In this document: positions 1 to 64,000 of the stretch, in pieces
Layout: every line of letters starts with the position of its first letter
How positions within the stretch are numbered: the stretch's first letter is position 1
Source of the DNA: a phage
Length of the DNA: 64,000 nt
Direction: 5' to 3' (one strand)
Sequence record: PZ402305.1
Program-made: the position numbers and the translations under genes
The notes under the pieces: model-generated
Databases searched by the model: none
What the model saw: only the letters and a program-made list of their open reading frames with translations
Told to the model about the DNA's origin: nothing

Positions 1-2076
1 GTGGCAAAGAAAAAGGCAGCAGGTAGTTTAGCTGGAGTAGATATTGAAGTAAAGGCTCAACCAGGTAAACAGACTCTTGCAATGGATTTAATGCCAGAAG
101 TTATGATTTATGGTGGTGCCGCTGGATGTGTTTCGGCTGAAACGGAATATCTTACAAAAGATGGTTGGAGGCAGATTAGTGAATATTCGGGAGAGGATAT
201 TTACCAATACAATCCTAAGAATAAGCGTTTAGAATTGGTAACACCTTATTTTGTAGAATATGATTTAAATGGAGATAACCTATACAGAATAACAAATGGT
301 GTAGGATTGTTCCAAGAACTTAGTATGGAACACCGTTTTGTATTCTATAAGAAAAAGAAATCAAAGAAACATTTCGAGATTCTTGTAGGAGATCTTATTG
401 CATTACAGCAAATAGGAAAACCCCTGCAAGGTTATGTAGAAAATCCATTCGGTAAACGTGTTCCTTTTAACATACCTGGTAAAAAGAGCACTTACTTAAA
501 AATACACGAGGTTATTTCAACAGATGATAAGAAATATTGTTTTGAGACTCCAAGCAGCTATATTGTCTTTAGACGTGGCGATCACTGCTTCGTTACTGGG
601 AATAGCGGCAAGTCTCGTCTGCTATTGCTGAAAGCTTTAAAATACGCCTATAAAGACCCTTTGTTTGGTGGAATACTTTTCCGTAAGAACACCACTGCTC
701 ACCGTAAACCAGGTGGTCTGTTTACAGAAGCAAAACGTTTGTATCTTCCTTTACAACCACACGTAAAAGAAAGTACAATGGATATCATTTTTGAAGCCAC
801 TGGTGGTGGAACCCTCAAATTTGACCATTTGGAAAATGATAACGTAACAGCAGAAACAAACCATCAGGGTACACAGTATTCAATGGTAGGTTTTGACGAG
901 TTAACCCACTTCACACAATATGAAATGCTCTATCTTCTGGGACGTATGCGTTCAGAGTCAGAAACAAGTTTCATGTTGTGCACATGTAACCCTGACGCAG
1001 ATAGTTGGGTTTTGAATTGGGTGTTACCTTATCTTGATGAGGGTGGTTATCCTAGAGAAGATATGTGTGGTAAACAAAAATATTTCATCATTGTTAACGA
1101 TGAACCTGTTTTTGCTGACACACCTGAAGAACTGAAAGAAAAATATCCAGAAAACTGTTTCATGGAAAACCCTAATACAGGGGAGACAGTTGTTATTGAA
1201 CCACAAACTTTCGTATTTATTGGTGGGACAATATTTGATAACCCAGAACTCATTAGGCTTAACCCTAATTACTTAGCACAGCTTAAATCACAAACAGCGA
1301 TCAAAAGAGCACAGCTTCTGGACGGTTGTTGGTTTGCACGTATCCAGAAAGAATCTTTCTTTCAACGTGAATGGTTACATAAAATATCTTATAAAGATGT
1401 TCCTAACAATCTTAAACTAATGCGAGCATGGGATAAAGCGGTTTCAGTTCCTACAGAAACTTACCGTTATCCAGACTATACAACATCTGTCAAAATGGGT
1501 AAAGACCAAGATGGAAATATCTACATCTTTGGCGACTATGATTATGATGCTGTGGATGAGAAAAGTAAAATTTTCGGAAGGTTTCGAAGACTACCTGGGG
1601 AAAGGGATAACCTGATTCTAAATCAATGTAAGATTGATGGACCAGAAGTTACAGTAGTGCTTCCTAAAGACCCATCTGGTGCTGGGACAATAGAATACAC
1701 AGAGTCTGCAAAGAAACTTATTCTAGAGGGTTTTGTTGTTAAACCAGATGCTATGCCAGGTAACAAGAAAAAGCTTCAGCGTTTTATGCCTTTTAGTAGT
1801 GCGTGTCAAAACGGCTTTGTTTATATTGTTGAAGATTCTTTCCCTAATGTGGAAACTTTAACCCACTTTTATAAAGAATTGGAATCTTTCAATGGTGAAA
1901 GATCTACAGCCACTATTAAAGATGACATTCCCGATGCTGCTGCCTCTTGTTTTAATACTCTGTCAAAAGAGAATACTTTCAAAGCAGTAGCAATCCCTAC
2001 AACAACAAATGCTCCTACAGGATACAGTAGAATGAACAGCGGATTTCATCAACCGTATAGTGTCCGTAAAAGATAA
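1..2076 (+). CDS. terL: Large terminase subunit, interrupted by a mini-intein; 5' end may lie upstream of the window
   Basis: 691-aa ORF directly upstream of the portal gene; removing residues 43-201 rebuilds a Walker A P-loop GGAAG|SGKS; ORF begins at window position 1 with GTG. Confidence 0.75.
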   Translation: MAKKKAAGSLAGVDIEVKAQPGKQTLAMDLMPEVMIYGGAAGCVSAETEYLTKDGWRQISEYSGEDIYQYNPKNKRLELVTPYFVEYDLNGDNLYRITNGVGLFQELSMEHRFVFYKKKKSKKHFEILVGDLIALQQIGKPLQGYVENPFGKRVPFNIPGKKSTYLKIHEVISTDDKKYCFETPSSYIVFRRGDHCFVTGNSGKSRLLLLKALKYAYKDPLFGGILFRKNTTAHRKPGGLFTEAKRLYLPLQPHVKESTMDIIFEATGGGTLKFDHLENDNVTAETNHQGTQYSMVGFDELTHFTQYEMLYLLGRMRSESETSFMLCTCNPDADSWVLNWVLPYLDEGGYPREDMCGKQKYFIIVNDEPVFADTPEELKEKYPENCFMENPNTGETVVIEPQTFVFIGGTIFDNPELIRLNPNYLAQLKSQTAIKRAQLLDGCWFARIQKESFFQREWLHKISYKDVPNNLKLMRAWDKAVSVPTETYRYPDYTTSVKMGKDQDGNIYIFGDYDYDAVDEKSKIFGRFRRLPGERDNLILNQCKIDGPEVTVVLPKDPSGAGTIEYTESAKKLILEGFVVKPDAMPGNKKKLQRFMPFSSACQNGFVYIVEDSFPNVETLTHFYKELESFNGERSTATIKDDIPDAAASCFNTLSKENTFKAVAIPTTTNAPTGYSRMNSGFHQPYSVRKR
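127..603 (+). other. Mini-intein (159 aa) inserted in the terminase P-loop
   Basis: Insertion starts with Cys (CVSAETEY) right after GGAAG and ends ...HCFVTGN followed by Ser of SGKS; too small for a homing endonuclease domain; SxxH block-B-like motif. Confidence 0.6.
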
Positions 2077-2079
2077 TTG

Positions 2080-2108
2080 TTGACAAAAGTCACTTTAAAG
2101 TGTATTAT
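2080..2108 (+). promoter_or_regulatory. Sigma70-like promoter (TTGACA-N17-TATTAT) upstream of portal gene
   Basis: Consensus -35 hexamer at 2080-2085, 17-nt spacer, -10 at 2103-2108, in the 101-nt gap after the terminase stop. Confidence 0.5.
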
Positions 2109-2177
2109 AACTAGATAGGTGAGGTTGTATATAATACAGCCTTGCCTTAACGATTTTATACCTGACTGGAGGAACAA

Positions 2178-3743
2178 GTGTCAACAGGAAAAAGAACGTA
2201 CACTAAAAAGTCAGAATACTGGGACAAAGGTGCTGCAAATAAAGCTGCTCTCTCTCCAACAAAAGAGGCAGAGAAAGAGAAAACGTTACTCCTGTCACCT
2301 GAAATAGGAACGATCGGATTAAACTCAATCAAAGCATTTACGAATTTCATGCAACCTTATGAGACTCGTTTCCCAGAATGTATTCGCACTTTTAAAGAGA
2401 TGGGTGAAGACCCTGATGTAGCTACTGCTCTTGACGCTACATATATCTTTGTAGATAGAGCATTCTTTGATTTCAAGATAAAATACAATGTAAACTCGGC
2501 AAAGTCAAGAAAAGCTGCTAAGTTTATTGATTACATGCTGCGCAATATGCAAGCCCCTCTACGTCAATATGTTAGATCACTTTTGACATATAAGCAATAT
2601 GGTTTTGCATTTGCAGAGAAAGTTTATGAGTTGGATGAAGATCCTAAAAGTCCTTACTTTGGGTATTGGCGATTAACCAAACTGGCTTTTAGACCACAAG
2701 ACACTCTTTACATGGCTCAACCTTTTACATATTCGGCAGACGGACGTTCTATTCTATCTGTTAACCAGAATATCACCAATACGATGTTAGCTCCAGGCAA
2801 TACAACTTTAGAAACTGGTATTAAAGAAATTCCTTTCAGTAAAGTTTTATTTGTTGGTAGCAACATTACAGAGAATAACCCACTAGGAGTTAGTCCGCTT
2901 TTAGCTGTATATCGTAGCTGGCGTGAAAAATCTCTTATTCAGGAATTTGAGGTTATTGGGGTATCTAAAGATTTAGGTGGTATGCCAGTTCTTAAGGTTC
3001 CAAGTGACATTCTAAACAGGGCATCTTTAGATCCTGCTGGGGATGAAGCACAATCTCTTCGAGTTCTCCAAGCCAACATCGCTAACCTGCACTCTGGTGA
3101 GCAAGCCTACATGGTATTGCCTTCAGACGTTTATGAAGGCACAGTGATGCGTCAATACGATCTTGTATTCCAAGGTGTTGATGGCACGGGTAAACAGTTT
3201 GACACTCAAGCACTAATCAAACAACGCAAACTGGACATTTATAACCGCTTTGGTGCGGGTGTGTTGATTATGGGTGATGGTGATGCAGGAAGTTTTGCGC
3301 TTTCTGACAACAAACAAACACTATTGTCTCATTTTATTGAGCGAGATGTAGATATTGTTGTAGAAGCTATAAACTCTCAACTGATCCCTCAAACACTACG
3401 ACTAAACAATATCTTCCTTTCTGATGAAGATATGCCTAAGTTTGTCAGTGGTGAAATGGGTGATCCTGATATTGAAGTAAATGCTAAAGCTATTCAGCAG
3501 TTGGTAGCCTCTGGTGCAATACCTTTAACCCCAGAAGTTATTAACGAGTTCCTTGAAAAAATTGGTTTTGAATATCGCATCCCTGACGATATTGTTGCCA
3601 ATAAAGAGAAATTCTTTGAATTCATGGATAACTATATGCCTGACAAAACTTCACGATCAGGAGATGGTTTAGCTACAGCGGGAACTGGAACATCTGACAC
3701 TGTTTCTGCTTTAGATCCTTCAGCACAAAACCTGTCGAATTAA
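2178..3743 (+). CDS. Portal protein (putative)
   Basis: 521-aa ORF immediately downstream of terminase; GTG start preceded by GGAGG RBS; size and position typical of portal. Confidence 0.65.
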   Translation: MSTGKRTYTKKSEYWDKGAANKAALSPTKEAEKEKTLLLSPEIGTIGLNSIKAFTNFMQPYETRFPECIRTFKEMGEDPDVATALDATYIFVDRAFFDFKIKYNVNSAKSRKAAKFIDYMLRNMQAPLRQYVRSLLTYKQYGFAFAEKVYELDEDPKSPYFGYWRLTKLAFRPQDTLYMAQPFTYSADGRSILSVNQNITNTMLAPGNTTLETGIKEIPFSKVLFVGSNITENNPLGVSPLLAVYRSWREKSLIQEFEVIGVSKDLGGMPVLKVPSDILNRASLDPAGDEAQSLRVLQANIANLHSGEQAYMVLPSDVYEGTVMRQYDLVFQGVDGTGKQFDTQALIKQRKLDIYNRFGAGVLIMGDGDAGSFALSDNKQTLLSHFIERDVDIVVEAINSQLIPQTLRLNNIFLSDEDMPKFVSGEMGDPDIEVNAKAIQQLVASGAIPLTPEVINEFLEKIGFEYRIPDDIVANKEKFFEFMDNYMPDKTSRSGDGLATAGTGTSDTVSALDPSAQNLSN

Positions 3744-3771
3744 AAATATTTAATATTTTTTAATTTTTCTA

Positions 3772-3800
3772 TTGACAAAACAACAAATATCCTGTAGACT
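3772..3800 (+). promoter_or_regulatory. Sigma70-like promoter (TTGACA-N17-TAGACT) with AT-rich upstream element
   Basis: -35 at 3772-3777, -10 at 3795-3800 preceded by TG; AT-rich tract 3744-3771. Confidence 0.45.
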
Positions 3801-3836
3801 AAGATTTATGGGATATCTGTTTTTAAGAGGTTTCAA

Positions 3837-4316
3837 ATGGAACTCAATAAAGATACACTGTGGGAACTCTTCAAAACCTTCGCTGGTTTTAAAGAGAATT
3901 CTGAATCCCAACAAGATTCTATACCATCTCAAAAACCTGAAACTCTAGTCAAACAAAATAAATTTGATGAAGAAAAGATGCAGGTTATTGAGGTCTTGTA
4001 TTGTCCACCTGAAGAAGACGATCTCCACGGAGAGCGCATGTCTGATTTGGAAATCAGGAAGATGGTTGACAACTTCAATGAGAATATTACCAACATTAGT
4101 GGTAATCTTGGTCACATGAAGAACACCGATAAGTTTTCTCCAATTAAAGCTTGGGTAAATGAAGTCGATTGTTACATTGGTGACGAACTCGTTGTGGAAG
4201 GAACTCCCCTCGTTAAAATCCAATTCAACGACCCTGAATTATATCAAGCTCGTAAAGACGGCGTTCTTAAAGGTTTGAGTATAGGCGCAATGGGCGTTAA
4301 AGTCAAGAAGGACTAA
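3837..4316 (+). CDS. Hypothetical head-morphogenesis protein
   Basis: 159-aa ORF with AGAGG RBS between portal and scaffold-like gene. Confidence 0.6.
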   Translation: MELNKDTLWELFKTFAGFKENSESQQDSIPSQKPETLVKQNKFDEEKMQVIEVLYCPPEEDDLHGERMSDLEIRKMVDNFNENITNISGNLGHMKNTDKFSPIKAWVNEVDCYIGDELVVEGTPLVKIQFNDPELYQARKDGVLKGLSIGAMGVKVKKD

Positions 4317-4318
4317 TC

Positions 4319-5434
4319 GTGGCAAATACATATTTAACTAACGTAGACTTTTCTGGAAAAGCTACGGAAGAGTCACTAGGTGCTCATATTGCTTACACTT
4401 TTGATTTTCAAGGTGGAGCGGCATCTGGTTACAATACCCCCCTTTTATTTAAGTCAGACGGATCTCCAGACATAACTTTTGAAAAGTTAGAAGCTCTCAC
4501 TAAAATGGGAGAAGATGTTACAGAGTTACGTAAAAGCTATATTCAACAAGTGATGGATCGCATTTCTGAAAAAGTGCGTGAAAAATTTGAAGCTGGTTGG
4601 GATTGGGTTTACGTTATTGATGCTGACTTCGATGCGAACGTTGCAATTTTCTGTTCAGATAACGGTATGTTCTCTGTTGGCTTTAAAGTTGACGGACTGA
4701 ATGTTGAAGTTGAAGAGGTTGCTAAACCTGTTGTTCGTGTTACTGATTATCAAGTTGTTGATGGTGATGTAATGATCTCCATTGATTTCTTTGAGGACGT
4801 TTTAGACGATGCTTTGAGTAATCTCGTTAAGAGTTCCTTGAAACAAAGTCAAGTTAAAGATTATTTAGTGAAAGCTCACGCTAAAGCTAATACAAACTCT
4901 GTGGATGCAGAGGCTAACCCCGCAGGTGATAAATCTGCAAACACAACTGGAATCAATAAAGGAGAAACCCCTTTGGAAAATATCAACAAAGAAGAATTCC
5001 TGAAATCTGCTGAATTCCAAGAACTGATGAAAGCACAGATCGCTGAAGCTGTAGAAAAAGCAGCCGCAGATGCACGTGCAGCCGCAGAACTTGAAGCACA
5101 GGAAAAAATCGCTAAGGCAGAACAGGAAGCAGAAGAACTTCGTAAAGCTGAACAAGCTCGTATCGAAGAAGAATATACAACTGTTGTTAAATCCTATTCT
5201 TTCGTAGAAGAAGACAAAGTTGAAGCTCTCGTTAAATATCTGGTAGACAATAAAGATATCGCTGAAACTATCGTCAAAGCATTCGAAAAAGCACGTGCAG
5301 AAGTGGACGCAGTTAAGAAAGAATTTGGAACAGAACGTGGTGTTGACGTGATCAATACTCAACCTGTAGCTAAATCTTCTTCTGAACTGATTAGTCAGAA
5401 AGCTGCTGAACTTAAAAAAGCCCAGAAACAATAA
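4319..5434 (+). CDS. Scaffolding-like protein (putative)
   Basis: 371-aa acidic ORF with long Ala/Glu/Lys-rich coiled-coil-like C-terminal half (AEELRKAEQARIEEE); GTG start 2 nt after upstream stop; lies between portal and capsid genes. Confidence 0.5.
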   Translation: MANTYLTNVDFSGKATEESLGAHIAYTFDFQGGAASGYNTPLLFKSDGSPDITFEKLEALTKMGEDVTELRKSYIQQVMDRISEKVREKFEAGWDWVYVIDADFDANVAIFCSDNGMFSVGFKVDGLNVEVEEVAKPVVRVTDYQVVDGDVMISIDFFEDVLDDALSNLVKSSLKQSQVKDYLVKAHAKANTNSVDAEANPAGDKSANTTGINKGETPLENINKEEFLKSAEFQELMKAQIAEAVEKAAADARAAAELEAQEKIAKAEQEAEELRKAEQARIEEEYTTVVKSYSFVEEDKVEALVKYLVDNKDIAETIVKAFEKARAEVDAVKKEFGTERGVDVINTQPVAKSSSELISQKAAELKKAQKQ

Positions 5435-5453
5435 TCTTAGGAGATTAAATTAA

Positions 5454-5852
5454 ATGGCTAAAGGAATTACTTTATCTAACTCTCGCCAGGAATTCGGACA
5501 CCTGGTTCTGGGTGGAGTGTTTAGCTCTGACCTTGGACACTGTGTACGTGAAGTTAACCTGGTTAAAACAGCAACCATGAAAATTGGTTCTATCCTGAAA
5601 GCTGACAACACTGAAGCTGCTAAAGCTGAAGCTGCCGATGCTGCTAAAGTTCTGATTTGGACTGATGCTCTGTTCGGTATTGACGATGTAGCAGTAGGTG
5701 ACACTTTCACCGCAGTTGTTGGCGTACGTGATCTTACTCTGAACCGCTTTGCAGTATACTACAAAGATGGCTCCCTGGTAGATGACGCTGGCGTAGCAGC
5801 ACTGGAAACACATGATCTGAAACTGACCGAAAAAGTCGTTTTCACTTCTTAA
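5454..5852 (+). CDS. Head decoration-like / minor capsid protein (putative)
   Basis: 132-aa ORF immediately upstream of the major capsid gene; shares the RBS context TAGGAGATTAA with the capsid gene. Confidence 0.4.
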   Translation: MAKGITLSNSRQEFGHLVLGGVFSSDLGHCVREVNLVKTATMKIGSILKADNTEAAKAEAADAAKVLIWTDALFGIDDVAVGDTFTAVVGVRDLTLNRFAVYYKDGSLVDDAGVAALETHDLKLTEKVVFTS

Positions 5853-5873
5853 TTTTAATAGGAGATTAATATA

Positions 5874-6875
5874 ATGCCAGCAGTAATTTTAGATCAGGTT
5901 GTAGATTTCAGCCCTATGATCGAACTTCAGGATTCCCCTGATACACTGATTGCCAGCCTGAATCTGTTCAGTGTTGACTATCATTCAACTACCGCTATTG
6001 AAATCGGTAAAGAAAAAGCTGAAGATGCTCTGATCTCCGCTCGTGAGCGTGGTGGTGAGCGTAACTTCCTGACCATGAAAAATCCAGAACTGAAAGCGTT
6101 CCGCATTCCGTTCTTCCCTCTGGATAAAAACATCAAAGCCCAAGATATTCAATCTTTCCGTAGCTTTGCAATGGCAGGAATCAATGACTCTCTGCGCACA
6201 GACGCTGAAGTTGTTAACCGCTATATGTCCCAGATTCTGCGTGACGTAGCAAAAACCAAAGAGAAAATCTTTGCAGAAGCAGTTATGGGTCGTGCCTATA
6301 ACGGCGTAGGTGGTGCAGCTAACTCTGCATACAACTGGTATACCGAATGGGGTGCTACCCAGAAATCTGTTGCTGTAGACTTTGCTTCTACCACTGTTTC
6401 TCCAGCAGCCACTATCGAACAAGAAGCTCGTGCTTACATCATCGATACTAAACAAGATGGCTCTACCGCTACCCGTATCGTAGCTCTGTGTTCTCGTGAG
6501 TTTTTCGCATCTCTGGTTAACTCTCCATTTGTTCGCCAGGCATATCAGTATTTCCAGGGAACTCCTAACCTTCTGCGTGACCGCCTTAGCGGTAACATGG
6601 ATGTTCAGGTGTTCGAATGGAACGGTGTAACTTACATTGAAGATATCCACGGTAACATCCCTGCTGGTGAAGCATATGTTCTGCCTATGGGTATCGAAGG
6701 TATGTTCCAGGCGCACTACGCTCCTGCGGATACTCCAGAACTGGCTAACACCCAGGCTCGTGAACTGTATACCTTCATGATCAGCCAGCACCGCACTATT
6801 CAGCTTCAGTCTGAATTCTCGCTGCTCGCAGTTAACACCCGTCCAGAACTGGTAGTTAAACTGACTACGGCTTAA
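5874..6875 (+). CDS. Major capsid protein (lambda gpE-like)
   Basis: 333-aa ORF; C-terminal ...NTQAR... segment resembles lambda gpE family; strong RBS; followed by a strong intrinsic terminator. Confidence 0.7.
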   Translation: MPAVILDQVVDFSPMIELQDSPDTLIASLNLFSVDYHSTTAIEIGKEKAEDALISARERGGERNFLTMKNPELKAFRIPFFPLDKNIKAQDIQSFRSFAMAGINDSLRTDAEVVNRYMSQILRDVAKTKEKIFAEAVMGRAYNGVGGAANSAYNWYTEWGATQKSVAVDFASTTVSPAATIEQEARAYIIDTKQDGSTATRIVALCSREFFASLVNSPFVRQAYQYFQGTPNLLRDRLSGNMDVQVFEWNGVTYIEDIHGNIPAGEAYVLPMGIEGMFQAHYAPADTPELANTQARELYTFMISQHRTIQLQSEFSLLAVNTRPELVVKLTTA

Positions 6876-6895
6876 TAGAACTCTGTTAATATTAG

Positions 6896-6929
6896 AGGCT
6901 CGTCCGTGATGGGCGAGCCTTTTCTGTTT
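6896..6929 (+). terminator. Rho-independent terminator after major capsid gene
   Basis: 10-bp GC-rich stem (aggctcgtcc / gggcgagcct), 5-nt loop, then tttctgttt. Confidence 0.7.
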
Positions 6930-6959
6930 ACAATAAGAGTTTACAATGAGGAGATTGAT

Positions 6960-7304
6960 ATGTCAAACCCAGAATTGAAACGTTACTTTAGTTATCACGA
7001 AATGATTCGTGATTTCGAATCGCTTTCACCACTGATTGATGCTGATAAAACATTAGTATCTGCGCCACCAATGTCTTTCTATCTGAAAGATGGTCGTATT
7101 GCATTAGGTGGAAACTTCATTCACTTCCTCACACGTTTGAGAGAAGAAACAGGTATTCTTGTGCATCCTTTTGCAAGTGAAGAACACATGGGTTACTATC
7201 TTGTAAGTTACGAAGACTATTCGCCTGTAAAAATCAAAGAAGAAGTTTTAAAAGTAGAAGTGGTAGACACTCCAGCTAAAAAACGTTCCCTTCGTAAAAA
7301 ATAA
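6960..7304 (+). CDS. Hypothetical head-tail joining protein (start revised to ATG 6960)
   Basis: Track ORF 6906..7304 starts inside the terminator stem; in-frame ATG at 6960 has a GAGGAG RBS. Confidence 0.55.
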   Translation: MSNPELKRYFSYHEMIRDFESLSPLIDADKTLVSAPPMSFYLKDGRIALGGNFIHFLTRLREETGILVHPFASEEHMGYYLVSYEDYSPVKIKEEVLKVEVVDTPAKKRSLRKK

Positions 7305-7313
7305 GGTGGGCTT

Positions 7314-7862
7314 ATGCTGAATGCGGTAGAGTTGGCACCACTGATCCGAATTCTTGTTTATAACCCTTCTCAAGAAGTATTGCCAGATGCAATGCTGATT
7401 CAGATCATCCAAACTTGGATTGATATCATAGGGAATGAAGATAAGGATAAGTGTGCAGTATTGTGGAACAGCTTGATTTCTGTTTTAGAGTATTTATGGA
7501 ACAACGATGTTCTTAACAACAGTACTCAAACAGGAGGAGCTATGTCCCGCAGAGAAAAGATGGGTGAAGTCGAAGTTGAAGTTAAATTTAACAACGGTCA
7601 AGTCACTTATAAATCTCCGTGGGAAGATATCTATCATAACTATTTAAATGGTCTTATGGTGATCCCTGGGTGCACGGCAGGACGAGGAGCAACTAGCAAA
7701 GTTCTTATTGGCGGTGTGGATGCTCGTGAGATTGATCGAGTAAACAGCGATCCTAACTCTGTAAATGGTCTTGGTAATGTTGCAAGTGTTGATCGTAATA
7801 CACGCAACGTTAATTATTTGCGAAATTACGGACCTGTTTCTTTTTATCGTAGGGACAAATAA
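7314..7862 (+). CDS. Hypothetical neck/adaptor protein
   Basis: 182-aa ORF with AAGGTGG RBS in the head-tail connector region. Confidence 0.55.
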   Translation: MLNAVELAPLIRILVYNPSQEVLPDAMLIQIIQTWIDIIGNEDKDKCAVLWNSLISVLEYLWNNDVLNNSTQTGGAMSRREKMGEVEVEVKFNNGQVTYKSPWEDIYHNYLNGLMVIPGCTAGRGATSKVLIGGVDAREIDRVNSDPNSVNGLGNVASVDRNTRNVNYLRNYGPVSFYRRDK

Positions 7863-8350
7863 TGGAAAGTGAGATCTTACCAGGTGACGATACAGATTGG
7901 GAAACCATTATCAAAAAGATGATGGACCTTGAACAAGTTCAAATCGAAGCTGGTTTTTTAACAAACAAAAGGCATCCTGAATCAGATCTCACTATTCCTG
8001 CAATAGCAGCTATTCAACAATATGGTAATGAAACAAATAACATACCTGCTCGCCCTTTTATAACAGATGGTGCTGTTATCTCACAGAACAATATCGCTAA
8101 AAAGATGAAGCAGGTGTTTGCAAATTACTTAATGAATAATGTCGGGTTAGCTGTTTTTGAGCCTATAGCGAGAGCCTCTAGAGAAGGAATAGCTCAAGCG
8201 ATTGCAATGCAACGTTATCGTCCTTTATCTCCTGTGACAATTAAGATACGACAAGATAAAGGCAACTATTCTAATCATATCTTAATAGATACGGCACACA
8301 TGATAAATGCAATCGAAACAAAAATCACAAAAAGCAAGTCTAAAAAATAA
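7862..8350 (+). CDS. Hypothetical neck protein
   Basis: 162-aa ORF; TAATG start/stop overlap with upstream gene. Confidence 0.55.
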   Translation: MESEILPGDDTDWETIIKKMMDLEQVQIEAGFLTNKRHPESDLTIPAIAAIQQYGNETNNIPARPFITDGAVISQNNIAKKMKQVFANYLMNNVGLAVFEPIARASREGIAQAIAMQRYRPLSPVTIKIRQDKGNYSNHILIDTAHMINAIETKITKSKSKK

Positions 8351-8351
8351 C

Positions 8352-8380
8352 TTGCATAAACTTTGTTTTTGATGTATACT
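8352..8380 (+). promoter_or_regulatory. Sigma70-like promoter (TTGCAT-N17-TATACT)
   Basis: -35 at 8352-8357, -10 at 8375-8380 preceded by TG, followed by AGGAG RBS and GTG at 8396. Confidence 0.5.
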
Positions 8381-8395
8381 AAAAAGGAGATACAA

Positions 8396-8812
8396 GTGTT
8401 ACTAGATCAATTTACTCTCCTTGATCTAACTGAATACCAAGGTCGTAGACGAGTCTACAAAGAGGCCGTTGGTTCAGTTATTGCTAACTTAGAAAGTAGT
8501 GTAGAATATGAACCATTTACTATTGAAGCGGCAAGCTTACAACCGATATCTGGTAAAACACTGAATGCACTACCCGAAGGTTACAGATCTAAGGCTCAAT
8601 ATAGTTTCTGGACTAAAACAGAAATGAAGGGGTTACAACAAGGAACAGAACAGTTATCAGATCAAATATTGATAGATGGTAAATGGTATTCTGTTTATTC
8701 CCTTAAAGATTGGACCAGAACATCTTTCTTAGTCCATCATCATTGTGTTGCAATATTAGACGATCAAAACAACTCCTGGTCTTATGGAACAGAAGGAGGA
8801 AACTTTGGCTAA
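8396..8812 (+). CDS. Hypothetical tail-completion/neck protein (start revised to GTG 8396)
   Basis: Track ORF start 8363 lies inside the predicted promoter; in-frame GTG at 8396 has an AAGGAG RBS. Confidence 0.5.
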   Translation: MLLDQFTLLDLTEYQGRRRVYKEAVGSVIANLESSVEYEPFTIEAASLQPISGKTLNALPEGYRSKAQYSFWTKTEMKGLQQGTEQLSDQILIDGKWYSVYSLKDWTRTSFLVHHHCVAILDDQNNSWSYGTEGGNFG

Positions 8813-9443
8813 TATTTACCAACAAATAGAAGCATACGAAAATGCCATCTACTTAAATATAGGTGGCTTCCTTCAAGAATTAGTGGGGTTGCCAGTCTAT
8901 GTTATGGATAAGCCATTCATTAAACCGGATACTCCTTACCTAGCACTACGTATTATCACTTCCAGCGATTCTGGAGGTTGGTCTTACCGAAGCTCTATTC
9001 AAAATGATATGTATTCCTACGAGATGGATAATACCTACGAGATTGAACTTGTAGCCTATCGTGGAAGACCTACCACTTTGATGAGCTATGTTCTGGCTGC
9101 TCTCCGTGGTGCAGAGGAATTAAAATACAAACATCTCTATTCTAAAGGTCTTGGTTTTTTAGGAGCCTCCAATATAGCTCAAGCCAATACTATTGTAGAC
9201 GGAGATAAGACTGAATTAAGAGCGCGTATGGTTATGACGTTCAACACTCGTATGAGTATTGAAGATATTGCTACTACACCAATAGAAGCAATCAACATGC
9301 ACATCCGTTCATTCAGAGATAGTTACAATGATCCTATCCCTTTAGATTTAATTCTAAACAGGGTTTATGCAATTACTTTGGTTCCAGGCGAATACTCGTC
9401 AGTCAATCAAAATGGATCATTATTTAACAACCCTACCGAATAA
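8784..9443 (+). CDS. Hypothetical tail/neck protein
   Basis: 219-aa ORF overlapping upstream gene end by 29 nt; precedes sheath gene. Confidence 0.5.
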   Translation: MEQKEETLANIYQQIEAYENAIYLNIGGFLQELVGLPVYVMDKPFIKPDTPYLALRIITSSDSGGWSYRSSIQNDMYSYEMDNTYEIELVAYRGRPTTLMSYVLAALRGAEELKYKHLYSKGLGFLGASNIAQANTIVDGDKTELRARMVMTFNTRMSIEDIATTPIEAINMHIRSFRDSYNDPIPLDLILNRVYAITLVPGEYSSVNQNGSLFNNPTE

Positions 9444-9477
9444 ACTCATTGGAATTAAGTTTCTAACAGGAGCATAA

Positions 9478-10851
9478 ATGGCAACTTTTCGTGAAAAGGT
9501 AGCAACCGTAACTTTACTGTATGGTGCTACATCAATTCGTGAAACCCAGTTCGATATTCCCCTGATCCTTACAGGTCAGAACGTAACTGGCGAAGCGATT
9601 CAATATTACTCTTCTTCCGATGCACTTTTGGAAGCAGGTTATGGATTAAATGATCCAGCGTATATTATGGCAGTCAAACTGTTTAACGGTTTGTTCCCAC
9701 CAGATCAAGTTATGGTTGGTAAGCGTGAAGTTACAAACTTTACTCTAACTCCAATCGTAGAAGATAGTGCAACTTACACAATTACCATCAAAAATGGTAC
9801 CAAGAAAAAAGAATTTAAATTCATTGCTGATGACACTGCAACTGCACAAGAGATTGTAGTTGGTCTGACTGAAATGATCAATGCAGATCTTGTTTATGGC
9901 CCACTGTTTACAGTAGCTAACAACGGCGCTGCAATGACTTTCACTCCAGTAGAAGGTAAGTTTGGTTCTATTGACAGCACAGGTTTCACTCAAGAAACTG
10001 TCTATGCTAATGCTATTACGGAAGATATTGCTGCTCTGCATGATATTGATAGTAGCTGGTTCTGGACCCTTTCAGATTCCCATGAAACAGAAGATGTTCT
10101 AGCTTTGGCTGCATGGGTAGAAGAGAATGATAAAGTTTACTTCTTCTCTAGTTCTGAACCTGGAATTAAAACGAAAGCAGAAGATAACGTTCTGGAACGA
10201 CTGAATGACCTCGGTTATAATAACACTTGCTTTGCTTTGTGGATGACCGATGCAGATTCTGTATTCCCAGAAGCAGCAGTTGTTGGTGCAATCTGTTCTC
10301 GTCAACCTGGTTTAACTACTCTTCACGGTAAAACACTGGTAGGTGTAGAGATCGAGAAACTGGATCAGACTTCGGAAAACAATATTGTTCAACAGAACGG
10401 TAACATCTATCGTAAAGAGCATGGAACTCTGTTCTATCGTGATGGATTGATGGTTAGCGGTTTCTTTGTTGACTATGTTGTTCATGCTTTGTGGTTTAAA
10501 GCTCGCACAGAAGAATCACTGTTTACACTGTTTAAACAACAGTCTATGCTGGGTGGTGGTGTTCGTGCTACTTCAAACGGTCTGGCTTTGATTCGACAAG
10601 CTGTTCTGGCTAACCCGATCCAAGTAGGTATCCTCAACGGTTCCATCGCTAATGAAGTTGTTACTTCTGAAGAGACTGGTTTGCGTGTCGATCTGAAACC
10701 TATTGTTTATATTCCTTCTCGTGCCGATATGACTGATGCGCAAATCAATGCTCGTCTGGTCGATGGGATGAAGATTGAATATGTTTACGCTGGCTTCTTC
10801 CATTACGTTAAAGTTCAGGTCAACGTCCTGACTAACCGTACTGCAAACTAA
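9478..10851 (+). CDS. Tail sheath protein (putative)
   Basis: 457-aa ORF directly upstream of a ~160-aa tube-like gene, chaperone and tape measure; followed by a hairpin. Confidence 0.6.
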   Translation: MATFREKVATVTLLYGATSIRETQFDIPLILTGQNVTGEAIQYYSSSDALLEAGYGLNDPAYIMAVKLFNGLFPPDQVMVGKREVTNFTLTPIVEDSATYTITIKNGTKKKEFKFIADDTATAQEIVVGLTEMINADLVYGPLFTVANNGAAMTFTPVEGKFGSIDSTGFTQETVYANAITEDIAALHDIDSSWFWTLSDSHETEDVLALAAWVEENDKVYFFSSSEPGIKTKAEDNVLERLNDLGYNNTCFALWMTDADSVFPEAAVVGAICSRQPGLTTLHGKTLVGVEIEKLDQTSENNIVQQNGNIYRKEHGTLFYRDGLMVSGFFVDYVVHALWFKARTEESLFTLFKQQSMLGGGVRATSNGLALIRQAVLANPIQVGILNGSIANEVVTSEETGLRVDLKPIVYIPSRADMTDAQINARLVDGMKIEYVYAGFFHYVKVQVNVLTNRTAN

Positions 10852-10856
10852 TACGG

Positions 10857-10873
10857 CGGGGGTTAAGCCCCCG
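10857..10873 (+). terminator. GC hairpin after sheath gene (weak terminator or RNA-stability element)
   Basis: cggggg / cccccg stem with 5-nt loop; only a short U-tract follows. Confidence 0.3.
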
Positions 10874-10897
10874 TTATCAAAATAAAGAGGATCTATA

Positions 10898-11377
10898 ATG
10901 GATAAAATGCTTACTGGCGTAATGGCCTACGACCCATCTCAAGTTATCCTTTCATTAGGTGGTTGGGAACCGTGGGGTTTTGCGGCTGATACTAAAATCG
11001 TTATTGCTAAATCTAACGATATTATCAACCCTTATTCAGGGACTGATGGCGACGTTTCACTAGCTTTGAGTCGTAACCGTTTGGGAACACTCACAATGTC
11101 TTTGCAACGCACATCTCCAGCTAACGAAGTACTTGCAACATATGCACAAACAATGTATTCTACTCGTCAAGTAGCGTTCAGTGTTTATTTAGAAGACCCA
11201 CGTGGCTATTACATTAGCACGATTGGATGGATTCAAAGTCAGCCTGAAGATACTATTGGCGAAATGATTACAGAGAACCAATGGGTTATTGGTCTTAAAG
11301 ATGCAAGCCTTCTGCGTAATGAAGTTGGTGTAGGTTTGAGCACCCTTAACTCAATCTCTGCTCTGACAATTCAATAA
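10898..11377 (+). CDS. Tail tube protein (putative)
   Basis: 159-aa ORF between sheath and chaperone genes; followed by intrinsic terminator. Confidence 0.55.
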   Translation: MDKMLTGVMAYDPSQVILSLGGWEPWGFAADTKIVIAKSNDIINPYSGTDGDVSLALSRNRLGTLTMSLQRTSPANEVLATYAQTMYSTRQVAFSVYLEDPRGYYISTIGWIQSQPEDTIGEMITENQWVIGLKDASLLRNEVGVGLSTLNSISALTIQ

Positions 11378-11383
11378 TAAATA

Positions 11384-11404
11384 AAGGGCAGAAATGCCCT
11401 TTTT
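11384..11404 (+). terminator. Rho-independent terminator after tube gene
   Basis: aagggca-gaaa-tgccctt stem-loop followed by tttt. Confidence 0.65.
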
Positions 11405-11422
11405 ATCATTAGAGAGGAAAAT

Positions 11423-11905
11423 ATGTCACAAGAACAAGATAACACAATTCAAAAATATGCTCGACCAGAAGAAGTAGTTGAGATTCCGTTAGATGGAAAC
11501 AGATCTGTTACTTTCCGTATTATGAAGTGGAGTCCATCTAAAGTGTTTGACAGGATTCCAGAATTGGGTAGTGTTCTGGTTGTTCCTATGACTATGTATA
11601 GCACAGCAACAATGTCCGCAGACGAAGACCTTGAGTCACGTATTGCTATGGCACTGATCCAACTTTTTGCAGGTTTGGAAGAAAAGAATTTAACGGTCTT
11701 TTTGCGTAAAATTTTAGATGAGGTTTATACTCAAGACGGTTATAACGTTGCAGAAAATTTTGATGAATTATTTATGGCTCACCCAGAACTAGTGTTAGAT
11801 CTTACTGCTAAAGTTCTGGAGGTAAACTACGGCCCTTTTTTCAAACGAGGTTTCGGAAAACTGTTCACACAGCTTCAGGCGATGACGAGTTTAGCAGCAA
11901 ATTAA
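11423..11905 (+). CDS. Tail assembly chaperone (short, G-like product)
   Basis: 160-aa ORF immediately upstream of tape measure gene; contains slippery heptamer near 3' end. Confidence 0.6.
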   Translation: MSQEQDNTIQKYARPEEVVEIPLDGNRSVTFRIMKWSPSKVFDRIPELGSVLVVPMTMYSTATMSADEDLESRIAMALIQLFAGLEEKNLTVFLRKILDEVYTQDGYNVAENFDELFMAHPELVLDLTAKVLEVNYGPFFKRGFGKLFTQLQAMTSLAAN

Positions 11906-12171
11906 CACCTGCGATTGAACATGCTATCGACATAGCAACGAAAACCCTTACTTTGAAGTGGTATGAGGTTATTCTTTGCAAAGTCGTTAAAGATACCTCG
12001 GAAACACTGAAAACATTGGATAACTACGGTGTAGATTATCTTTTAAAACTATATGAGTATTTAACATACGAAGAGTATGTTGAAGCCATGTATGTTAAAG
12101 ACACTTCAATAAAGAGAAAACATCAAAACCAGACAAATAAAATGTCAGATTTGTTTAAGAAACTTGTTTAA
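11423..12171 (+). CDS. Tail assembly chaperone, -1 frameshifted long (GT-like) product; shift at 11836-11842
   Basis: The -1 frame is open from 11764 to 12171 and overlaps the 3' end of the zero frame; slippery T_TTT_TTC in the overlap; predicted fusion about 249 aa. Confidence 0.5.
11836..11842 (+). other. Programmed -1 ribosomal frameshift slippery heptamer T_TTT_TTC
   Basis: X_XXY_YYZ heptamer in the zero frame of the chaperone gene (codons TTT TTC = Phe139-Phe140). Confidence 0.5.
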
Positions 12172-12191
12172 TCCAACACGAGGAACATACT

Positions 12192-14180
12192 TTGTTAGAA
12201 ATTAACGCCTCCAAAATTAGTAACGTGGTTACGTTTAAGGTGGACAAGAACAGTCTCAAGGAAGCAAAAGATGCCGTGTTGAGTGTTCAGAAGTTTGCAA
12301 ATAAAATGCAACCCACTATGAACATGACCAAGTTTAGACAACAAATGAAAGAGATTGAGCGTGAACTTAAGAAAGCTCAAACTCAAAGTCAAAAACCTAT
12401 GCGAGCACCTACTCCCGCTGGAGCGGGTGCTCCTGTAGGCGGATCTGGTAGACCTAGAACTCCTAAAACCCCGCAAGGAAGAGAAGAAGAAAAAGCTCGT
12501 AAAGCTGCTGAACGCGAAGCTAAAGCAGCAGCACGTAGGGAAGATTTAGGTAATCTTCGTTTGCAGAACTTTAACTATCGAGCAAGAGCATTTAGTAAAG
12601 CTAGTCCTGGCGCTATGCAAGAAGCTAGAGACGTTATGGGTAAAGCTGTAGAGCAATACAAAAAGGGTGAAATAACTCTTCAACGTATGAACCAAGCTCT
12701 TGCTCACCAGTTGGATGCTTTACGCAGATCTCATCGTGAAAAGAATGCTGAAATAGAAGACGAGGTTCGCGGTCGTCGCCGTATTCGTAGAGAGTTAGAA
12801 GCAGAAGCTAAAATGCGTATACGTATGCGAAATCGTGAACTTAGGGATATAGAACGAAATCGTAAGCGTGAATTAGCACAACAAAAACGTGATCGTGACC
12901 GTAGATATGGACAATTAAAAGAAGGTGCAGCAGGTCTTAATCCACGTATGATTGCATCCTCTTTGATAGGTGCTGGGCTGTTTGCAGGTGGTTCTGTAGT
13001 TGGTAACACGTTGATGAATACTAACGAAAGAATTAAACTTGTAAGCCGTGGTGCTGAAAACGTTCAGACAAACGCCAACGCTATTTTGGCAATGACAGCT
13101 TGGGGTGAACAGAACGGTGTAGACTCTGCAAATATTATTAAATCAATAGATAATATTAAAGACGTTCGTGAACGTCTTGGTAATACAGTTTTAGCTGCAA
13201 AGTGGAATGAGAAAGAAGGGAAGTGGAAAGGCGGTGATAATGGCATAACTGACATTATGAACTTGTTTGGATGGAATCCAGAACAGCTTAAACCTTTACA
13301 GAACGATCCTTTAGCTTTTATTCAGGCTACTGTTAATGAAGGTGAGCGTCGAGGTATGAACTCTGCTCAAATCGGGCGACTTCTTGAAAACCTTGGTGAT
13401 GACCTTATGCACTACCAACGTATGTTTAGTAAAAACGGCGAAGGGTATAATGAAGTATTGAAAATGCTTCAAAGAACAGGTGCAACATTAACTCAAGAAC
13501 AAATAGATGCTTCTAAAGAGTTTACTCGTTTTGCTGCAACAGTTCAGCTTGTAGGTCAAGGTATGCAGAACCATTTCTTAGAGGGTTTTGTAAAAGCTTT
13601 ACCTAAAGATGATTCTTGGTTGGATAACGTTAAAGTGCTAGATCAGTTCGCCAAAGATTTAGGTGAAGAACTTGGTAAAACAACAGTTCAACTTGGTGGT
13701 TTTGCTAAAGAATTAGGAGATGGTTTCGGATCTTTTACCAATTGGCTTAAAGAAACATTCCCAGATACCTTCGGAGACAACACAGATCCTAATAAATCTT
13801 TGGCACAAAAAGCATACGAGGCAACGCAAAGTGGAGACAGCAATCCTGTAGCAGATTGGTTGTACAATTTAACAGGTATTGATACACAAGATATTGGTCG
13901 TATGTGGAGAGGAGAACAAACAAGGACACGTGCTTTTGGATTTGGTAATCCTCTTGAAGATTTACGTGAATCAGCCTATACACCTAACGTAAGTTTGGCT
14001 CGTAATCAACCTGTTGTTGAGAATACGGTAGCAATACCAAGTGATCTTATCAAAGTTACGATCAGCCCTTCTTCCGAGTTTGGAAATATTCTTGATGCAA
14101 GAATTCAAAATAGCGGAAATAGTATTTTCCAACGTTTGTCTCTTTCAACTCTAAGTGGACAATCTAACACTGGTGGTTAA
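12192..14180 (+). CDS. Tail tape measure protein
   Basis: 662-aa ORF after chaperone pair; Arg/Glu-rich coiled-coil N-terminal half and hydrophobic glycine-rich segment (IGAGLFAGGSVVG); TTG start with GAGGAA RBS. Confidence 0.7.
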   Translation: MLEINASKISNVVTFKVDKNSLKEAKDAVLSVQKFANKMQPTMNMTKFRQQMKEIERELKKAQTQSQKPMRAPTPAGAGAPVGGSGRPRTPKTPQGREEEKARKAAEREAKAAARREDLGNLRLQNFNYRARAFSKASPGAMQEARDVMGKAVEQYKKGEITLQRMNQALAHQLDALRRSHREKNAEIEDEVRGRRRIRRELEAEAKMRIRMRNRELRDIERNRKRELAQQKRDRDRRYGQLKEGAAGLNPRMIASSLIGAGLFAGGSVVGNTLMNTNERIKLVSRGAENVQTNANAILAMTAWGEQNGVDSANIIKSIDNIKDVRERLGNTVLAAKWNEKEGKWKGGDNGITDIMNLFGWNPEQLKPLQNDPLAFIQATVNEGERRGMNSAQIGRLLENLGDDLMHYQRMFSKNGEGYNEVLKMLQRTGATLTQEQIDASKEFTRFAATVQLVGQGMQNHFLEGFVKALPKDDSWLDNVKVLDQFAKDLGEELGKTTVQLGGFAKELGDGFGSFTNWLKETFPDTFGDNTDPNKSLAQKAYEATQSGDSNPVADWLYNLTGIDTQDIGRMWRGEQTRTRAFGFGNPLEDLRESAYTPNVSLARNQPVVENTVAIPSDLIKVTISPSSEFGNILDARIQNSGNSIFQRLSLSTLSGQSNTGG

Positions 14181-14187
14181 TAAAATA

Positions 14188-14209
14188 CCTCGCTTCGGCG
14201 GGGTTTTTT
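14188..14209 (+). terminator. Rho-independent terminator after tape measure gene
   Basis: cctcgc-ttcg-gcgggg stem-loop (UUCG tetraloop) followed by tttttt. Confidence 0.7.
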
Positions 14210-14217
14210 CGTTTCCC

Positions 14218-14247
14218 TTGACACGAAGTTTCTATATGTGTTACAAT
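14218..14247 (+). promoter_or_regulatory. Sigma70-like promoter with extended -10 (TTGACA-N18-TGtTACAAT)
   Basis: -35 at 14218-14223, TG at 14239-14240, -10 at 14242-14247; 60-nt leader before ATG 14307. Confidence 0.6.
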
Positions 14248-14257
14248 AATCAATATG

Positions 14258-14280
14258 GGAAGATCTTGCATCTTCCTTTT
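14258..14280 (+). promoter_or_regulatory. Leader stem-loop followed by U-run, just after the predicted transcription start
   Basis: ggaagat-cttgc-atcttcc hairpin followed by tttt, about 10 nt downstream of the -10 element. Confidence 0.3.
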
Positions 14281-14306
14281 GGCATTATCATTACTACGAG
14301 GTTATC

Positions 14307-15008
14307 ATGGCAGCAATGACTCCACAACAGTCGGTGAGAGCCGTCTATAAGGCAGAACAGGAAATCAACTCTACCGAGAATAAAAATACCTCGGCATCTA
14401 CTGTAAAGGGTGATAATGGTTTCTGCATTTTAGCAAGTGTTTATAATAGTTCAAGTGATCAATACATTCAAAACTTTAAAGCAATTACTTTCGATTCGGT
14501 CCCTGAAGTAGGTGTAACTCGTGAGGCAGATGTTACAAGTTTTCCAGTAGAATCAGGATCGGATGTAAGTGATCACGTTCAAATAAAAAACAACAGATTT
14601 AAACTTTCAGGTATAATTACCGAAACACCAATTCGGCTTATGCGAGATCAATTATACAGTGCAGGTGTAAATGGGGCAAGGATTTCTCAAGCAATAGAAT
14701 ATCTAGATCAAATATTTGAGTCAAGACAACCAATAGTTCTTTTGACAGAACATAGGACTTTTGAAAATGTTATTCTCAAAGGCTACTCTTATGATTATAA
14801 ATCTGAATTTGCTATGCAATTTGATTTAGAGTTCGAACAAATCCGTCTAGTCTCTAAAGCCACTACTAACGCTATTGCTGTAAAAACAGCACCAAATAAG
14901 TCAACTGGTGGTGATGTGAAAGGTCAAGTTGCTTCCAATGGTCCTAAGTCAGATATTACAGTAAGAACTGCTGAAGCTACTAATACCCCAACAAACAACG
15001 GAGGTTAA
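14307..15008 (+). CDS. Hypothetical tail/baseplate protein
   Basis: 233-aa ORF with own promoter and RBS, downstream of tape measure. Confidence 0.55.
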   Translation: MAAMTPQQSVRAVYKAEQEINSTENKNTSASTVKGDNGFCILASVYNSSSDQYIQNFKAITFDSVPEVGVTREADVTSFPVESGSDVSDHVQIKNNRFKLSGIITETPIRLMRDQLYSAGVNGARISQAIEYLDQIFESRQPIVLLTEHRTFENVILKGYSYDYKSEFAMQFDLEFEQIRLVSKATTNAIAVKTAPNKSTGGDVKGQVASNGPKSDITVRTAEATNTPTNNGG

Positions 15009-15010
15009 TA

Positions 15011-15424
15011 GTGACAACTTATTCTAAAACAACAAGGTCTACAAGTAATACAGGCTACAGTGCAGTTTATCTAGAGGACCATTCTACTTATTTTGCATGG
15101 TATCTGAAAACTGAAGAGTATCCTGATCAAACATATACAGTTACATTGGATGGAGTTGATTATGACATTCGTTTAAGGTGGAACACTAGGGACGAGTCTT
15201 GGCAATGTCAGATTGGATTATCTGGAGATGATCCAAGTATAAGTTTCAAAGTTACAAATGGTTTAGATCTTCTTAAACCTTATAAATATCTTGAAAGTGT
15301 GCCAGATGGTCAATTGTATATAGTAGATACAGTTAAGATTAATGGTCGTCCTGGGTATACAACTACAGGTCGAGATAAACGTTTTGTATTGGTTTATATT
15401 GATAACAAACCTAATCAGGCGTAA
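15011..15424 (+). CDS. Hypothetical tail protein
   Basis: 137-aa ORF, GTG start with GGAGG RBS. Confidence 0.55.
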   Translation: MTTYSKTTRSTSNTGYSAVYLEDHSTYFAWYLKTEEYPDQTYTVTLDGVDYDIRLRWNTRDESWQCQIGLSGDDPSISFKVTNGLDLLKPYKYLESVPDGQLYIVDTVKINGRPGYTTTGRDKRFVLVYIDNKPNQA

Positions 15425-15433
15425 GGAGATAAT

Positions 15434-16444
15434 ATGGCAGAAAGAGAGTATACAAAAGCTCCTGCCCCTAATTTAAACAGGGCATACAAATTATTAATTG
15501 GTTCTGCCACAAATACAATACAGAAGAGAACTAAGAACTCGGCATTTAAATCTACAGTAGATTTGGATACCAAGTTAGGAACAACAGAAAAATCCTCTTC
15601 TAATTTGTATTTGTTGCAAGACCATCAAATAACCTTCAGTATTAAGAAAGATAATAACAAAGATCCTAACCAAGCAGAGATTGTAGTTTATAACCTTTCG
15701 GATGATACTGTTAACTATATAAACCGTGGTATCCGAAATAACTTGGCTGTTGCTTTAGCGGTAGGATACGAAGGTGAAGAGTTGGTTATGGTCTTCAAAG
15801 GAACTATCCAGTGGGTTAGTGATACTTTTGACTCGGTAGACAGGAAAACCACTTTACACTGTTTGGATGGCGGTATTAACATTGCAGAAGCAAGAACAAG
15901 TCGCAGTTATCCAAAAGGAACTAAAATCAAACGTGTTGTGACAGATTTGGTAAAGGATTTAGGAACTACAGAAGGTAATATACACGTAGATAATGATCAA
16001 ACCTTATCTTCAGCAACAGCTATGTGTGGAAACACTTCACATTACCTAGAACATATTTGTAAAAGTATTGATCACAATGTGTCAATACAAGATGGATCTG
16101 TTTATGTCACTCCTCGTTCACAAATGTCTAGTGCACGTAGCGCCTATATTAGCCCTGAAACTGGTCTGATAGGAAGTCCAGAACCATTCCACAACGATAT
16201 AAAACCTACTAAAAAAGTTACCAAGTCATCTAAGAAGGCAAAGAAACCTACAGATGGTGTTAAATTCAAATGCCAAATGAATGGTGCAATATTACCAGAA
16301 AAAACAATCTGGTTAAAAAGCCGAGATTATGATGGCCCATTTAAAGTTGTTTCTGTTTCTCACAATGGTGATAAAGAGGGTAAAGAGTGGGTTACTGAAG
16401 TGGAGTGTGTATCCGTGTCTGAAATAATGACTAAGGAGAAATAA
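15434..16444 (+). CDS. Baseplate hub-like protein (putative)
   Basis: 336-aa ORF between tape measure and spike-like gene; call is by position only. Confidence 0.4.
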   Translation: MAEREYTKAPAPNLNRAYKLLIGSATNTIQKRTKNSAFKSTVDLDTKLGTTEKSSSNLYLLQDHQITFSIKKDNNKDPNQAEIVVYNLSDDTVNYINRGIRNNLAVALAVGYEGEELVMVFKGTIQWVSDTFDSVDRKTTLHCLDGGINIAEARTSRSYPKGTKIKRVVTDLVKDLGTTEGNIHVDNDQTLSSATAMCGNTSHYLEHICKSIDHNVSIQDGSVYVTPRSQMSSARSAYISPETGLIGSPEPFHNDIKPTKKVTKSSKKAKKPTDGVKFKCQMNGAILPEKTIWLKSRDYDGPFKVVSVSHNGDKEGKEWVTEVECVSVSEIMTKEK

Positions 16445-17178
16445 TGGATGCATTGAATTTTGTCACAGCAATGCGTGGCTTAATGACAGAACAATTAGCA
16501 GAAGTCCATACAGCCTTGCCAGTCCGTGTGACTGGCGTTAATTATGGTGCTAAGACTGTCACCTTAGAATCTATTGTTAAAAACACACGATCTAGTGAAG
16601 ATGAAATAGATTATCCTACTTTTGAAGATGTTCCTTTTATGGTTAATGGGGGTGGGACAGGAAGAATCTCATTCCCTATTAAAGCTGGCGATTTAGGAAC
16701 TGTTATATTTTCTGAAAGAGATCCTTCTAATGCACTGCAAACTAGTGGAGAAACCTCTTCATCATCCACTTTTATGCAGCCTTGTGGATTATACCCTATT
16801 TGTTTTATTCCCAAAATAGCTACAGGAACAGATTCAACAGAAGCTGTAGATTCTGAAAAGGTAGTTATTTCTAATAACAAAAACACGTACGCTTCTTTCG
16901 ACCCTACAGGTAATATTTCAATATGGAATAGTCAAGGGATGAAAATAGATATTACTACCTCTGGTATTACTATTACAGATGGCACAGGGACTTTGGATCT
17001 AAAAGGTGGTAATTTAACTTTCAAAGGCGGCGTAGCAGATATTAATGGTCTTAAAATAGATCAGAACGGTTTGATGACAGATGGTAATGGCATCGGATTC
17101 CATACTCACACGCACACGGTTCGTAACATTCAGAGCGGTAGCTCAAGTGCCGAGTCCTTAAAACCAACAGGAGCCTAA
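16444..17178 (+). CDS. Baseplate central spike protein (gpV-like), His-rich apex
   Basis: 244-aa ORF; C-terminal Gly-rich segment (GGNLTFKGG) then HTHTHT motif, like the metal-binding HxH apex of contractile-tail spikes. Confidence 0.5.
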   Translation: MDALNFVTAMRGLMTEQLAEVHTALPVRVTGVNYGAKTVTLESIVKNTRSSEDEIDYPTFEDVPFMVNGGGTGRISFPIKAGDLGTVIFSERDPSNALQTSGETSSSSTFMQPCGLYPICFIPKIATGTDSTEAVDSEKVVISNNKNTYASFDPTGNISIWNSQGMKIDITTSGITITDGTGTLDLKGGNLTFKGGVADINGLKIDQNGLMTDGNGIGFHTHTHTVRNIQSGSSSAESLKPTGA

Positions 17179-17179
17179 C

Positions 17180-17806
17180 ATGGGAATCCCTTTTGACTTA
17201 AAGCTTGGACCAAACAACGACCTCATCATGGACGATGGGGATTTGGTCCTCACCACAACCAGAACAGAAATTGCAGCACAAACTCTTGGGATAACTCTGA
17301 ACACGTATCGTGGAGAGTGGTTTTTAAATACTAACTTCGGTGTTCCTTACTTACAAGAGATTATTGGTGTTGCTAGAAAGAAAGATATTGTAGACAGAAT
17401 ATTTTTAGCGGAGATTGCCAAAAACGTTTACATAGATACAATAAACAGTTATAAATCTGCTTATGACATGGACCAACGTTATTACTCAATGACAGTTATG
17501 GTGACAGTTGGAGCAGATACAGTAACATCCATATTCAATACTCAACCTTCTGAAGAGTTTATTTACCCTGAAGCTGGTGAAGACAATGCAGCGATCATTT
17601 GTGAAGCTTACAGTATTGTTGAGAATTCGAATAGACTTTATCGCTTTATCAACTTTGTTGGTTTGCCACGTGATACCTACTCTACTTGGTGGAATGAATG
17701 GTCTACAGAGTCAGCAGGGGAAAGAATCATGGTTAACGAAAAAGGTGATGCATTAGCTACAAACAATAATTTCGGTATAACAGCTATGACAGGAGTAGAA
17801 GAATAA
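17180..17806 (+). CDS. Baseplate protein (putative)
   Basis: 208-aa ORF directly after spike gene with AGGAG RBS. Confidence 0.4.
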   Translation: MGIPFDLKLGPNNDLIMDDGDLVLTTTRTEIAAQTLGITLNTYRGEWFLNTNFGVPYLQEIIGVARKKDIVDRIFLAEIAKNVYIDTINSYKSAYDMDQRYYSMTVMVTVGADTVTSIFNTQPSEEFIYPEAGEDNAAIICEAYSIVENSNRLYRFINFVGLPRDTYSTWWNEWSTESAGERIMVNEKGDALATNNNFGITAMTGVEE

Positions 17807-18279
17807 TGGCAGATTTAACTACGATCAAAGTTTCTGATCTTACACAAACAACCTCTGTATCTGATACAGATTTCTTTGTAACAGATCAGGCTGGAATAAC
17901 AAAGAAGACTTCTTTGAAAGTGCTGTTGATTGGTGCAGGGGTAACTAGAAACCGTTTAAATGCACGTGGAACAGTAACTAGCACCTTGGCATTAGATATT
18001 AGTTCAGCAGAATATTTTTCGGCAACTTTATCTTCTGCAACATGCACAATTAGTTTTACTAATATTCCAGTAGCAACGAATGCAGTTTTAAACTTTACTT
18101 TAGCTTTGCGTCAAGGAAGTGGCGCAAATAAAGTCGTATGGCCTTCTTCTGTAAAATGGAGTTTTGGTCGTTCCCCAGTTTTGAGTTATCGTCAAGGTGC
18201 AACAGACACTTTTGAGTTTATCAGTTATGATAATGGTGCAACTTGGACAGGTAGCTTAGTTTTAGCAGGAGTTATTTAA
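17806..18279 (+). CDS. Hypothetical baseplate/tail protein
   Basis: 157-aa ORF, TAATG coupling with neighbours. Confidence 0.5.
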   Translation: MADLTTIKVSDLTQTTSVSDTDFFVTDQAGITKKTSLKVLLIGAGVTRNRLNARGTVTSTLALDISSAEYFSATLSSATCTISFTNIPVATNAVLNFTLALRQGSGANKVVWPSSVKWSFGRSPVLSYRQGATDTFEFISYDNGATWTGSLVLAGVI

Positions 18280-21155
18280 TGTCAAGAGTTAAGCACAATA
18301 TTGACAACACGTTTCAGTTGATTGAAGGGTTGGTTCAGTTTTTGGAAAGAAATACTGGGCTTACCATAGATCCTACGGTTCAGCATTACATTATCAACCC
18401 ACAAAACGTATTGGCGAACAACAGACACTTTATTAACTGGACAGCGCAGGAAGGGCAACCAAACGGTGACGCTACTACCGAAGGTCAATCTGTACTTATC
18501 ACTGGTTTTGCTTATGCATATTTGGCTACAGGGGATAAAAAATATCTTGAATCTGCCGAGAAGTATTGGCAAGCCTATATAGATCACTTCTTCGGGGGCC
18601 AACCTATTCCTGATCCTCCGGCTAAGTATCGTCCCAACTGGATCATCAATGGTAAAGAACCACGTTTAGCACATTACCCTCTCACAGATGATGGGTATCC
18701 TACGCACGGTGGGTTCAAAGGTAGCATGATGACTTGGATTAACGGAAGGACTGTTATTCCTAAAGGTGCACCGCATTGGGGGGAATACTTAGATAAAGCT
18801 TGGTTTGCTTTCAATGGCAATCTTGGTTGGAACTCCGTTAACGCAACAGTTTATGCAACTAATCCAGATGGTTCAACCAACTGGAAAGAATATGGAGATC
18901 AGTGGGACGTTGAATGGATTATAGATCGTCTAGGACGTAAAGTTGATTGGGATGGTAACATTTTATCTACAGGTCACAGCTTCGCAGAATATGGAACAGT
19001 GCAACTTAAAAATGCTTCTGTGAACGGTGATTATAAATTCAACTACGCTACATGCAACCCTGTAGAACACGGTGGATATCTGCTTAAGCGTAATGAGATG
19101 TGGCATAACCGTCCTGTAAACGTTCCGGTAGAGTTAGGTTATCAAGATAATGCTTCCGATGCTGAAACGTGGTGGTGTGATGCAAACTACTTGATGTATC
19201 AGATCACAGGAGAGAGAAAATACTGGCTTTGCTGGCAATCTTCTTTATTGTTGTGTCAAGACTACTCAAACATCGATATGTTTGATAAATTCTTCCGTAG
19301 ATCTACGACAGCAATAATTCCTTTTACAGATGGTATCTCGTATGATTACTCATACCCATCTACAGCAATACCTAAATATTCTCGTGACGAATTAGGATAC
19401 ACAGTAATTCGCCAAGATGTTTCAGCACAAACAACTCTAGAACAACAGGCAGTTTGGTTCAGAGTAGATCAGAATTCAAAACTGCGTATTGAGTTTCAAG
19501 GTGTAGATGATGCAGGGGAAGGTGTTCTTTTCCGTCCAGAGCTAGAATTAAGCAAAACTAAGAGTGAAACAGACACAGTGACATATCGTTGTGGCTTACC
19601 TCTTGGTGCAGCTAATATGACTAAGATGGATATACCTTTATCTAGTTTTATGCGCACAGAACCTCCTGGAGGTGGTGTATATATTATTGCTGAACCCAGA
19701 ATTATTGTTGACTGGGGAAGCAATACTGTGATACAATATAAATATGCAACTGGTATTGCTGGGACAAATAGTGATCAGATAGTTTCTGCTAATATGGATT
19801 CAGATGGTGGTTTTACTGTTGGGTTTTGGTTAACACCAACTAAAACAGCCAATTTAAAATCTATTACGTATCGTTCATACGCAGATGATTTTAACATCAC
19901 TATTACGGATTCCGCAGGTTGGAGATGGTGGGCCATGTTAGAAAAAACAAATTCTGCATGGGTTACTAAAGCTTTAAGTCCTGCCGATTTCAAATTAAGT
20001 ACTTGGCAACCTAATCACGAAGACACAGAGGCAAAACCTTCGTCAATAAACCTGACTGCTGTTGATCAGATCAATATTGCATTGGATTCTGAACCTGCAA
20101 ATGGCTTGACAGGGGCAATCGATTTTTATTGCGTTAACGATATCCCATCTTTGTATTCTTCAGCCACTGGTGATGATTACACAATGTATTTCAGGGTTAC
20201 AGTTTCATCTGAAAATCCTTATACAGCAAAACTTGGAGATTGTACAATACTGGACTACAAACTTAACAGTTTGAATTATACTCCAGGAATCATTCCATTT
20301 TCCAATATCAGTGATCCTAACACAGCCTTATATGACGGTTGGCGTGGTATTCCTTACCCAGGTTATCAATACCCATCCTTATATTGTTTTAAAGGGAGAG
20401 ATATTGATTGGGTTCGTATGAACAACAGTATAGACTTTTTATATGATTCACAAATGTGGTTTTATAATAAGTTTGCTCCTGTGATGCCTGGACCAATGGC
20501 ACAAGCTTATGTTTGGGATCGTTGGGATGCTCATAAATACGGAAACAAGAATGAGTTCACAATGTATCATTGGAACGATAAAGCTTGGGATGGTTATGAA
20601 GCACGAGCATTCTTCTGTGCGTGTCATACAGTATACGAACTGAAACAACGAGGAGCAGAAGTTCCTGAAAAACTTTTAACAGTTTGTAAAAACTGGATCA
20701 ACTATCTAAAGTGGTTCCAAGACAACAACGAAGGAAGAACACCAACAATATTTTATCCCAACGGAGAAGTGGCAGCACCTGTAGATGACTTTACAAGTCA
20801 CATGTCTGCGCTCTTTATGGCAGGATGTGCTATAATGGGGATGGCTGGGTATGATTCAGAAATTCCTAACATTAAAATAGTAGCAGACCGCTGTTTTGAA
20901 CTTATTCAGGAAAATTATATTGTTCTTGGTCCTAATCATGTTATGAATGGCTGTTGGAGTTCCGCTCCTAGACCAGATAGTGATAACGGAGTCTTCTTTG
21001 GCTTCCACGCTGGAGAGTTGTTACGTGGTTTTGGGTTGTATGCTTTATACAAAAAACTTAATCCCCAAAATGCATTACCTGTTTTGGATTCGAGCAATAT
21101 TCCTGCACTTACTGTTTTGACAATGGCAAACATTAGTGTGGACGTTACCGAGTAA
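18279..21155 (+). CDS. Large virion structural protein (tail fiber or baseplate-associated, putative)
   Basis: 958-aa ORF in tail module, Trp/Tyr/Asn-rich, TAATG-coupled start. Confidence 0.45.
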   Translation: MSRVKHNIDNTFQLIEGLVQFLERNTGLTIDPTVQHYIINPQNVLANNRHFINWTAQEGQPNGDATTEGQSVLITGFAYAYLATGDKKYLESAEKYWQAYIDHFFGGQPIPDPPAKYRPNWIINGKEPRLAHYPLTDDGYPTHGGFKGSMMTWINGRTVIPKGAPHWGEYLDKAWFAFNGNLGWNSVNATVYATNPDGSTNWKEYGDQWDVEWIIDRLGRKVDWDGNILSTGHSFAEYGTVQLKNASVNGDYKFNYATCNPVEHGGYLLKRNEMWHNRPVNVPVELGYQDNASDAETWWCDANYLMYQITGERKYWLCWQSSLLLCQDYSNIDMFDKFFRRSTTAIIPFTDGISYDYSYPSTAIPKYSRDELGYTVIRQDVSAQTTLEQQAVWFRVDQNSKLRIEFQGVDDAGEGVLFRPELELSKTKSETDTVTYRCGLPLGAANMTKMDIPLSSFMRTEPPGGGVYIIAEPRIIVDWGSNTVIQYKYATGIAGTNSDQIVSANMDSDGGFTVGFWLTPTKTANLKSITYRSYADDFNITITDSAGWRWWAMLEKTNSAWVTKALSPADFKLSTWQPNHEDTEAKPSSINLTAVDQINIALDSEPANGLTGAIDFYCVNDIPSLYSSATGDDYTMYFRVTVSSENPYTAKLGDCTILDYKLNSLNYTPGIIPFSNISDPNTALYDGWRGIPYPGYQYPSLYCFKGRDIDWVRMNNSIDFLYDSQMWFYNKFAPVMPGPMAQAYVWDRWDAHKYGNKNEFTMYHWNDKAWDGYEARAFFCACHTVYELKQRGAEVPEKLLTVCKNWINYLKWFQDNNEGRTPTIFYPNGEVAAPVDDFTSHMSALFMAGCAIMGMAGYDSEIPNIKIVADRCFELIQENYIVLGPNHVMNGCWSSAPRPDSDNGVFFGFHAGELLRGFGLYALYKKLNPQNALPVLDSSNIPALTVLTMANISVDVTE

Positions 21156-21163
21156 GGGGTAAA

Positions 21164-23317
21164 ATGAAACAAGCTATATTTACTGTCACGCGAGACAAGA
21201 GAGTAAATGCGAGTTCATTTAACTACACGACTGTTGATGGAACAGCAGTCGCTGGTAGAGATTATATTGCAAAATCGGGAACACTTGTGTTCCCTGATGA
21301 TGCTGATTCTGCTACCATTGTGGTTGAAGTATTTGAACGACCAAAGAACTCAATAGATCTTAACTTCTCCCTCCAAGTTTCAGGGATTAGTCAAAATAAT
21401 ATGATGGTTGAAACAACCATCAATTGTATTATAACTACTATCCAAGAAAATACCACTCCAATAACTTGGACTACAAAAGACGTTAAAATGTTCTCTCCTA
21501 TGTATTGGACAATAGATTCTCAAGCAACGGAAAGTTGTTCTATTGTATCTCATGGAGACTCTTTTACTGCAAGATTTGTAAACAGAACAACAGCAGGTTT
21601 GGCAGGGGTTATCTGGAGCACAGTTGACAAATATGACCATAAAGGTGTTGGGTATTTACCCCACACAGATTTAAGTTCAGAGAAACTTTGGTTTAAAATG
21701 GAAATTAGTCAAAACATGCCAGGTTTTAAAGAAGAACCTTTGGTGCCGACTTTGACTGTAACTCTCCTGGATAAAAGTGTTCATTATGTCAGTTTAGGAT
21801 TCTACGCTTCAGATATTTCAGAAGATGGTAAAACAGCTACAATCAAGTTAGATTTTGGTAATATCTTTTCTGGCCCTAACAATGATATTCCTTTAGATAT
21901 GAGTGCTGTAGATAATATTTTCTTCTCTTTGATTACAGCAAGGTATGAAGAAATAGAAGAGATTGTACCTATTGCCAGTCAAGAGGCTTGGTTTACTTTC
22001 ACTCTTCTTGAACCTACTTCTGGTTACAGTATGATGAAAGTCAGCAACCTTGTCCAGCCTGAACATGATATTCGCATGTGCACATCTTATGATGATATGT
22101 ATAACCTGACCCCAGAGAGAGTTATTTACAATACATATGCACTAGGTTATCGTGGAATGATTAACCATTACAACGGAATGTCTCACTATTATGAATTCTC
22201 ATGGAACGGAACATCTTGGGCTTTAAATAGATCTGTTTTCCTGAATCCGGCTACAGAAGCTTGGCTTAACAGTTTCCATTCTATAGCTAATGAAAATGGC
22301 TACACAATAATGAACTCTTTGAGTTTTGAGTTGATGAGCACAGTTTGTCCTGTAGAATGGGTTCAACATGATTGGAACGATGCTCTTGCAGCAACAGGTT
22401 ATGAGCCGCCTAGTTATGTATTATCTCCAACAATTGATGAAGGTATGGAATATTTGCAAAATGTTATTAACAAAATAGCATCTATTTCTCAAGCTAACAA
22501 TATTCCAGTCGTCATTCAAATTGGTGAACCTTGGTGGTGGTATAATACAGCAAGTAAAATGCCTTGTATATATGATTACACTACCAAACTGGCATTCAAT
22601 ACAGAAACAGGCTTATTTGCACAAGATGCAGGAACAATAGATAATTATAAAACAGGAACGCCATTTGACGAATACTATGCATTTTTGTCTCGTAAACTAG
22701 GGTTAAGAGTTACAAAGTTTGCAACAGACACCAGAGCAACTTATCCTGGAGCTAAAGTAACATTGCTTCCGTTCTTACCATCAATTATCGGCAACGGTTT
22801 GATGGAGAAAGTTAACTTTCCGTCTGATTACTACATTCCTGAAGCTTTTGATTTTTATTGTTCAGAGTGTTACGACTGGCTTCTGGAAGGTAAAATGATG
22901 AAAGCATTTGATGCAATTACCATACCACATGAAAAATTAGGCTTTGAATATTCTGATATTCACTACCTTTCAGGTTTTGTTCCAGATGCTACTCTTGCAC
23001 CTTTGTATGGCTTTGTTCCTGAATCAAACTACCGCACATATCTTTGGAAGATGATTATAGGTAATATAGTGTTGAACGCCAATAAGTTCAATGGGCTTAC
23101 ACAATATATATGGGCCTATCCTCAAATAATGCATGATTCCATCACGGTAGTTAATTCTCAATCCCAAGTTTTCTATATGGGTAATGTGCCTTTGAATTGT
23201 TATTTGCAAGATATCACTCTTAAACAAGCAAATGTTGAGATTGCTACCATAAGTGGAATTACATTAGCTACTAAATCTGGAGAAGATTTAGTAACAACAC
23301 AAAAATTTTATATATAG
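21164..23317 (+). CDS. Tail fiber/structural protein (putative)
   Basis: 717-aa ORF with AAGGGG RBS in tail fiber region. Confidence 0.45.
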   Translation: MKQAIFTVTRDKRVNASSFNYTTVDGTAVAGRDYIAKSGTLVFPDDADSATIVVEVFERPKNSIDLNFSLQVSGISQNNMMVETTINCIITTIQENTTPITWTTKDVKMFSPMYWTIDSQATESCSIVSHGDSFTARFVNRTTAGLAGVIWSTVDKYDHKGVGYLPHTDLSSEKLWFKMEISQNMPGFKEEPLVPTLTVTLLDKSVHYVSLGFYASDISEDGKTATIKLDFGNIFSGPNNDIPLDMSAVDNIFFSLITARYEEIEEIVPIASQEAWFTFTLLEPTSGYSMMKVSNLVQPEHDIRMCTSYDDMYNLTPERVIYNTYALGYRGMINHYNGMSHYYEFSWNGTSWALNRSVFLNPATEAWLNSFHSIANENGYTIMNSLSFELMSTVCPVEWVQHDWNDALAATGYEPPSYVLSPTIDEGMEYLQNVINKIASISQANNIPVVIQIGEPWWWYNTASKMPCIYDYTTKLAFNTETGLFAQDAGTIDNYKTGTPFDEYYAFLSRKLGLRVTKFATDTRATYPGAKVTLLPFLPSIIGNGLMEKVNFPSDYYIPEAFDFYCSECYDWLLEGKMMKAFDAITIPHEKLGFEYSDIHYLSGFVPDATLAPLYGFVPESNYRTYLWKMIIGNIVLNANKFNGLTQYIWAYPQIMHDSITVVNSQSQVFYMGNVPLNCYLQDITLKQANVEIATISGITLATKSGEDLVTTQKFYI

Positions 23318-23325
23318 GAGTAAAA

Positions 23326-25392
23326 ATGTCAACTACAATTACTAATTTACCCGAAACATCAAAAGTTAATGATTCTGATTACCTGGTTTTAGACCAACCT
23401 GATAAGACTGTTAAAAGCACAGTTTCCAACTTTCTTACTGATACTGGGGTGGTTTTAGCCACCCAGTTGAAAGATACAAATGGAGCAGATTTAATACAAT
23501 CCTCAAATGGTAATACTGTTCAGGAAGAGTTGAATAACAATCTTCTTAATGATCGTGAACAGTGGCGTCGTAGTCTTGCCGAGGCTGGGTTAACTCTTGT
23601 TGATGGTAGTTTTGAAGAAGGGGCTACAGTGGGCAGTGTAACTGATGCTGTTTGGCACATTGCTGGTGGACAGTGTTATACATGGGACGGTGCTCTCCCT
23701 AAAACTGTTCCTGCTGACTCAACCCCTGAATCATCTGGTGGGGTTGGTGGCCGGAAGTGGGTTAGTGTTGGTGATGCGTCTTTAAAGACCATGCTTTATG
23801 GGTGGCAGGGCTATTCATTCATTGACGGTGGCAACTTATCATTATACAAAAAGAAAGGTATCTTTGGTGATTCAGGAACAATTCAAGATAAATACGAAGT
23901 AATTAAATATTCTGATGGGTTCTGGTATAAATATAACAACTCATTGCCATTCTCTTATGGTTCAGCCCCTGATTCCACTTGGACTAACGTAGGTAAGCTG
24001 AATGGTTTTGACGAGAATACCCCAGAGAATTTCGGGGCGGTTGTAAATAATAGTACGTATGACTGCCTGGATGCCATCAACAAGGCAATGGCGACTGGAT
24101 TTTTACGACTCACTGCTGGTGCTACTTATTTTGTTAGCGATGAAGTTGTTATCCCATCGAATTTAGTGATGGAAACAAACGGCGCAACCATTAAAGCGAT
24201 GAGTGGATATTCATGGGGCGGAAAGGCTGTAGTTCGAGCCAGCAAAAAACCAGTAGGAACATCCCCGGATCTTTCATTGCCTGAACAACAAGTTCGTGGA
24301 ATTAGGCACATTGGTACATTAAATATTGATGCTAACAATGTTGCGCCTTACGGTTTTTATGGTTTTGGTGTAGTTGCAGAATCTACCACAGACATTATAT
24401 ATGCTTATAATGCCACAGAAGTTGGAATTGTACTTCTTGGGAGTTGGTATCATAAAGTAAATCAATATATGGCAATTGATTGTGCACGAGGTGTATCTTT
24501 GGCACATGGTTTCTCCGGTGAAACCGGAGACGTAAACGTTAATGGTGTTGAATTTGGTGTCGTCGCTGCGTATAACACATCAAAATCTTTGTCCTATGGG
24601 TATGATCCGTATTCATCATCTTTAACCCCACAGCTCATAGGTGCTGGTGTCACTCTCGGGCAAGGATTGGCATCAAGAATAGGAACATTAATAGCTGAAA
24701 CCACAGCAGGCGCTGGTTTAGCTACTGTTAACGCTGTTAGTTGGTCTGTTGGTTCTATGTACTTCGAAAAATGCAGTGAAGCGCTTGAAGATAGTGCAGA
24801 GCCTGATATTGCGATATTATCAACTACAGGAAATGTCGAGGACCACGTATTTGACATTGGTAATATCCATTTTGGTATAGGGACTGGTATACTGCAAAGA
24901 GCAACGGCAAGTGAGTTTCTCAACATCCAATCCATATACCGTATAGACAATAAAAAAACATGGCATAGTTCTTCAAAGGCATCTTCAAGTTTTGTAAATT
25001 TCGTAAACTATTACGTTCTCAATCCTTATGATTACGTTAAACCTGCCCAACTAACTACTGACGTTGGCAAAGAGGTTGTCAGTTCATCGTCAATGCTTAA
25101 CTTTAAGGATTTTTCAAATACACCAAGTATACCTTTTGTATACACTGGAGGTGAGATAGCGATTCACGTTTCCATCTCTTCCGGTAGTGTAGTATCTACT
25201 GAATTCCAGGTGACTTCTGATTCAGGAATAGAATACATCACATGCACTGGCTCGCCTTTTCAGTTTAACCTTACGCAGCCGAGGACGGTAGGTAATACCT
25301 ATACCGTGACTCTAGCAACTGCGCAATCGGCAGCTTCCGGTCAAGGGGCGATACATATACTGAAACAAAAACCAAGCCAATGGCTTAGGTAA
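23326..25392 (+). CDS. Tailspike-like protein (putative beta-helix)
   Basis: 688-aa ORF; conserved-looking N-terminal anchor segment then Gly/Val/Asn-rich repeats suggestive of a beta-helix; followed by hairpins. Confidence 0.45.
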   Translation: MSTTITNLPETSKVNDSDYLVLDQPDKTVKSTVSNFLTDTGVVLATQLKDTNGADLIQSSNGNTVQEELNNNLLNDREQWRRSLAEAGLTLVDGSFEEGATVGSVTDAVWHIAGGQCYTWDGALPKTVPADSTPESSGGVGGRKWVSVGDASLKTMLYGWQGYSFIDGGNLSLYKKKGIFGDSGTIQDKYEVIKYSDGFWYKYNNSLPFSYGSAPDSTWTNVGKLNGFDENTPENFGAVVNNSTYDCLDAINKAMATGFLRLTAGATYFVSDEVVIPSNLVMETNGATIKAMSGYSWGGKAVVRASKKPVGTSPDLSLPEQQVRGIRHIGTLNIDANNVAPYGFYGFGVVAESTTDIIYAYNATEVGIVLLGSWYHKVNQYMAIDCARGVSLAHGFSGETGDVNVNGVEFGVVAAYNTSKSLSYGYDPYSSSLTPQLIGAGVTLGQGLASRIGTLIAETTAGAGLATVNAVSWSVGSMYFEKCSEALEDSAEPDIAILSTTGNVEDHVFDIGNIHFGIGTGILQRATASEFLNIQSIYRIDNKKTWHSSSKASSSFVNFVNYYVLNPYDYVKPAQLTTDVGKEVVSSSSMLNFKDFSNTPSIPFVYTGGEIAIHVSISSGSVVSTEFQVTSDSGIEYITCTGSPFQFNLTQPRTVGNTYTVTLATAQSAASGQGAIHILKQKPSQWLR

Positions 25393-25399
25393 AACAAAA

Positions 25400-25415
25400 C
25401 CCCGCTTCAGCGGGG
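25400..25415 (-). terminator. GC hairpin, terminator-like in minus orientation
   Basis: ccccgc-ttca-gcgggg stem-loop preceded by an A-run on the plus strand, so the U-tract is on the minus strand. Confidence 0.3.
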
Positions 25416-25505
25416 AATTATAAAGGTACTATCATGGTCTTCATTACGATTCACACAAACTATGTCCTGCAAGCGCATGTCATCGCCATGTGATAAAATG
25501 ATGAA

Positions 25506-25604
25506 AACATATCGTAGCAGGGTTAATCTTGTCTTTAGTTACTATCGTACTAACTCAAAATGTTGTCACTACCACTGCAAGCCCCTCCAAAGAGGGGTTT
25601 ACTT
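25506..25604 (+). ncRNA. Candidate small RNA (about 100 nt) between tailspike gene and next operon
   Basis: Extended -10-like element TGaTAAAAT at 25491-25499, no convincing RBS-led ORF, and an intrinsic terminator at 25582-25604. Confidence 0.2.
25582..25604 (+). terminator. Rho-independent terminator (plus strand)
   Basis: cccctc-caaa-gagggg stem-loop followed by tttactt. Confidence 0.5.
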
Positions 25605-25624
25605 AGAAAAACAAAGAGGTTGTT

Positions 25625-25933
25625 ATGAACGAAATGTTCTCCCAAGGTGGTAAAGGTTCAACCGGAATCTTAACCAATAAACAAGCAGTAGCCCGTCACT
25701 TTGGAGTTAAACAATCTGAGGTTGTTTACTTCTCAGTTGGTGTGGATTTGGGTGGGTATAAGGTTATCTATGATAAGGAGACGCAAAGGGCGTATTCCCT
25801 ACCTGCTGATATTGCCCTAGGTACTACTGCCATTAGTCTTAGTGCTGCTGTACTTGTGCATTCAGCGGGTTCTGTAGACCTTGGGGAATTAGCTGTATCT
25901 CGTGATTTAAAAAGTAAGGAGAACGCACCATGA
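25625..25933 (+). CDS. Hypothetical protein
   Basis: 102-aa ORF with AAGAGG RBS. Confidence 0.55.
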   Translation: MNEMFSQGGKGSTGILTNKQAVARHFGVKQSEVVYFSVGVDLGGYKVIYDKETQRAYSLPADIALGTTAISLSAAVLVHSAGSVDLGELAVSRDLKSKENAP

Positions 25934-26172
25934 GAAAGTTTTTAATCGGAATGTTTTGTACTTATCCAAACAACAAAATCAGTTCTACTAAAGTGTGGAA
26001 CGCACTGGGAATGCTAACCATGACAGGCATGTTTATCTTTTTAGGAATAGAAAAAGAAATTCCTGAATGGATGGGTTGGGCTTTTGTTTTCATGATAACC
26101 CCTTCTCGCCTCATGAAAAATCTTATTGATTTACGTTGGGGCAGATCACAATCTACCAAAGAGGATGACTAA
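25930..26172 (+). CDS. Small membrane protein (two predicted TM helices, charged C-terminus)
   Basis: 80-aa ORF with hydrophobic segments (MLTMTGMFIFLGI; WMGWAFVFMITP) and AAGGAG RBS; start overlaps upstream stop. Confidence 0.5.
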   Translation: MRKFLIGMFCTYPNNKISSTKVWNALGMLTMTGMFIFLGIEKEIPEWMGWAFVFMITPSRLMKNLIDLRWGRSQSTKEDD

Positions 26173-27659
26173 TGGACGAATATGGTTTGACAGATGCGGG
26201 ATTTGTAATCCCGACTTTTGACGATGTTCTAAACAATTATATGACAGCAGTAAAAAACACATTTGGTGCAGATGCAGCCACTTCGGAAGATACTGTGATC
26301 GGACAACTGTTTAGAATAATTGCATACACAGATTACACATTGTGGGAAGGTATGCAAGGTGTTTATAATACTCAAACACTGGATGGTGCAGAAGGTATTT
26401 ATCTTGACGAAATCTTTTCTAAACGCGGTTTCTATCGAGCAGGGGCAGCAGCAAGTACAGGTTATGCCTATGTTAAGAGTAATAACAAAGCAGCTTGGAC
26501 TTATGAGTTAGGCACGGATATTTACTTCAACTCTGATAGTGATATGAACTACTATGTTAGCACACCAACTATGTTGAATGCTAAGATTGCAGCTTATCAA
26601 ATCTCTCGTGCTAATGCAACTGCTACAGGTGTTCCAAATATTACTTTTTATGCACAAAGTGCGGTAGACGGAGGACTAAACAGTAAAACACTTGCACCTG
26701 GTTCTTCTACATTTATAACAGATCTTGAAACCTTTATCAAGGCGAATTTAACAGAAGCTGATCGTAGTCTTGTATTTTCTGATTCAGGTAACTTATCAAT
26801 TGGTTTTACTTCTTTAACCAGTGATACTCCAGTGGGACTGGTAACTCCTATTAAATTTTATGCTAGTGTTCCGGTTGGAACCAAGTGGAGTGAGATTCCG
26901 GTAGTTGCAGCAGAGAAAGGATACAATCCTGTTGGTGTGGAGTCTATTACAGGAATATCTTCTACCTTTACAGGTTATCTTGACAGCGGTAACTTCTATT
27001 CATTTTCTCCTGGTCGAGATGTTGAGACAGACGCAGAATTCCGCTCTCGTTTCAATGACAATGTTGATGAAGCTAACGCAGGGACACGAGCAGCCATTGT
27101 GAAAGCTCTGCTACTTACAGATGGTGTTACTAAGGTGAAGATTTATGATAACCCTACGTTACATGATCAAGAACACGCTCCAGCTATGACTTTCCAGACT
27201 ATAGTTTATGGAGGGAGTGCTGAAGAAGTTGCTGAAGTTATTTACAAAACTAAACCAATCAACAGTTTGACACATGGAACAACCAACATAACTGTTACAA
27301 CAGAAGACGGAGGACAAGAAATTATTCGTTTTTCTCCTGGTGCTTCTGCTACGTATTCCGTAAAACTTGTTTATCAAACTGTCAACGGAACAACTTTAAG
27401 TGGAACAGAAAAACAAAACATTGTAGAAGCTTTACAAAACCTGCAAGCTTACTTTGAATTAGGTTCTTCAGTAACGAACGATCAAATCAAAGGTGTTATT
27501 TATGCAGCACTTGCTTTTGGACGCTTGACTTCTCTTCGTGTTTATGTTAAACTTAATACTGAGGATGACAGTAAATATACAGAGAATAATATAGTTCCTG
27601 CTTATAATGTTGTCCCTTCTTTTGACCTTGATAACATTTCTTACGAGTACGGAGTGTAA
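26172..27659 (+). CDS. Baseplate wedge (J-like) protein (putative)
   Basis: 495-aa ORF upstream of I-like protein, tail fiber and fiber-assembly genes, a P2-like J-I-H-G gene order. Confidence 0.4.
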   Translation: MDEYGLTDAGFVIPTFDDVLNNYMTAVKNTFGADAATSEDTVIGQLFRIIAYTDYTLWEGMQGVYNTQTLDGAEGIYLDEIFSKRGFYRAGAAASTGYAYVKSNNKAAWTYELGTDIYFNSDSDMNYYVSTPTMLNAKIAAYQISRANATATGVPNITFYAQSAVDGGLNSKTLAPGSSTFITDLETFIKANLTEADRSLVFSDSGNLSIGFTSLTSDTPVGLVTPIKFYASVPVGTKWSEIPVVAAEKGYNPVGVESITGISSTFTGYLDSGNFYSFSPGRDVETDAEFRSRFNDNVDEANAGTRAAIVKALLLTDGVTKVKIYDNPTLHDQEHAPAMTFQTIVYGGSAEEVAEVIYKTKPINSLTHGTTNITVTTEDGGQEIIRFSPGASATYSVKLVYQTVNGTTLSGTEKQNIVEALQNLQAYFELGSSVTNDQIKGVIYAALAFGRLTSLRVYVKLNTEDDSKYTENNIVPAYNVVPSFDLDNISYEYGV

Positions 27660-27661
27660 AA

Positions 27662-28291
27662 ATGGCAGTGAGTGTTGACCATGTAACTACTTGGGCCAGT
27701 ATCAATGAAGACGTTAAAAACCTTCTGATTGAAGATTTTAAATCTTCTCCTAACATTGTCAAGCTCCTCTACATCGTATCCAGTGAAAAGCAAAAGATAG
27801 ATCAGGCAATGATCTATCTTGCTAAACACCGCTTGATCTCCACAGCCACAGGCAAATACCTAGATATCTTAGGAGAAGAAATGGGGATCGAACGTAATGG
27901 CTCTGATGATGAAGAGTATAGAACAATATTAAAAATCAGGGCTTACCGCGTAGCCTCCTCTGGGACTCGTGGTGACATAATTGATATCTTCGCCCGTTTC
28001 ACAGGAACAGAGCGTGAAACGCTTAATACTTACGTAGGTTTGAATAAAACCTTTGATGTGTTTTTCTACAACCTGTGTCTTCAATCTGATCAAGCTTTAG
28101 AGCAGTTGCTAAGTGTTTTCCCTATTATTAGTAGCTACCGTCTTGGAGCAAAAGCAGGATCAGCTTTTGGTTTTAGTTCTTATTATGCTACCAAACCGCC
28201 TCATGGTATTGGTGGTTTAGGTTCCCTGTACATGGAATCTACTGGGGATGAAACAGGACGCATGTGTACGCTTCTCAAGCAAATAGATTAA
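27662..28291 (+). CDS. Baseplate/tail protein (I-like, putative)
   Basis: 209-aa ORF between J-like and tail fiber genes. Confidence 0.4.
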   Translation: MAVSVDHVTTWASINEDVKNLLIEDFKSSPNIVKLLYIVSSEKQKIDQAMIYLAKHRLISTATGKYLDILGEEMGIERNGSDDEEYRTILKIRAYRVASSGTRGDIIDIFARFTGTERETLNTYVGLNKTFDVFFYNLCLQSDQALEQLLSVFPIISSYRLGAKAGSAFGFSSYYATKPPHGIGGLGSLYMESTGDETGRMCTLLKQID

Positions 28292-28300
28292 GGAGTTTAA

Positions 28301-29362
28301 ATGGCGAAGCCAATATATTATCCTGACTGGGCTACACAAACTGTAACGCTCCCAGGAACTTTAAACACAAACAAAATTAGACCTAAAGAAACCATCCGCA
28401 CAGTTGGGATGGATTATGGTCAAATCATGACTTGCGAAGAAATGAACTGGATTCTTAATAATATCGGTTTATGGATTCGCTATTTGGTGGATGACTTTCT
28501 TCCAACTTTACCTGATACTTACTTGCCTTTAGTTGGAACTAAGATTACAATGGCAGGTGATGCTACTGGTGAGGCTACTTGGAATGGTAATAAAGAAGTT
28601 ACTTTATCTATCCAAGTTCAAGATAACAGTCATAATCACTTGTCGGCAAACATTACAGATGCCACTAGTTCAACAGTAACACCAAACGTGTTGGTAAAAC
28701 GTGATGCGGGTGGTGCTATTTATGGTGGTGATGTTTATGTTAACGGTACTTCCACAACAGATCCTGCGACACTGTTTTTCAAAAACTTTGCAGGACAAAC
28801 TAATGGTGAGATTTCTGCCGAATACCAAAGTGGAGGTCAGCTTTATATTTATCGTAGAAATCCTAGCACAGGTAGTGTATCAGCAGGTGTTCGTTTATAT
28901 GATGCAGGTTATGTTCTAATAGACAGTCCAAGATCAAACAGTGGACAAGATACTTCTAACGGAAACGCTTTAGTTCGCTTAGATTATCTGAATTCTCGTT
29001 TGACTTCTCTTCAGAACACATTGCAGACGAATATTAACACTGTTCAAAACAACCTGAATAGTGTTAACAGCAACCTCTCTTCCCGTATAAACAATGTAGA
29101 AAGTAATCATCAAAGTCAGATTACAAACAACTACAATTATGCTAACGGAACCTTTGTAAGAGATATTCGTTACACTAGCCAAGGTGTGTATTATCCACCA
29201 GGGAACGAAGTTTCTTGGACTTATATCTGTTCTTCTGGTTATGTTCTTTCTGGTATTATTGTCCAGGAAACAGGGCGTAGTTCTGCGGATAACATCGGTG
29301 GGGTTTATTTCAAACGCCTCCAGCGCAACGTTAACGGAAACTGGTACGATATCGGAGGCTAA
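28301..29362 (+). CDS. Tail fiber protein
   Basis: 353-aa ORF, Asn/Ser/Thr/Gly-rich with short repeats (NTLQTNINTVQNNLNSVNSNLSSRINNV), followed by a tail-fiber-assembly-like gene. Confidence 0.5.
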   Translation: MAKPIYYPDWATQTVTLPGTLNTNKIRPKETIRTVGMDYGQIMTCEEMNWILNNIGLWIRYLVDDFLPTLPDTYLPLVGTKITMAGDATGEATWNGNKEVTLSIQVQDNSHNHLSANITDATSSTVTPNVLVKRDAGGAIYGGDVYVNGTSTTDPATLFFKNFAGQTNGEISAEYQSGGQLYIYRRNPSTGSVSAGVRLYDAGYVLIDSPRSNSGQDTSNGNALVRLDYLNSRLTSLQNTLQTNINTVQNNLNSVNSNLSSRINNVESNHQSQITNNYNYANGTFVRDIRYTSQGVYYPPGNEVSWTYICSSGYVLSGIIVQETGRSSADNIGGVYFKRLQRNVNGNWYDIGG

Positions 29363-29908
29363 ATGATATTTACAAATTTTAAAAGATATACTCCCGAAGA
29401 TCCCGAACTAAAAGAATTGGTAGAAGTAGAGAACATTCTTTTTCTTCGTTGCGATCAAGGTTACGATTGGTATGATTTACGTAGCACAGAATTCAATAAC
29501 GATAAAATGAAAGTCGTTTTTGACGATCAAAATCGTATTGTGTTTTGGAACACTGATCCTACATTACTTTGCCCTGAAGATCTTTCTATAGCACAAGTGG
29601 ACTTTAATATAGACACTTTTGAGGATATTAGAAACAAGGTTCTGGATTTAGAAACTTTGACTCTTAAGGATAAAGAGTATTCCCGTGAAGAGTTGATGAC
29701 ACAAGCTAGTGCAAAAATTCGCTCTTTACAAGAAACAGCGGTAGCACTTATAACACCTTTACAGTATGCTAAAGATTTAGAAATGGCTACTGAAGATGAA
29801 TTAGCTTATCTTAAAAATCTTCAAGTTTATGTGGTTAAACTAAACCGTGTTCCGCTTCAAAAAGACTATCCTTACACTATAGATTGGCCTACATTACCAA
29901 CGGAATAA
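29363..29908 (+). CDS. Tail fiber assembly protein (Tfa-like chaperone, putative)
   Basis: 181-aa ORF immediately downstream of a tail fiber gene; start overlaps fiber stop (TAAATG). Confidence 0.45.
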   Translation: MIFTNFKRYTPEDPELKELVEVENILFLRCDQGYDWYDLRSTEFNNDKMKVVFDDQNRIVFWNTDPTLLCPEDLSIAQVDFNIDTFEDIRNKVLDLETLTLKDKEYSREELMTQASAKIRSLQETAVALITPLQYAKDLEMATEDELAYLKNLQVYVVKLNRVPLQKDYPYTIDWPTLPTE

Positions 29909-29917
29909 GGGATCATT

Positions 29918-30253
29918 ATGGAATTTCAAGAAGCATGGGGACTTGCAAAGGATGCAATCATCCCTTTAATCGGAGTCATCTGGTTCTTTTTCAAACAAAA
30001 AATGGATAAATTCGGCTCTGATCTTGAGGAAATGGAGGAGAAAAGTCGAGAGCTAGAGAAGAAGTTGGTCTTTGTTGAATCAACCTATGCAACTAAAGCC
30101 GAACTTACCCAGATGCTAAATCAAATTAACTCTACATTAATGGCAAATAATAACACTCTTGAGCAAAAAATTGAAAAGATTATGGACCTCAAGAATGCGA
30201 CTATTCAAATGATGCTAGATGACATAGTTAAACGTACACAGAATAAGGGGTAA
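29918..30253 (+). CDS. Small protein with N-terminal TM helix and coiled-coil tail
   Basis: 111-aa ORF; hydrophobic segment IIPLIGVIWFFF then heptad-like charged region. Confidence 0.5.
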   Translation: MEFQEAWGLAKDAIIPLIGVIWFFFKQKMDKFGSDLEEMEEKSRELEKKLVFVESTYATKAELTQMLNQINSTLMANNNTLEQKIEKIMDLKNATIQMMLDDIVKRTQNKG

Positions 30254-30256
30254 TTA

Positions 30257-33200
30257 ATGGCAACATTCCCAACGTATCCAGCAACGTCTCTTGAACAGGG
30301 CGTAGATCTGGTTATTTTCTCGTCCAATCAACTTCATGATGTTATTAATGGAAGTGCGACAGAAAGTATTGAGACAGAATCAGGGTTGATACCAACCCTG
30401 AGAAAAGCCCTTGTTGATAACTTTTTCTTTAAAAGCCCATTGGATTGGGCGCAAGGCACAAATGAAACGGTTTTTAACCAACTACGTTATTTTCAGAATG
30501 GGGTATTGAGCGGTTATTATTATGCTCCTAATGCTACATTGGTAAACCCAATCCCTATGCAAGGTACTCCAGTAGGAGATAACAACTGGGTATTGTGGGG
30601 ATTGAAGACAGAACAATTGGCAACAGAAGTCACACCTTGGGTATATTCTGGTGCAACTGGTTATGAAACAGTAATCAGTCCTCCTTACATCTTTGATAGT
30701 GCTATTGTTACGATCAATGGTGTTATTCAGGTTCTGGGGGAAGCTTTCCGTATAGAAGATAGTAAGATCATCTTATCTGAACCTTTGGGACACGATCCTG
30801 CAACAGGACTGCCAAACAAGCTTTTTGCTTATATTGGTAAAATCGTAGCTTCAGCAGATACAGATCCTAATCTAGAGAACCGTCTTGTTAGTTTAGAAAC
30901 AAAAACGGAAGAACTAACAGAAAGCATGGATAAAGTCCCTCTGCAAACTATTGCTCGTAAGTATGGTTTGTTAGATGATGAGGTGGCTTACGCAACAGCA
31001 GGTCAATCGTTAACAGGGATTAAAGCTCTGTATGATCCGGTAGCACAGTCTTCCTACACATTACCTCCTAACATCACAGGAACTTTAACATCCTTATCTG
31101 TTTCTGGAGTAATGACTTATTCTGGAGGATCTGTAGACCTTTCTGCACTGGCTGTTGAGCGTGGACAGTTTGTTCATTTACCTACAAGCTTTGGTAATAA
31201 CGTAACTCTGACAGCTAAAAATCAGACGATTGGACGTGGTGCTGGTCGTTATCGTTGGGCTGGAAGTTTACCAAAAAGTATTTTGGCCTCTGATACATTG
31301 GAGACAAGCGGAGGATTAGGTCCAAATGCATGGGTTCTGACTAATACAGAAGGACTGTTAACCCCTCGTGGTGGAACATACAACGATCTATTCGATGTTG
31401 TCTACTTGTCAGAATTTGCTAACAATACAACTACCTATACCACACCAGAAGCAGCTTTCCAGGCGGCACTGTTAGCAGCAAAAGCTTCGAAAAGCAAGAT
31501 TCTCGATGCTTACGGTTGCGATATGACTTTCACGACAAGCTCTTTTGATATTCAAGATATCACTTTGCGTGGTGGTGTGTTCCGTGGTCAACGTGACTAT
31601 CGTGTGCAGAATGCTACAGTAGAAGGCACAACTTTCCGTAACTCTCGTGTTATGTATTGGGGTGGTGCTGTGCGCATGTTCGATTGTTTGTGGGACGGTG
31701 CTCCTCGCCCAGGTCAAGTTGGTAGCTTGGTATTCCAAGGCAACCCAATATCAGGTACTTTTGAAATTGATAATTGTACTTTTAAAAACGGGTTGTATGG
31801 CATCCTTCAACAAGGGACAGGGGAACCAGTAACACGCGGTGTCTTCCGTAACCTTACCTTCATGGACATGCAAGGTGATGCAATAGAACTGAACGTCATC
31901 AATAAACATTATGACGATGGTTGTGTGATTGAGAATATTTACCTGTCTAATATCGATGGGACTAACGCTCCTATTCCTCTGTCCAACTGGGGTATCGGTA
32001 TCGGTGTAGCTGGTAAAGGACCATATGGTTACGGAATCCCTGATGATCAATATTGCAAGAATATTACAATTCGTAACGTTTTTGCAAAACGTTGTCGTCA
32101 GATTGTCCACGTAGAAGTTGGTCGTAATATCTCTATCGAAAACATTCATGGCGATCCAGACCAGACCGTATCTGTTGGGACAGGTTTGGCAACTGGCGCA
32201 GTTGTAATGTATGGAAGTAAAGATTTTACGATTGACGGTGTTTACGGAGAGCCTAAAACAGACGGTAGCACACTTGCAAGTAATATCCGTATGATTTATT
32301 TGGAGTGGGGAACTAACGCAGTTCTGGACGAAGAGGGTAATCCGGTAGTTCCGGCACAGGGTAGACCTTCAAACCCATGCTTTAACTATTCTGTTCGTAA
32401 CATTCACACCAAAACTGGGCGTGTTTTTGCGGGAGTTTCCGCTGGGCCAGGTTATGAAAACAGAGTTAGCTTTGAAAATATTCGTTGCGCTGCATTGCAG
32501 TTGTTCGGTATAGCTTCTTGGCTTTCAATGTCTAACATCACCTGTAATATCTTCGATTGTGTTGGTCAACCTGAATCTGGTCCAGGGACATTTTATGATG
32601 GATTCTTCCGTAGAGAAAAATCTGTTCTTGAAATGGTTAACGTAAACTGTTACCCAGATGGCAAGACGATGGTTACTGGTCGTCCACAGTGGAGCCGTTG
32701 CCGTTACTCGGATATTCATCGTGTCAACTGTAATGTTGAAGCTAATATGTATACCAATATCGCAGGTGGTATTGGAGCTATTGTAGGGACAACGGGCAAA
32801 GTTTATTACTTAGAGCCTAATCCTAGTCGAAACATTGATGGAATGCATTTCCCAACAGGGAAAGAGTTTGACAAAGGTGATATGATAGTCAAGGCGGATA
32901 ATACGTTCTTCCTTGTAACAACAAGTGGGGCATATATTCCAGATATCCCAGCTTTCGGTATTCGAGCTACACAGGCAGGAGATACCTTCCTGACACAGAA
33001 CTTGACTCCTAACGGGACAGCAACAAATGCTTCTTGGTTGTATCATTACCCTCTGTCAGCAGGGACACGTATTCGTATTCCTGGTGCTGGCGTAGGTGGA
33101 GCAGATTTGGACACAGTTATTACTCGTGCACCTTATCAAGATAATGATACGTGGACTAACCCAGTTAAAATAGACATTGCAGATCCAATTGTAACGCCTA

Positions 33201-33310
33201 CAAGTGCTGGAGTTAGAATTAAAACCATACCTAATGATTCCAGTAATGTTTCTGTAGGTAATACTGCGGTTATTCGCCCAACGCCAGTAGTAGATGTGCC
33301 AACAACCTAA
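30257..33310 (+). CDS. Tailspike/tail fiber with predicted right-handed beta-helix (depolymerase-like)
   Basis: 1017-aa ORF; central region with repeated N-x-x-I/V-x-N ladders (NITIRNVFAKRC..NISIENIHGD) typical of pectate-lyase-like beta-helices. Confidence 0.5.
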   Translation: MATFPTYPATSLEQGVDLVIFSSNQLHDVINGSATESIETESGLIPTLRKALVDNFFFKSPLDWAQGTNETVFNQLRYFQNGVLSGYYYAPNATLVNPIPMQGTPVGDNNWVLWGLKTEQLATEVTPWVYSGATGYETVISPPYIFDSAIVTINGVIQVLGEAFRIEDSKIILSEPLGHDPATGLPNKLFAYIGKIVASADTDPNLENRLVSLETKTEELTESMDKVPLQTIARKYGLLDDEVAYATAGQSLTGIKALYDPVAQSSYTLPPNITGTLTSLSVSGVMTYSGGSVDLSALAVERGQFVHLPTSFGNNVTLTAKNQTIGRGAGRYRWAGSLPKSILASDTLETSGGLGPNAWVLTNTEGLLTPRGGTYNDLFDVVYLSEFANNTTTYTTPEAAFQAALLAAKASKSKILDAYGCDMTFTTSSFDIQDITLRGGVFRGQRDYRVQNATVEGTTFRNSRVMYWGGAVRMFDCLWDGAPRPGQVGSLVFQGNPISGTFEIDNCTFKNGLYGILQQGTGEPVTRGVFRNLTFMDMQGDAIELNVINKHYDDGCVIENIYLSNIDGTNAPIPLSNWGIGIGVAGKGPYGYGIPDDQYCKNITIRNVFAKRCRQIVHVEVGRNISIENIHGDPDQTVSVGTGLATGAVVMYGSKDFTIDGVYGEPKTDGSTLASNIRMIYLEWGTNAVLDEEGNPVVPAQGRPSNPCFNYSVRNIHTKTGRVFAGVSAGPGYENRVSFENIRCAALQLFGIASWLSMSNITCNIFDCVGQPESGPGTFYDGFFRREKSVLEMVNVNCYPDGKTMVTGRPQWSRCRYSDIHRVNCNVEANMYTNIAGGIGAIVGTTGKVYYLEPNPSRNIDGMHFPTGKEFDKGDMIVKADNTFFLVTTSGAYIPDIPAFGIRATQAGDTFLTQNLTPNGTATNASWLYHYPLSAGTRIRIPGAGVGGADLDTVITRAPYQDNDTWTNPVKIDIADPIVTPTSAGVRIKTIPNDSSNVSVGNTAVIRPTPVVDVPTT

Positions 33311-33316
33311 TGGAAT

Positions 33317-33340
33317 AGAGGGGGAATCCCCCTCTTCTTC
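33317..33340 (+). terminator. Rho-independent terminator
   Basis: gagggggaatccccctc hairpin followed by ttcttcc. Confidence 0.6.
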
Positions 33341-33371
33341 CAATAGAATGGTCTAATGATAGGAGAGATAA

Positions 33372-35396
33372 ATGAATTTAACAAGACCTAATAGTGCGAT
33401 AGCCGATCTGGTAGAAGCTACTTATCGAAAACGTCGCAGCTTTGAGGCAGGTTTTACATTACGTAATTCCCGTGAAGTTTTGCTGTTAGCAGCAGAAGGG
33501 AATTATTACCAATGGAAAGGAACTTTTCCTAAAGTAGTTCCAGCAAACTCTACGCCAGCCACCACAGGTGGTATTTCTTCCCTTGCATGGCAAAGTGTTG
33601 GGACCGCTGATGATATAGCAATTATCAATGCCAAGTTTACGGCAATGCAGCAACAAATTGATGATCTGTCGGAAACAATACCTGAAGCTGGTAAATCGGC
33701 TTATCAGATCGCACTTGATAATGGTTTTGTTGGAACAGAAGCACAATGGCTTGCCTCTTTGAAAGGGGATACTGGTGCTCAACTCAATATTAAAGGATCA
33801 TTAGCAAGCACTAGTGAACTACCATCCACAGGTAACGTTGCAGGGGATGGTTATATCGTAGGCGATGTAATCTACGCTTGGGATGGTTCTGTTTGGAAAC
33901 TTATTTCTTCTCTTGGACCAGAAGGTAAATCAGCTTACGAGGTATGGTTGGCAGATGGTAATACAGGATCTGTTTATGATTTTCTTACCTCTATAAAAGG
34001 TGATAAAGGCGATGTTGGTCCTACAGGGCCACAGGGAGCACCTGGTGTTAACGCCAACGGTTTTGATTATCGTGGAGATTTGCCTTCTACAAGTAACTTA
34101 CCACAACCTAACTCTGAAAACGTAAGCCAAGCTTATTCTATCAGTGGTAATCTTTATGTCTCTAATGGGACAGCTTGGGTCAACATGGGTAATATTGTTG
34201 GTCCTCAAGGTCCACAAGGTGAGGCAGGTAAAGACGGTCTAGATGGAACAGATGGAGATGAAGGGAAATCTGCATATCAAAGTTGGCTGGATGCTGGTAA
34301 TGAAGGGACAGAAGTAGATTTTATTGCCTCGCTTAAAGGTCCAAAAGGAGACAAGGGTGATCAAGGAGAGCGAGGTCCACAAGGCGAATTAGGTCCACAA
34401 GGACCAGTAGGCGCAACAGGATCAGGCTTAGAGATTATCGGGGTTCTGAACAGCGAAGCTGAACTTCCTCCGACTGGAGAAGTAGGTGATGCATATAAAA
34501 TTAATAATGATTTGTATGTTTGGGTCCAAGATGCTACGGAATGGATGAATGTTGGCAGTCTCGGAGGAACATCAATTACAGCTAAAGGTCATGTTCCGAA
34601 CAGTGAAGCTCTCCCTGTTTACAATAACTATGGTGATGCTTACTTAACTGAAGACACTAGTAATCTTTACATCTATACCTACGATCAAGACACCAATTCC
34701 GCATCTTTTGTTGACATGGGAAGTATTAAAGGCGACAAAGGTGAAAAAGGGGATAAAGGAGATAAGGGTGATCCTGGAACAAACGGAACCAACGGTACTG
34801 ATGGGACCAACGGTAAGGACGGCGCACAGTGGTTTGTAGCAACAACTAATCCAGTCGCAGGAGACGGTGTTATCAATGATTACGCCTTCAATACTACCAC
34901 TGGAGCAGTGTTTAAGAAAACAGATTCTTCTACGTGGACACTTATAGGAACTCTTCCTAGTATACCAGAAGCCCCTCAAGACGGCTTGACGTATGGTCGT
35001 TCTGATGGAAACTGGATCGAAATATCAGGATCAGATCCTACGGAAGCTATAACACCAACTAGAGTTACAGCAGGTTTCATGGAACTTGAAACAACTACTG
35101 CCAACTCTGGAGCATCTTGGACTCCTTCTGGAACTTCCAATATGTATGTTGTTACAGTAACTGACGCTCTGACAGTTGGAGCATGGCCTGGTGTCACTGG
35201 CTCTACAAAACCTAAAGCGTTTTCAGCAATGATTTATTTGATTCAAGATACAACGGGACACACGGTTACACTAGATGCGTCTTATGGAGCACTAAATGAT
35301 ACAGAAATAGCAACTACTGCTAACGCAGTAACAATTTTGCAATTAACGTATCCTGGTGTGGGTGATATCGTGGACATGGTTGTTGTAACACGATAA
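33372..35396 (+). CDS. Tail fiber protein with collagen-like Gly-X-Y repeats
   Basis: 674-aa ORF with runs of GPQGPQGEAGKDGLDGTDG and GDKGEKGDKGDKGDPGTNGTNGTDGTNGKDG. Confidence 0.7.
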   Translation: MNLTRPNSAIADLVEATYRKRRSFEAGFTLRNSREVLLLAAEGNYYQWKGTFPKVVPANSTPATTGGISSLAWQSVGTADDIAIINAKFTAMQQQIDDLSETIPEAGKSAYQIALDNGFVGTEAQWLASLKGDTGAQLNIKGSLASTSELPSTGNVAGDGYIVGDVIYAWDGSVWKLISSLGPEGKSAYEVWLADGNTGSVYDFLTSIKGDKGDVGPTGPQGAPGVNANGFDYRGDLPSTSNLPQPNSENVSQAYSISGNLYVSNGTAWVNMGNIVGPQGPQGEAGKDGLDGTDGDEGKSAYQSWLDAGNEGTEVDFIASLKGPKGDKGDQGERGPQGELGPQGPVGATGSGLEIIGVLNSEAELPPTGEVGDAYKINNDLYVWVQDATEWMNVGSLGGTSITAKGHVPNSEALPVYNNYGDAYLTEDTSNLYIYTYDQDTNSASFVDMGSIKGDKGEKGDKGDKGDPGTNGTNGTDGTNGKDGAQWFVATTNPVAGDGVINDYAFNTTTGAVFKKTDSSTWTLIGTLPSIPEAPQDGLTYGRSDGNWIEISGSDPTEAITPTRVTAGFMELETTTANSGASWTPSGTSNMYVVTVTDALTVGAWPGVTGSTKPKAFSAMIYLIQDTTGHTVTLDASYGALNDTEIATTANAVTILQLTYPGVGDIVDMVVVTR

Positions 35397-35400
35397 CAGA

Positions 35401-35425
35401 AGCCCCGAAAGGGGCTTTCTTTTTA
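35401..35425 (+). terminator. Rho-independent terminator
   Basis: agcccc-gaaa-ggggct stem-loop followed by ttcttttt. Confidence 0.7.
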
Positions 35426-35437
35426 TGGAGGGTTTAA

Positions 35438-38113
35438 ATGTTTCCAATTCCAATATTTACTATTATGACCAGCACTGGTGTTGTTCCTCTGCCAGCAGGT
35501 ATTGTTAAAAAAGTAATCACTTTAGATTACCCAGATAATGCTGGTAATTCTAACAGCAGTTTAGCAATTTTGCTTAATGATGGTAGATTGTTTACTCAAG
35601 GCGCAAACCTTTTTGGTGAGATTGCAGATGGAACTCGTAGTGCACGATTCAATAATTTCCATTTAGCTTCTACTGTAGTAGCGGATGTGTTTACCGCAGA
35701 TCGTTGTTTTGTTATTAAAACTAACAGTGGGGGATGGCAATATTCAGGATTGACAGCAGGGTTGGTAGGATCTATAGCAGCAGGTGGTACGGACGCATGT
35801 GTAACTACTTGGACCAGCTTTCCATCTGTAATAACAGGGACTATCTCTTTAGCTAATCTTAAAGAGGTTAAGGGAGGATATAACAACACTCTCTGGTTAA
35901 TGAATAGTGGTGTTCTTTATGGATCAGGTCAAAACACAGTAGGCAGTTTAGGTGCAAGTACTACTAACGAAGTTTCTACTCCTCGTCAGATAACAAGTGC
36001 AGCAGTTGCTTTTGATGCAGGTTACAACCAATGCTCTTATGTCAACAATGTGGGAACCTTGCGTGTTTGTGGAGCTAGTAAAGGTTTAGCAGGTAATAAT
36101 AACACAACAACAGCTTTTGTCAATGCTAAGATATCCGCTACTGAAACAGTGTATGTCAAAGATTACATCAATACAGTTTCCCAGACAATAGTTGTAGGAG
36201 ATACCTCCGGTGGCACGGGTACAGTAAACTACTTATATGTTAGGTCTAATACAGAAACAACCTACACTAAACTGGATACCTTTGCAGCAGGTTTCTCAAC
36301 ATGGAAGTTTCCACCAAGCCGCCACTCTTTTTTCGTTGGGATCAATAATTCCTTGTGGGCTATTGGTAAGAACTACACTGCAAACTTAGGTTTGGGGTAT
36401 GATTCTGCGAGCGGAGATCCACTCCAAGTGGGAAAACCAGTTAAACCTGAAGGAGTGGGTTCTTGGGATATAAACAAGCTCACAAGCGTTCATACGCTGA
36501 ATATGGATGTTACTAACCAATTAGGTTATCAAGGAACCTTTTTCGTTTATAATGGAGATATGTATTATTCCGGTATTTGGAAAGATGGGAAAGCCTCGTA
36601 TCTGTTCAATAGCGGTCTAAACTATAATAAATTCACACCAATAGCAAGCTCCGTGATTACGGGTGATATTCTGGCAACTGGCTTAACTACAGATTCTTTA
36701 GGAATTTGTATTGTAGGTGGAACTAAACAGTTGACACATTCTGTTAGCCCAGAAGGAGGTAAACTTTTCAATATTAAATACACTTCTTCTGCCCCTGCAA
36801 ACATGACAATATCATCTACTGGTTTAATGACTTTCCATGCAGAAGGTGGTTTTGATGCAGGTATGACAGCCTTAAACGCCGAAGGAACAACTTTATCAGA
36901 TACCTCTGGAGGATATGCTTCAACATTGAGTGTTTACACCCCTAGCTTATCTGCGATGGATGTAGGAACAACACAAACAATGGTAGCAGAAATAACGCCA
37001 ACAGGAGCAGCAAGCTTACCTGGTATGGTTGTTGAGTATTTCTCTAATGACCCTACGGTAGCAACAGTTGACCCTGTTACAGGCGTTATTACAGCGGTTG
37101 CTGATGGAGGTTGTCGTATCGGTTGTAGAGCAACTTATCAAGGTGTGGTAACTGCCGAAGATAGTTCTTATCTCACAGTGAATGCTGTGGTGATTGTGAT
37201 GGATTATGATTTGACGCAAGAAACTATTCCGGCGGATGTAAAGGTCAACAGGAGTAACCGTTATGCCAGGGCTTCTGGAGATATCCTTGTACCTACAGAG
37301 AGTTCTGCTCCCGTAGCACCTTTAGAATATGTTGGTACAACTCCACAAGGTAGACGTGTTGTAGCAGCCAACCGTACACATATCTTTATCAACAATAACT
37401 TGACAACAGCTTCCCCGTGGTTGAAGACGAACTTGACAGTCACAGCATCAACAATCAACTCTCCGGTTGGAACTACGGCTAACACTTACAAGTTAACACC
37501 TTCTACAACTTCAGGACAACATATTTTATCAGCAGTGAATACAGCTTCTGATATTACAGCAGGTAAGCACTGGGCGGCATCCGTATTCTTGAAGCCAGAT
37601 GGGATCACTAAAGTGAAACTCAAATTGACTTCAGGAGATGAGATTAACGAAGGGACTTATGATCTTGTAGCTGGAACATTTACAGGTGCAGATGCAAACA
37701 TAATCGATATGGGGAATGGTTGGTATCGTGTAATTCTACACAAAGTGACAGTTGCCAAACAAGCATCTATAACCTATGAGATTATAGCTTTGAATGCAAG
37801 TGGATCAGACACTTTCGCAGGAGATGGTACGGCAGGTCTTATTGCTTGGGTTCCACAGCTTGAGATGGGTGATATGACAAATCCAGTTTGGGCGGGGACA
37901 CCATTTGTTTGTTCTTATGCACGAGACACTACCAGTGCTGTTACCTTCACTATTCCTAAGAATGGACATACTGGCGTGGACATTTACCACACTGATGGTA
38001 CTGTGCAACGAGAGGTCTTCACTGGTACAGCTACAACTTGGATGTTGACGTTCACCGCCGCAAGTGCGGATTGGGGATCGAAGTTCATTACAGGTTTGAA
38101 ATATTACGACTAA
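35438..38113 (+). CDS. Tail fiber / receptor-binding protein (putative)
   Basis: 891-aa Thr/Gly/Ser/Ala-rich ORF, last gene of plus-strand arm. Confidence 0.45.
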   Translation: MFPIPIFTIMTSTGVVPLPAGIVKKVITLDYPDNAGNSNSSLAILLNDGRLFTQGANLFGEIADGTRSARFNNFHLASTVVADVFTADRCFVIKTNSGGWQYSGLTAGLVGSIAAGGTDACVTTWTSFPSVITGTISLANLKEVKGGYNNTLWLMNSGVLYGSGQNTVGSLGASTTNEVSTPRQITSAAVAFDAGYNQCSYVNNVGTLRVCGASKGLAGNNNTTTAFVNAKISATETVYVKDYINTVSQTIVVGDTSGGTGTVNYLYVRSNTETTYTKLDTFAAGFSTWKFPPSRHSFFVGINNSLWAIGKNYTANLGLGYDSASGDPLQVGKPVKPEGVGSWDINKLTSVHTLNMDVTNQLGYQGTFFVYNGDMYYSGIWKDGKASYLFNSGLNYNKFTPIASSVITGDILATGLTTDSLGICIVGGTKQLTHSVSPEGGKLFNIKYTSSAPANMTISSTGLMTFHAEGGFDAGMTALNAEGTTLSDTSGGYASTLSVYTPSLSAMDVGTTQTMVAEITPTGAASLPGMVVEYFSNDPTVATVDPVTGVITAVADGGCRIGCRATYQGVVTAEDSSYLTVNAVVIVMDYDLTQETIPADVKVNRSNRYARASGDILVPTESSAPVAPLEYVGTTPQGRRVVAANRTHIFINNNLTTASPWLKTNLTVTASTINSPVGTTANTYKLTPSTTSGQHILSAVNTASDITAGKHWAASVFLKPDGITKVKLKLTSGDEINEGTYDLVAGTFTGADANIIDMGNGWYRVILHKVTVAKQASITYEIIALNASGSDTFAGDGTAGLIAWVPQLEMGDMTNPVWAGTPFVCSYARDTTSAVTFTIPKNGHTGVDIYHTDGTVQREVFTGTATTWMLTFTAASADWGSKFITGLKYYD

Positions 38114-38120
38114 TAAAAAA

Positions 38121-38149
38121 GGGAACCCGCAAAGGTTCCCTTTTCTTTT
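38121..38149. terminator. Bidirectional rho-independent terminator at the convergence of the two arms
   Basis: gggaacc-cgcaaa-ggttccc stem-loop flanked by an A-run (38114-38120) and T-run (38141-38149), between convergent stop codons at 38113 and 38177. Confidence 0.75.
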
Positions 38150-38176
38150 ATAAAAACTCTTTATAAATCAATAAGA

Positions 38177-39064
38177 TCAGAATGGAATATCATCGTCGAA
38201 GTCCATTGGAGGTTCTTCTTGATTACTTGGAGTTGGTTCTGGTTGTGGTTCAGGTTTCTTAACTTCTTTCTTCTCTTCTTTCTTAGGCTGTTCTGCGGAA
38301 CCACGAATGGCAGCAGCAACTTTATCAGACAGAGCCAGAACTTTACGAGCAGAATCAATCAGATCTTCTACAGAGACAGTCTTAATGGTATGGTCTTTAC
38401 AAGCATTGAGAATAGCGTGACCAACAGATGCCCCAAGATCATAATCATTAATATCAACGCCACGAGATTCAGCAATTTCAGATTTCAGCGTGACAGTTGC
38501 AGATTGAACAACCCCAGCGATATCGAAAGCATCGCCTTTAACACCATTACGAATCAGTTCCAGTGCACCATTTACTGCGTGACCAGTTTCCAGACCTACA
38601 GTATCACGTTTTTTATAGGACTGCTTAGGAGCAGCATCGTTGGAACCTTTATTGCCAGAAGATTTGTTAGACTTCTGAACACCATCGGTAGACAATACTG
38701 TAATACGAGATTTTTTAGTATTGTAGTAAGTTTTACCGCCTTTATTGTCAACGCGATCAATATCAATACTTACTTCTACACCTTTTTCAATAGTGATCCA
38801 ATTATCACCTTCTTTGACTTGCAGGTTTTCATAACCTTCTTTCAGTTCAATGTCACCAAGAGAAATCCAAACACCTTTCTCATCTGGTTTAGCACCTTTC
38901 TCTTTCAGAACAAGAGAAGCTCGGTGAGTTGAAACAATCGTTTTTCCTTCCCAATGGAAAGTTTTAGGTTCAGCGAATTTATCCAGTTTAACGTAGTCTA
39001 CGATACCAGTTGCATAAGTTACGGTTTTGCCTTTACGATCAGTTTCAGTATTAATTACGGACAT
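38177..39064 (-). CDS. ssb: Single-stranded DNA-binding protein with acidic C-terminal tail
   Basis: 295-aa ORF; Pro/Glu/Lys-rich linker and C-terminal ...MDFDDDIPF, the hallmark acidic tail of bacterial-type SSBs. Confidence 0.65.
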   Translation of the reverse strand: MSVINTETDRKGKTVTYATGIVDYVKLDKFAEPKTFHWEGKTIVSTHRASLVLKEKGAKPDEKGVWISLGDIELKEGYENLQVKEGDNWITIEKGVEVSIDIDRVDNKGGKTYYNTKKSRITVLSTDGVQKSNKSSGNKGSNDAAPKQSYKKRDTVGLETGHAVNGALELIRNGVKGDAFDIAGVVQSATVTLKSEIAESRGVDINDYDLGASVGHAILNACKDHTIKTVSVEDLIDSARKVLALSDKVAAAIRGSAEQPKKEEKKEVKKPEPQPEPTPSNQEEPPMDFDDDIPF

Positions 39065-39080
39065 TATTATCTCCTCTACA

Positions 39081-39473
39081 TTACATTAATTTTGCACAGA
39101 AAGAGCGGAGTCTTTCCATATCATCTTGCTCTAACAGGTATTTACCTTTACCTATTCCAACTCCAATTTCACCATTAGGAAAATGAACTATTTGCACTGG
39201 GAAACCTCCGAGTTTAATTGTGGCAGCTTTGCCTTCTTCGTCTATAACGTTTCGGATTGTATCTTGTAGTGAAATGAATTCTTTGTTTGTAACAGTGGTT
39301 TCAATTATTTCAGATGTTTCGACACGAGCAGTTAGCTTCTTGTTTCCACCTTGAATAACCAAAATTTGAAAATAAAAAGAGTTGTCAAGACCTACAACAT
39401 TTTTCTCAACTAGTGTCAAACTGGTATAGTTTCCATAAACAGTTTCAACAGCTATCTTAGAACGTTCAGTCAT
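39081..39473 (-). CDS. Hypothetical protein
   Basis: 130-aa ORF with AGGA RBS. Confidence 0.55.
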   Translation of the reverse strand: MTERSKIAVETVYGNYTSLTLVEKNVVGLDNSFYFQILVIQGGNKKLTARVETSEIIETTVTNKEFISLQDTIRNVIDEEGKAATIKLGGFPVQIVHFPNGEIGVGIGKGKYLLEQDDMERLRSFCAKLM

Positions 39474-39518
39474 TGAATGCTATCCTATCATAAAATGTTT
39501 AATATTGTCAAGCTTTAA

Positions 39519-40112
39519 TTACCAAGGAATATCATCTTCTTCCAATCTGGTATCTACTTGAGGTGGACGTGGAACCTTAACCTCTTTCACAAAACGAAGA
39601 TATGGGAAACGTGTAGCAATTTTAATAACATGTTTGGCATCTTCTCTAACATCTTTGTGCAAGAAGCAGATCCCTGTTTCCAAGGTTGTTTCAAAATCTT
39701 TAGAATAATAACAGTCCTTCCCATCAAATGCAGCCTGGCAGATGGACAGATCGAACTCATTTAGAAAGGTTGTCATTACGCTTGGTTCCATAATCATAAG
39801 GTTGCAAAGCTGACCATCACGTTCAAACTCAAAAACGTGTTTAAGACCAGTAACACCTTCATAATTGTCAGAAGCCTCTTTGTTTCCTAGTTTACGAATA
39901 TTGGTTCCCATTAAAGCAGATGCAATTAATCCTTGTATTTGTTCTTCAGTCCGATGTGCAGGAAGGGATGTATAGAAATCCAGATCACGTCCAGCAATAT
40001 CAAGAATACGCCAATCACGAACAGCACCGCCAGCCAAGACAGAATTAGGATCAGCGATCTTTAGTATGGTAAGAATTTCTTTGGCAATATTGATTTGTTT
40101 TGATTTAGTCAT
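39519..40112 (-). CDS. Pol-beta-superfamily nucleotidyltransferase (CCA-adding/poly(A) polymerase head-domain-like, putative)
   Basis: 197-aa ORF containing GGAVRDWRILDIAGRDLDF, matching the GG-x-VRD ... D-x-D signature of tRNA nucleotidyltransferase head domains. Confidence 0.4.
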   Translation of the reverse strand: MTKSKQINIAKEILTILKIADPNSVLAGGAVRDWRILDIAGRDLDFYTSLPAHRTEEQIQGLIASALMGTNIRKLGNKEASDNYEGVTGLKHVFEFERDGQLCNLMIMEPSVMTTFLNEFDLSICQAAFDGKDCYYSKDFETTLETGICFLHKDVREDAKHVIKIATRFPYLRFVKEVKVPRPPQVDTRLEEDDIPW

Positions 40113-40323
40113 TGATACGCTCCACAGTTACTTTTACAACATCGTCCATATTAATCTCATCCCCCAAGACCTCAATAACACCTTCCTCATAAAGTCGAGC
40201 GCATTCTTCCCACACTTCAGCTTCCGTCATTCCACCTGCAATCTTATTTGCAAGACCTTTAATAACATCTTCATTTTGTTCATCAACAAGAATTGAAACA
40301 TTAAAGCTCACTAATTTACGCAT
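40105..40323 (-). CDS. Hypothetical small protein
   Basis: 72-aa acidic ORF with AAGGAG RBS. Confidence 0.5.
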   Translation of the reverse strand: MRKLVSFNVSILVDEQNEDVIKGLANKIAGGMTEAEVWEECARLYEEGVIEVLGDEINMDDVVKVTVERIND

Positions 40324-40333
40324 TGTTTTCTCC

Positions 40334-40501
40334 TTATACTTCTAAACGGAAAGTTTCTTTAGATACAAAATCGTATCCACCTTTTTCAAGCCAGTCATTG
40401 TAAACCTCATCGGCTTGAGACTCTATCATAAAATACCGAGTGGTAACTTCGTCTCCGACAATACGCACAATTTTATAGCAAATCATGATACCATTTCCCA
40501 T
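40334..40501 (-). CDS. Hypothetical small protein (55 aa; shorter than the ORF track's 60-aa cut-off)
   Basis: ATG overlaps upstream stop (TAATG) and is preceded by a GGAGGAAG RBS; fills an otherwise empty gap. Confidence 0.4.
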   Translation of the reverse strand: MGNGIMICYKIVRIVGDEVTTRYFMIESQADEVYNDWLEKGGYDFVSKETFRLEV

Positions 40502-40797
40502 TAATCTTCCTCCAGATCAATTTCATTATAACAATGTATGCAGAAACCATCATTGTGCATATGTTGTTCATAAGACATATCTTTACCACAAGACCAACAA
40601 CGGATATCCCCATCGTCCCATTCACGTTCTTCTTCACCTTCAAATTCATCTGGTAGGTAAGGCATACCAAGACAATCTAAATCGTAACTCATATCTTCTC
40701 CTATAAAGGGGCAGAAGCCCCTTATAAAACAATACGTTAGATCAGTGACAACTGGCCCAGGAATTCCCCACATCATATCCAGCAGTAAGCTGAACAT
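40501..40797 (-). CDS. Small zinc-ribbon protein
   Basis: 98-aa ORF with CWSCGKD ... CIHCYN Cys pairs. Confidence 0.5.
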   Translation of the reverse strand: MFSLLLDMMWGIPGPVVTDLTYCFIRGFCPFIGEDMSYDLDCLGMPYLPDEFEGEEEREWDDGDIRCWSCGKDMSYEQHMHNDGFCIHCYNEIDLEED

Positions 40798-43339
40798 TAA
40801 GATTGTAAAATTCTCCAGCCTTAGTAACAGCTAAGGCAGCAAGTTCACCTGCCCGACTATAGGCTGTAAACCATCCACCTTTGGGAGATTCATGAATGTT
40901 AGCCCAAATTTGTCCCGTCTCTTTTTCCTTATTATGCTTCCATTCTTCAACTTTAGCAAGGCATTCTTTATCAATTTTCTTTTGTTCTTCAGGATCGTCT
41001 ACTTTCTTCCAACCTAATGATTCAGGTGAAAACCATTTAAATTCTACAAGGTTACGAGAAACTTCAAGCTGGGCTTCATCGTGATATGCAATCATTTGTT
41101 GCACGAAGTCTTTATTCTTCCAGTCATCTTTAAAGAAGTCAACACTTAGTCCTTCTTCTTCGATCATGTCGTCATAAATAACCATTGCACGTTTAGCACA
41201 GATAACCCCACCACTTTGGAACAGAGAGTTAAGAATCGCGTGAGCAGAACGAGTAGGAACCTTACGACCGTCAATACCCAAAACATATTGTTTACCAGTC
41301 TTAACCCAGAAATCGTTTAAACGTTCTTTAAGACGCGCCAATGGGAATGCAGCTTCCCAGAAAGCATCAAACACTAATTGACCTGTAAACTTATCGCTAC
41401 CAATTGTTTTAGCAACCTTGTCGGCTTGTGCACCATAGGTAATACCATACTTAACAGCTTTAGCAGGACTACGTTCAAATTTACGTCCAATAGTTTCAGT
41501 GATACGTTTTGCCATCATTGTGTGAACATCGTTAGGTTTCTCTAACAACAGAGCGTTACAATATTCGTGTGGCTCCGGCTCGTACCGCCAACAGTAGTGT
41601 GATTCAATTTTTGCTTCCAAAGAGTCGAAGTCGTAGCCGATCTGGAAGTATTTAGGAACCTCTACACCAAACAAGTTACGCATCTCCCATCCAAACAAAG
41701 ATGTGACACGAGGAATATTAGCTACAGATCTATGCTTCATACGAGAGGTTGCAGCATCACATGTAGCGGCTGGGGTAGGAATACGCCCATCCGCCCTTAC
41801 TGCGGCTAAGAAACCTTTATCGTATTCTTGATCTTCTTCATCTTCTTCCCAATCAGCACCGCCACCTAAAATAGAGTTCCTACGATGCTTATACGTTAAG
41901 TATTCTACAATCTGTGTAGCATAAGGAAACTTCTCACCCAAAGCTTGCAGGTTAGGACAAATTTCTTTTTCCTGACCTTTGGTAAAACATGGGTTAGTCA
42001 ATACTTTAAGACCGCGACCTTTACCTTTTGCTATACGCTCTTGAATCTTCCTTTCCAGGGTTTCCGGTGTGCACTCCAGATGATCACAACGATCCTGACA
42101 AAAATTAGAAGATAGAGTTTGCTCAACGTAAGCTCGAATACCTTTCTGAAGTTCTTCCTCGCTCTTTTTAATCTTGGTGCCAGATTTAAGAGTCAAGTCT
42201 TTATCTTTATATTCAGACGGTACCCAACCTAATCCTACAAGCCAGTTTTTAATATGGGTTGTATCGTTCAATGTTGCAGGAATGTTAGGATCACATAGAG
42301 GTTCATCTGCTGCAACTGGCAGTTTCCACTCTTTCCCCAACATAACTAACCACCAATCGCCATCCCTCTCTTCCAAATGACCATCATGTTTCTTAGCAAA
42401 ATTGATCATATGGTTAGTTGGCTCTAAGTTCTTTTTAATTTGCAACTTAGGTGGAATAAAAGCCTTAAGATAACCTTTTGTTGCTGGTTTAGGTGGCAAA
42501 ATAGGCTCAACGAGTAAACGAAGACGCTCCATTTCTGCATCCAAAAAAGCAAGGTTCTCTTCTGCTTGTTTCATGTTAAAAGCAAACCCACGGTGCTCCT
42601 GGCGTGTAATAATGTCTGCTACACGTTGTTCAAGTTCAAATGGACCTTCCCATTTATCATAATCACCCCATTCTTCCATAAGGTAATTATATACGCTCGT
42701 ATTGGCTTTGTTGTCATAGATACAGTAATAAAGCATATCAGCAGCAAAAGTCTTAAATCGATCTTCTTCTGGAATCTCTTTACGGAAATCTATTTTTACA
42801 TCACCACCTGCCTTTCGAGAAAGTGCTGCCAAACTATGTCCTGATTTGCCCTCAATCTTTCGATCTGGGTTTAACACTTTACTCAAAATCAAGGAGTCAA
42901 TAAGTTTTACCTTATTTTTGCCCCACGTATTATATTTAACACTGTAATCTAATCCATAAAACAGTTTTGTAGCCAACCAGTCGTAGTTGATACCGTTGTG
43001 AGCCACAGCCATTTCAACCAGATATTCAGGCTTGTCTTTAAAATAACCTTCATGATTAATAAAATCTGGGAAATCTTTTAGTTGAAAATGTGTGTAATCT
43101 TGCGCCACATACTCTTTAAGAACATATGTGTATTTACCATCTGACTCTTCATAAGGACGCCCATCAAAGATGTATTTAGGGCCATCGTGGAAAGCTACTA
43201 TTTCTCCTGTTTCATGGTTCTCTAAGACAATACAGTGCATTTGAAATGTGTCTTTGAGACGATAAGGACTAGCTAAATAATCAATAGTGTCATTATTCAA
43301 CAATCCGTTTGCTTCAATATCCCATGTAAACTTACTCAC
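40742..43339 (-). CDS. DNA polymerase, family A (T7-like, with 3'-5' exonuclease domain)
   Basis: 865-aa ORF; exo motif DIEANGL near N-terminus; polymerase motif A (GYDFDSLEAKIE), motif B (RSPAKAVKYGITYG) and motif C (YHDEAQLE). Confidence 0.85.
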   Translation of the reverse strand: MSKFTWDIEANGLLNNDTIDYLASPYRLKDTFQMHCIVLENHETGEIVAFHDGPKYIFDGRPYEESDGKYTYVLKEYVAQDYTHFQLKDFPDFINHEGYFKDKPEYLVEMAVAHNGINYDWLATKLFYGLDYSVKYNTWGKNKVKLIDSLILSKVLNPDRKIEGKSGHSLAALSRKAGGDVKIDFRKEIPEEDRFKTFAADMLYYCIYDNKANTSVYNYLMEEWGDYDKWEGPFELEQRVADIITRQEHRGFAFNMKQAEENLAFLDAEMERLRLLVEPILPPKPATKGYLKAFIPPKLQIKKNLEPTNHMINFAKKHDGHLEERDGDWWLVMLGKEWKLPVAADEPLCDPNIPATLNDTTHIKNWLVGLGWVPSEYKDKDLTLKSGTKIKKSEEELQKGIRAYVEQTLSSNFCQDRCDHLECTPETLERKIQERIAKGKGRGLKVLTNPCFTKGQEKEICPNLQALGEKFPYATQIVEYLTYKHRRNSILGGGADWEEDEEDQEYDKGFLAAVRADGRIPTPAATCDAATSRMKHRSVANIPRVTSLFGWEMRNLFGVEVPKYFQIGYDFDSLEAKIESHYCWRYEPEPHEYCNALLLEKPNDVHTMMAKRITETIGRKFERSPAKAVKYGITYGAQADKVAKTIGSDKFTGQLVFDAFWEAAFPLARLKERLNDFWVKTGKQYVLGIDGRKVPTRSAHAILNSLFQSGGVICAKRAMVIYDDMIEEEGLSVDFFKDDWKNKDFVQQMIAYHDEAQLEVSRNLVEFKWFSPESLGWKKVDDPEEQKKIDKECLAKVEEWKHNKEKETGQIWANIHESPKGGWFTAYSRAGELAALAVTKAGEFYNLNVQLTAGYDVGNSWASCH

Positions 43340-44133
43340 TATTCCTCCTTTCTAATGTTCTCCAGAACCCACTGAAGTTCTTTTAAACTTAAACTTCTTA
43401 CTCCCGCAGTTTTACTAGCTTCAGCTTTAAGTAACGGGTAAGCCTCAATGATACGTGTTTTAAGATCAGAAGTCAAGGCTTTTAAAAAGTAGGTAGAGGC
43501 TTCAGATAAAGAATCCTCTTCTGATAACACTTTACCTGCACTTGCTCCCGCTCTCCTAACGGCTATGTCGTAGTCTTTACTGTTGCCTAATACGAATAGT
43601 CGATTTTCTCCTAAAACAACGGGAGAACGCTTCTCGTTGCGTTTAATCCATATCTGGAATACACAAGGAACATCCCAAGGTTCTCCATGAAGAATAAAAG
43701 ATCCTTTTGGACATTCTTCTTCGTAAAGAAGATGCATGTGGGGATTTAGTTTGTGTGCAAAAAAGATTTTTTGAAATGTGCGAGGCAAGATAAAACAAAT
43801 ACCACCTTCGTTATCCAGCATTTCAGCACAATGGTTAAAGAATTTAATGGCAAGACTAGCATTTTTTCCAAACGGAGGATTACCGACAAAAGCAGTTACA
43901 CTGCCAACAGACTCAACAGATTGAGCTAAAAAATCTGCCTCAATACAATCTTCAAACTTAGGGTCAATATCAAAAGAAGTTATGTTTTTAAAACAAGAAG
44001 AGAAAGCTCCTTCTCCCGCAGATGGTTCTACGTAGTTAGCTTCCTCTCCAAAAATTTCTTTGATCTTATCACATAAGAACCCCGCATAAGCGGGGTTAGT
44101 GTAATATTGATCAAGTGTGTTCAACTTGCTCAA
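43339..44133 (-). CDS. DNA N6-adenine methyltransferase (gamma-class amino-MTase, putative)
   Basis: 264-aa ORF with DQYYTNP (Q-Y/F-F/Y-T-P-like motif X), EPSAGEGAF (AdoMet motif I) and NPPFG (motif IV). Confidence 0.6.
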   Translation of the reverse strand: MSKLNTLDQYYTNPAYAGFLCDKIKEIFGEEANYVEPSAGEGAFSSCFKNITSFDIDPKFEDCIEADFLAQSVESVGSVTAFVGNPPFGKNASLAIKFFNHCAEMLDNEGGICFILPRTFQKIFFAHKLNPHMHLLYEEECPKGSFILHGEPWDVPCVFQIWIKRNEKRSPVVLGENRLFVLGNSKDYDIAVRRAGASAGKVLSEEDSLSEASTYFLKALTSDLKTRIIEAYPLLKAEASKTAGVRSLSLKELQWVLENIRKEE

Positions 44134-44142
44134 TAGTCCTCC

Positions 44143-44574
44143 TTAGTTGTTAGCGAACTCAATAGTGAGGTCAACTTTACCATCGTCAGAAATAACCATG
44201 TTTTTGGTATTTTTAAAGATGATATCTACTTTACCTTCACTTACACGACAGAATGCAACACCATCTGCAACTTTATCGATATAATATTTGTAAGAAAGAA
44301 TACCCACTTTACTACGACCAGCACCTTTTGTGAAAGAAGGGCTTACATCGAAACGGAAACCTTTAGAAGAAACAACACGGTAAGAACGTCCAGTTGGAAG
44401 ATGTTCAATAACAGAGACATTGTTCTCAACAACTTTTACAGCAAACTCTTCAGGATGATCCTCAACAATCATATGTGGGATGGCAAATGCCAACGCTTGT
44501 TTGTGTTTAATAACACCAGCACCCAGAGCACCAGCAGCTTTAACTTTTGCATTCAGATCGATTGTCATACGCAT
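44143..44574 (-). CDS. Hypothetical protein (own promoter)
   Basis: 143-aa ORF with GAGGAG RBS downstream of a predicted sigma70 promoter. Confidence 0.55.
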   Translation of the reverse strand: MRMTIDLNAKVKAAGALGAGVIKHKQALAFAIPHMIVEDHPEEFAVKVVENNVSVIEHLPTGRSYRVVSSKGFRFDVSPSFTKGAGRSKVGILSYKYYIDKVADGVAFCRVSEGKVDIIFKNTKNMVISDDGKVDLTIEFANN

Positions 44575-44607
44575 TTTTACTTCTCCTCTTGTTTGGTTGA
44601 TGAGACA

Positions 44608-44636
44608 AGTATAAGTCCCTTCCGTAAAGTTGTCAA
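44608..44636 (-). promoter_or_regulatory. Sigma70-like promoter (TTGACA-N17-TATACT) on minus strand
   Basis: -35 at 44631-44636 and -10 at 44608-44613 (minus-strand reading), about 27-nt leader with RBS before ATG at 44574. Confidence 0.55.
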
Positions 44637-44640
44637 CAGG

Positions 44641-44668
44641 TATTTTTAATAAAAGGGCCGAAGCCCTT
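44641..44668 (-). terminator. Rho-independent terminator after primase-helicase gene
   Basis: Minus-strand aagggc-uucg-gcccuu stem-loop followed by UUUUAUU; overlaps the stop codon. Confidence 0.6.
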
Positions 44669-46445
44669 AATAGTTGCTATCCGTAGGCAAATTAGCAGGA
44701 TTGTTGAAATACTGCTCTTTGTCATGCAGAGTTGCAGTTCTAATGTCATAGTAAAACTGCCCTGCCGGACCAGTTTCCGAGAACTCACGGTTTTTTAGGA
44801 TAAAGCAATGAGTCGTATTGCGTTCTACAGGGTCTTCAGCGGCTTTATCTCGTTCCAAAGCCAAGGTAATACCAGCACCTTTAGCCAAGAAACTACTACC
44901 CATTGCATCGTCCTCTGTTAAGTGTTCATTGCCACCATTAGCCGACTTCTTAACGTGTGAGATGACGATAATGGTTATAGCATACTCTTTCATGATGCGC
45001 TTCAACCATGTTGCTAACTCTTCCTGGGCTTGAACATCCATACCAGAAAGCAAATCAGAATAAGGGTCGATAACAAGAATTGTTACTCCAAAATAGATGA
45101 TCATCTCCAAAACTTTTTCTTTGATAGACTCCACATCTGCTCCACGATCATCACACACATAAAAACGTGGTGATCCATCTTCTCTTTCGTAAAAATCTAG
45201 GATTTTTTCTTTATTCTCTTCCAAGATTTGAAATTTCTCTTCCGGTGTTTTCCTGTGTAGAGGAATATGCAGGAACGAGGACAACAGGTTACGAGAATAT
45301 TTCTTATAAGTTGCTTCCAAGGACAGAATACCTAGGGTATGTTCTGGGTGTGCAACAATAATATGTTTGGTGATCTCATTCACCATCAAAGTTTTACCGA
45401 TACTGGTCTTTGCCAGGATGACTGTAATCTCTTCCTCTACTAAACCACCACCCAGCATATTTGCAGCAACACGCATAAAAGGAGGCAAGGTAATCATCTT
45501 GGATTCCAAGCATTCTAATGCAGCTTCATACAAGACATTAGAAGCATAAACACCTGCTGGGGTGTATAGACGAGCACTCCAAAAAGCTTTTACGAAATCT
45601 TTTGCACGACCTTCTTCCAGATACTGATTGGCATCCTTAAGATCCATCTGCATACGGTAGACTTTGTTACGAGGCAGCACCTTAACAATATTTTCAAATG
45701 CCTCATTACCTGCTTTGTCATTATCCATGCAAACAATAATCTTCTTAAATTTTTCAAAGAAAGGATATTGTGCCTGAACTTGTTTATACATACTGGTTTC
45801 ACCAGTTGTGCCACTAACTACTGCTGGAAGTTCATATTTGTTGTCCAAGTTTTCAGACAGCATTTGATAAGCTGCCAGAGCATCGTGTTCACCACCTGTA
45901 ATTACCACAGTATGAGAACGGTCTGCAAAACGAATTTGTCCAAAAAGATCTACATCTTTACCTACTTGACCAATAGGTTTGCTGAAATCTTTAGGATGAA
46001 TACGACGCTTAAAACCAACCAACTCTTTACCGATAGTAGTTGGATATAAACAACTTTCTACTACCATCTGATCCCCTTCCTGACGGTATTCATAACGAAC
46101 ACCATAGAAAGATGAAACTTTTTCTTTAATGCCTCGATAACCACGTGGGTTGGTTGATGTTTCTTGAACAATTTTACGATGAATCTGTTTATTAAATTCC
46201 GAACCCACAATCTCCTCCTCTTCTTCTAAAACTTCACCATTTTCTCGTAACCATTCTACGCTAGGAATAGTGTATTCACACGCAAAGCACTTAGCACCCT
46301 TATGCTCTCCATTAGAATCTAATCCATAAACCATCAGGTTATTACGAGAGCGATCCTTGCCATTTTTCATGCAGCGCGGACAACCTGTATGCCCTTCCTT
46401 GCTAAGATCAACATCAAATCCATATTTAGTTATAATGTGCGACAC
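44667..46445 (-). CDS. Bifunctional DNA primase-helicase (T7 gp4-like)
   Basis: 592-aa ORF; N-terminal zinc ribbon (CPRC ... CFAC), TOPRIM-like acidic motifs (GGEHD, CMDNDKAG), C-terminal DnaB-type Walker A (AKTSIGKT) and Walker B (ILVIDP). Confidence 0.85.
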   Translation of the reverse strand: MSHIITKYGFDVDLSKEGHTGCPRCMKNGKDRSRNNLMVYGLDSNGEHKGAKCFACEYTIPSVEWLRENGEVLEEEEEIVGSEFNKQIHRKIVQETSTNPRGYRGIKEKVSSFYGVRYEYRQEGDQMVVESCLYPTTIGKELVGFKRRIHPKDFSKPIGQVGKDVDLFGQIRFADRSHTVVITGGEHDALAAYQMLSENLDNKYELPAVVSGTTGETSMYKQVQAQYPFFEKFKKIIVCMDNDKAGNEAFENIVKVLPRNKVYRMQMDLKDANQYLEEGRAKDFVKAFWSARLYTPAGVYASNVLYEAALECLESKMITLPPFMRVAANMLGGGLVEEEITVILAKTSIGKTLMVNEITKHIIVAHPEHTLGILSLEATYKKYSRNLLSSFLHIPLHRKTPEEKFQILEENKEKILDFYEREDGSPRFYVCDDRGADVESIKEKVLEMIIYFGVTILVIDPYSDLLSGMDVQAQEELATWLKRIMKEYAITIIVISHVKKSANGGNEHLTEDDAMGSSFLAKGAGITLALERDKAAEDPVERNTTHCFILKNREFSETGPAGQFYYDIRTATLHDKEQYFNNPANLPTDSNY

Positions 46446-46457
46446 TTTGTTCTCCTG

Positions 46458-46736
46458 TTAAAATGGTTCGTTAGTCTCCATCATATATTCTGCTTCTAGT
46501 TCTTCCATGTGCTTTCTAAATTGGAAAGCAATTTCTGCTACAGTTACATTTAAATCTTTTTCAAAAACTTCTGTAGAGCCTTCATAAAAACGAATACCGT
46601 CAATTAAAAGCCCTCCGTGGTAATCCCAATCACTTTCACGAGAAAGCGGGTTAGGCTCTTCATAATAGTAATCCACCTCCACGACTAAGGCTTTCCCGTT
46701 ACGAGTGGTGTATTCAAAATCAAAAGTGTTAATCAT
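46458..46736 (-). CDS. Hypothetical protein
   Basis: 92-aa acidic ORF between helicase and glycosyltransferase genes. Confidence 0.5.
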   Translation of the reverse strand: MINTFDFEYTTRNGKALVVEVDYYYEEPNPLSRESDWDYHGGLLIDGIRFYEGSTEVFEKDLNVTVAEIAFQFRKHMEELEAEYMMETNEPF

Positions 46737-47680
46737 TATAGCTCCTCAAATAAAAGTCTACGACGCTCATTCAACACATCAATGTGATAATGAGTCCTGA
46801 CATACTTAGCTAATGCTAATCCTTTCTCCATGCAAACATCGGGAGCACTTAATAAGTATTCCGTAATATCTTTCCACTCGGAAGGTGTTTCAGCAAAGAA
46901 TAACAAATCTTTAAACTCTTGTGTATGATAATTCTCACGAGGAGAACAGATCAAAGGTAAACCCTTAGCACCTGCCTCAAGAATTTTAAGATTGCTTTTT
47001 GCATTATTAAACACGTTATCAAGCAATGGCGCAAGACTGATTTGATGACCATCGTAAGATTCCATGTAGTTGGCATATGGTCTTACACCTTCATAAACAC
47101 AAGTTGGTGCTACATTTTCTCTGATCACAGACCATTCACGACTACTTAAAACTTCAGAATCCCTACGAAAACCACATATTGTAAGATCTTTACCAAAATC
47201 GGGCAAGATAGCCAAATCTTGTTTATGTGTTTCACTTCCAGCCCAGACTAATGGAGTTTTGGAGTAGCGATCACGGGTCAACACAAATTGACCTTCATCG
47301 TAAGGAAGACCATTAGGGATTATGTGCACATTATCATTGTATTGTGAAAGTTCAACTTGCAAAGCAGGTGTCGTAGTTGTAACAAGATCGCTGTGCTCTA
47401 AAAACCATTTTAAATGTTCACGAATACCTGATTCAAAAATACCTTCTAACATGTGTCCTTTTGGAATAACTAAAGAGTCATCCAAATCCATAACCATTTT
47501 AAAGCCTAGGTTTTTAAGGGCTAAAAAGCCCTCTTTACCTTTTGTTGGCACTCCGTTAAAAACGAAAACGTTGTGTTTAGGTTGTGAAGAGAACTGCCTT
47601 GAGTAAGGCAGCACTACCCTATGGAAATCGCAGACACTATAATTGATTCCGTTACGATTGTCAAGAATTATTTGTCCCAT
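46736..47680 (-). CDS. Glycosyltransferase, GT-B-fold-like (paralog 2 of tandem pair)
   Basis: 314-aa ORF; paralogous to 47688..48635 (shared FNNAKSNLKILEAGAKGLP, VRTHY); the KILEAGAKG-P-hh motif resembles GT4-type donor-binding region. Confidence 0.45.
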   Translation of the reverse strand: MGQIILDNRNGINYSVCDFHRVVLPYSRQFSSQPKHNVFVFNGVPTKGKEGFLALKNLGFKMVMDLDDSLVIPKGHMLEGIFESGIREHLKWFLEHSDLVTTTTPALQVELSQYNDNVHIIPNGLPYDEGQFVLTRDRYSKTPLVWAGSETHKQDLAILPDFGKDLTICGFRRDSEVLSSREWSVIRENVAPTCVYEGVRPYANYMESYDGHQISLAPLLDNVFNNAKSNLKILEAGAKGLPLICSPRENYHTQEFKDLLFFAETPSEWKDITEYLLSAPDVCMEKGLALAKYVRTHYHIDVLNERRRLLFEEL

Positions 47681-47687
47681 ACTTCAC

Positions 47688-48635
47688 CTACAAACTTTCA
47701 ATAACCTGGCGTCGCAACTCGTTTGCATCTGCCAGATTATAATGTGTTCGAACATGTTCAGCCAAGAACAAGCCACGATCTTCCCGATAGTTTGGATTGC
47801 GAAGAAGCTTAACAATTTCGTAATGCCATTCTGCTTTATTCTCTGCGTAAGCAACAGCGCGAGCATCTACAGGGTTAAAATAAGGTAATACCTTAGAACA
47901 AACAATTGGAATACCTTTTGCTCCAGCTTCCAGGATTTTGAGATTACTTTTACAATTATTAAAATCATTATCTACCAAAGGAGCTATAGCAATAGCATGA
48001 CTTTCGTAAACACTCATGTAATTATCTAAATCTTTTACAGCGGCTTTATATTTGGCATTTGGTAAATTTCTGCGAATCTTAATCCACTCTTGTCCCGTGA
48101 TGCTTTGTGATGCTTCATATCCCGCAATAGTAAGAAGTTCATCATCGAAAGTATTAGAGACTAGTCGTAAGTCTGGTTCGTGACTAGCACCGCCAGCCCA
48201 TACAACAGGGGTACCGGATGAACGATCATTTGACAAAGTGAATTGTCCGCTATCAAAAGGAAGTGCATTTCGGATCACAACAACATTCCTATTTAAGTGA
48301 CGGATCTTATATGCCAAATATTCCGTAGTCACAATAACCACATCAGCAAGCTTAACCATAGCTACAATAGCATGAGTGTTTGACTCGTATAGACTTGCTA
48401 AATAATGTTCTGGATTAAGTTGGTAAAAATCATCTAAGTCTACAACAACCTTAACACCTTGACGTTTCAAAGATAAAACGTATTCTGCACCTTTAGAGTG
48501 GATACGGTTAAACACAACAACATCTTTCTTAGGTTGAATATTATTGTTGTTAAATGGTATAACAATACGATGATAGTCACAACCGCTGTGAGGTTTTGCA
48601 TCAATTTTTAGTTTAGACCATTTTTTATTTGACAT
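47688..48635 (-). CDS. Glycosyltransferase, GT-B-fold-like (paralog 1 of tandem pair)
   Basis: 315-aa ORF; clear collinear similarity to 46736..47680. Confidence 0.45.
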   Translation of the reverse strand: MSNKKWSKLKIDAKPHSGCDYHRIVIPFNNNNIQPKKDVVVFNRIHSKGAEYVLSLKRQGVKVVVDLDDFYQLNPEHYLASLYESNTHAIVAMVKLADVVIVTTEYLAYKIRHLNRNVVVIRNALPFDSGQFTLSNDRSSGTPVVWAGGASHEPDLRLVSNTFDDELLTIAGYEASQSITGQEWIKIRRNLPNAKYKAAVKDLDNYMSVYESHAIAIAPLVDNDFNNCKSNLKILEAGAKGIPIVCSKVLPYFNPVDARAVAYAENKAEWHYEIVKLLRNPNYREDRGLFLAEHVRTHYNLADANELRRQVIESL

Positions 48636-49308
48636 GTGCTAGTGCCTCCTCATAGGAAATTCGGATTTTCCCATTTTTAATATCCTCTAAAGATGCTTTA
48701 TATTCTTCCCAGTTAATCCCAATAGCAGCCTCTTTCTCTTCTTTTGTCAGGTTAGCAAAAGGCATAGGATTGTTTCCAAAAACATCGTCTGGGTGGATAT
48801 AAGCCATGATACGAAGTGGACAAGGTGTTGCCTGAATACCATGATTCAAACCAGCAGCTTGCAAACGGTGTCCCCATTCAGCATCTTCAAAACCATAACC
48901 GTGAGTGTAAGGACGGAAATAACCCATCTTCTCAACAACGGCACGAGAATACATTGCAAATTGACACATTGCAAGTTCCCAGAGAATAACTTCTCCTTTG
49001 CTTCCAACAACTTTATCTTTGAAATACTCCGGCATACCAAAGAAATCCCATCCTCCAGAGACAGCTTGATCTACAAAGTATGTTTCCCATCCCTCCATGA
49101 CTGGGTAGCAATCATCGTCAAAAATAAACCAATAATCATAACCTTCTTCATAAAACTGGTGCATAAGTTCATTCCTGGCATAAGCTACACCTTTACGATC
49201 TGGATCGTTGAATACTCGAAAATCTGCACGTGGATCTGTTACAAGGTAGTCTTTAAGTGGACGGACACCTACAGTGATAACACCCACTCCGATTTTAATA
49301 TTTTCCAT
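48625..49308 (-). CDS. Glycosyltransferase, GT-A fold (family-2-like)
   Basis: 227-aa ORF with N-terminal GVGVITVGVRP, acidic DxD-type motif YWFIFDDDCYP, and GYGFEDAEWGHRL resembling the GT2 signature. Confidence 0.55.
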   Translation of the reverse strand: MENIKIGVGVITVGVRPLKDYLVTDPRADFRVFNDPDRKGVAYARNELMHQFYEEGYDYWFIFDDDCYPVMEGWETYFVDQAVSGGWDFFGMPEYFKDKVVGSKGEVILWELAMCQFAMYSRAVVEKMGYFRPYTHGYGFEDAEWGHRLQAAGLNHGIQATPCPLRIMAYIHPDDVFGNNPMPFANLTKEEKEAAIGINWEEYKASLEDIKNGKIRISYEEALAHVK

Positions 49309-49316
49309 TTTCTCTC

Positions 49317-49880
49317 CTAAATAGTTTTACTGTGATCATGACAGTGTAATAAATGATGTATAGACCGTTGAGGATTTGTTTGACCTAATCTGTAAATGTG
49401 AAACAGATACATTCCCCGCATCAATCCTAACCTCTTTCCTTTTTCATGTAAAGTGCGAGAGAAAATTAAGTCGAATTGGATAGATTTTTCTTCGAAAGGA
49501 ATTTCATTCCACAATGATTTTCTAAAAAGCAAAAAGAAACCTGCCAGAGGTGTTCCGAAAGGAACTTCTTCAACACTTACTTTATGATATTCTCTTGCAA
49601 TCTTAGCATATTCTATATGGTTTAGAATATCGGGATCATCGTTAATTTGGTTAGAGAAAAGCTGATAACCACTACCTAACCTGTTACAAGTTGCACCTAT
49701 TACATCAAAAGGCGGGTTTGACATAACAAGCTCTTCAAGCATAGAGGGTTGATCAGGTAGGAGGAACATTGTATCGGTATCTCTTAAACACACCCAACTA
49801 TCATCTGGAAGAACGGCAATGGCTTCATTGATAGCCTTGCCGATATTTCCTGTCAGATAGGGAGTAATATAATAAATCAT
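49317..49880 (-). CDS. Glycosyltransferase-like protein (GT-A-like, putative)
   Basis: 187-aa ORF with LRDTDTMF (DxD-like) motif; adjacent to three other glycosyltransferase-like genes. Confidence 0.35.
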   Translation of the reverse strand: MIYYITPYLTGNIGKAINEAIAVLPDDSWVCLRDTDTMFLLPDQPSMLEELVMSNPPFDVIGATCNRLGSGYQLFSNQINDDPDILNHIEYAKIAREYHKVSVEEVPFGTPLAGFFLLFRKSLWNEIPFEEKSIQFDLIFSRTLHEKGKRLGLMRGMYLFHIYRLGQTNPQRSIHHLLHCHDHSKTI

Positions 49881-49896
49881 TCTCCCCTCCGTTATA

Positions 49897-50088
49897 TTAA
49901 CTGTCAGCTACAATCCCACGTTTAATCATTTCTTGTTGGATCTGAATCACACGATCTCGTGCTTCCATATATTCTTTAAAAGATTCTTGGAGATGGTCAC
50001 GGGCTACGTCCCGTAGTTTAATCAGTTTGTCGTTTGTCACTTCTTGAAGACAGATCTCGCCAGTTTCATTGGTCCCAAGCGTTTTCAT
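49897..50088 (-). CDS. Hypothetical small protein
   Basis: 63-aa ORF. Confidence 0.4.
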   Translation of the reverse strand: MKTLGTNETGEICLQEVTNDKLIKLRDVARDHLQESFKEYMEARDRVIQIQQEMIKRGIVADS

Positions 50089-50344
50089 TTACAACCTCCT
50101 TAATAGCTACTGCACAGTTCTTACAAATACATTGACCTTTGTTCTTAGAAATTTCAATGTAAGGTTCATTTTCGTTTTCTCCGCGTCGTGAGTCATATAT
50201 TACTGTATTGAAGCAGACAACGCAAATGTTTTTAATAACGACATATTTTTGCACTTTCTGTTTAGTGCGAAAATTGACTTCAATGACTTCTCCCATCAAT
50301 GAATCTCCCCTAAAATGTTGTTTTGAGACATTACTGCGGAGCAT
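50066..50344 (-). CDS. Small Cys-rich (zinc-finger-like) protein
   Basis: 92-aa ORF with CVVC ... CICKNC. Confidence 0.45.
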   Translation of the reverse strand: MLRSNVSKQHFRGDSLMGEVIEVNFRTKQKVQKYVVIKNICVVCFNTVIYDSRRGENENEPYIEISKNKGQCICKNCAVAIKEVVNENAWDQ

Positions 50345-50580
50345 TCTACAGCATCATGAGTCCTTGCAAAACGCTCCCACAACACAGCATCTACTTTAAG
50401 AACCATACAAGGATAAATACTGTCGTTGATCATGTCAATGCTATATTTATCTACATCCTTTTCATCTTCCATAAACAAAGTAGCGTATGCTTCTAAATGC
50501 TTACGGGTGTAGTATACATCCTCTTCAGTAAGACCGACAACCAGGTAACTTGCTACAACAACAGTATTATCTTCTTGCAT
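50296..50580 (-). CDS. Hypothetical protein (start revised to ATG 50580)
   Basis: Internal ATG preceded by GGGGAG RBS lies just after the hydrolase stop; the track start 50643 would overlap the hydrolase by 62 nt. Confidence 0.5.
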   Translation of the reverse strand: MQEDNTVVVASYLVVGLTEEDVYYTRKHLEAYATLFMEDEKDVDKYSIDMINDSIYPCMVLKVDAVLWERFARTHDAVECSAVMSQNNILGEIH

Positions 50581-50581
50581 T

Positions 50582-51103
50582 TTAACTCCCCTTTGGTAGA
50601 TAGAAACCATGCACTTTATCTCGATAAACAAGACGCATATCACGTTCCCAGTGTGTCCTTATATTCCGTTTCTTGAAGTATAGAGCACCTTTAGTAACAT
50701 CTAAAACAGACCGCAATTCAGGAAAATGTTTCTCTAAATAAAGTAAACGCTCCGCTATTGCTTTTGCTTCCTGCCACTTATCTTTCTCTGTTACGTTAAA
50801 AGTTTTCGCATATGAGAATTGCCCTTTCTGGAACAAGACTTCTCTGACTGTGTTAGGGAAGTAGGTATCATTTCTTCTGTTGATTACCACATTCCCAACG
50901 GCATTCATTCCTTTTTTACCCAGACCGCGACCTTCTGCGTAAATTGCACAAGCTAATAGAATTTTATCATTATATTGCTTTGTACATTTGTGAACTACTT
51001 TAGCGGTTTTTACGTTTGCAGCTTCGGCTTTCGCCACAACAGGTGTAAATGTAAAAGCAGTTAAGGATAGTAACGCAACTGTTACAAAGTTTTTTATCAG
51101 CAA
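50582..51103 (-). CDS. Secreted cell-wall hydrolase (SleB/Hydrolase_2-like), candidate endolysin
   Basis: 173-aa ORF; N-terminal signal peptide (MLIKNFVTVALLSLTAFTFTPVVAKA); CAIYAEGRG motif resembling SleB-type hydrolases; TTG start with AAGGAGG RBS and own promoter. Confidence 0.5.
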   Translation of the reverse strand: MLIKNFVTVALLSLTAFTFTPVVAKAEAANVKTAKVVHKCTKQYNDKILLACAIYAEGRGLGKKGMNAVGNVVINRRNDTYFPNTVREVLFQKGQFSYAKTFNVTEKDKWQEAKAIAERLLYLEKHFPELRSVLDVTKGALYFKKRNIRTHWERDMRLVYRDKVHGFYLPKGS

Positions 51104-51135
51104 ATTTTGCCTCCTTTTTAAGTTAACGAATTTCT

Positions 51136-51164
51136 AGTATAACACGATAGAGGCTTTATTGCAA
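51136..51164 (-). promoter_or_regulatory. Sigma70-like promoter (TTGCAA-N17-TATACT, TG-extended) for the hydrolase gene
   Basis: -35 at 51159-51164 and -10 at 51136-51141 on minus strand; about 25-nt leader with RBS. Confidence 0.55.
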
Positions 51165-51184
51165 GAGGGGGATTTCTCCCCCTC
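51165..51184 (-). terminator. Terminator-like hairpin after TerD gene
   Basis: Minus-strand gaggggg-agaaau-cccccuc stem-loop 20 nt after the TerD stop; U-tract weak. Confidence 0.4.
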
Positions 51185-51202
51185 AAAATCATTTGTTAAT
51201 TA

Positions 51203-51805
51203 TTATGGACATTCATACCATTCTTTTTTACCACCGAAGGCCATCACCACATCACAAATATCCAGACCAGCTTTGCCTACACCATATGCTTTCAGCTTCC
51301 ATTCCCCATCTTCACGAACCAAGGAAGCCACGTGGCAGATTGTGTTGCCAGCTACTTCAGGAGCCAGGAAGTCAAAATCCAGAATTTCCACATTGCGCTC
51401 GGAGTCGAAGATTTTAAGCATACCTTCAGAAGCATGACCAAAACGTTTCAGACCTGTATCATCATCAATGGTCAGAACAAAGGCAATCTCTTGTGCATCA
51501 GGAGAGATTTTAGCCAGAGTAATATCAATCTGCTCCATGCTGCCAGTTCCATCACGAACATCGTCACCAGCGAAGGTAGAACGTTCAGGATCAAACTTGT
51601 TAGCATAGCAAACCAGATGACGTGCAGACAGCATTTCAGGATTGCCAGCGGCATTGTGACGACAAACCAGTGCACTTACATCCAGATCCAGTTTAGAATC
51701 AGATTTCCAAGAGAATTCCAGGCGCAGTTCTTTCAGAGCCGGAGCAACCTTCTTCAGGGAAATTTTTTCGCTAGAGCCTTTTTTCAGGGAAATTTTATCA
51801 GTCAT
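51203..51805 (-). CDS. terD: TerD-family protein (tellurite-resistance/stress response TerD domain)
   Basis: 200-aa ORF; collinear with TerD proteins: N-terminal ISLKK repeats, LDLDVSALV, FVLTIDDD and C-terminal GEWKLKAYGVGKAGL. Confidence 0.8.
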   Translation of the reverse strand: MTDKISLKKGSSEKISLKKVAPALKELRLEFSWKSDSKLDLDVSALVCRHNAAGNPEMLSARHLVCYANKFDPERSTFAGDDVRDGTGSMEQIDITLAKISPDAQEIAFVLTIDDDTGLKRFGHASEGMLKIFDSERNVEILDFDFLAPEVAGNTICHVASLVREDGEWKLKAYGVGKAGLDICDVVMAFGGKKEWYECP

Positions 51806-51820
51806 CTTTTGTCTCCTCTA

Positions 51821-52090
51821 TTATTTAAGTGTAATACCAGTTACAGTCAATTCTACTTCCAAAAGCTTAGATGTGTTTTGGATTGATACTAATTGTGCAT
51901 GATGGTTTAGTTCTACAGCAGAATAATCATTTTCCCCATCATCTACTTTTAAATAAACAATAATTTCACTAAGGTCTAAACCATTTTCGTCAAATGCATT
52001 TTCATAGACGAAAGTATCTCCTACATCCAAATCTTTAATAGTAAGGCATCGTTTATTTACTTTTTGCTCATCAATTTCGAAGTTTAACAC
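51821..52090 (-). CDS. Small protein, paralog B of a duplicated ~90-aa family
   Basis: 89-aa ORF, GTG start with AGGAGG RBS; shares DLDVGxTF ... GLD ... TxTGITLK with 53112..53390. Confidence 0.55.
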   Translation of the reverse strand: MLNFEIDEQKVNKRCLTIKDLDVGDTFVYENAFDENGLDLSEIIVYLKVDDGENDYSAVELNHHAQLVSIQNTSKLLEVELTVTGITLK

Positions 52091-52319
52091 TTCTTCCTCC
52101 TAATGTTATCTCCGGTTTGTATATACGAAGAATTATAGCATTTTCATTTTCTTTGTCAACCCATTCTTCATAATCAGGCCATACATGAATCTCTACTCTA
52201 CTTACAATATCTTCCATTCGCACAGTCCCAATGAAATACTCTTTGAGACTGCGCATAATGAAAGCTTCTCTCTCACGCCAATAATTTTCTATGACTTGAG
52301 AGGCAAGCTCGTCGATCAT
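52071..52319 (-). CDS. Hypothetical small protein
   Basis: 82-aa ORF; start overlaps vWA stop (ATGA). Confidence 0.45.
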   Translation of the reverse strand: MIDELASQVIENYWREREAFIMRSLKEYFIGTVRMEDIVSRVEIHVWPDYEEWVDKENENAIILRIYKPEITLGGRSVKLRN

Positions 52320-53110
52320 TTTTTAGCACCTACTTTAACAACCCACTCTCCGAACTCTTCAGATAAGAGTTTGTCATAAAGCTCTGAATCTGTCAAGTCT
52401 AAATCTTTAATGCCAATAAAACCAACATTATCATAAGCATTTGCCAGTTCTTTCAGGAAGCCAAACTTCTCATTACCAACGCCAACCATGAACCAATAAA
52501 TAGGTTTATTCTTATTCTCTTCGATAAGACGACGAACAGCACTAGGATCACCATTCTCACCATCAGTCTGGAAGAATACAACACCAGGGGTAACGTCAGA
52601 ACCTGGTTCAGATACAGCTACAACTTTTTCACGCTCTACAGACACTGTTTCAGTTTTACCAAGCAGACGATTAAAGAAGCCTTTCTTTGGAGCCTCCTCT
52701 TGTACCACTTGTTTAGTGGTAATATATTTAGTAACAGTGCCAAAATACTCATCGTAGATATCCGCCATTACAGGGGCGTAATTTGTTCCACCTCCGATAC
52801 GAACATTACGCATACATTTACCAACATAGTCATCGTAAACATCTGCTGTTGCTGGAGTAAGCTCTTGGGAACTCGTATTGAAGGCCCACATATCAATTTG
52901 TTGATTATCGTCGAACAGCATACCAAAAGGAAGCAGTTTACCTACAAAATCACTCACTACCCCACTAGAATATAGACCATGCATACTACCAGAAATATCT
53001 AGAGCACATGCTACACGAAGAACAATCTTACCTTCATTCAGGTTCTTATTCTTTTTCAGAGAGAAAGCAAGGTTTTCTTGACGTTTTTTCAGGCTGATTT
53101 TCTCGGACAT
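52316..53110 (-). CDS. vWA-domain protein (TerY/TerF-like) with TerD-like N-terminal ISLKK motif
   Basis: 264-aa ORF; MIDAS motif DISGSM at start of a vWA-like domain; N-terminus MSEKISLKK mirrors the TerD N-terminus; AAGGAG RBS. Confidence 0.65.
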   Translation of the reverse strand: MSEKISLKKRQENLAFSLKKNKNLNEGKIVLRVACALDISGSMHGLYSSGVVSDFVGKLLPFGMLFDDNQQIDMWAFNTSSQELTPATADVYDDYVGKCMRNVRIGGGTNYAPVMADIYDEYFGTVTKYITTKQVVQEEAPKKGFFNRLLGKTETVSVEREKVVAVSEPGSDVTPGVVFFQTDGENGDPSAVRRLIEENKNKPIYWFMVGVGNEKFGFLKELANAYDNVGFIGIKDLDLTDSELYDKLLSEEFGEWVVKVGAKK

Positions 53111-53111
53111 A

Positions 53112-53390
53112 TTATTTCTCCTTCTTAAGTGTAATATTGGTAACTTCTAAATCTACTTCCACCATATTTGTATCTGGTGGGATGCAATGAGTATAGCCTC
53201 GTTGTGCTAGTGATCCATTAATACAGATCGCACTGTTTGTGGAATTTTTAATGAACACCAAGTTACGGTAGGTATCCAACCCTGCGTCTTCATAGGCATC
53301 ATAATACATGAATGTGGCCCCTACGTCAAGATCTTCGAAAGCAATAGGTAAATCCTGACTTTTTTCTTCTTGAATATTGAATCTAAACAC
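53112..53390 (-). CDS. Small protein, paralog A of duplicated family (start revised to internal GTG)
   Basis: Internal GTG at 53390 has a GAGGAGG RBS and aligns with the start of paralog B; track start 53456 lacks an RBS. Confidence 0.5.
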   Translation of the reverse strand: MFRFNIQEEKSQDLPIAFEDLDVGATFMYYDAYEDAGLDTYRNLVFIKNSTNSAICINGSLAQRGYTHCIPPDTNMVEVDLEVTNITLKKEK

Positions 53391-53946
53391 GCATACCTCC
53401 TCTACCAATTTTGAAGCCCAAATCGTAAGCTTCCTTAGTGATCTTTTGTAACTCACTTATAGGAAGTGTTACAAGAGGATCATCTTCTTCAATTTCCATC
53501 TTGTCATCTTCTGTTTCAATGAGAGTATTATGCACTTTGTGATAAGGGTTGTCAACACGTTTAAACTTATTCTTTTCTGTGCTGAAAAAACAATCTGGAT
53601 CTTCTTCACCATCACCCCAACCTTGGTTAGGATCTCCGTCAGATTGTTCTGTAGGGATTTCACCTGTAAAGTACTCTTCCAGCACCATAGCGATACCGTC
53701 CCTTGGATTTGAGGAATGCATCAAATCACAAACCTTACTCCAATCCATAGCCCATTCGAACCGTTCACGAACGCCGTTTTCATCCTCCTTTCCAGAGAAA
53801 ACACAACCATAACTATCATAGTTGCCATACATCTCTTCAATAACAACACCGTCCTTCAAAAGAAAGAGATAACAAGGCGATCCGTCGAAAGAAGTAGAAA
53901 GGGCAGCTTTGCCCGATTCTTTGCACAAAAAGCTAAAACAACCCAT
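53383..53946 (-). CDS. Hypothetical acidic protein
   Basis: 187-aa ORF within the Ter-like block; start overlaps upstream stop. Confidence 0.5.
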   Translation of the reverse strand: MGCFSFLCKESGKAALSTSFDGSPCYLFLLKDGVVIEEMYGNYDSYGCVFSGKEDENGVRERFEWAMDWSKVCDLMHSSNPRDGIAMVLEEYFTGEIPTEQSDGDPNQGWGDGEEDPDCFFSTEKNKFKRVDNPYHKVHNTLIETEDDKMEIEEDDPLVTLPISELQKITKEAYDLGFKIGRGGMRV

Positions 53947-54149
53947 TACAAACCCTCCTTCAGATTATCAAGAGCTACAGTGGTTTCACAAAAGTCTCCA
54001 TAAGTTTTATGATGTTCCAGAAAAGCTTCGGGTCCACCCCAGTCATTATCTTGTGTATTCCAGCCATCAATAAAAGCATCTTCAATGATTGTGATCAGTT
54101 CTTGTCGGGTTAACTGGATAATATTAGGATCGTTATCGTAGTTAAACAT
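53946..54149 (-). CDS. Hypothetical small protein
   Basis: 67-aa ORF; ATG overlaps the stop of the upstream micro-ORF. Confidence 0.45.
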   Translation of the reverse strand: MFNYDNDPNIIQLTRQELITIIEDAFIDGWNTQDNDWGGPEAFLEHHKTYGDFCETTVALDNLKEGL

Positions 54150-54315
54150 CCTCTTCCTCCTCTAAAATATGGAACCCGTAATTACAATAGTCCTGAAAGG
54201 TTTCGTGCGCAAGATCTTCTATATCCTCTTGAGACATATCATCTTCAATTTCGATATCCACAACCTCATTGCATCCACACCAAGCAGTTTCAATATTCAC
54301 TCGTAATATTTTCAT
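54142..54315 (-). CDS. Hypothetical small acidic protein (57 aa; shorter than the ORF track's 60-aa cut-off)
   Basis: ATG overlaps upstream stop (TAATG) and follows a GAGGAGGAG RBS; its stop overlaps the next start. Confidence 0.4.
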   Translation of the reverse strand: MKILRVNIETAWCGCNEVVDIEIEDDMSQEDIEDLAHETFQDYCNYGFHILEEEEDV

Positions 54316-54509
54316 TACTCCTCCTCATTGAAGTCAATATCTGCAAGGAGTTCGAATTTACGGAAGTTACGACAACCTTCATAAATATAACAATCACGAC
54401 AAACTGCTAGAACACTTGGGGGATATATGCCTCCCATCGGTGCGAATCGTTTTTCGTCATCATAACGGACACCAATGTCTTCATCAATTATATAGATACG
54501 GATTCTCAT
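54315..54509 (-). CDS. Hypothetical small protein
   Basis: 64-aa ORF; start overlaps TelA-like stop. Confidence 0.45.
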   Translation of the reverse strand: MRIRIYIIDEDIGVRYDDEKRFAPMGGIYPPSVLAVCRDCYIYEGCRNFRKFELLADIDFNEEE

Positions 54510-55618
54510 TTACCAAGCCCTCGTTTCACAGCAGCTACCATCCCGTCTTCCAGAGATTGAACTTCATTAATATAATCAACACGAGCAGCACGGGCTTCCG
54601 TATTGATGCGGTTAGTTTCTTCCAGCATCTTAACCAAGTTTTCCTGATCGTGACGCAGAGTTTCAATATCCAACACTTGACGGTTAGCCAGTGCTGCTGC
54701 TTCGATCTGATTCTGTGTGGCAAGATCGCTACCCAGTTTAATTGCCAGGTTAAATTCATCAAGAACGTTATTCTGCGTCTCTGCTGCTTTCATTTGACGT
54801 AAGCTCTCGATATACATTGAGAAGTTAGCAGAGTAAGCAGGAATAACATTATTTACTATGTTACGCGCAGATCGCATTAAGCTTGCAGAAACTTTTTGCA
54901 TACCTTGTACACGCGGTCCCATTTGGACACACAGTAGGCGCAATGCTTTTAAATCTGCAATACGAATCTCCAGAAGATCCAAAGTATCTCGGATCACTTG
55001 TCGCTGTTCTACTGCATCTTCTGGAAGAGCAGCCAAAGCTTGTTCTTCTTTTTCATAGGTTGCTGTTAGAAGCTGCATATCTCGGTTCAAACTTGCAGCA
55101 TATTGTCCAATAGCTTGATGTAGCTTTTCAAGATATACCAAGGAATCTTCTTCTTTGCGAATATCCATTTGAAGGTTCTTTACCAACTCTTCAATACGGT
55201 TATTAACATTATCAAACTCCCCAAACAGGTCTTCTTTCATACCCATAACTTTTTTAATGAGTTTAGTAATACCCTTGCTTTGTTTAATAGAGTTTGGATC
55301 AAGTTGTTTTGCCTGTTTAATCAAAGCTGTGAGTCGTTCACTCATCTGATCGCCTTGATTACTACGTTGATGTTTTAATACCTCGGCATTCAAGGAACGC
55401 AAGGTTGTTCCTGCCTCTGCCCCAATCTCTTCGATCTCTTGTCGGGTCATAGAAGGCAAAACTGGAACTTCTTGCGGTGCCGCTGGTGCATAAACAGGAC
55501 TGGCATCTAACACGCTTGGAGCGAATACAGATTTACTTGCATCTGTTGTTGCAGCAAATACGCTCATTTCAGGCTTCTTCTGACCACCAGTAGCTGCTTT
55601 TAAAAATGGACTTGTCAT
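54506..55618 (-). CDS. TelA-like (toxic anion resistance / KlaB-like) protein, putative
   Basis: 370-aa largely alpha-helical, Gln/Leu/Glu-rich ORF of TelA-typical size, between TerD/vWA and TerC genes; call rests mainly on context. Confidence 0.4.
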   Translation of the reverse strand: MTSPFLKAATGGQKKPEMSVFAATTDASKSVFAPSVLDASPVYAPAAPQEVPVLPSMTRQEIEEIGAEAGTTLRSLNAEVLKHQRSNQGDQMSERLTALIKQAKQLDPNSIKQSKGITKLIKKVMGMKEDLFGEFDNVNNRIEELVKNLQMDIRKEEDSLVYLEKLHQAIGQYAASLNRDMQLLTATYEKEEQALAALPEDAVEQRQVIRDTLDLLEIRIADLKALRLLCVQMGPRVQGMQKVSASLMRSARNIVNNVIPAYSANFSMYIESLRQMKAAETQNNVLDEFNLAIKLGSDLATQNQIEAAALANRQVLDIETLRHDQENLVKMLEETNRINTEARAARVDYINEVQSLEDGMVAAVKRGLGK

Positions 55619-56205
55619 TCTTCATTCTCCTCTTCTGCATCTCTTATATATGGTGAAACACCGTACTCTTTAGCTACTTTAACCCAATCGTCCCATTTAT
55701 ACAACCATAATTTTCCTTCGGTCCCTTCTTTATCTGATTTCAACCACATATTAGGTTGCTTACCTGGGTACATGCGATTAGGTTTACGATTATAACCTCT
55801 AACACATCTTGTCGCAAACCTATCTACCAGAACAAGAACATATTTATACTCGTGGTTCAACGGCTCTTTGGAAGTGGCTTTAGGATTAGCCCCTAATTCT
55901 GCTGCCAGTTTTTGCCAATGAGCACCGTGCCTACTAAACTTACCCATACAACCATCAATAGCATGAGCAATTTCGTGCTTCATTGTATCCACGATCATAT
56001 CTCTTGTGGAGTTCTTATGCAAGTGCCAATTTACAACAACAATTTTATCTCGGTAGTTGCACCAACCGAAAGAGTTATTCACTTTGTTTCTAACACAAGC
56101 TTTATATCCTGCTTCACGTAACATGTTGTAGTAAACAGGAAAATCTTCTTTTATTTCCTGCATCACTTCCCACCACAAGAGTTGCAAGTCTCTCTCGGTA
56201 TGCAT
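55615..56205 (-). CDS. SprT-like zinc metallopeptidase (putative)
   Basis: 196-aa ORF with HEIAH (HExxH) zinc-binding motif and a downstream His. Confidence 0.45.
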   Translation of the reverse strand: MHTERDLQLLWWEVMQEIKEDFPVYYNMLREAGYKACVRNKVNNSFGWCNYRDKIVVVNWHLHKNSTRDMIVDTMKHEIAHAIDGCMGKFSRHGAHWQKLAAELGANPKATSKEPLNHEYKYVLVLVDRFATRCVRGYNRKPNRMYPGKQPNMWLKSDKEGTEGKLWLYKWDDWVKVAKEYGVSPYIRDAEEENEE

Positions 56206-56208
56206 AAC

Positions 56209-56802
56209 TTACACCTTAAAAGTGAAATGCGTGGTCGTGGCTTCAAAATCAGGACCAGATAAACGTGCACTGAAATCTGAAATATTTGTAATTAAAAAGC
56301 TTTTATGCATACCTAACACAGCCACGCTTTCAATATCTTCTACTAACATTTCAATCATGTTAGAAACATGGCTGAACGTAGAGTTTTGTTTTTTGATGGT
56401 GTAGAAAGAAAGATTCCCACCTGCTGTATAAGATACCTCTTCAAAATCTTTAATCGTATATTGTGTGCCATCAGTAAAGAAAATGGTAGCTTTATTCGTA
56501 GCACGTTTCTTGTTTTTTGGTCCTTTTTTACGTTTACTGCGAGTAGGCAAACCGTTTGGGAACACCATAGCTACAAATTCTTCAGCAGAAACCTCCTTAC
56601 CGAAATCATAACCATAAGAGACAGCATCTATAAACTCGTCATCTTCATTTTTAAAATAATGGAAATAGGGCCAATTTGAAAGATTATCAAGCATCTTATG
56701 CTCGTCCACAGCAGAGAATGTATCCCTCAAAGCGCGTGTGATTTGCAAAGCATTAGGCAACCTTTTAACACCTACGATGGAAGTACGAATAGAAATTGTC
56801 AT
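56209..56802 (-). CDS. Hypothetical protein
   Basis: 197-aa ORF with AAGGAG RBS; Lys-rich central segment. Confidence 0.5.
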   Translation of the reverse strand: MTISIRTSIVGVKRLPNALQITRALRDTFSAVDEHKMLDNLSNWPYFHYFKNEDDEFIDAVSYGYDFGKEVSAEEFVAMVFPNGLPTRSKRKKGPKNKKRATNKATIFFTDGTQYTIKDFEEVSYTAGGNLSFYTIKKQNSTFSHVSNMIEMLVEDIESVAVLGMHKSFLITNISDFSARLSGPDFEATTTHFTFKV

Positions 56803-56816
56803 TGTTTTTCTCCTTA

Positions 56817-57254
56817 TTAACGTCGCTTGCTACGAGATGAACTCTTTTTACTTAAAGGGCTATTGTAAGATTTACGAGTTGTATAGCTACTATTTGTTTT
56901 AAAAGTTTGTCTCGGCTTTTCATAAGTTTTTATCTCTGGCTTAGGCTTACCATAAAAATTAGTTTTCGGTTTAGGTGTGTTATAATGTTTATTAATAATC
57001 GTTCTGTTATCGTTATAATCCCCGCTGCTACGATTACTACCGCCACTCATCATATGCCCTAACAACATACCTGTAGCAAACTCACCAACACCGCTACTAC
57101 TAGAACCGCCACCATTGTTGATAATAGTTGTATCTCCGTCAGATCCTTGTTGAGCGTATTGTTGAGGAGGTTGTTGGTATTGTGCAGGATTTGTTTCATC
57201 CTCGCAAGCTGTTAAAAAGATACAGCCAATTAAAATCAGGGCTAGTTTTTTCAT
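56817..57254 (-). CDS. Lipoprotein (start revised to ATG 57254)
   Basis: Signal peptide MKKLALILIGCIFLTAC with lipobox LTAC; internal ATG has GAGGA RBS; mature part Gln/Pro/Gly/Ser-rich. Confidence 0.5.
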   Translation of the reverse strand: MKKLALILIGCIFLTACEDETNPAQYQQPPQQYAQQGSDGDTTIINNGGGSSSSGVGEFATGMLLGHMMSGGSNRSSGDYNDNRTIINKHYNTPKPKTNFYGKPKPEIKTYEKPRQTFKTNSSYTTRKSYNSPLSKKSSSRSKRR

Positions 57255-57441
57255 ATTTGCTTTCCTCATTTTGACTATTAATACATCTGTGTTTGAAATC
57301 TCCAGAGAAGCAATAAAGTTGCTCTCCATCTCGGTATAAACTCACTTTACTGCCGTTGATTACGCTTGTCAATACAAAAATTACAACAAACAACCCTATT
57401 GCAAAACAAATATTTTCAAACACAATCAACAAGTATTTCAT
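57196..57441 (-). CDS. Small membrane protein (uncertain)
   Basis: 81-aa ORF with N-terminal hydrophobic helix; ATGA coupling to upstream gene; 3' end overlaps the lipoprotein start. Confidence 0.3.
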   Translation of the reverse strand: MKYLLIVFENICFAIGLFVVIFVLTSVINGSKVSLYRDGEQLYCFSGDFKHRCINSQNEESKYEKTSPDFNWLYLFNSLRG

Positions 57442-57788
57442 TTTAAAAATACCTCATCATCAGTTTCATTATCCCAGAAGAACAAATCCCAACCATTCGG
57501 ATCATTCCATTTGGCTGCTGGAGAAGTCCATATTTGTTCGATATCAATATTCAAAACTTCACCGTTTCGTTTTGAAACAGCTTTAGTTAATTCCCAACGA
57601 GATACAGGCTCTACTTCCCCTGAACCACTCCCACAACAAGCTACCACGTTAGGAGGCAAATTAATTGGATCTTTGGTCACGATCATAACGCTTACCCCAG
57701 GGTAAACTTTTGAAAGATAATCTAAAACGTAATCCACATCACCAGATAAATCCCAAACAAGTTCTTGAATTTCATCAAAATTATTCAT
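57438..57788 (-). CDS. Hypothetical acidic protein
   Basis: 116-aa ORF with AGGAGAG RBS just after the TerC terminator. Confidence 0.5.
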   Translation of the reverse strand: MNNFDEIQELVWDLSGDVDYVLDYLSKVYPGVSVMIVTKDPINLPPNVVACCGSGSGEVEPVSRWELTKAVSKRNGEVLNIDIEQIWTSPAAKWNDPNGWDLFFWDNETDDEVFLK

Positions 57789-57799
57789 AAGTCTCTCCT

Positions 57800-57824
57800 A
57801 TAAAATAGCCTCCCGAAGGAGGCT
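57800..57824 (-). terminator. Rho-independent terminator after TerC gene
   Basis: Minus-strand agccucc-uucg-ggaggcu stem-loop followed by AUUUUAU. Confidence 0.6.
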
Positions 57825-57830
57825 CATCTA

Positions 57831-58805
57831 TTAAACAGCAGCTTCTTCTTTTTCAGGGAAGATAAAGCTTGCAATAACACCAAGAGCTAATGTGCCTAGA
57901 ACAATCATCAGACTTACGTTAGGGGAAATATCATGCGGGAGGAATGACCACTTGGCATGAAGTGTTTCACCGAACGGGTGATACATAAGTTTAGCACCGA
58001 CAAATACCAGAACCACAGCAACAGCTTTCTCTAAGTGAACCAGATATTTCACAGCCACACTTAACACAAAGAAAAGTGCACGTAAACCAAGAACAGCCAT
58101 CAGCATTGCAGAATAAACTAGCAGAGGTTCTTGTGTCACACCGATCACAGCCGGAACTGAATCAAAAGAGAAGACAATATCTGTAAGCTCAATAACAAAC
58201 ACACAAAGAAGAGCAGGAGTTGCATATTTAATACCATTCTTAATGGTGATGAACTTTTCACCATCCAGTGCATTGTGCACAGGCAGAACTTTACCTACTA
58301 AACGAACAGCCCAATGCTTAGAGTAATCAATATCCTCTTCTTCGTCACCACCTTTGATGATAGCCACGGCAGACCAAGCTACAATCAAACCGAACAACAC
58401 TTGGACCGACCAATGAAGGTTAAACAAAGCGGTCCCTGCTGCAACAAAAATACCTCGGAAGACAATGGCTCCTGCAATTCCCCAAAGTAAAATCTTATGT
58501 TGGAGATGTGTGCTCTTAATTCCAAAGCTTGCAAAAATTGCCATGAACACCATCAGGTTATCTACAGAAAGACTCTTTTCCAACACATAGCCACTTAGGA
58601 AAAGCGCGGCAAACTCTTTACCATGTTCTACCCAAATGAATGCGTAATATCCTAAAGCTAAAGCAATCCAAAAAACAGACCAAAGCAAAGCAGATTTAAT
58701 TCCAATTTCTTTATTCTCTTTATGACCAAAGAAATCAATACCAATAGACAATGCTAAAATACCAACTAAAACAACTACATCAATAATGGGGAAACCAAGT
58801 TGCAT
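57831..58805 (-). CDS. terC: TerC-family integral membrane protein
   Basis: 324-aa ORF with multiple TM helices and the TerC-family signature EKSLSVDN. Confidence 0.75.
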   Translation of the reverse strand: MQLGFPIIDVVVLVGILALSIGIDFFGHKENKEIGIKSALLWSVFWIALALGYYAFIWVEHGKEFAALFLSGYVLEKSLSVDNLMVFMAIFASFGIKSTHLQHKILLWGIAGAIVFRGIFVAAGTALFNLHWSVQVLFGLIVAWSAVAIIKGGDEEEDIDYSKHWAVRLVGKVLPVHNALDGEKFITIKNGIKYATPALLCVFVIELTDIVFSFDSVPAVIGVTQEPLLVYSAMLMAVLGLRALFFVLSVAVKYLVHLEKAVAVVLVFVGAKLMYHPFGETLHAKWSFLPHDISPNVSLMIVLGTLALGVIASFIFPEKEEAAV

Positions 58806-58824
58806 TATTTTCTCCTTTCTCTTT

Positions 58825-58843
58825 GCGGGGAACCACTCCCCGC
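58825..58843 (-). promoter_or_regulatory. 5' leader stem-loop upstream of TerC start
   Basis: gcgggga-guggu-uccccgc hairpin between predicted -10 and the AAGGAG RBS. Confidence 0.3.
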
Positions 58844-58855
58844 CTCATGTGATAC

Positions 58856-58883
58856 ATCTTACTCTATTCTAAAACTTTGTCAA
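58856..58883 (-). promoter_or_regulatory. Sigma70-like promoter (TTGACA-N16-TAAGAT) dedicated to TerC
   Basis: -35 at 58878-58883 and -10 at 58856-58861 on minus strand, 50-nt leader to ATG at 58805. Confidence 0.5.
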
Positions 58884-58886
58884 CAC

Positions 58887-59108
58887 TTATTTTGAAGAAC
58901 TTGAGGAAAAGATCCCACGTAGTACAGCCATGATAAATGCCACACACACCACAGTCCAGAAGGTGACAGGAACAGTGATATCTGTGTGACCCATCATTTC
59001 AACAACGTAGTTATAAGCCAGCAGCAGAAGCCATGCTGGAATCATACTAATCAGAAAAGCAATAACAAACACAATAATCACTGCAAGAATACCTGCTAAA
59101 ACGTCCAT
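58887..59108 (-). CDS. Small membrane protein (two TM helices)
   Basis: 73-aa hydrophobic ORF (MDVLAGILAVIIVFVIAFLISMIPAWLLLLAY...). Confidence 0.5.
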   Translation of the reverse strand: MDVLAGILAVIIVFVIAFLISMIPAWLLLLAYNYVVEMMGHTDITVPVTFWTVVCVAFIMAVLRGIFSSSSSK

Positions 59109-59121
59109 AATATTTCTCCTC

Positions 59122-59595
59122 TTAAAGTTTATAAATAGTCACATCGTGACCTGTTTTTACTAAAGTTTCTTCAATCATCACTTCAATGATAGCCCAATTA
59201 CCTCCTGCCAACCCTGCTCCAATCATAGGTAAGCCGATCTTACATTTTTGGTCACGGAGAAGCAAATCGTTAGCCATAGCTATTAGTGCATCGTAAAGTG
59301 CATCATAGTCCAACTGACGACCTTTAGCATTGTATCCGTAACGGTATTGCCCGTATAGATTATATACCAAAGGGTCTGATTGTTCGTCTGGCACCCCTAA
59401 ACTAAAACAACCTAGTTTACTTTGATCACCAGCCATTGTGTCTAAGTCTGCTGCATATGCGTAAGGAAATGCTTGTTTGATTTGTGGGGCAATACCTGCC
59501 CCCATATTACACATACAGTTGCAACAATGAGCAATAACAGTTACTTCACCTGCTTTAGCGGCATCAATAAGATTACCTGTTTTCATTTTAAGCAT
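59122..59595 (-). CDS. Macro-domain protein (ADP-ribose binding/processing, putative; start revised to ATG 59595)
   Basis: Macro-like motifs VIAHCCNCMCNMGAGIA and GLPMIGAGLAGGNW; ATG at 59595 has AAGGAG RBS just after the PRTase stop. Confidence 0.45.
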   Translation of the reverse strand: MLKMKTGNLIDAAKAGEVTVIAHCCNCMCNMGAGIAPQIKQAFPYAYAADLDTMAGDQSKLGCFSLGVPDEQSDPLVYNLYGQYRYGYNAKGRQLDYDALYDALIAMANDLLLRDQKCKIGLPMIGAGLAGGNWAIIEVMIEETLVKTGHDVTIYKL

Positions 59596-59608
59596 TTTTA
59601 GCTCCTTA

Positions 59609-60436
59609 TTACAGAATGTGTTGTTTTGTGTAACGATCCAAGAATTCAAAGTTTTCAGCATACTTTGAAATTCGGTTGTAACCTTCTCCCAAGCATCCAA
59701 AGAAAAGTTGCTCTACATAGTAATGTGGCAATTGGCTAAGAATGATTTTGAAGTCTTCATGATTTTGGCCCATAAGATACTTAATAGGACGAACAAGACA
59801 CTGTGCATCACGTTCTTCATTAATCATTTTAACAAACGCTTCTGGTGTATTAATGTAGTTAAAATTCAGTTTAGCTTCGGTATCTGCTTGATTACCTTCA
59901 TATTTTGCAAAATACAGGAAGTAAACATCATTTTTAACTTGATTTTCATTAAGGATCTCAATCAGTTTGTCTTCATGCGTTCCAGTGATATTTACATCAT
60001 CAATGAATACAAGCTTCTTATCACCCCAGAATTCTTTGTTACAGTAGAATGTATCCCCATCAATAAGTTTCTTACGACTAGCTTTATCCAAGAAACCATA
60101 ATCGTTGATATAGCTAACTTTACGATGAATAATGTCCAGTTCTGCTGAACGACCTTGATCATATTGTGCTTGCAACATATTAAAGTAATTAATAAAATGA
60201 TCTGTCATCATTGTTGCAGCATTATGCACATGGTTGTAAGGAGAAGGAATGATAACAAATTGTTCCCCAATATGTTTCATTGCCACTTGAGCAAAAAACT
60301 GAAGTGCCAATTCTTTACCCATACGACGCGCAGCTTGGTTACTACCAAATTTCAATTTTGAATAATCTTGGATATCAAAAGTAGCAGTTTCCAGGTCATC
60401 AAATTTATTTGCAAAAATTTGAGTTTGATTACGCAT
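59609..60436 (-). CDS. Phosphoribosyltransferase (type I PRTase fold) domain protein
   Basis: 275-aa ORF with PRPP-binding signature KKLVFIDDVNITGTHEDKL. Confidence 0.55.
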   Translation of the reverse strand: MRNQTQIFANKFDDLETATFDIQDYSKLKFGSNQAARRMGKELALQFFAQVAMKHIGEQFVIIPSPYNHVHNAATMMTDHFINYFNMLQAQYDQGRSAELDIIHRKVSYINDYGFLDKASRKKLIDGDTFYCNKEFWGDKKLVFIDDVNITGTHEDKLIEILNENQVKNDVYFLYFAKYEGNQADTEAKLNFNYINTPEAFVKMINEERDAQCLVRPIKYLMGQNHEDFKIILSQLPHYYVEQLFFGCLGEGYNRISKYAENFEFLDRYTKQHIL

Positions 60437-61085
60437 TTACAATTTCTCCTCTTTTAAGTTTCTCTAGTAAGTCGTTAGGGTTCTTAATATGACAGAAGTT
60501 AAACCCTAAGTCAACACATTTTCCATCATATTCTTCACTATCGCCTACGTGCAACACTTCGTGCCCTAACAGAGGGATCGGAGAATACGTGAGCGTGCGA
60601 GCAAAGAATCGCGGATCTGGTTTACAAAGTAAAGCTTCATCCGAGAAATGGGTGAACTCAAAACAATTCCAACTATCAAACTTACAAGCACGACGCAGAA
60701 TATCCCCTGATATGAAGTTGGTATTGCTCTTAATACTCAAATCATAACGCCCAGAAAGATACAGCAAGTACATCGGCAGATCTACGGCTACGTGTGGTGG
60801 AAACTTAAGAAACCACTGTTCACACTCGAAACGAAGCTTTGCAGACTTCCAAGGCGTTATCCCAAGTTCAGAACCAAGTCTTTCCCAGGCGTATGCTGCA
60901 CACTCGGCTTTGCCTTGAAGTGCTGCATTATCCAGTTCCTTTTTGATCTTTTTATAAGCTGCTCTTGCTTCAACTTCCGTAATATCTCCATATTTTGCGA
61001 TAGTCCAGGCTCGCATGTCTGCGTAATTGGAGTTTGCTGTGATCAGTGTGTTCCATACATCAAAAGAGATATGTTTAATAGTCAT
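60429..61085 (-). CDS. HAD-superfamily hydrolase (phosphatase-like)
   Basis: 218-aa ORF with HAD motif I-like FDVWNTL, motif III-like KPDPRFF and motif IV-like VGDSEEYD. Confidence 0.55.
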   Translation of the reverse strand: MTIKHISFDVWNTLITANSNYADMRAWTIAKYGDITEVEARAAYKKIKKELDNAALQGKAECAAYAWERLGSELGITPWKSAKLRFECEQWFLKFPPHVAVDLPMYLLYLSGRYDLSIKSNTNFISGDILRRACKFDSWNCFEFTHFSDEALLCKPDPRFFARTLTYSPIPLLGHEVLHVGDSEEYDGKCVDLGFNFCHIKNPNDLLEKLKRGEIVNA

Positions 61086-61086
61086 A

Positions 61087-61692
61087 TTAAGCCCACCATG
61101 CGTCTAAGTTAAGATTACTGTCCACTACCACTTGTTCTATGTGGTAGCCTTTTATCTGTATCCCACTGTTCAAGAGCATATCATACGCTTCATTGAAACG
61201 CAACTTATCTTCTGCGGAATATAAGCGAGCATTATAAAATCGGTAATCAATTTCTTCAGCATTAGAAGAAATACGGAAGAAGTTTGTTTCTACTTCGGGA
61301 TCACTTGCTGAAGTCTTAATGTGAACTTCTCCATAATTTTCTTTACTTAGATCCATGAAAAGAACACAGGCAACATGTTTAAACATTCGTTCCAGTTTGT
61401 AACGAACAACATTGAAACCTGCATTCTCAAGTTTTTCTACACACTGCAACATTAAAGTAGTGTCGAGATCGCTTTGATACTTTGTTAACATACGATCACG
61501 TTGAGACTTTGTATCCCGATGTAAATCAATTGTTGTGCATTTGGCACCAATAATCTTAGCTGCTTTCATCAACTCTTCAGAACTAACGTTAGATAAAGTA
61601 AGATGAAAATGGGCTTTCCACACTTTTTTAGCAGGGACACCAAAAGATTTATCCCCACTATTCGGCATGTTGACTACTACACTATGTTGCAT
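61087..61692 (-). CDS. Hypothetical protein (one HLTL motif reminiscent of 2H phosphoesterases; unconfirmed)
   Basis: 201-aa ORF; only a single H-x-T-x motif seen, so the 2H assignment is not supported. Confidence 0.5.
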   Translation of the reverse strand: MQHSVVVNMPNSGDKSFGVPAKKVWKAHFHLTLSNVSSEELMKAAKIIGAKCTTIDLHRDTKSQRDRMLTKYQSDLDTTLMLQCVEKLENAGFNVVRYKLERMFKHVACVLFMDLSKENYGEVHIKTSASDPEVETNFFRISSNAEEIDYRFYNARLYSAEDKLRFNEAYDMLLNSGIQIKGYHIEQVVVDSNLNLDAWWA

Positions 61693-61707
61693 TACTTATC
61701 TCCTCAC

Positions 61708-61899
61708 TTAAAATGGAAGTCTTTGAAGTTCATCTCCTCCGATATCAAGTAATTTAGCAACATCTCGATCAGAAAGCAACTCTTTTCTTTGTAAAATATC
61801 CACAAGGGTTGCAAGAATGTCCTTAACGTCCCGATCACTGTTCTTCAAAAGTTCTCCTGCCGTCCCTACTCTATCTCCTACAGCAAAATATGTAACCAT
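61708..61899 (-). CDS. Hypothetical small protein (start revised to ATG 61899)
   Basis: Internal ATG preceded by AGGAGG RBS directly downstream of nrdG; the track start 61932 would overlap nrdG. Confidence 0.45.
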   Translation of the reverse strand: MVTYFAVGDRVGTAGELLKNSDRDVKDILATLVDILQRKELLSDRDVAKLLDIGGDELQRLPF

Positions 61900-61912
61900 G
61901 AAACCTCCTAAG

Positions 61913-62383
61913 TTAATCTGATTGCCAACCACTTGCCGTTTTGGTCCATAATCTTTGATTATCTGACCCTCTGAAAGGTTTTGTAGTTGGATTGTTTATT
62001 TCATACTTTCCGTCTACAATAATGTCAACAAGATTTTTAATATACAAAGGCACTTCCTCAAAAGTATATCCTGTATACACCATTATATCTTTGCTTGACC
62101 CATAAACATCTCTAACCTTTTCTATAAGGTTTTTAACATTGTAAATATTCTGCGGATCTAATGGCTCTCCTCCTAAAATTGTTAAACCTTTTACAAACGG
62201 TCTTGACAAATCTTTTAAAACTTGCTCTACATTTTCGTGAGTAAACGGTTTCCCATAAGAATAAGACCAGGCTTTTTGGTTAAAACAGCCACGACAACCG
62301 TGGCTACAACCACTAACCCAGAGTGAGCACCTAACTCCCTCGCCATTAATAAGATCTACAGGTTCATATCCTGCAAAATTCAA
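61913..62383 (-). CDS. nrdG: Anaerobic ribonucleotide reductase activating protein (radical SAM)
   Basis: 156-aa ORF with CxxxCxxC radical-SAM cluster motif (CSHGCRGC); ATGA-coupled to nrdD. Confidence 0.8.
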   Translation of the reverse strand: MNFAGYEPVDLINGEGVRCSLWVSGCSHGCRGCFNQKAWSYSYGKPFTHENVEQVLKDLSRPFVKGLTILGGEPLDPQNIYNVKNLIEKVRDVYGSSKDIMVYTGYTFEEVPLYIKNLVDIIVDGKYEINNPTTKPFRGSDNQRLWTKTASGWQSD

Positions 62384-64000
62384 AGATGTTTCTCCCTTTG
62401 CAAAACTTCCTGCATTTTACCTTTGTTGTAAGGGCGTGAATTAGGGGCAGAAAGATACCCTGACACACGTCTAACTACAGAAATAGTTTCTTCTTCATGG
62501 TTGCCACAATCAGGACACTCAAACCCTTTAGCCGTTGCCTTAAATTCTCCATGAAAACCACACTTAAAGCATTGATCCACGGGCTGATTAATACCAAAAT
62601 AGTGAATATGTTCATAAGCGTAGTCTACTAAAGTCTCCAAAGCTTCTAAGTTATTCTTTAAGTTTGGTGTTTCGACATAACTTATGTTACCACCATTACT
62701 AATCTGTGCAAAACCTGCTTCATAATCCCATTTTTCAAAAGGATTTGTTACCAGCCATACAGGTTGATGAAAAGAGTTAGTAAGATAGTCTCTTTCTACC
62801 AAACCTGGGTATTTTTCATTTAAAGCTGTTGCAAACTTATAGCACAAGGATTCTGCTGGAGTTCCATAGAGACTAAACGCCAGCTTAGATCGTTCTTTAA
62901 ACACAGCACACACATCTTTCATATGTTGCAGAATGCTTTTACCAAGTTCCTTTTTATCTTTTTCTTCTGGATAAAGGATTTCCAAAGCTTCGGCAAGACC
63001 TACATAACCAATACTAATAGAAGCATAACCACCTTCAAACAAAACACCAATTTCATCATTGGCATTTAAACGCGCTAAAGCCCCTTCCATGAAAAGAATA
63101 GGGTTTTCAGATGCTTTGGTATGTCTGATACGGTTTACACGTAGCATGTGAGCATCATAGGCTATCTCCATATGTTTATTAAGAAGATCGGTGAAAGATT
63201 CTCCTTTACTTCTCGCTTCCGCAGCGATCAGAGGTAAGTTGATAGAAACTACTCCAAGGTTGAATCGTCCATCGTATTTTTCTCCTTGTTCGGTGGCATA
63301 GTACGACAAAAAGGAACGACAACCCATACTCGTAACAGTACCATCTGCTGATCCCGTAACTTCTTTGTTCAAAGGAACAGAAATAAAATCTGGATAAATA
63401 CGATCAGCACAACATGCCAAAGCTTGTTGCTTAAGATCATAGTTAGGATCACTAGGTTTCATGTTAACACCTTCTTGTAAAAAGAAAATAACTTTAGGGA
63501 ATACAGGCGTTACATGATCTTTGCCTAGACCGTTACTATGCACTTTAAGATAGTTGGCTGTGATCATTCTGCCAAAAACAGAGGTATCCAGACCCATACT
63601 GATTGTAATAAAAGGAGATTGTCCATTAACACTCATTAAAGTATTAACCTGATACAAGAGAGTTTGCATAGCATCGTATACATCTTGTTCGGTCATTTCT
63701 AGGGCTTCTTTCCTTGCATAACAACCGTAGCGACGTTTGGTTATCTCCATGTTTTTAAGGAAACTAGCTTCAACATAAGGACTAAGACCTTTATCAATGT
63801 GCGCACACGTCTGACCTCCATACTGACTGGAGGCAACAGCTTGGATGATTTGAGTTAGCACTGTGGTAGCTACTCCAATAGATTTTGGTTTTTCTATCTG
63901 TGCAGCACCGATCTTAAAACCATTTTCTAACATATCTTGATAATTAACAAGACAACAGTTTGTAAGAGGAGAGAGCAGATAATCCAAGTCGTGAATATGT
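62380..64000 (-). CDS. nrdD: Anaerobic ribonucleoside-triphosphate reductase, C-terminal part (N-terminus beyond window end)
   Basis: Reading frame stays open to position 64000; C-terminal glycyl-radical motif RVSGYL and zinc ribbon CFKCGF ... CPDCGN. Confidence 0.8.
   Translation of the reverse strand, partial: HIHDLDYLLSPLTNCCLVNYQDMLENGFKIGAAQIEKPKSIGVATTVLTQIIQAVASSQYGGQTCAHIDKGLSPYVEASFLKNMEITKRRYGCYARKEALEMTEQDVYDAMQTLLYQVNTLMSVNGQSPFITISMGLDTSVFGRMITANYLKVHSNGLGKDHVTPVFPKVIFFLQEGVNMKPSDPNYDLKQQALACCADRIYPDFISVPLNKEVTGSADGTVTSMGCRSFLSYYATEQGEKYDGRFNLGVVSINLPLIAAEARSKGESFTDLLNKHMEIAYDAHMLRVNRIRHTKASENPILFMEGALARLNANDEIGVLFEGGYASISIGYVGLAEALEILYPEEKDKKELGKSILQHMKDVCAVFKERSKLAFSLYGTPAESLCYKFATALNEKYPGLVERDYLTNSFHQPVWLVTNPFEKWDYEAGFAQISNGGNISYVETPNLKNNLEALETLVDYAYEHIHYFGINQPVDQCFKCGFHGEFKATAKGFECPDCGNHEEETISVVRRVSGYLSAPNSRPYNKGKMQEVLQREKHL

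Follow-up and report, generated by a model that had tools for sequence, protein, structure and literature searches.

A virulent Phapecoctavirus infecting Escherichia coli carries four neighboring genes for sugar-attaching enzymes, and we assign a probability of roughly 0.5 to the reading that this cassette glycosylates virion proteins in the cytoplasm. The reading is supported because late or structural gene contexts of the cassette recur in unrelated phages, and because one of its enzymes, GT3, is homologous to proteins of mycobacteriophage glycosyltransferase cassettes. No direct experiment on these genes turned up in a search of the literature. The window analyzed is a 64,000-nt stretch of phage DNA (sequence record PZ402305.1), in which the cassette and one flanking gene are arranged as follows.

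GT4, 49317..49880, minus strand: small GT-A-fold glycosyltransferase, 187 aa, with invariant D34-x-D36
GT3, 48625..49308, minus strand: GT-A-type glycosyltransferase of 227 aa; residues D64-D65-D66 are invariant, and the motif Y138-G139-x-E141-D142 is present
GT2, 47688..48635, minus strand: GT-B-fold glycosyltransferase of 315 aa, similar to the GT4 family
GT1, 46736..47680, minus strand: paralog of GT2, 314 aa, 41% identity
Conserved ORF, 46458..46736, minus strand: 92 aa, matching phrog_4240 (E 6e-33), flanking gene listed as context

GT4 comes first in the order of transcription within the cluster, and the four genes form part of one co-oriented run that includes replication genes. The 92-aa ORF fills the gap between the glycosyltransferase cluster and the primase/helicase gene, and stress-type genes (TerD and vWA-TerF) adjoin the cluster in this phage. 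The earlier note had described four consecutive sugar-transferase genes near the replication and lysis genes of a virulent phage; the placement was borne out, as were the enzyme types, namely two GT-B paralogs, a GT-A-type protein with a DDD motif and a small GT-A protein with a DxD motif. A promoter and terminator scan of positions 42000-53500 was uninformative except for one perfect consensus promoter upstream.

Sequence analysis showed all four predicted products to be soluble, cytoplasmic proteins of the nucleotide-sugar glycosyltransferase type, two of them GT-B and two GT-A-type. None of the four contains a transmembrane segment or a signal peptide. Their highest 19-residue Kyte-Doolittle means range from 0.76 to 1.65, and the peak of 1.65, in GT2, corresponds to a helix and a strand within the high-confidence portion of the predicted globular model.

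Within the cassette, GT2 serves as the core enzyme. Its paralog GT1 (BLASTP E 2e-77) matches phrog_7162 (E 3e-145) and marginally exceeds the cut-off of the Pfam model Glyco_trans_1_2 (PF13524; 25.1 bits against 25). GT2 scores 20.4 and 22.8 bits on models of the Glycos_transf_1 type, under their cut-offs; precomputed matches to PF13524 or PF13692 are present on many GT-B homologs. The structural model of the GT-B enzyme predicts a pair of Rossmann-like domains, and these superpose on GT-B enzymes of solved structure. Retaining enzymes of the GT4 family usually carry an E-x7-E motif. This motif is not intact in the GT-B enzyme: in the family alignment A3, the second glutamate is the invariant E236, and the position eight residues upstream is held by a nearly invariant cysteine, Cys228, in place of the first glutamate. 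GT1 keeps every invariant residue of the family, as it must because it is itself one row of A3. Compared with the retaining GT4-family enzymes of GT-B fold (sucrose-phosphate synthase, BshA, PimA, WlaC, TarM and GtfA), GT2 is shorter, at 315 aa, and identity is only 9-15%. The GT1-type paralog is confined to large-myovirus lineages, and a phi92-like contig with a single copy was found.

GT3 belongs to phrog_2456 (E 1.2e-78) and is predicted to be a GT-A-type enzyme; its invariant DDD and YGxED motifs were read from alignment A1. Its Pfam matches (TAGT, Glyco_transf_7C and Glycos_transf_2) are all below threshold, and a search of its profile against the Protein Data Bank (PDB) returned nothing significant. 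The GT4 model predicts a single Rossmann-like nucleotide-binding fold with a conserved acidic DxD motif. Profile-profile comparison revealed no relationship between GT3 and GT4, so the fold of GT3 cannot be deduced from the GT4 model. Single-sequence and profile searches with GT2, GT3 and GT4 against PDB sequences gave nothing usable, and a search of NCBIfam assigned no family.

Comparison of sequences across phage genomes showed that the pairing of GT3 with the GT-B enzyme is conserved and that the two move together from one unrelated phage to another. A GT-B homolog lies beside or near GT3 in 22 of 27 IMG/VR loci, all of which were found through GT3; the gene calls at these loci were crude, and the tally of lineages was made by eye. 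GT4 and a nucleotide-sugar epimerase, the latter recurring in three lineages, are frequent accessories of the pair. The cassette ranges over phages of Proteobacteria, Bacteroidota and Actinobacteria, and in many unrelated phages and prophages, it lies inside late or structural modules. In Pseudomonas prophages, it is flanked by lysis genes and terminase, and in Enterobacter and Serratia prophages, the order is endolysin, GT4, epimerase, GT3, GT-B, HNH, TerS and TerL. Another arrangement runs from a tail-repeat protein through GT-B, GT3, HNH and TerL to the portal. A Paraburkholderia prophage has portal and collagen-like protein genes on one side of the cassette and head-tail connector and tail tube genes on the other. 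An SPP1-type portal gene follows directly downstream in Chitinophaga, and in Cellulophaga phage phi17:1, the cassette sits between head-morphogenesis and prohead-protease genes. In Streptomyces phage Zuko, the epimerase, GT-B and one gene annotated as Rnase E precede the large terminase subunit. The cassette also occurs near genes for a DUF3383-domain protein and a phage tail-lysozyme-domain protein. In temperate phages, it is co-oriented and tightly packed within late or structural operons rather than forming a lysogeny-expressed unit. Unrelated cargo genes also commonly occupy the position immediately upstream of terminase. Neither the repressor-to-tail genes of a Pseudomonas silvicola prophage nor the repressor-to-terminase genes of an Enterobacter prophage include a hydroxypyrimidine-forming enzyme; in these small prophages, virion proteins are then the obvious substrate at the late stage.

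The mycobacteriophages provide a second line of evidence for virion proteins as acceptors. With GT3 as the tblastn query, 356 records of Mycobacterium phages gave matches. The glycosyltransferase gp104 of phage Wee has the GT3 family (phrog_2456; E 1.7e-63, profile E 4.5e-23) as its N-terminal domain, and in this Cluster F phage, gp104 occupies the slot in the right-end cassette where Che8 has gp108-110. Che8 is described (PMC12363180 and PMC11256854, both citing Freeman 2023) as using transferases of its own to glycosylate its capsid and tail tube. The likeness to the mycobacteriophage cassettes (Che8 gp108-110, Corndog gp38 and Myrna) extends to organization: several soluble phage glycosyltransferases are grouped together, here beside packaging genes, and some versions have methyltransferase or sugar-modifying partners. 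In contrast, the core GT-B enzyme and GT4 are without counterpart in Che8. BLASTP and profile searches with GT1-4 detected no significant similarity to Che8 gp108, gp109 or gp110, so that homology to gp110, which is reported to be essential, was not found for any of the four. The present cassette further differs in its Gram-negative hosts and in the phage's own dTDP-rhamnose pathway.

Cytoplasmic glycosylation of a capsid is known from a eukaryotic algal virus. In chlorovirus PBCV-1, cytoplasmic viral GT-A enzymes (A064R and its partners), including rhamnosyltransferases, glycosylate the major capsid protein, and the capsid oligosaccharide is made without the host secretory machinery. The PBCV-1 enzymes are different ones of the generic GT-A fold.

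The sugar donor is probably dTDP-L-rhamnose. A complete pathway for its synthesis (rmlBACD) is encoded by the near-identical phage tuntematon, where it lies outside the region corresponding to the window, and rmlA is found across the Stephanstirmvirinae. We propose that the phage's own rmlBACD enzymes would supply dTDP-L-rhamnose as donor for at least one step, and that the four transferases would act in sequence, with the duplicated GT-B enzyme adding two similar linkages. The product would be a short oligosaccharide on phage structural proteins, attached in the cytoplasm either ahead of virion assembly or while it proceeds.

Some observations weigh against virion proteins as the acceptor. 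Genes for primase, polymerase or ribonucleotide reductase, not structural genes, adjoin the cassette in the Stephanstirmvirinae and in four or more further lineages (L027, L054, L056 and L057). No obvious Ser/Thr-rich terminal tails, as possible acceptor sites, were seen on the capsid, tube and sheath proteins encoded in the window. Genes for collagen-like proteins lie beside or near the cassette in the Paraburkholderia prophage and Cellulophaga phi17:1, and the tail fiber of the present phage, encoded at 33372-35396, is also collagen-like. As an exclusive companion of the cassette, this protein type was rejected: it is widespread in phages absent from the GT-B matches in the phage database, and we treat it as a lead only. 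A wider proposal, which we regard as possible but on balance unlikely, is that a mobile GT-A plus GT-B cassette coats the virions of tailed phages infecting Gram-negative bacteria with glycans, among them Phapecoctavirus and phi92-like phages of E. coli in therapeutic use. In the Stephanstirmvirinae, the glycans would contain rhamnose derived from dTDP-rhamnose of phage origin and might be borne on the collagen-like tail fiber.

The enzymes might instead modify some other cytoplasmic acceptor for host takeover or anti-defense, such as a host or nonstructural phage protein, RNA, a small molecule or a free oligosaccharide. Besides the co-oriented run with replication genes and the adjacent TerD and vWA-TerF genes, two features of the GT-B family favor this explanation. 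Its structural neighbors include BshA and LmbT, which glycosylate small molecules. In a chromosomal GT-B clade (41-45% identity), synteny with an intimin/invasin-type adhesin gene is kept in Burkholderia and Trinickia; this arrangement is a hint of protein acceptors for the family, which also counts toward the virion-protein reading, and it suggests that a nonvirion protein can be an acceptor. A takeover role, however, leaves unexplained why the cassette is repeatedly embedded amid capsid, portal, connector and tail genes, and no other gene cluster common to more than one phage lineage was found beyond GT3, GT-B and GT4. We consider such an acceptor fairly unlikely.

The structural neighbors of the GT-B enzyme also include proteins that use LPS or a lipid-linked molecule as acceptor (WlaC, a Campylobacter undecaprenyl-diphosphate-linked GalNAc transferase [8dqd], PimA, WaaG and WaaB), which is compatible with action on the host envelope. 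The enzymes might modify or divert precursors of LPS core, enterobacterial common antigen (ECA) or O-antigen at the inner membrane face and so mask receptors, the effect being to prevent superinfection or to keep progeny off cell debris. Infection by the phi92-like Stephanstirmvirinae Bas60-62 requires ECA and core glucose (PMC8594841), indicating that the receptor is a glycan, and the authors of the ZCKP1 paper proposed a surface role (PMC6141743). Alteration of surface glycans by prophage glycosyltransferases is familiar from other systems. Those other systems (GtrABC and TarP) are likewise phage-borne, but they are membrane proteins or lysogen-expressed and target O-antigen or teichoic acid, whereas the present cassette encodes soluble proteins and, in temperate phages, occupies late or structural operons. 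The cluster contains no Gtr-type membrane component (GtrA flippase, GtrB or serotype-specific transferase), no flippase and no polymerase, and its four proteins lack transmembrane segments. The BASEL authors, moreover, considered remodeling of a glycan-covered surface within a short lytic cycle futile (PMC11990801). Envelope remodeling is thus, in our estimate, quite unlikely to be the role of these enzymes.

Glycosylation of hydroxylated bases in phage DNA, with rhamnose or another sugar, as a block to restriction, proposed by Olsen et al. (2020), is very improbable, because no hydroxylating enzyme is annotated and phi92-like relatives are restriction-sensitive. Each known phage DNA glycosylation begins with a ThyA-type hydroxymethylase or hydroxylase or with a TET enzyme (PMC13326640). 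In tuntematon, neither a hydroxypyrimidine-forming ThyA homolog nor TET/JBP is annotated, and the only thymidylate synthase is of the FAD-dependent ThyX type. No Tet_JBP match came from the proteins flanking the Dcm-like methyltransferase or from the products of other methyltransferase-annotated genes. The phi92-like relatives of this phage are described as "exceptionally susceptible" to restriction-modification systems (PMC8594841), and the phi92-like sister genus carries the orthologous four-gene cluster. The T-even transferases (T4 alpha-GT and beta-GT, the T2/T6 beta-glucosyl-HMC alpha-glucosyltransferase and the HY126/RB69 arabinosyltransferases) and the TET-associated enzymes are likewise of GT-B or GT-A type and encoded by virulent myoviruses near DNA-metabolism genes. 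Structural likeness to the T-even enzymes is generic, reflecting the shared fold (ranks 24 to 43). Assignment of GT3 to TAGT (PF20691) was rejected, since the match reached 19.5 bits against a cut-off of 27.5 and residues 32-68 covered 38 of 205 profile positions. The earlier note had offered multistep glycosylation of either DNA bases or virion proteins; context and mycobacteriophage homology lead us to infer the latter, whereas existing phenotype data disfavor the published idea of DNA rhamnosylation in these phages.

If the wider proposal of a glycan-coating cassette holds, this would be the first coliphage virion glycosylation system, with a core enzyme unrelated to that of the mycobacteriophages. 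The link between the GT-B family and the adhesin locus in Burkholderiaceae may also point to a protein-glycosylation enzyme of bacteria that has yet to be described. Phages of the Phapecoctavirus and phi92-like groups are candidates for therapy and have broad host ranges; the four genes are also present in BASEL phages Bas60-62, for which E. coli K-12 is a host. In mycobacteriophages, a glycan coat on the virion is reported to lessen antibody binding and neutralization. A glycan coat on coliphages, if it exists, would bear on pharmacokinetics, on immunogenicity and on which production host to choose.

Four consecutive minus-strand ORFs that an earlier note had described as sugar transferases are present with the boundaries and motifs it reported.

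Glycosyltransferase (GT) cluster and neighboring genes
44667–46445, primase/helicase with Toprim and DnaB_C domains
46736–47680, minus strand, glycosyltransferase ORF GT1
47688–48635, minus strand, glycosyltransferase ORF GT2
48625–49308, minus strand, glycosyltransferase ORF GT3
49317–49880, minus strand, glycosyltransferase ORF GT4
50582–51103, SleB-type hydrolase (endolysin), transcriptionally upstream of the cluster
51203–51805, minus strand, TerD-domain protein, directly upstream of the endolysin
52316–53110, minus strand, vWA-TerF-like protein, likewise upstream

By coordinates, GT4 and GT3 are separated by 8 nt, GT3 and GT2 overlap by 11 nt, and GT2 and GT1 are separated by 7 nt. A conserved 92-aa ORF, whose start overlaps the GT1 stop by one base, lies between GT1 and the primase/helicase; three small ORFs, the SleB-type hydrolase, and the TerD and vWA-TerF proteins lie transcriptionally upstream. 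The proposed tandem duplication holds, GT1 and GT2 being paralogs (41% identity, E 2e-77), and comparison of GT3 with GT4 revealed no relationship to each other. In Pfam, only GT1 attains a cut-off, that of Glyco_trans_1_2, and by a slim margin; GT2, GT3, and GT4 are sub-threshold. NCBIfam and PDB sequence searches yielded no usable match. PHROG profiles, however, gave very strong matches, every one to families annotated as glycosyltransferases. The enzyme assignments hold. In GT3, a GT-A-type enzyme, the DDD motif is invariant in the alignment and is accompanied by a YGxED motif. Searches for transmembrane segments and signal peptides found none in any of the four proteins. A perfect sigma-70 consensus promoter (52159–52132, minus strand; TTGACA, 16-nt spacer, TG-extended TATAAT), within or at the end of a small ORF, lies upstream of the co-oriented run of TerD, endolysin, glycosyltransferase, and replication genes. 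Relatives of this virulent phage annotate more "tellurite resistance" genes nearby (TelA, TerC).

Escherichia phage tuntematon and phAPEC8, two members of genus Phapecoctavirus in the subfamily Stephanstirmvirinae, share 99.6% and 98.8% identity, respectively, with the region, and all four genes already carry the RefSeq name glycosyltransferase. The cluster is present at ≥95% identity in every database record with the primase/helicase at ≥95% (65/65), making it a core feature of the genus. In the phi92-like Justusliebigvirus, including BASEL phage PaulScherrer (Bas60), the same four genes keep their order and place at 66–77% protein identity. Because similarity between orthologs of different genera exceeds that between the two paralogs, the duplication of the GT-B-fold enzyme is old. 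In a phi92-like, Justusliebigvirus-like metagenomic contig (L067, 6755–8945), GT4, GT3, and a single GT-B gene precede the primase/helicase; loss of one copy, recombination between the two paralogs, or retention of the preduplication state would account for this.

Beyond this subfamily, homologs labeled "bacterial" proved to reside in prophages. GT-B lies beside or near GT3 in 22 of the 27 IMG/VR loci found through GT3, often with a 4-nt overlap. With lineages counted by eye and crude ORF calls, several lineages have GT4 alongside the GT3 and GT-B cassette, and three have a nucleotide-sugar epimerase there.

Settings of the cassette
Pseudomonas prophages: between holin or endolysin and terminase
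Enterobacter and Serratia prophages: endolysin, GT4, epimerase, GT3, GT-B, HNH, TerS, TerL, capsid
Another arrangement: tail-repeat protein, GT-B, GT3, HNH, TerL, Mu-type portal
Paraburkholderia prophage: capsid, portal, and collagen-like protein, then the cassette, then gp10-like, tail-completion, and tail-tube proteins
Another locus type: near a DUF3383-domain protein and a phage tail-lysozyme-domain protein
Chitinophaga: immediately upstream of an SPP1-type portal
Cellulophaga phage phi17:1: GT4-like domain between head-morphogenesis and prohead-protease genes, adjoining a methyltransferase
Streptomyces phage Zuko: epimerase, GT-B, one gene annotated Rnase E, large terminase subunit

In the Stephanstirmvirinae and four other lineages, the cassette instead adjoins primase, polymerase, or ribonucleotide-reductase genes. 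The slot upstream of terminase gathers unrelated cargo genes too; the informative loci are cassettes embedded within head–tail modules. Between the two targets that the earlier note had offered, DNA bases and virion proteins, these contexts best support the latter. We favor, at a probability of roughly 0.5, a mobile GT-A plus GT-B cassette that would glycosylate virion proteins in the cytoplasm.

Mycobacteriophages offer a parallel. GT3 matched 356 Mycobacterium phage records by tblastn (E ∼1e-5 to 3e-8 among the matches listed). In the Cluster F phage Wee, the match is the N-terminal domain of gp104 (E 1.7e-63 to GT3's PHROG, 4.5e-23 to the GT3 profile), encoded in the right-end cassette just ahead of an HNH gene. 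The equivalent slot in the related phage Che8 is occupied by gp108–110; the Che8 capsid and tail-tube proteins are reportedly glycosylated by the phage's own transferases, with gp110 described as essential (PMC12363180, PMC11256854, citing Freeman 2023). Since Che8 gp108–110 have no detectable similarity to GT1–GT4, the link is one of cassette position and one shared domain family, not orthology.

Nonphage GT-B homologs, 41 to 45% identical to GT2, occur in a conserved chromosomal island of Burkholderia dolosa (L010, 3025–10724), Trinickia symbiotica (L011, 3742–12190), and Trinickia sp. LjRoot230 (L050). An intimin/invasin-type gene (IAT_beta, Big_1, Invasin_D3), an uncharacterized 555- to 571-aa protein, and the GT-B homolog follow in order, with uncharacterized 474-aa and 245-aa proteins on the opposite strand. 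This synteny is kept though the invasin genes share just 52 to 56% identity, which hints that the GT-B family acts on proteins; the island may be an undescribed adhesin-glycosylation locus.

A collagen-repeat protein immediately precedes the cassette in the Paraburkholderia prophage, and another lies in the phi17:1 neck module. The window itself encodes one such protein.

33372–35396, plus strand, tail fiber with a Tail_spike_N domain and four collagen-like Gly-X-Y runs

The runs span 6 to 11 triplets, one being GTNGTNGTDGTNG. Conservation extends over the whole fiber in Stephanstirmvirinae, whereas similarity to rV5-like phages is confined to the last ∼100 residues. The fiber could serve as a glycan acceptor, a weak lead: in a phage database search, collagen-like fibers were common in phages absent from the GT-B matches, so the association is not exclusive. 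Two other tail proteins have domain combinations unusual among this phage's many fibers, namely 21164–23317 (plus strand; Calx-beta, noncontractile-tail-sheath N-terminal, and TIM-barrel domains) and 35438–38113 (plus strand; RCC1-like repeats and a Big_2 Ig-like domain).

The whole-genome annotation of tuntematon contains a complete dTDP-L-rhamnose pathway, located ∼70 kb from the cluster and outside the window.

NC_052660 121282–124560 (283–3561 of segment L009), rmlB-rmlA-rmlC-rmlD

These genes adjoin glutaredoxin and ribonucleotide reductase genes in the nucleotide-metabolism region, and we found rmlA across both Stephanstirmvirinae genera, as noted by Olsen et al. (PMC7552041). The probable donor would be dTDP-rhamnose made by the phage itself, and we infer that rhamnose is the sugar transferred.

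Two older proposals for the role of these already annotated genes are surface-glycan change and DNA rhamnosylation. Cytoplasmic acceptors other than virion proteins and envelope remodeling by these enzymes are less likely alternatives to the favored reading, the former rated marginally higher. DNA glycosylation, proposed by Olsen et al. as rhamnosylation of hydroxymethylated nucleotides (PMC7552041), is unlikely: every glycosylated base known from phages derives either from 5hmC, 5hmU, or 5hoC via a ThyA homolog or from TET-oxidized 5mC (PMC13326640), but a check of the tuntematon annotation for hydroxymethylase or thymidylate-synthase-like genes yielded ThyX alone, the surroundings of its Dcm-like methyltransferase gave no TET/JBP hit, the GT3 match to TAGT covers 38 positions below cut-off, small temperate prophages with the cassette had no base-modifying genes in the parts examined, and Stephanstirmvirinae, including Bas61 and Bas62, are targeted by defense systems thought to recognize unmodified DNA (PMC13463889). 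Rare, site-specific DNA modification may still be compatible with these data.

Two ORFs in the window bear methyltransferase labels in relatives. The first (43339–44133, minus strand; 264 aa, TTG start, NPPF motif in FVGNPPFG), between DNA polymerase and primase/helicase, is annotated there as a DNA N6-adenine methyltransferase and has no Pfam match at E ≤ 0.01. The second (3837–4316, plus strand), between portal and scaffold-like genes, corresponds to RefSeq tuntematon gp161, "DNA methyltransferase," a label that is probably wrong because the product matches the XkdF-type prohead serine protease family (Peptidase_S78_2, E 1.4e-11).

If virion-protein glycosylation by the cassette is borne out, phages of Gram-negative bacteria would have their own equivalent of mycobacteriophage virion glycosylation, with a different core enzyme.

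What the first reader, a model, noticed from the sequence alone, without database searches (positions are those of the whole stretch)
51203..58883. Phage-borne Ter-like (TerD / vWA / TelA / TerC) locus
A co-oriented run of genes encodes a clear TerD-domain protein (51203-51805), a vWA protein with a TerD-like N-terminus (52316-53110), a TelA-like protein (54506-55618) and a TerC-family membrane protein (57831-58805). In bacteria these families co-occur in tellurite-resistance/stress systems that were historically linked to phage inhibition and colicin resistance. Here they sit inside an apparently virulent phage, interleaved with a SprT-like HExxH peptidase, a lipoprotein, small membrane proteins and tightly coupled micro-ORFs (ATGA/TAATG overlaps), which suggests an operon the phage uses for host takeover, superinfection exclusion or counter-defence. 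I am not aware of a characterised phage-encoded Ter module; that is a statement of my knowledge, not a search result.
Basis: partly seen in the sequence, partly recalled or inferred. Interest (0 to 1): 0.85.

Follow-up and report, generated by a model that had tools for sequence, protein, structure and literature searches.

The report
Known phage-borne Ter stress-gene cluster
This lytic E. coli phage really does carry a cut-down copy of the bacterial "tellurite resistance" (Ter) membrane-stress genes, but the cluster is already annotated and discussed for near-identical phages, and nobody has yet tested what it does.

Summary
On the minus strand, profile searches confirm TerD (51203-51805), a vWA-TerF-like protein (52316-53110), TelA (54506-55618), TerC of the Alx subfamily (57831-58805) and a SprT-like HExxH protein (55615-56205). 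The window is a Phapecoctavirus (phAPEC8-like, about 150 kb). The block is 98-99% identical to more than 60 phage genomes and has no match in 5,426 complete E. coli genomes.

It is not new. GenBank records already label these genes TelA, TerC and TerE. The ZCKP1 paper (2018) notes four tellurite-resistance genes and proposes colicin resistance and superinfection exclusion. Iyer et al. (2021) describe phage Ter systems.

What I add:
- **Larger module.** It most likely extends upstream to a HAD phosphatase plus PRTase_3 pair (59609-61085). The same pair lies inside Ter clusters of three unrelated metagenomic phage contigs.
- **Own transcription unit.** TerC has its own sigma-70-like promoter and terminator.
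- **Degenerate calcium loop.** The canonical TerD Ca2+ loop is degenerate in this phage subfamily, while the vWA MIDAS motif is intact.
- **Lineage-specific extras.** SprT and the other interleaved genes vary between related phages.

The best reading is a reduced Ter membrane module expressed in the infected cell, most likely for exclusion or envelope protection. That function is inferred, not shown.

The parts
60429..61085 (-). HAD-superfamily phosphatase (family IA, REG-2-like), the first gene of the conserved HAD-PRTase_3 pair
   Evidence: Pfam Hydrolase E 4e-4. NCBIfam DREG-2 2.4e-8 and HAD-IA. Motif residues D9, S120, K155 and D182 are invariant in 6 phage homologues. It lies directly upstream of PRTase_3 in muut, L012, L014, L015 and L016.
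59609..60436 (-). PRTase_3 (ComF-like phosphoribosyltransferase). This family belongs to the Ter-linked PRTase/HAD 'nucleoside biosynthesis' component described for Ter systems.
   Evidence: Pfam PF15610 E 4.5e-42. The PRPP loop FIDDVxITGTHE is invariant. Homologues lie inside TelA/vWA/TerC/TerD clusters on three metagenomic phage contigs.
59122..59595 (-). Macro-domain protein (DarG-like). It is a neighbour; its membership in the module is uncertain.
   Evidence: Pfam Macro 8.7e-5. PADLOC DarG 5e-10. It sits between PRTase_3 and TerC in muut too (49% identity). It is absent from L012, L014, L015 and L016.
58887..59108 (-). Small membrane protein (73 aa, 2 hydrophobic segments)
   Evidence: Hydropathy. 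phrog_16065, unknown function. Conserved in muut at 59% identity.
58856..58883 (-). Sigma-70-like promoter for terC (TTGACA-16-TAAGAT). A 5'UTR hairpin follows at about 58825-58843.
   Evidence: Promoter scan. It is at the same position as the 'putative host dependent promoter' annotated in phAPEC8. Hairpin -14.3 kcal/mol, z -2.9.
57831..58805 (-). TerC/Alx-family integral membrane protein (about 9 TM segments)
   Evidence: Pfam TerC 3e-40. TIGR03718 at 319 bits, above cut-off. 48-50% identical to bacterial TerC/Alx proteins. 9 hydrophobic segments.
57807..57824 (-). Terminator-like hairpin directly after the terC stop codon
   Evidence: Terminator scan. RNA fold -17 kcal/mol, z -3.9, UUCG loop followed by AUUUUAU.
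57438..57788 (-). 116-aa protein of unknown function
   Evidence: phrog_27498. No Pfam family. No tblastn match in muut or 05F01.
57196..57441 (-). 81-aa single-pass membrane protein
   Evidence: Hydropathy. Conserved in muut at 51% identity.
56817..57254 (-). Probable lipoprotein (lipobox LTAC, then a low-complexity G/S/N-rich and basic tail). The start codon is uncertain.
   Evidence: Read directly from the sequence. Conserved in muut (35%) and Klebsiella 05F01 (26%).
56209..56802 (-). 197-aa protein of unknown function with a C-terminal beta-hairpin-repeat-like region
   Evidence: Only 13 representatives among 1.84 billion proteins; residues 102-150 match repeatedly in two long proteins. 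Conserved in part in muut (41%) and 05F01 (33%).
55615..56205 (-). SprT-like HExxH metallopeptidase, translationally coupled to telA (ATGA overlap). A lineage-specific accessory gene.
   Evidence: Pfam SprT-like 4.2e-9. Present in Klebsiella 05F01 (43.5%) but absent from the muut locus.
54506..55618 (-). TelA-family protein: a disordered N-terminus of about 55 aa, then long alpha-helices
   Evidence: Pfam TelA 3.2e-33. AF2 model is all-alpha, pLDDT 74.5. Homologues are found in 223 phage records.
53946..54509 (-). Three overlapping micro-ORFs (64, 57 and 67 aa)
   Evidence: Each has a ribosome-binding site, and they overlap by -4, -1 and -8 nt. The 67-aa ORF is conserved in muut and 05F01 (51-57% identity). 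The 57-aa ORF gives a weak DUF7167 hit.
53383..53946 (-). 187-aa acidic protein of unknown function
   Evidence: phrog_14928. 75% identical in muut and not detected in 05F01.
53112..53390 (-). 92-aa protein, paralogue A of phrog_11278, directly before the vWA gene. A promoter-like site lies upstream at 53527-53555.
   Evidence: PHROG hit. Paralogy with 51821-52090: 34% identity, E 2e-14. Promoter matches 11 of 12 positions. Conserved before the vWA gene in muut and 05F01.
52316..53110 (-). vWA-TerF-like protein with an intact MIDAS motif
   Evidence: Pfam PF10138 1.6e-37. D38-x-S40-x-S42, T109 and D183 are invariant in 8 phage homologues.
52071..52319 (-). 82-aa protein of unknown function. 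It contains a perfect sigma-70 consensus promoter at 52132-52159.
   Evidence: phrog_22387. Promoter TTGACA-16-TATAAT with an upstream TG, 12 of 12 positions.
51821..52090 (-). 89-aa protein, paralogue B of phrog_11278, directly before terD
51203..51805 (-). TerD-domain protein, the last gene of the block. A hairpin follows at 51165-51184.
   Evidence: Pfam TerD 3.2e-28. Aligns to Klebsiella TerD (2KXT) over residues 5-183, E 1.5e-15. Hairpin -16.9 kcal/mol, z -3.7.

Best explanation
**Identity (near certain).** This is the reduced Ter system of phages of the subfamily Stephanstirmvirinae. It is a run of same-strand, tightly packed genes in the replication and nucleotide-metabolism arm of a lytic phage of about 150 kb. 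Its parts are:
- the membrane protein TerC (Alx subfamily);
- three soluble partners, TelA, a vWA-TerF-like protein and TerD;
- just upstream, a HAD phosphatase plus PRTase_3 pair.

**Mechanism (inferred).**
1. Host RNA polymerase reads the sigma-70-type promoters in front of terC, the vWA gene and terD soon after infection.
2. TerC inserts into the inner membrane, together with the small membrane proteins and the lipoprotein encoded next to it.
3. TerD, the vWA protein (through its metal-dependent MIDAS adhesion site) and the long helical TelA assemble on or under the membrane with TerC.
4. The PRTase joins a base to PRPP, and the HAD enzyme removes the 5'-phosphate. The product would be a nucleoside-like ligand for the complex.
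5. The net effect is the one bacterial Ter loci are known for: a change in envelope and ion state that hinders incoming phages and pore-forming colicins, and that keeps the infected cell intact until lysis. In other words, superinfection exclusion and envelope protection for the resident phage.

SprT, the 197-aa, 187-aa and 116-aa proteins and the micro-ORFs are lineage-specific additions, not core parts.
For: **Shown here.**
- Family membership of all six core proteins.
- Catalytic and ligand motifs are intact: vWA MIDAS, PRTase PRPP loop, HAD motifs I-IV.
- The order TerC...TelA...vWA-TerD is conserved across three Stephanstirmvirinae lineages at 40-80% protein identity.
- The same four families cluster in Caulobacter, Pseudomonas and metagenomic phages.
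- HAD-PRTase_3 is embedded between TerC and TerD in L012 and L016, and next to the vWA gene in L015.
- Sigma-70-like promoters and hairpins bracket terC and close the block after terD.
- The phage proteins are old lineages (TerD 31% and TerC 48-50% identical to plasmid-borne bacterial ones), not recent pick-ups.

**From the literature.**
- Bacterial terC, terD and terZ are needed for phage inhibition and colicin resistance.
- A Klebsiella terC deletion gives larger plaques.
- TerC-TerD is reported as the minimal functional unit (PMC12054061).
- The same model is proposed for phage Ter systems (PMC7824862; PMC6141743).
Against: - No experiment on any phage Ter gene was found.
- The canonical TerD Ca2+ loop GDNRTG(E/A)GDGDDE is degenerate in this subfamily (GDD-VRDGTGSMEQ), whereas other phage TerDs keep it. 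This TerD may therefore not bind Ca2+ as Klebsiella TerD does.
- TerB, TerA and TerZ are absent. The Psa374 authors argue that such partial sets are unlikely to give tellurite resistance.
- No core protein matches any PADLOC defence model.
- The promoter calls are consensus matches only, and the scan found only about 2 sd more sites than shuffled sequence (59 against 45 +/- 7).
- Klebsiella phage 05F01 keeps the Ter genes but has its PRTase_3 homologue elsewhere in the genome. It also carries DUF475 in place of TerC.
Confidence: 0.45

Rival explanations
1. Metal-homeostasis helper. TerC acts as a Mn2+ (or Zn2+/Ca2+) exporter or metal chaperone at the Sec translocon, as shown for bacterial TerC-family proteins. 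The phage would use it to metalate exported phage or host enzymes, or to adjust cytoplasmic metal levels for its own enzymes. TerD, vWA and TelA would act as metal-sensing regulators.
For: - The phage TerC falls in the TerC/Alx 'metal homeostasis' subfamily.
- B. subtilis TerC proteins MeeF(YceF) and MeeY metalate exoenzymes during secretion (PMC10550928).
- Klebsiella terC affects Zn and Mn resistance.
- The block lies between anaerobic ribonucleotide reductase genes and a signal-peptide-bearing SleB-like cell-wall hydrolase.
- The vWA MIDAS motif is a metal site.
Against: - There is no Mn riboswitch or other known RNA element upstream of terC.
- This does not explain the PRTase_3-HAD link, nor why TelA, vWA and TerD travel with TerC in unrelated phages.
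- The TerD Ca2+ loop is degenerate.
- The Klebsiella study found that TerC did not behave as a Zn/Mn efflux pump in a heterologous host.
Confidence: 0.25
2. Counter-defence. The phage copies interfere with a host defence. They might form mixed, inactive complexes with a resident ter system or consume its nucleoside signal. Or they might stabilise the membrane against abortive-infection effectors that depolarise it.
For: - Several recorded hosts of these phages are STEC E. coli or Klebsiella, groups in which ter operons are common (for plasmids; PMC8193136, abstract listed).
- The neighbours look like anti-defence genes: a DarG-like macro domain and a protein matching PADLOC 'AbiEi' models.
- SprT-like proteases resemble the protease domain of the anti-restriction protein ArdC (my own knowledge, not tested here).
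Against: - The phages also plate on K-12 MG1655, which lacks a ter operon (hosts listed; the absence of ter in K-12 is my own knowledge).
- The phage proteins are only 31-50% identical to bacterial ones, which is distant for dominant-negative mixing.
- There is no direct evidence.
Confidence: 0.15
3. Part of the lysis or envelope-remodelling programme. The membrane proteins, the lipoprotein and the Ter proteins would tune the timing or the site of action of the adjacent secreted cell-wall hydrolase.
For: - The SleB-like hydrolase with an N-terminal signal or anchor sequence lies directly downstream in all three Stephanstirmvirinae lineages.
- Small membrane proteins flank terC.
- An overlapping membrane-protein/lipoprotein gene pair (57196-57441 and 56817-57254) superficially recalls a spanin pair.
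Against: - The hydrolase has its own promoter, placed after a hairpin.
- The 81-aa membrane protein has no long periplasmic coiled coil, and the lipoprotein is long and low-complexity, unlike typical spanins (read from the sequence).
- PHROGs gives no lysis category for any of them.
- The metagenomic and Caulobacter Ter clusters have no hydrolase next to them.
Confidence: 0.08

Closest known systems
Phage-encoded Ter systems already described: ZCKP1 and other Phapecoctavirus records, Psa374-like Otagovirus, Klebsiella phiKp34, Caulobacter and Acinetobacter ME3 jumbo phages
   Same: - The same four families (TerC, TerD, vWA-TerF, TelA).
- ZCKP1 is 98.8% identical over this block, and its paper proposes the same function.
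- ME3 is reported to have PRTase and HAD genes as well.
   Different: - In the papers I could read, the HAD-PRTase_3 pair is not pointed out for the roughly 150 kb Stephanstirmvirinae phages.
- Gene order and accessory genes differ between lineages. CcrSC has a compact TelA-vWA-TerC-TerD set. The Psa phages appear to have a short TerC-like protein (inferred from the alignment, consistent).
Bacterial terZABCDEF operon (IncHI2 plasmid R478, E. coli O157, Klebsiella plasmids)
   Same: - TerC and TerD, the two genes reported as the minimal functional unit.
- A vWA domain like the C-terminus of TerF.
- The historical phenotypes of phage inhibition and colicin resistance.
   Different: - No TerZ, TerA, TerB or TerE.
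- The vWA domain is free-standing, not fused to TerD domains.
- TelA is present, which belongs to a different bacterial operon.
- Identity is low: TerD 31%, TerC 48-50%.
- The TerD Ca2+ loop is degenerate.
Bacillus subtilis yceCDEFGH envelope-stress operon (TerD paralogues, TerC = MeeF/YceF, TelA = YceH)
   Same: The same 'hub' of TerD + TerC + TelA in one operon. This composition is my own knowledge. MeeF(YceF) as a TerC protein is in PMC10550928.
   Different: Bacterial and chromosomal, under stress sigma factors. It has three TerD paralogues and no PRTase_3/HAD pair. I did not compare the sequences here.
RK2 kilA/telA/telB (klaABC) tellurite-resistance determinant
   Same: Contains a TelA-family protein (cited).
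   Different: No TelB or KlaA homologue was seen in the window, and that operon has no TerC or TerD.
TerY-P anti-phage system (a vWA TerY protein with a phosphatase and a kinase)
   Same: A Ter-related vWA protein in a conflict context.
   Different: No PP2C phosphatase or kinase is nearby, and there is no PADLOC hit for the vWA protein.

Membership tests
TerD family (PF02342) | Profile match to the TerD beta-sandwich domain above the curated cut-off | tested here: met
   98.9 bits against a cut-off of 25.3, covering residues 5-179. Aligns to the solved TerD structures 2KXT and 3IBZ.
TerD family (PF02342) | Canonical Ca2+-binding loop GDN(R/L)TG(E/A)GDGDDE, as in Klebsiella TerD | tested here: not met
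   The phage has GDD-VRDGTGSMEQ. Three acidic positions are replaced by T, S and M. The same is seen in muut and 05F01, whereas other phage TerDs keep GDNRTG..DDE. The upstream DLD motif is kept.
TerC family (PF03741; TIGR03718 TerC/Alx) | Profile match above the cut-off and a polytopic membrane topology | tested here: met
   Pfam 138 bits. TIGR03718 at 319 bits against 246. 9 hydrophobic segments.
TelA family (PF05816) | Profile match above the cut-off; an all-alpha soluble protein | tested here: met
   115.7 bits against 30. The AF2 model is all helical. The fold search gave only generic helical-bundle matches.
vWA-TerF-like (PF10138) | Profile match and an intact MIDAS motif (DxSxS...T...D) | tested here: met
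   130 bits against 29.4. D38, S40, S42, T109 and D183 are invariant in 8 phage homologues.
TerF proper | TerD domain(s) fused N-terminally to the vWA domain | tested here: not met
   Only a motif of about 20 residues is shared with TerD. There is no TerD Pfam hit on this protein.
Complete terZABCDEF tellurite-resistance operon | Presence of TerZ, TerA, TerB and TerE alongside TerC and TerD | tested here: not met
   There is a single TerD-domain gene and no TerB hit on any ORF scanned between 46736 and 62383.
Complete terZABCDEF tellurite-resistance operon | Confers tellurite resistance, phage inhibition and colicin resistance | not testable with these tools
   This needs expression and plating assays.
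Ter-linked nucleoside-biosynthesis component (PRTases + HAD, as summarised in PMC7824862) | A PRTase of a Ter-associated family next to a HAD phosphoesterase, linked to Ter genes | tested here: met
   PRTase_3 at E 4.5e-42 and the HAD gene lie 0.8 kb upstream of terC. The same pair sits inside Ter clusters in L012, L015 and L016.
Ter-linked nucleoside-biosynthesis component | Further enzymes of the bacterial version (ATP-grasp, additional PRTases). This list is recalled from memory; the 2012 paper could not be read. | tested here: not met
   No such Pfam hits among the neighbouring ORFs.
Catalogued anti-phage defence systems (PADLOC v2) | Match of the core proteins to a defence-system model | tested here: not met
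   TerD, vWA, TelA, TerC, PRTase_3 and HAD give no hit.
SprT-like metallopeptidase (PF10263) | Profile match and an HExxH zinc site | tested here: met
   36.7 bits against 25.6. HEIAH is present in the sequence.

The most novel reading that the evidence does not exclude
The phage carries a self-contained, six-gene Ter machine that makes its own nucleoside-like signal through HAD and PRTase_3. It would use TerD, vWA and TelA to switch TerC and the membrane into a state that blocks DNA entry by rival phages and colicin pores. If so, this compact set, in a genetically tractable E. coli phage, would be the simplest system in which the unsolved mechanism of Ter (open since the 1970s-90s) and the identity of its predicted metabolite could be worked out.
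Probability: 0.25. Interest if true: 0.6.

Novelty: already known. Interest (0 to 1): 0.3.

Why it matters
The biochemical mechanism of Ter systems is still unknown, although they are widespread and linked to virulence, phage inhibition and colicin resistance. A lytic phage that keeps a minimal set (TerC, TerD, vWA, TelA, plus a PRTase-HAD pair) points to which parts are sufficient. It also offers a small, deletable test bed in E. coli. For phage therapy the practical point is smaller. Phapecoctavirus phages are used as therapeutic candidates, and their 'tellurite resistance' labels are sometimes read as resistance cargo. The set lacks TerB, TerA and TerZ, and according to the Psa374 authors such partial sets are unlikely to confer tellurite resistance. 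As a discovery, however, the locus is already in the databases and the literature.

Tried and rejected
- **A Mn riboswitch or alx-type leader before terC.** No Rfam match at the gathering threshold or at E <= 1.
- **A TelA fold search for a mechanistic clue.** Only generic helical hairpins and bundles came up (CorA cytosolic domain, IpaB, ClyA, ESCRT-III-like), so it is not informative.
- **An exhaustive search with the 197-aa protein.** 13 representatives and no annotation.
- **Pfam on recurrent unknown ORFs of other phage Ter clusters.** No families. The PBECO4 'putative peptidase' next to TelA turned out to be an exoribonuclease-like protein, so there is no recurrent TelA-peptidase pair.
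- **Macro domain as part of the HAD-PRTase_3 unit.** Not supported, because it is absent from L012, L014, L015 and L016.
- **A spanin reading of the membrane-protein/lipoprotein pair.** Rejected on sequence features.
- **Bacterial or prophage origin.** Rejected.
- **The 2012 Anantharaman-Iyer-Aravind Ter paper.** It could not be read, so statements about it rest on later papers that summarise it.

Full report
**What is there.**

The region 51203-58883 is a run of same-strand, tightly packed genes on the minus strand.

| Gene | Coordinates | Pfam E-value |
|---|---|---|
| TerD | 51203-51805 | 3.2e-28 |
| vWA-TerF-like | 52316-53110 | 1.6e-37 |
| TelA | 54506-55618 | 3.2e-33 |
| TerC | 57831-58805 | 3e-40 |
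| SprT-like | 55615-56205 | 4.2e-9 |

- NCBIfam places the TerC in the TerC/Alx 'metal homeostasis' subfamily, at 319 bits against a cut-off of 246.
- Every gene has a GGAG-type ribosome-binding site, and most junctions overlap by 1, 4 or 8 nt. The 'coupled micro-ORFs' are therefore real.
- The 'TerD-like N-terminus' of the vWA protein is only a motif of about 20 residues. All eight phage vWA-TerF-like proteins I aligned share it. It is not a TerD domain.

**Where it comes from.**

- The 7.7 kb block is 98-99% identical to more than 60 complete phage genomes of the genus Phapecoctavirus: phAPEC8, ESCO13, ZCKP1, nieznany and others.
- It has no match in 5,426 complete E. coli genomes. Plasmid homologues are below 60% identity.
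- The window has a structural-gene arm on the plus strand (1-38 kb). The minus-strand arm carries DNA polymerase, primase/helicase, glycosyltransferases, the Ter block and anaerobic ribonucleotide reductase genes.
The homologies hold, and the contig is a phage.

**It is already known.**

- GenBank records of these phages label the genes 'TelA superfamily protein', 'integral membrane protein TerC', 'tellurium resistance protein TerE', 'VWA domain-containing protein' or 'tellurite resistance'.
- The ZCKP1 paper states that four tellurite-resistance-related genes are present. It proposes that they give the infected cell colicin resistance and prevent superinfection (PMC6141743).
- Iyer et al. 2021 describe Ter systems in jumbo 'and certain other related smaller tailed' phages. 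Their list of parts includes PRTase and HAD enzymes, TerB and TerD, TerC, and TelA with the TerF vWA domain. They suggest competition with superinfecting phages (PMC7824862).
- Similar notes exist for phiKp34 and the Psa374-like phages, where the function is called unknown.
- I found no experiment on any phage Ter gene.

**The module is larger than the finding.**

- Directly upstream of terC, and transcribed before it, lie a HAD phosphatase (60429-61085) and a PRTase_3 (59609-60436; PF15610, E 4.5e-42).
- Both keep their catalytic motifs in six phage homologues.
- The pair has the same place and order in Justusliebigvirus muut, at 50% and 64% identity.
- More tellingly, PRTase_3 homologues of about 48% identity sit inside Ter clusters on three unrelated phage-like metagenomic contigs:
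  - L012, 350 kb: TelA-vWA-...-TerC-x-HAD-PRTase_3-TerD.
  - L016, 198 kb: TelA-vWA-...-TerC-HAD-PRTase_3-TerD.
  - L015: TerC-...-TerD-x-vWA-...-HAD-PRTase_3.
- On a fourth contig (L014) the pair stands alone. In Klebsiella phage 05F01 the PRTase_3 homologue lies elsewhere in the genome. The link is therefore frequent but not obligatory.

**Core and accessory genes.** tblastn of all window proteins against related loci shows the following.

- *Kept in all three Stephanstirmvirinae lineages, in the same order:* TelA (41-78% identity), vWA (61-66%), TerD (49-81%), the small phrog_11278 protein before the vWA gene, the lipoprotein, part of the 197-aa protein, the 67-aa ORF and the downstream cell-wall hydrolase.
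- *TerC:* 71% identical in muut. In 05F01 its place is taken by a DUF475 protein (E 5e-93) that also weakly matches TerC.
- *SprT:* present in 05F01 (43.5%) but missing from muut.
- *Variable:* the 187-aa, 116-aa and 201-aa proteins and the macro domain.
- *Outside this subfamily:* Caulobacter phage CcrSC has a compact TelA-vWA-TerC-TerD set.
- Conclusion: the four Ter families plus HAD-PRTase_3 are the recurrent core. SprT and the rest are lineage-specific.

**Transcription signals (predicted only).**

- A TTGACA-16-TAAGAT promoter lies in the 81-nt gap before terC (58883-58856). This is exactly where the phAPEC8 authors annotated a host-dependent promoter.
- A stable hairpin with a short U tract follows the terC stop codon (-17 kcal/mol, z -3.9).
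- Near-consensus promoters lie before the phrog_11278A-vWA pair (11 of 12 positions) and before the phrog_11278B-terD pair (12 of 12, with an upstream TG). The two small proteins are paralogues (34% identity, E 2e-14).
- A hairpin (-16.9 kcal/mol) closes the block after terD, and a separate promoter serves the hydrolase.
- No known RNA family, including Mn riboswitches, is present.
- Host-type promoters, and the position among replication genes, suggest early or middle expression. This is an inference.

**Protein features that bear on mechanism.**

- The vWA MIDAS residues are invariant.
- The phage TerD aligns with Klebsiella TerD over its whole length. However, the canonical Ca2+ loop GDNRTGEGDGDDE reads GDD-VRDGTGSMEQ here and in the related muut and 05F01, while other phage TerDs keep the motif. 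Calcium binding in the Klebsiella manner is therefore doubtful for this subfamily.
- TelA is predicted to have a disordered N-terminus of about 55 residues followed by long helices. The fold search returned only generic helical bundles.
- The phage proteins are distant from enterobacterial ones (TerD 31%, TerC 48-50%), so they are an old phage lineage rather than a recent capture.
- None of the core proteins matches a PADLOC defence model.

**Most likely function.**

In bacteria:
- terC, terD and terZ are needed for phage inhibition and colicin resistance.
- TerC-TerD is reported as the minimal functional unit.
- A Klebsiella terC deletion gives larger plaques (PMC12054061).
- TerC-family proteins also move Mn2+ and metalate secreted enzymes (PMC10550928).

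The best-supported reading is that the phage expresses a reduced Ter complex at the inner membrane of the infected cell, possibly governed by a nucleoside made by PRTase_3 and HAD. The complex would exclude rival phages and colicins and protect the envelope. I put this at about 0.45. Identity is near certain, and function is inferred.

Rivals:
- A metal-homeostasis helper (0.25).
- Counter-defence against host Ter or membrane-targeting abortive infection (0.15).
- A role in lysis control with the neighbouring hydrolase (0.08).

**Verdict.**

The feature is already known and annotated, and its function is still untested. Interest is modest. It rests on the open mechanism of Ter systems and on the fact that this phage offers a compact, tractable version that includes the metabolite-making pair.

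Noticed in passing
window 59122-59595 (-): A macro-domain protein resembles the macro domain of the antitoxin DarG (PADLOC DarG 5e-10; NCBIfam antitoxin_DarG partial match 1e-8). A 42%-identical homologue lies 3 kb from TelA in Pseudomonas phage phiPsa315, and a fused version sits at the same spot in phage muut. It may be a phage counter to DarT-type DNA ADP-ribosylation.
   Followed up: partly
window 61087-61692 (-): A 201-aa protein next to the HAD gene matches two PADLOC 'AbiEi' models over its full length (5e-13). It has many invariant His, Lys, Arg and Glu residues (H28/H30/T32, R97/K99/E101, E122/H124/K126). Its confident AF2 model shows two tandem ferredoxin-like units, but no solved fold family matches it specifically. 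It is found only in Phapecoctavirus-like phages, and its function is unresolved.
   Followed up: yes
window 53112-53390 (-) and 51821-52090 (-): Two paralogous proteins of about 90 aa (phrog_11278, 34% identity). Each sits behind a near-consensus sigma-70 promoter and directly before the vWA gene and terD respectively. The copy before the vWA gene is conserved in muut and Klebsiella 05F01. Their function is unknown.
   Followed up: partly
window 46736-49880 (-): Four consecutive glycosyltransferase-like genes lie downstream of the Ter block. One gives a weak hit to the TET-associated glycosyltransferase family (E 1e-3, below cut-off). They could modify the cell surface or the DNA.
   Followed up: no
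L006 1512-2576 (Klebsiella phage 05F01): This distant relative carries a DUF475 membrane protein (E 5e-93, with a weak TerC hit) at the position where Phapecoctavirus has TerC. This suggests the two families can substitute for each other in phage Ter modules.
   Followed up: partly
L012 11530-12468; L015 7094-8029; L016 11445-12398 (also L012 3989-6561, L016 5746-7011, L015 4603-5772): Unrelated metagenomic phage Ter clusters share unannotated ORFs of about 311-317 aa right after TerD, and of about 390-430 aa after the vWA gene or TerC. The L012 ORFs scanned gave no Pfam family. Judging by size and position only, these may be further uncharacterised Ter partners, absent from this window.
   Followed up: no
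window 50582-51103 (-): A SleB-like cell-wall hydrolase (Hydrolase_2, E 2.7e-17) has an N-terminal hydrophobic signal or anchor sequence and its own promoter. It lies directly downstream of terD in all three Stephanstirmvirinae lineages examined.
   Followed up: partly
window 1-64000: No Rfam family reaches its gathering score anywhere in the window, tRNAs included. GC skew flips sign near 38 kb, where gene orientation switches from the plus-strand structural arm to the minus-strand replication arm.
   Followed up: no
L010 5686-6357 (phiPsa315_015): A gene annotated 'hypothetical' between the vWA gene and TerD of the Psa phage looks like a short TerC-family membrane protein (LLLGLDNAIVIALA motif seen in an alignment). 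I did not test it by profile search.
   Followed up: no

What the first reader, a model, noticed from the sequence alone, without database searches (positions are those of the whole stretch)
51821..53390. Duplicated module: ~90-aa paralog upstream of each TerD-type gene
Two small proteins (53112-53390 and 51821-52090) are clear paralogs (shared DLDVGxTF(M/V)Y ... GLD ... TxTGITLK). Each lies just upstream of a gene whose product starts with the TerD-like (S/T)xKISLKK motif: the vWA protein and TerD respectively. This looks like a tandem duplication of a two-gene cassette in which the downstream partner diverged (TerD domain versus vWA). The small proteins have no family I recognise and could be dedicated partners or regulators of TerD-type proteins.
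Basis: seen in the sequence. Interest (0 to 1): 0.6.

Follow-up and report, generated by a model that had tools for sequence, protein, structure and literature searches.

The report
Duplicated small partner genes in phage Ter cluster
Two diverged copies of a roughly 90-residue protein of unknown function sit beside the vWA and TerD genes of a coliphage "tellurite-resistance" (Ter) cluster; the copies are real and probably accessory partners of those genes, but only the small gene was duplicated, not a two-gene cassette.

Summary
The window is a phAPEC8-like coliphage (Phapecoctavirus), about 99% identical to many deposited genomes. The 92-aa (53112-53390) and 89-aa (51821-52090) proteins are paralogs: 34% identity, E 2e-14, both full-length matches to phrog_11278 (unknown function). 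One lies directly upstream of a vWA-TerF-like gene, the other upstream of TerD.

The family is tiny, with 20 representatives among 1.84 billion proteins. Its members are acidic and are predicted to form an SH3-like beta-barrel. In all 13 distant relatives whose contig was looked up, the small gene sits at the vWA/TerD junction, usually as vWA-small-TerD.

Some related phages keep vWA and TerD without it, so it is an accessory rather than a core part.

The cassette-duplication idea fails. vWA and TerD are unrelated folds. Their shared N-terminal "ISLKK" motif is a general feature of both families and is predicted helical in the vWA protein. An unrelated 82-aa gene separates the two "cassettes", and relatives carry 0, 1 or 2 small copies next to an unchanged vWA-TerD pair.

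Small B and TerD lie behind the only perfect sigma-70 consensus promoter in the window. The function remains inferred, most likely a non-enzymatic adaptor or regulator of the vWA-TerD pair.

The parts
53112..53390 (-). Small A: 92-aa acidic protein (pI 4.4), phrog_11278, predicted SH3-like beta-barrel. GTG start overlaps the end of the 187-aa gene by 8 nt. Its C-terminal KKEK codons (AAGAAGGAGAAA) are the Shine-Dalgarno sequence of the vWA gene.
52316..53110 (-). vWA-TerF-like protein, 264 aa, with MIDAS residues (DISGSM ... T109 ... D183). It has an N-terminal 30-residue extension carrying the KISLKK...FSLKK motif (predicted helix 7-20) and a long inserted beta-hairpin arm (about residues 125-169).
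52071..52319 (-). 82-aa gene of unknown function (phrog_22387), found only in loci that also carry small B. It is unrelated to the small family and to the 187-aa protein, and it contains the promoter that faces small B.
52132..52159 (-). Perfect sigma-70 consensus with extended -10 (TTGACA-16 nt-TG-n-TATAAT), 42 nt upstream of the small B start codon. It is the only exact match in the 64-kb window, and both hexamers are invariant in all two-copy loci despite about 33% nucleotide divergence of the surrounding gene.
51821..52090 (-). Small B: 89-aa acidic protein (pI 4.3), phrog_11278, paralog of small A. GTG start, very AT-rich (GC 0.30, GC3 0.19). Its phAPEC8 ortholog model in BFVD matches the small A model at TM 0.82-0.84.
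51203..51805 (-). TerD-domain protein, 200 aa, strongly host-adapted codon usage (17 of 19 Leu codons are CTG).
51165..51184 (-). G+C-rich 8-bp stem-loop 19 nt after the TerD stop codon (-17.2 kcal/mol, z -3.2). It has no U-tract, so it is a possible but non-canonical end of the small B-TerD transcription unit.
53383..53946 (-). 187-aa gene of unknown function (phrog_14928) upstream of small A. It is present in phi92 and PsgM04F but absent from phiWec179, L013 and 05F01. It contains an 11/12 promoter-like site (53527-53555) that is also present in phi92.
54506..61085 (-). Rest of the phage Ter cluster (context): TelA 54506-55618, SprT-like 55615-56205, TerC 57831-58805, Macro 59122-59595, PRTase_3 59609-60436, HAD-like (weak hit) 60429-61085.

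Best explanation
The two ORFs are diverged paralogs of a lineage-restricted family of acidic, non-enzymatic SH3-like beta-barrel proteins of about 90 residues (PHROG 11278). The family is an accessory component of the vWA-TerD core of the Ter cluster in phAPEC8/phi92-like myoviruses and their uncultured relatives. The widespread and probably older slot is promoter > small > TerD, directly after the vWA gene; small B occupies it. Small A is a duplicate of the small gene alone, placed ahead of the vWA gene and translationally coupled to it. Mechanism (inferred, not shown): each copy is made together with its downstream neighbour and binds the vWA protein and/or TerD as an adaptor or regulator. 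One possibility is that a conserved loop acidic residue (the GLD motif) is offered to the vWA MIDAS metal. Another is that the protein docks on the Lys-rich N-terminal segments of vWA and TerD. Low codon adaptation relative to TerD suggests a sub-stoichiometric, regulatory role. Shown: paralogy, fold class, distribution, gene order, purifying selection, promoter consensus. Inferred: physical interaction, direction of the duplication, function.
Against: All carriers belong to one syntenic phage lineage, so conserved position may partly reflect common descent rather than selection for linkage. The family is dispensable: KP13-26 and FBKp34 (Stephanstirmvirinae) and Caulobacter and Brevundimonas phages have vWA and TerD without it. 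The GLD aspartate is not invariant; it is replaced in P0028 and P0035. The neighbour-joining tree does not resolve which slot is ancestral: A clade 74% bootstrap, B clade 56%, deeper nodes unsupported. Codon usage differs sharply from TerD, which argues against a 1:1 complex with TerD.
Confidence: 0.55

Rival explanations
1. One reading: a two-gene cassette (small gene plus TerD-type gene) was duplicated in tandem and the downstream partner of one copy diverged into the vWA protein.
For: Each small paralog directly precedes a gene whose product starts with xKISLKK. Each pair may form its own promoter-led unit: a 12/12 promoter before small B and an 11/12 promoter-like site before small A.
Against: vWA and TerD are different folds with no similarity beyond the first 20-29 residues. 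The motif lies outside the vWA domain, is general to bacterial vWA-TerF proteins and TerD-vWA fusions, and is predicted helical in the vWA protein. The vWA-TerD pair exists without the small gene. Relatives show the small gene alone changing copy number and position. An unrelated 82-aa gene interrupts the supposed tandem.
Confidence: 0.04
2. The small proteins are unrelated fast-evolving phage accessory genes (for example host-takeover or anti-defence factors) that sit at the vWA/TerD junction only through inherited synteny, with no functional tie to Ter proteins.
For: The genes are dispensable in close relatives with intact vWA-TerD. They have high dN/dS and low identity compared with their neighbours. 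All carriers share one overall gene order. Codon usage is unlike that of TerD.
Against: Other small ORFs in the same interval turn over between lineages while this family persists. After duplication or relocation it is always within one gene of vWA or TerD, in four different arrangements. Start and stop codons are tightly coupled to those of vWA or TerD.
Confidence: 0.3
3. Small B is not a functional protein but a translated or untranslated leader between the strong promoter and TerD, and small A is likewise a leader for the vWA gene.
For: Small B is very AT-rich (GC3 0.19) and lies exactly between a perfect promoter and a codon-optimised TerD. The tail of small A encodes the vWA Shine-Dalgarno sequence.
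Against: dN/dS is below 1. ORF length is conserved at 87-93 aa and the hydrophobic core pattern is kept down to about 22% identity. The predicted fold is confident and shared by A and B. phi92, KP13-26 and FBKp34 have promoter-like sites directly before TerD with no such leader.
Confidence: 0.05

Closest known systems
PHROG family phrog_11278 (unknown function)
   Same: Both window proteins match the 92-position profile end to end (E 4e-51 and 7e-45), so the family and its implicit paralogy are already catalogued.
   Different: The PHROG carries no annotation. The fold, the distribution, the link to vWA/TerD and the copy-number variation have not been described in anything I could find.
Phage-encoded Ter systems (Iyer et al. 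2021, PMC7824862; phiKp34 cluster, PMC8386662)
   Same: The same component set is present here: TerD, TerC, TelA, TerF-type vWA, PRTase and a HAD-like protein. Those papers propose roles in superinfection conflict or stress resistance, with TelA and vWA forming sub-membrane structures and TerD acting as a ligand sensor.
   Different: The passages of those papers retrieved by keyword list no small SH3-like component. The Caulobacter and Brevundimonas jumbo phages and FBKp34 lack the family.
TerF (TerD-vWA fusion) of bacterial ter operons
   Same: TerF shows that TerD and this vWA type work together. The fusions P0094 and P0097 carry the same hSLxK...hSLxK segment directly before the vWA domain.
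   Different: In the phage the two domains are separate genes, and a small extra protein is encoded beside or between them. No bacterial ter locus with the small family was found.
SH3-like small beta-barrels (ribosomal L2 C-domain, FeoA, DtxR/IdeR SH3-like domain, EF-P/KOW, Tudor, HspQ)
MIDAS-ligand pairs such as integrin I-domain ligands or MDN1-MIDAS with the NLE1 UBL domain
   Same: The phage vWA model resembles these MIDAS domains. It is established knowledge that in those systems a small domain or loop gives an acidic side chain to the MIDAS metal. The small family has a conserved loop Asp (GLD).
   Different: This is purely an analogy. No complex was modelled or measured here.

Membership tests
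phrog_11278 | Full-length significant match to the family profile | tested here: met
   A: E 4.2e-51, residues 1-92 on profile 1-92. B: E 7e-45, residues 1-89 on profile 1-89.
SH3-like small beta-barrel (fold class) | Five-stranded small barrel whose top structural neighbours are SH3-like domains | tested here: met
FeoA / KOW / Tudor / SH3 sequence families | Match to the family's Pfam profile above threshold | tested here: not met
   No Pfam hit for A. For B only a sub-threshold DUF5006 hit, E 0.046. The PDB profile search gave only nanobody noise at E above 1.
TerD family (for the small proteins) | Match to PF02342 | tested here: not met
   No hit for either small protein.
TerD family (gene 51203-51805) | Match to PF02342 above the gathering score | tested here: met
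   98.9 bits against a cut-off of 25.3, residues 5-179.
vWA-TerF-like (gene 52316-53110) | Match to PF10138 and an intact MIDAS motif (DxSxS...T...D) | tested here: met
   130 bits against a cut-off of 29.4. D38, S42, T109 and D183 are invariant and S40 is nearly invariant in a 38-sequence alignment. The model matches integrin I-domains and the MDN1 MIDAS domain.
Tandemly duplicated two-gene cassette | Upstream members are homologous to each other | tested here: met
Tandemly duplicated two-gene cassette | Downstream members are homologous over their length | tested here: not met
   Only residues 1-29 align, E 0.013. The Pfam families and folds differ.
Tandemly duplicated two-gene cassette | Copy number of the upstream and downstream genes changes together among relatives | tested here: not met
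   There are 0, 1 or 2 small genes beside a constant single vWA gene, almost always with a single TerD. The one extra TerD copy, in FBKp34, comes with no small gene.
Ter stress-response / conflict system (Anantharaman-Aravind sense) | Clustered TerD, TerC, TelA and TerF-type vWA with PRTase and HAD genes | tested here: met
   Pfam hits. The HAD hit is weak (E 4e-4, below the cut-off). Whether the small family is a functional member of the system is not testable with these tools.
Known anti-phage defence system proteins (PADLOC) | Match to any PADLOC model | tested here: not met
   No hits for small A, small B, vWA, TerD, the 82-aa protein or the 187-aa protein at E up to 1.

The most novel reading that the evidence does not exclude
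The small SH3-like proteins are specific ligands of the vWA MIDAS site and/or the Lys-rich N-termini of the vWA protein and TerD, and they set the assembly state or target of the phage vWA-TerD complex. The two paralogs would have specialised, one for vWA and one for TerD. Their fast evolution would reflect an arms race with a host or competing-phage factor. If so, they would be a first defined protein partner of TerD and TerF-type proteins, whose biochemical function has been unclear for decades, and a practical handle for pull-downs and structures.
Probability: 0.2. Interest if true: 0.55.

Novelty: new variant of a known kind. Interest (0 to 1): 0.33.

Why it matters
Ter clusters (TerD, TerC, TelA, TerF-vWA) are widespread in bacteria, plasmids and large phages and affect tellurite, colicin and phage resistance, yet what TerD and the TerF-type vWA protein bind is unknown. 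A small, easily expressed protein encoded directly next to them and co-transcribed with them is an obvious candidate interaction partner. It can be tested in well-studied coliphages (phAPEC8, phi92). Nature has also supplied comparison genomes with zero, one or two copies. If there is no interaction, this is just another lineage-specific small phage gene family, already present as an unannotated PHROG.

Tried and rejected
- **The search for related loci with family alignments A4 and A3:** no stretch was conserved enough to search with. With A1, IMG/VR gave no confirmed locus and the GTDB genomes gave only a 99%-identical MAG contig.
- **afdb50 fold library:** not available.
- **Anantharaman et al. 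2012 Ter paper:** not held. The literature searches found nothing on these small genes.
- **Was the unit [upstream gene + small] duplicated instead?** The 82-aa protein does not match the 187-aa protein by BLAST (E 0.057 over 12 residues) or by hhalign (probability 1.9%). It also does not match the small family (0.2%). Rejected.
- **Cultured phages with the vWA-small-TerD arrangement:** tblastn with P0033, P0027 and P0031 found none, only weak cross-hits to Stephanstirmvirinae.
- **Neighbour-joining tree to date the duplication:** the deep nodes are unsupported, so the direction of duplication rests on parsimony only.
- **Ca-binding DxDxG reading of DLDVGD:** rejected, because D20 and D22 vary across the family.
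- **Nucleic-acid-binding reading of the L2/KOW-like fold:** rejected as unlikely, because every member is acidic.

Full report
**What the window is.** A 3-kb stretch around the finding is 99% identical to many Phapecoctavirus (phAPEC8-like, Stephanstirmvirinae) coliphage genomes. All genes in this part lie on the minus strand. The order, in the direction of transcription, is:
- HAD-like (weak hit), PRTase_3, Macro, TerC, several unknown genes, SprT-like, TelA, three tiny ORFs
- a 187-aa protein
- small A (92 aa)
- vWA-TerF-like protein (264 aa)
- an 82-aa protein
- small B (89 aa)
- TerD (200 aa)
- endolysin

. This is a fairly complete phage-borne Ter cluster of the kind described for large phages (PMC7824862; PMC8386662).

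**Check of the observation.**
- The two ORFs have the coordinates given and carry the same limits in GenBank records, always as "hypothetical protein".
- They are paralogs: 34% identity over the full length, E 2e-14. Both are end-to-end matches to one PHROG, phrog_11278, of unknown function.
- Small A stops 1 nt before the vWA ATG. Its conserved KKEK tail is encoded by the vWA Shine-Dalgarno sequence. Small B stops 15 nt before the TerD ATG.
- Both downstream products start xKISLKK.
- The ORFs behave as genes. dN/dS is 0.19-0.57 for A and 0.26-0.42 for B, against 0.05-0.17 for vWA and 0.00-0.12 for TerD.

**What the small proteins are.**
- No Pfam, NCBIfam or PADLOC family matches them.
- The family is very small: 22 clusters in a 5.8-billion-protein set and 20 representatives at E below 1e-3 among 1.84 billion. 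All but two truncated fragments and one 1191-aa repeat protein (a weak hit to a short repeated segment) are 87-93 aa.
- A 21-sequence alignment gave a confident AF2 model (pLDDT 85, pTM 0.75): a floppy N-terminal arm, five strands and one short helix.
- The independent BFVD model of the phAPEC8 ortholog of small B superposes on the small A model at TM 0.82-0.84.
- All members are acidic (pI 4.3-5.5) and share no conserved Cys, His or catalytic-looking set. The best-conserved positions are M1, F4, L21, G24, F27, the GLD loop (G37, L38, D39), K48, N58 and V83.
- This points to a protein-binding module rather than an enzyme or a nucleic-acid binder.

**Comparative gene order.** This is the most informative evidence.

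| Arrangement | Gene order | Where seen |
|---|---|---|
| I | small - vWA - ~81 aa - small - TerD | window, phiWec179, PsgM04F, Schickermooser, L013/L014 |
| II | small - vWA - TerD | phi92, Klebsiella phage 05F01 |
| III | vWA - small - TerD | 10 metagenomic loci (8 distinct proteins, 22-31% identical to small A) |
| IV | vWA - small - small - TerD | L012, L015, L016 |
| None | vWA and TerD, no family member, by a maximally sensitive HMM search | KP13-26, FBKp34, Caulobacter and Brevundimonas jumbo phages |

- All 13 distant representatives looked up sit directly upstream of TerD. Wherever the contig shows the upstream side (all but L007), they sit directly after vWA.
- Between TelA and the endolysin, only vWA, the small gene and TerD persist across lineages. 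The other small ORFs are replaced.
- In the cultured-phage collection, 127 records carry the family against 210 that carry a vWA-TerF-like gene.
- The family is therefore a lineage-specific, dispensable, fast-evolving companion of the vWA-TerD pair.

The claim that a two-gene cassette was duplicated and one partner diverged does not hold.
- The vWA and TerD proteins share only their first 20-29 residues and are different folds.
- The shared double hSLxK motif lies outside the vWA domain, which starts at residue 31.
- The motif is present in a bacterial stand-alone vWA-TerF protein and directly before the vWA domain in TerD-vWA fusions.
- In a pLDDT-92.6 model of the phage vWA protein it is an alpha-helix (residues 7-20), not the strand pair that, from my knowledge of TerD structures rather than any test here, it forms in TerD.
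- The vWA-TerD pair is older than, and independent of, the small gene, as the comparative table shows.
- The 82-aa gene that comes with small B is unrelated to the 187-aa gene before small A and to the small family.
- So only the small gene was duplicated. Parsimony favours the slot just before TerD as ancestral. On that reading, the A copy arose in the ancestor of Stephanstirmvirinae, and B was later lost in the phi92 and 05F01 lineages. The neighbour-joining tree is too weak to prove this: A clade 74% bootstrap, B clade 56%.

**Transcription units.**
- The only exact TTGACA-N16-18-TATAAT match in the 64-kb window lies at 52159-52132 on the minus strand. It has an extended -10 TG and sits inside the 82-aa gene, 42 nt before the small B start codon. 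The expected number of chance matches in the window is 0.09.
- Both hexamers are invariant in every arrangement-I locus, although the surrounding gene is only 59-60% identical at the protein level.
- TerD, which follows small B, has 17 of 19 Leu codons as CTG, against 0 of 12 in small B and 0 of 7 in small A. A strong stem-loop without a U-tract follows TerD.
- Promoter-like sites occupy the equivalent place in other lineages: directly before TerD in phi92, KP13-26 and FBKp34, and in the 3' end of vWA before the small gene in L008, L009 and L012.
- An 11/12 site precedes small A in the window, phi92 and phiWec179.
- So small B and TerD are probably co-transcribed from a strong host-type promoter, and small A and vWA are translationally coupled. 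In that organisational sense there are two parallel pairs, even though they did not arise as a duplicated pair.
- The codon contrast suggests that small B is made in much lower amounts than TerD.

**Most likely function.** Each step is marked as shown or inferred.
- Shown: paralogy, fold class, acidity, purifying selection, restricted distribution, constant placement at the vWA/TerD junction, coupling signals.
- Inferred: the proteins bind vWA and/or TerD as adaptors or regulators.
- Two concrete possibilities follow. The conserved loop Asp could engage the vWA MIDAS metal, as ligands of integrin I-domains and of the MDN1 MIDAS domain do (analogy only; one search shows the structural resemblance of the vWA model). 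Alternatively, the acidic barrel could dock on the Lys-rich N-terminal segments of vWA and TerD.
- The main rival is that these are unrelated accessory genes held in place by synteny. It keeps substantial weight (0.3), because the family is dispensable and all carriers are related.

**Novelty and interest.** The genes are annotated (as hypothetical) in more than 100 genomes, and the family is an existing PHROG, so the sequences are not new. What appears undescribed is the fold, the strict association with the vWA-TerD junction, the copy-number variants and the promoter arrangement. This is a modest, testable lead on Ter biology rather than a new kind of system.

Noticed in passing
window 52132-52159 (-): The only perfect sigma-70 consensus promoter (with extended -10) in the 64-kb window is embedded in the coding sequence of the 82-aa gene and faces small B-TerD. 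Both hexamers are invariant in diverged relatives.
   Followed up: partly
window 51203-51805 (-): TerD has strikingly host-optimised codons (17 of 19 Leu codons are CTG; GC 0.45), while its neighbours have 0-38% CTG. This suggests very high expression of TerD alone.
   Followed up: partly
window 52316-53110 (-), residues ~125-169 and 1-30: The vWA-TerF-like protein is predicted to carry a long two-stranded beta-arm (strands 125-141 and 153-169) inserted in the vWA fold. Its N-terminal amphipathic helix is formed by the KISLKK...FSLKK segment, which the Pfam model does not cover.
   Followed up: partly
L012 1800-2783 versus window 57831-58805: The TerC of a distant metagenomic relative is 81% identical to the window TerC, although its TerD, vWA and TelA are only 35-46% identical. 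This may reflect recent exchange or independent capture of a host-like terC.
   Followed up: no
P0009 (metagenome contig, 55 aa): A natural deletion variant fuses the first 22 residues of the 187-aa protein to the last 33 residues of small A.
   Followed up: no
L021 2885-3148 (Klebsiella phage FBKp34 gp129): An 87-aa protein two genes upstream of the vWA gene has an FEVGDVF motif that resembles the family's LDVGDTF, but it is not detectably homologous (HMM E 6.5). It may be an analogous small barrel.
   Followed up: no
L024 2781-4462 (Escherichia phage WPEC2): In this record the vWA, 82-aa and small B region is broken into many short ORFs. This is probably due to sequencing or assembly errors rather than biology.
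   Followed up: no
(records MG065650, OR584014, OP562383, MH252123): Records named Campylobacter, Pseudomonas, Acinetobacter and Klebsiella phages are 99% identical to, or share gene order with, E. coli Phapecoctavirus genomes. The host labels may be wrong or reflect contamination.
   Followed up: no
L027 2095-2574: In one vWA-small-TerD relative, a Band_7 (SPFH) membrane-scaffold gene directly follows TerD. This fits a membrane-associated role for the module.
   Followed up: no
window 59122-61085 and 61913-63987 (-): Upstream of TerC lie Macro, PRTase_3 and weak HAD-like genes, the predicted nucleotide-derivative arm of Ter systems. These are followed by the anaerobic ribonucleotide reductase genes NrdG and NrdD.
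   Followed up: partly
window 51165-51184 (-): A G+C-rich 8-bp hairpin follows TerD (-17.2 kcal/mol, z -3.2) but lacks the U-run of an intrinsic terminator.
   Followed up: partly
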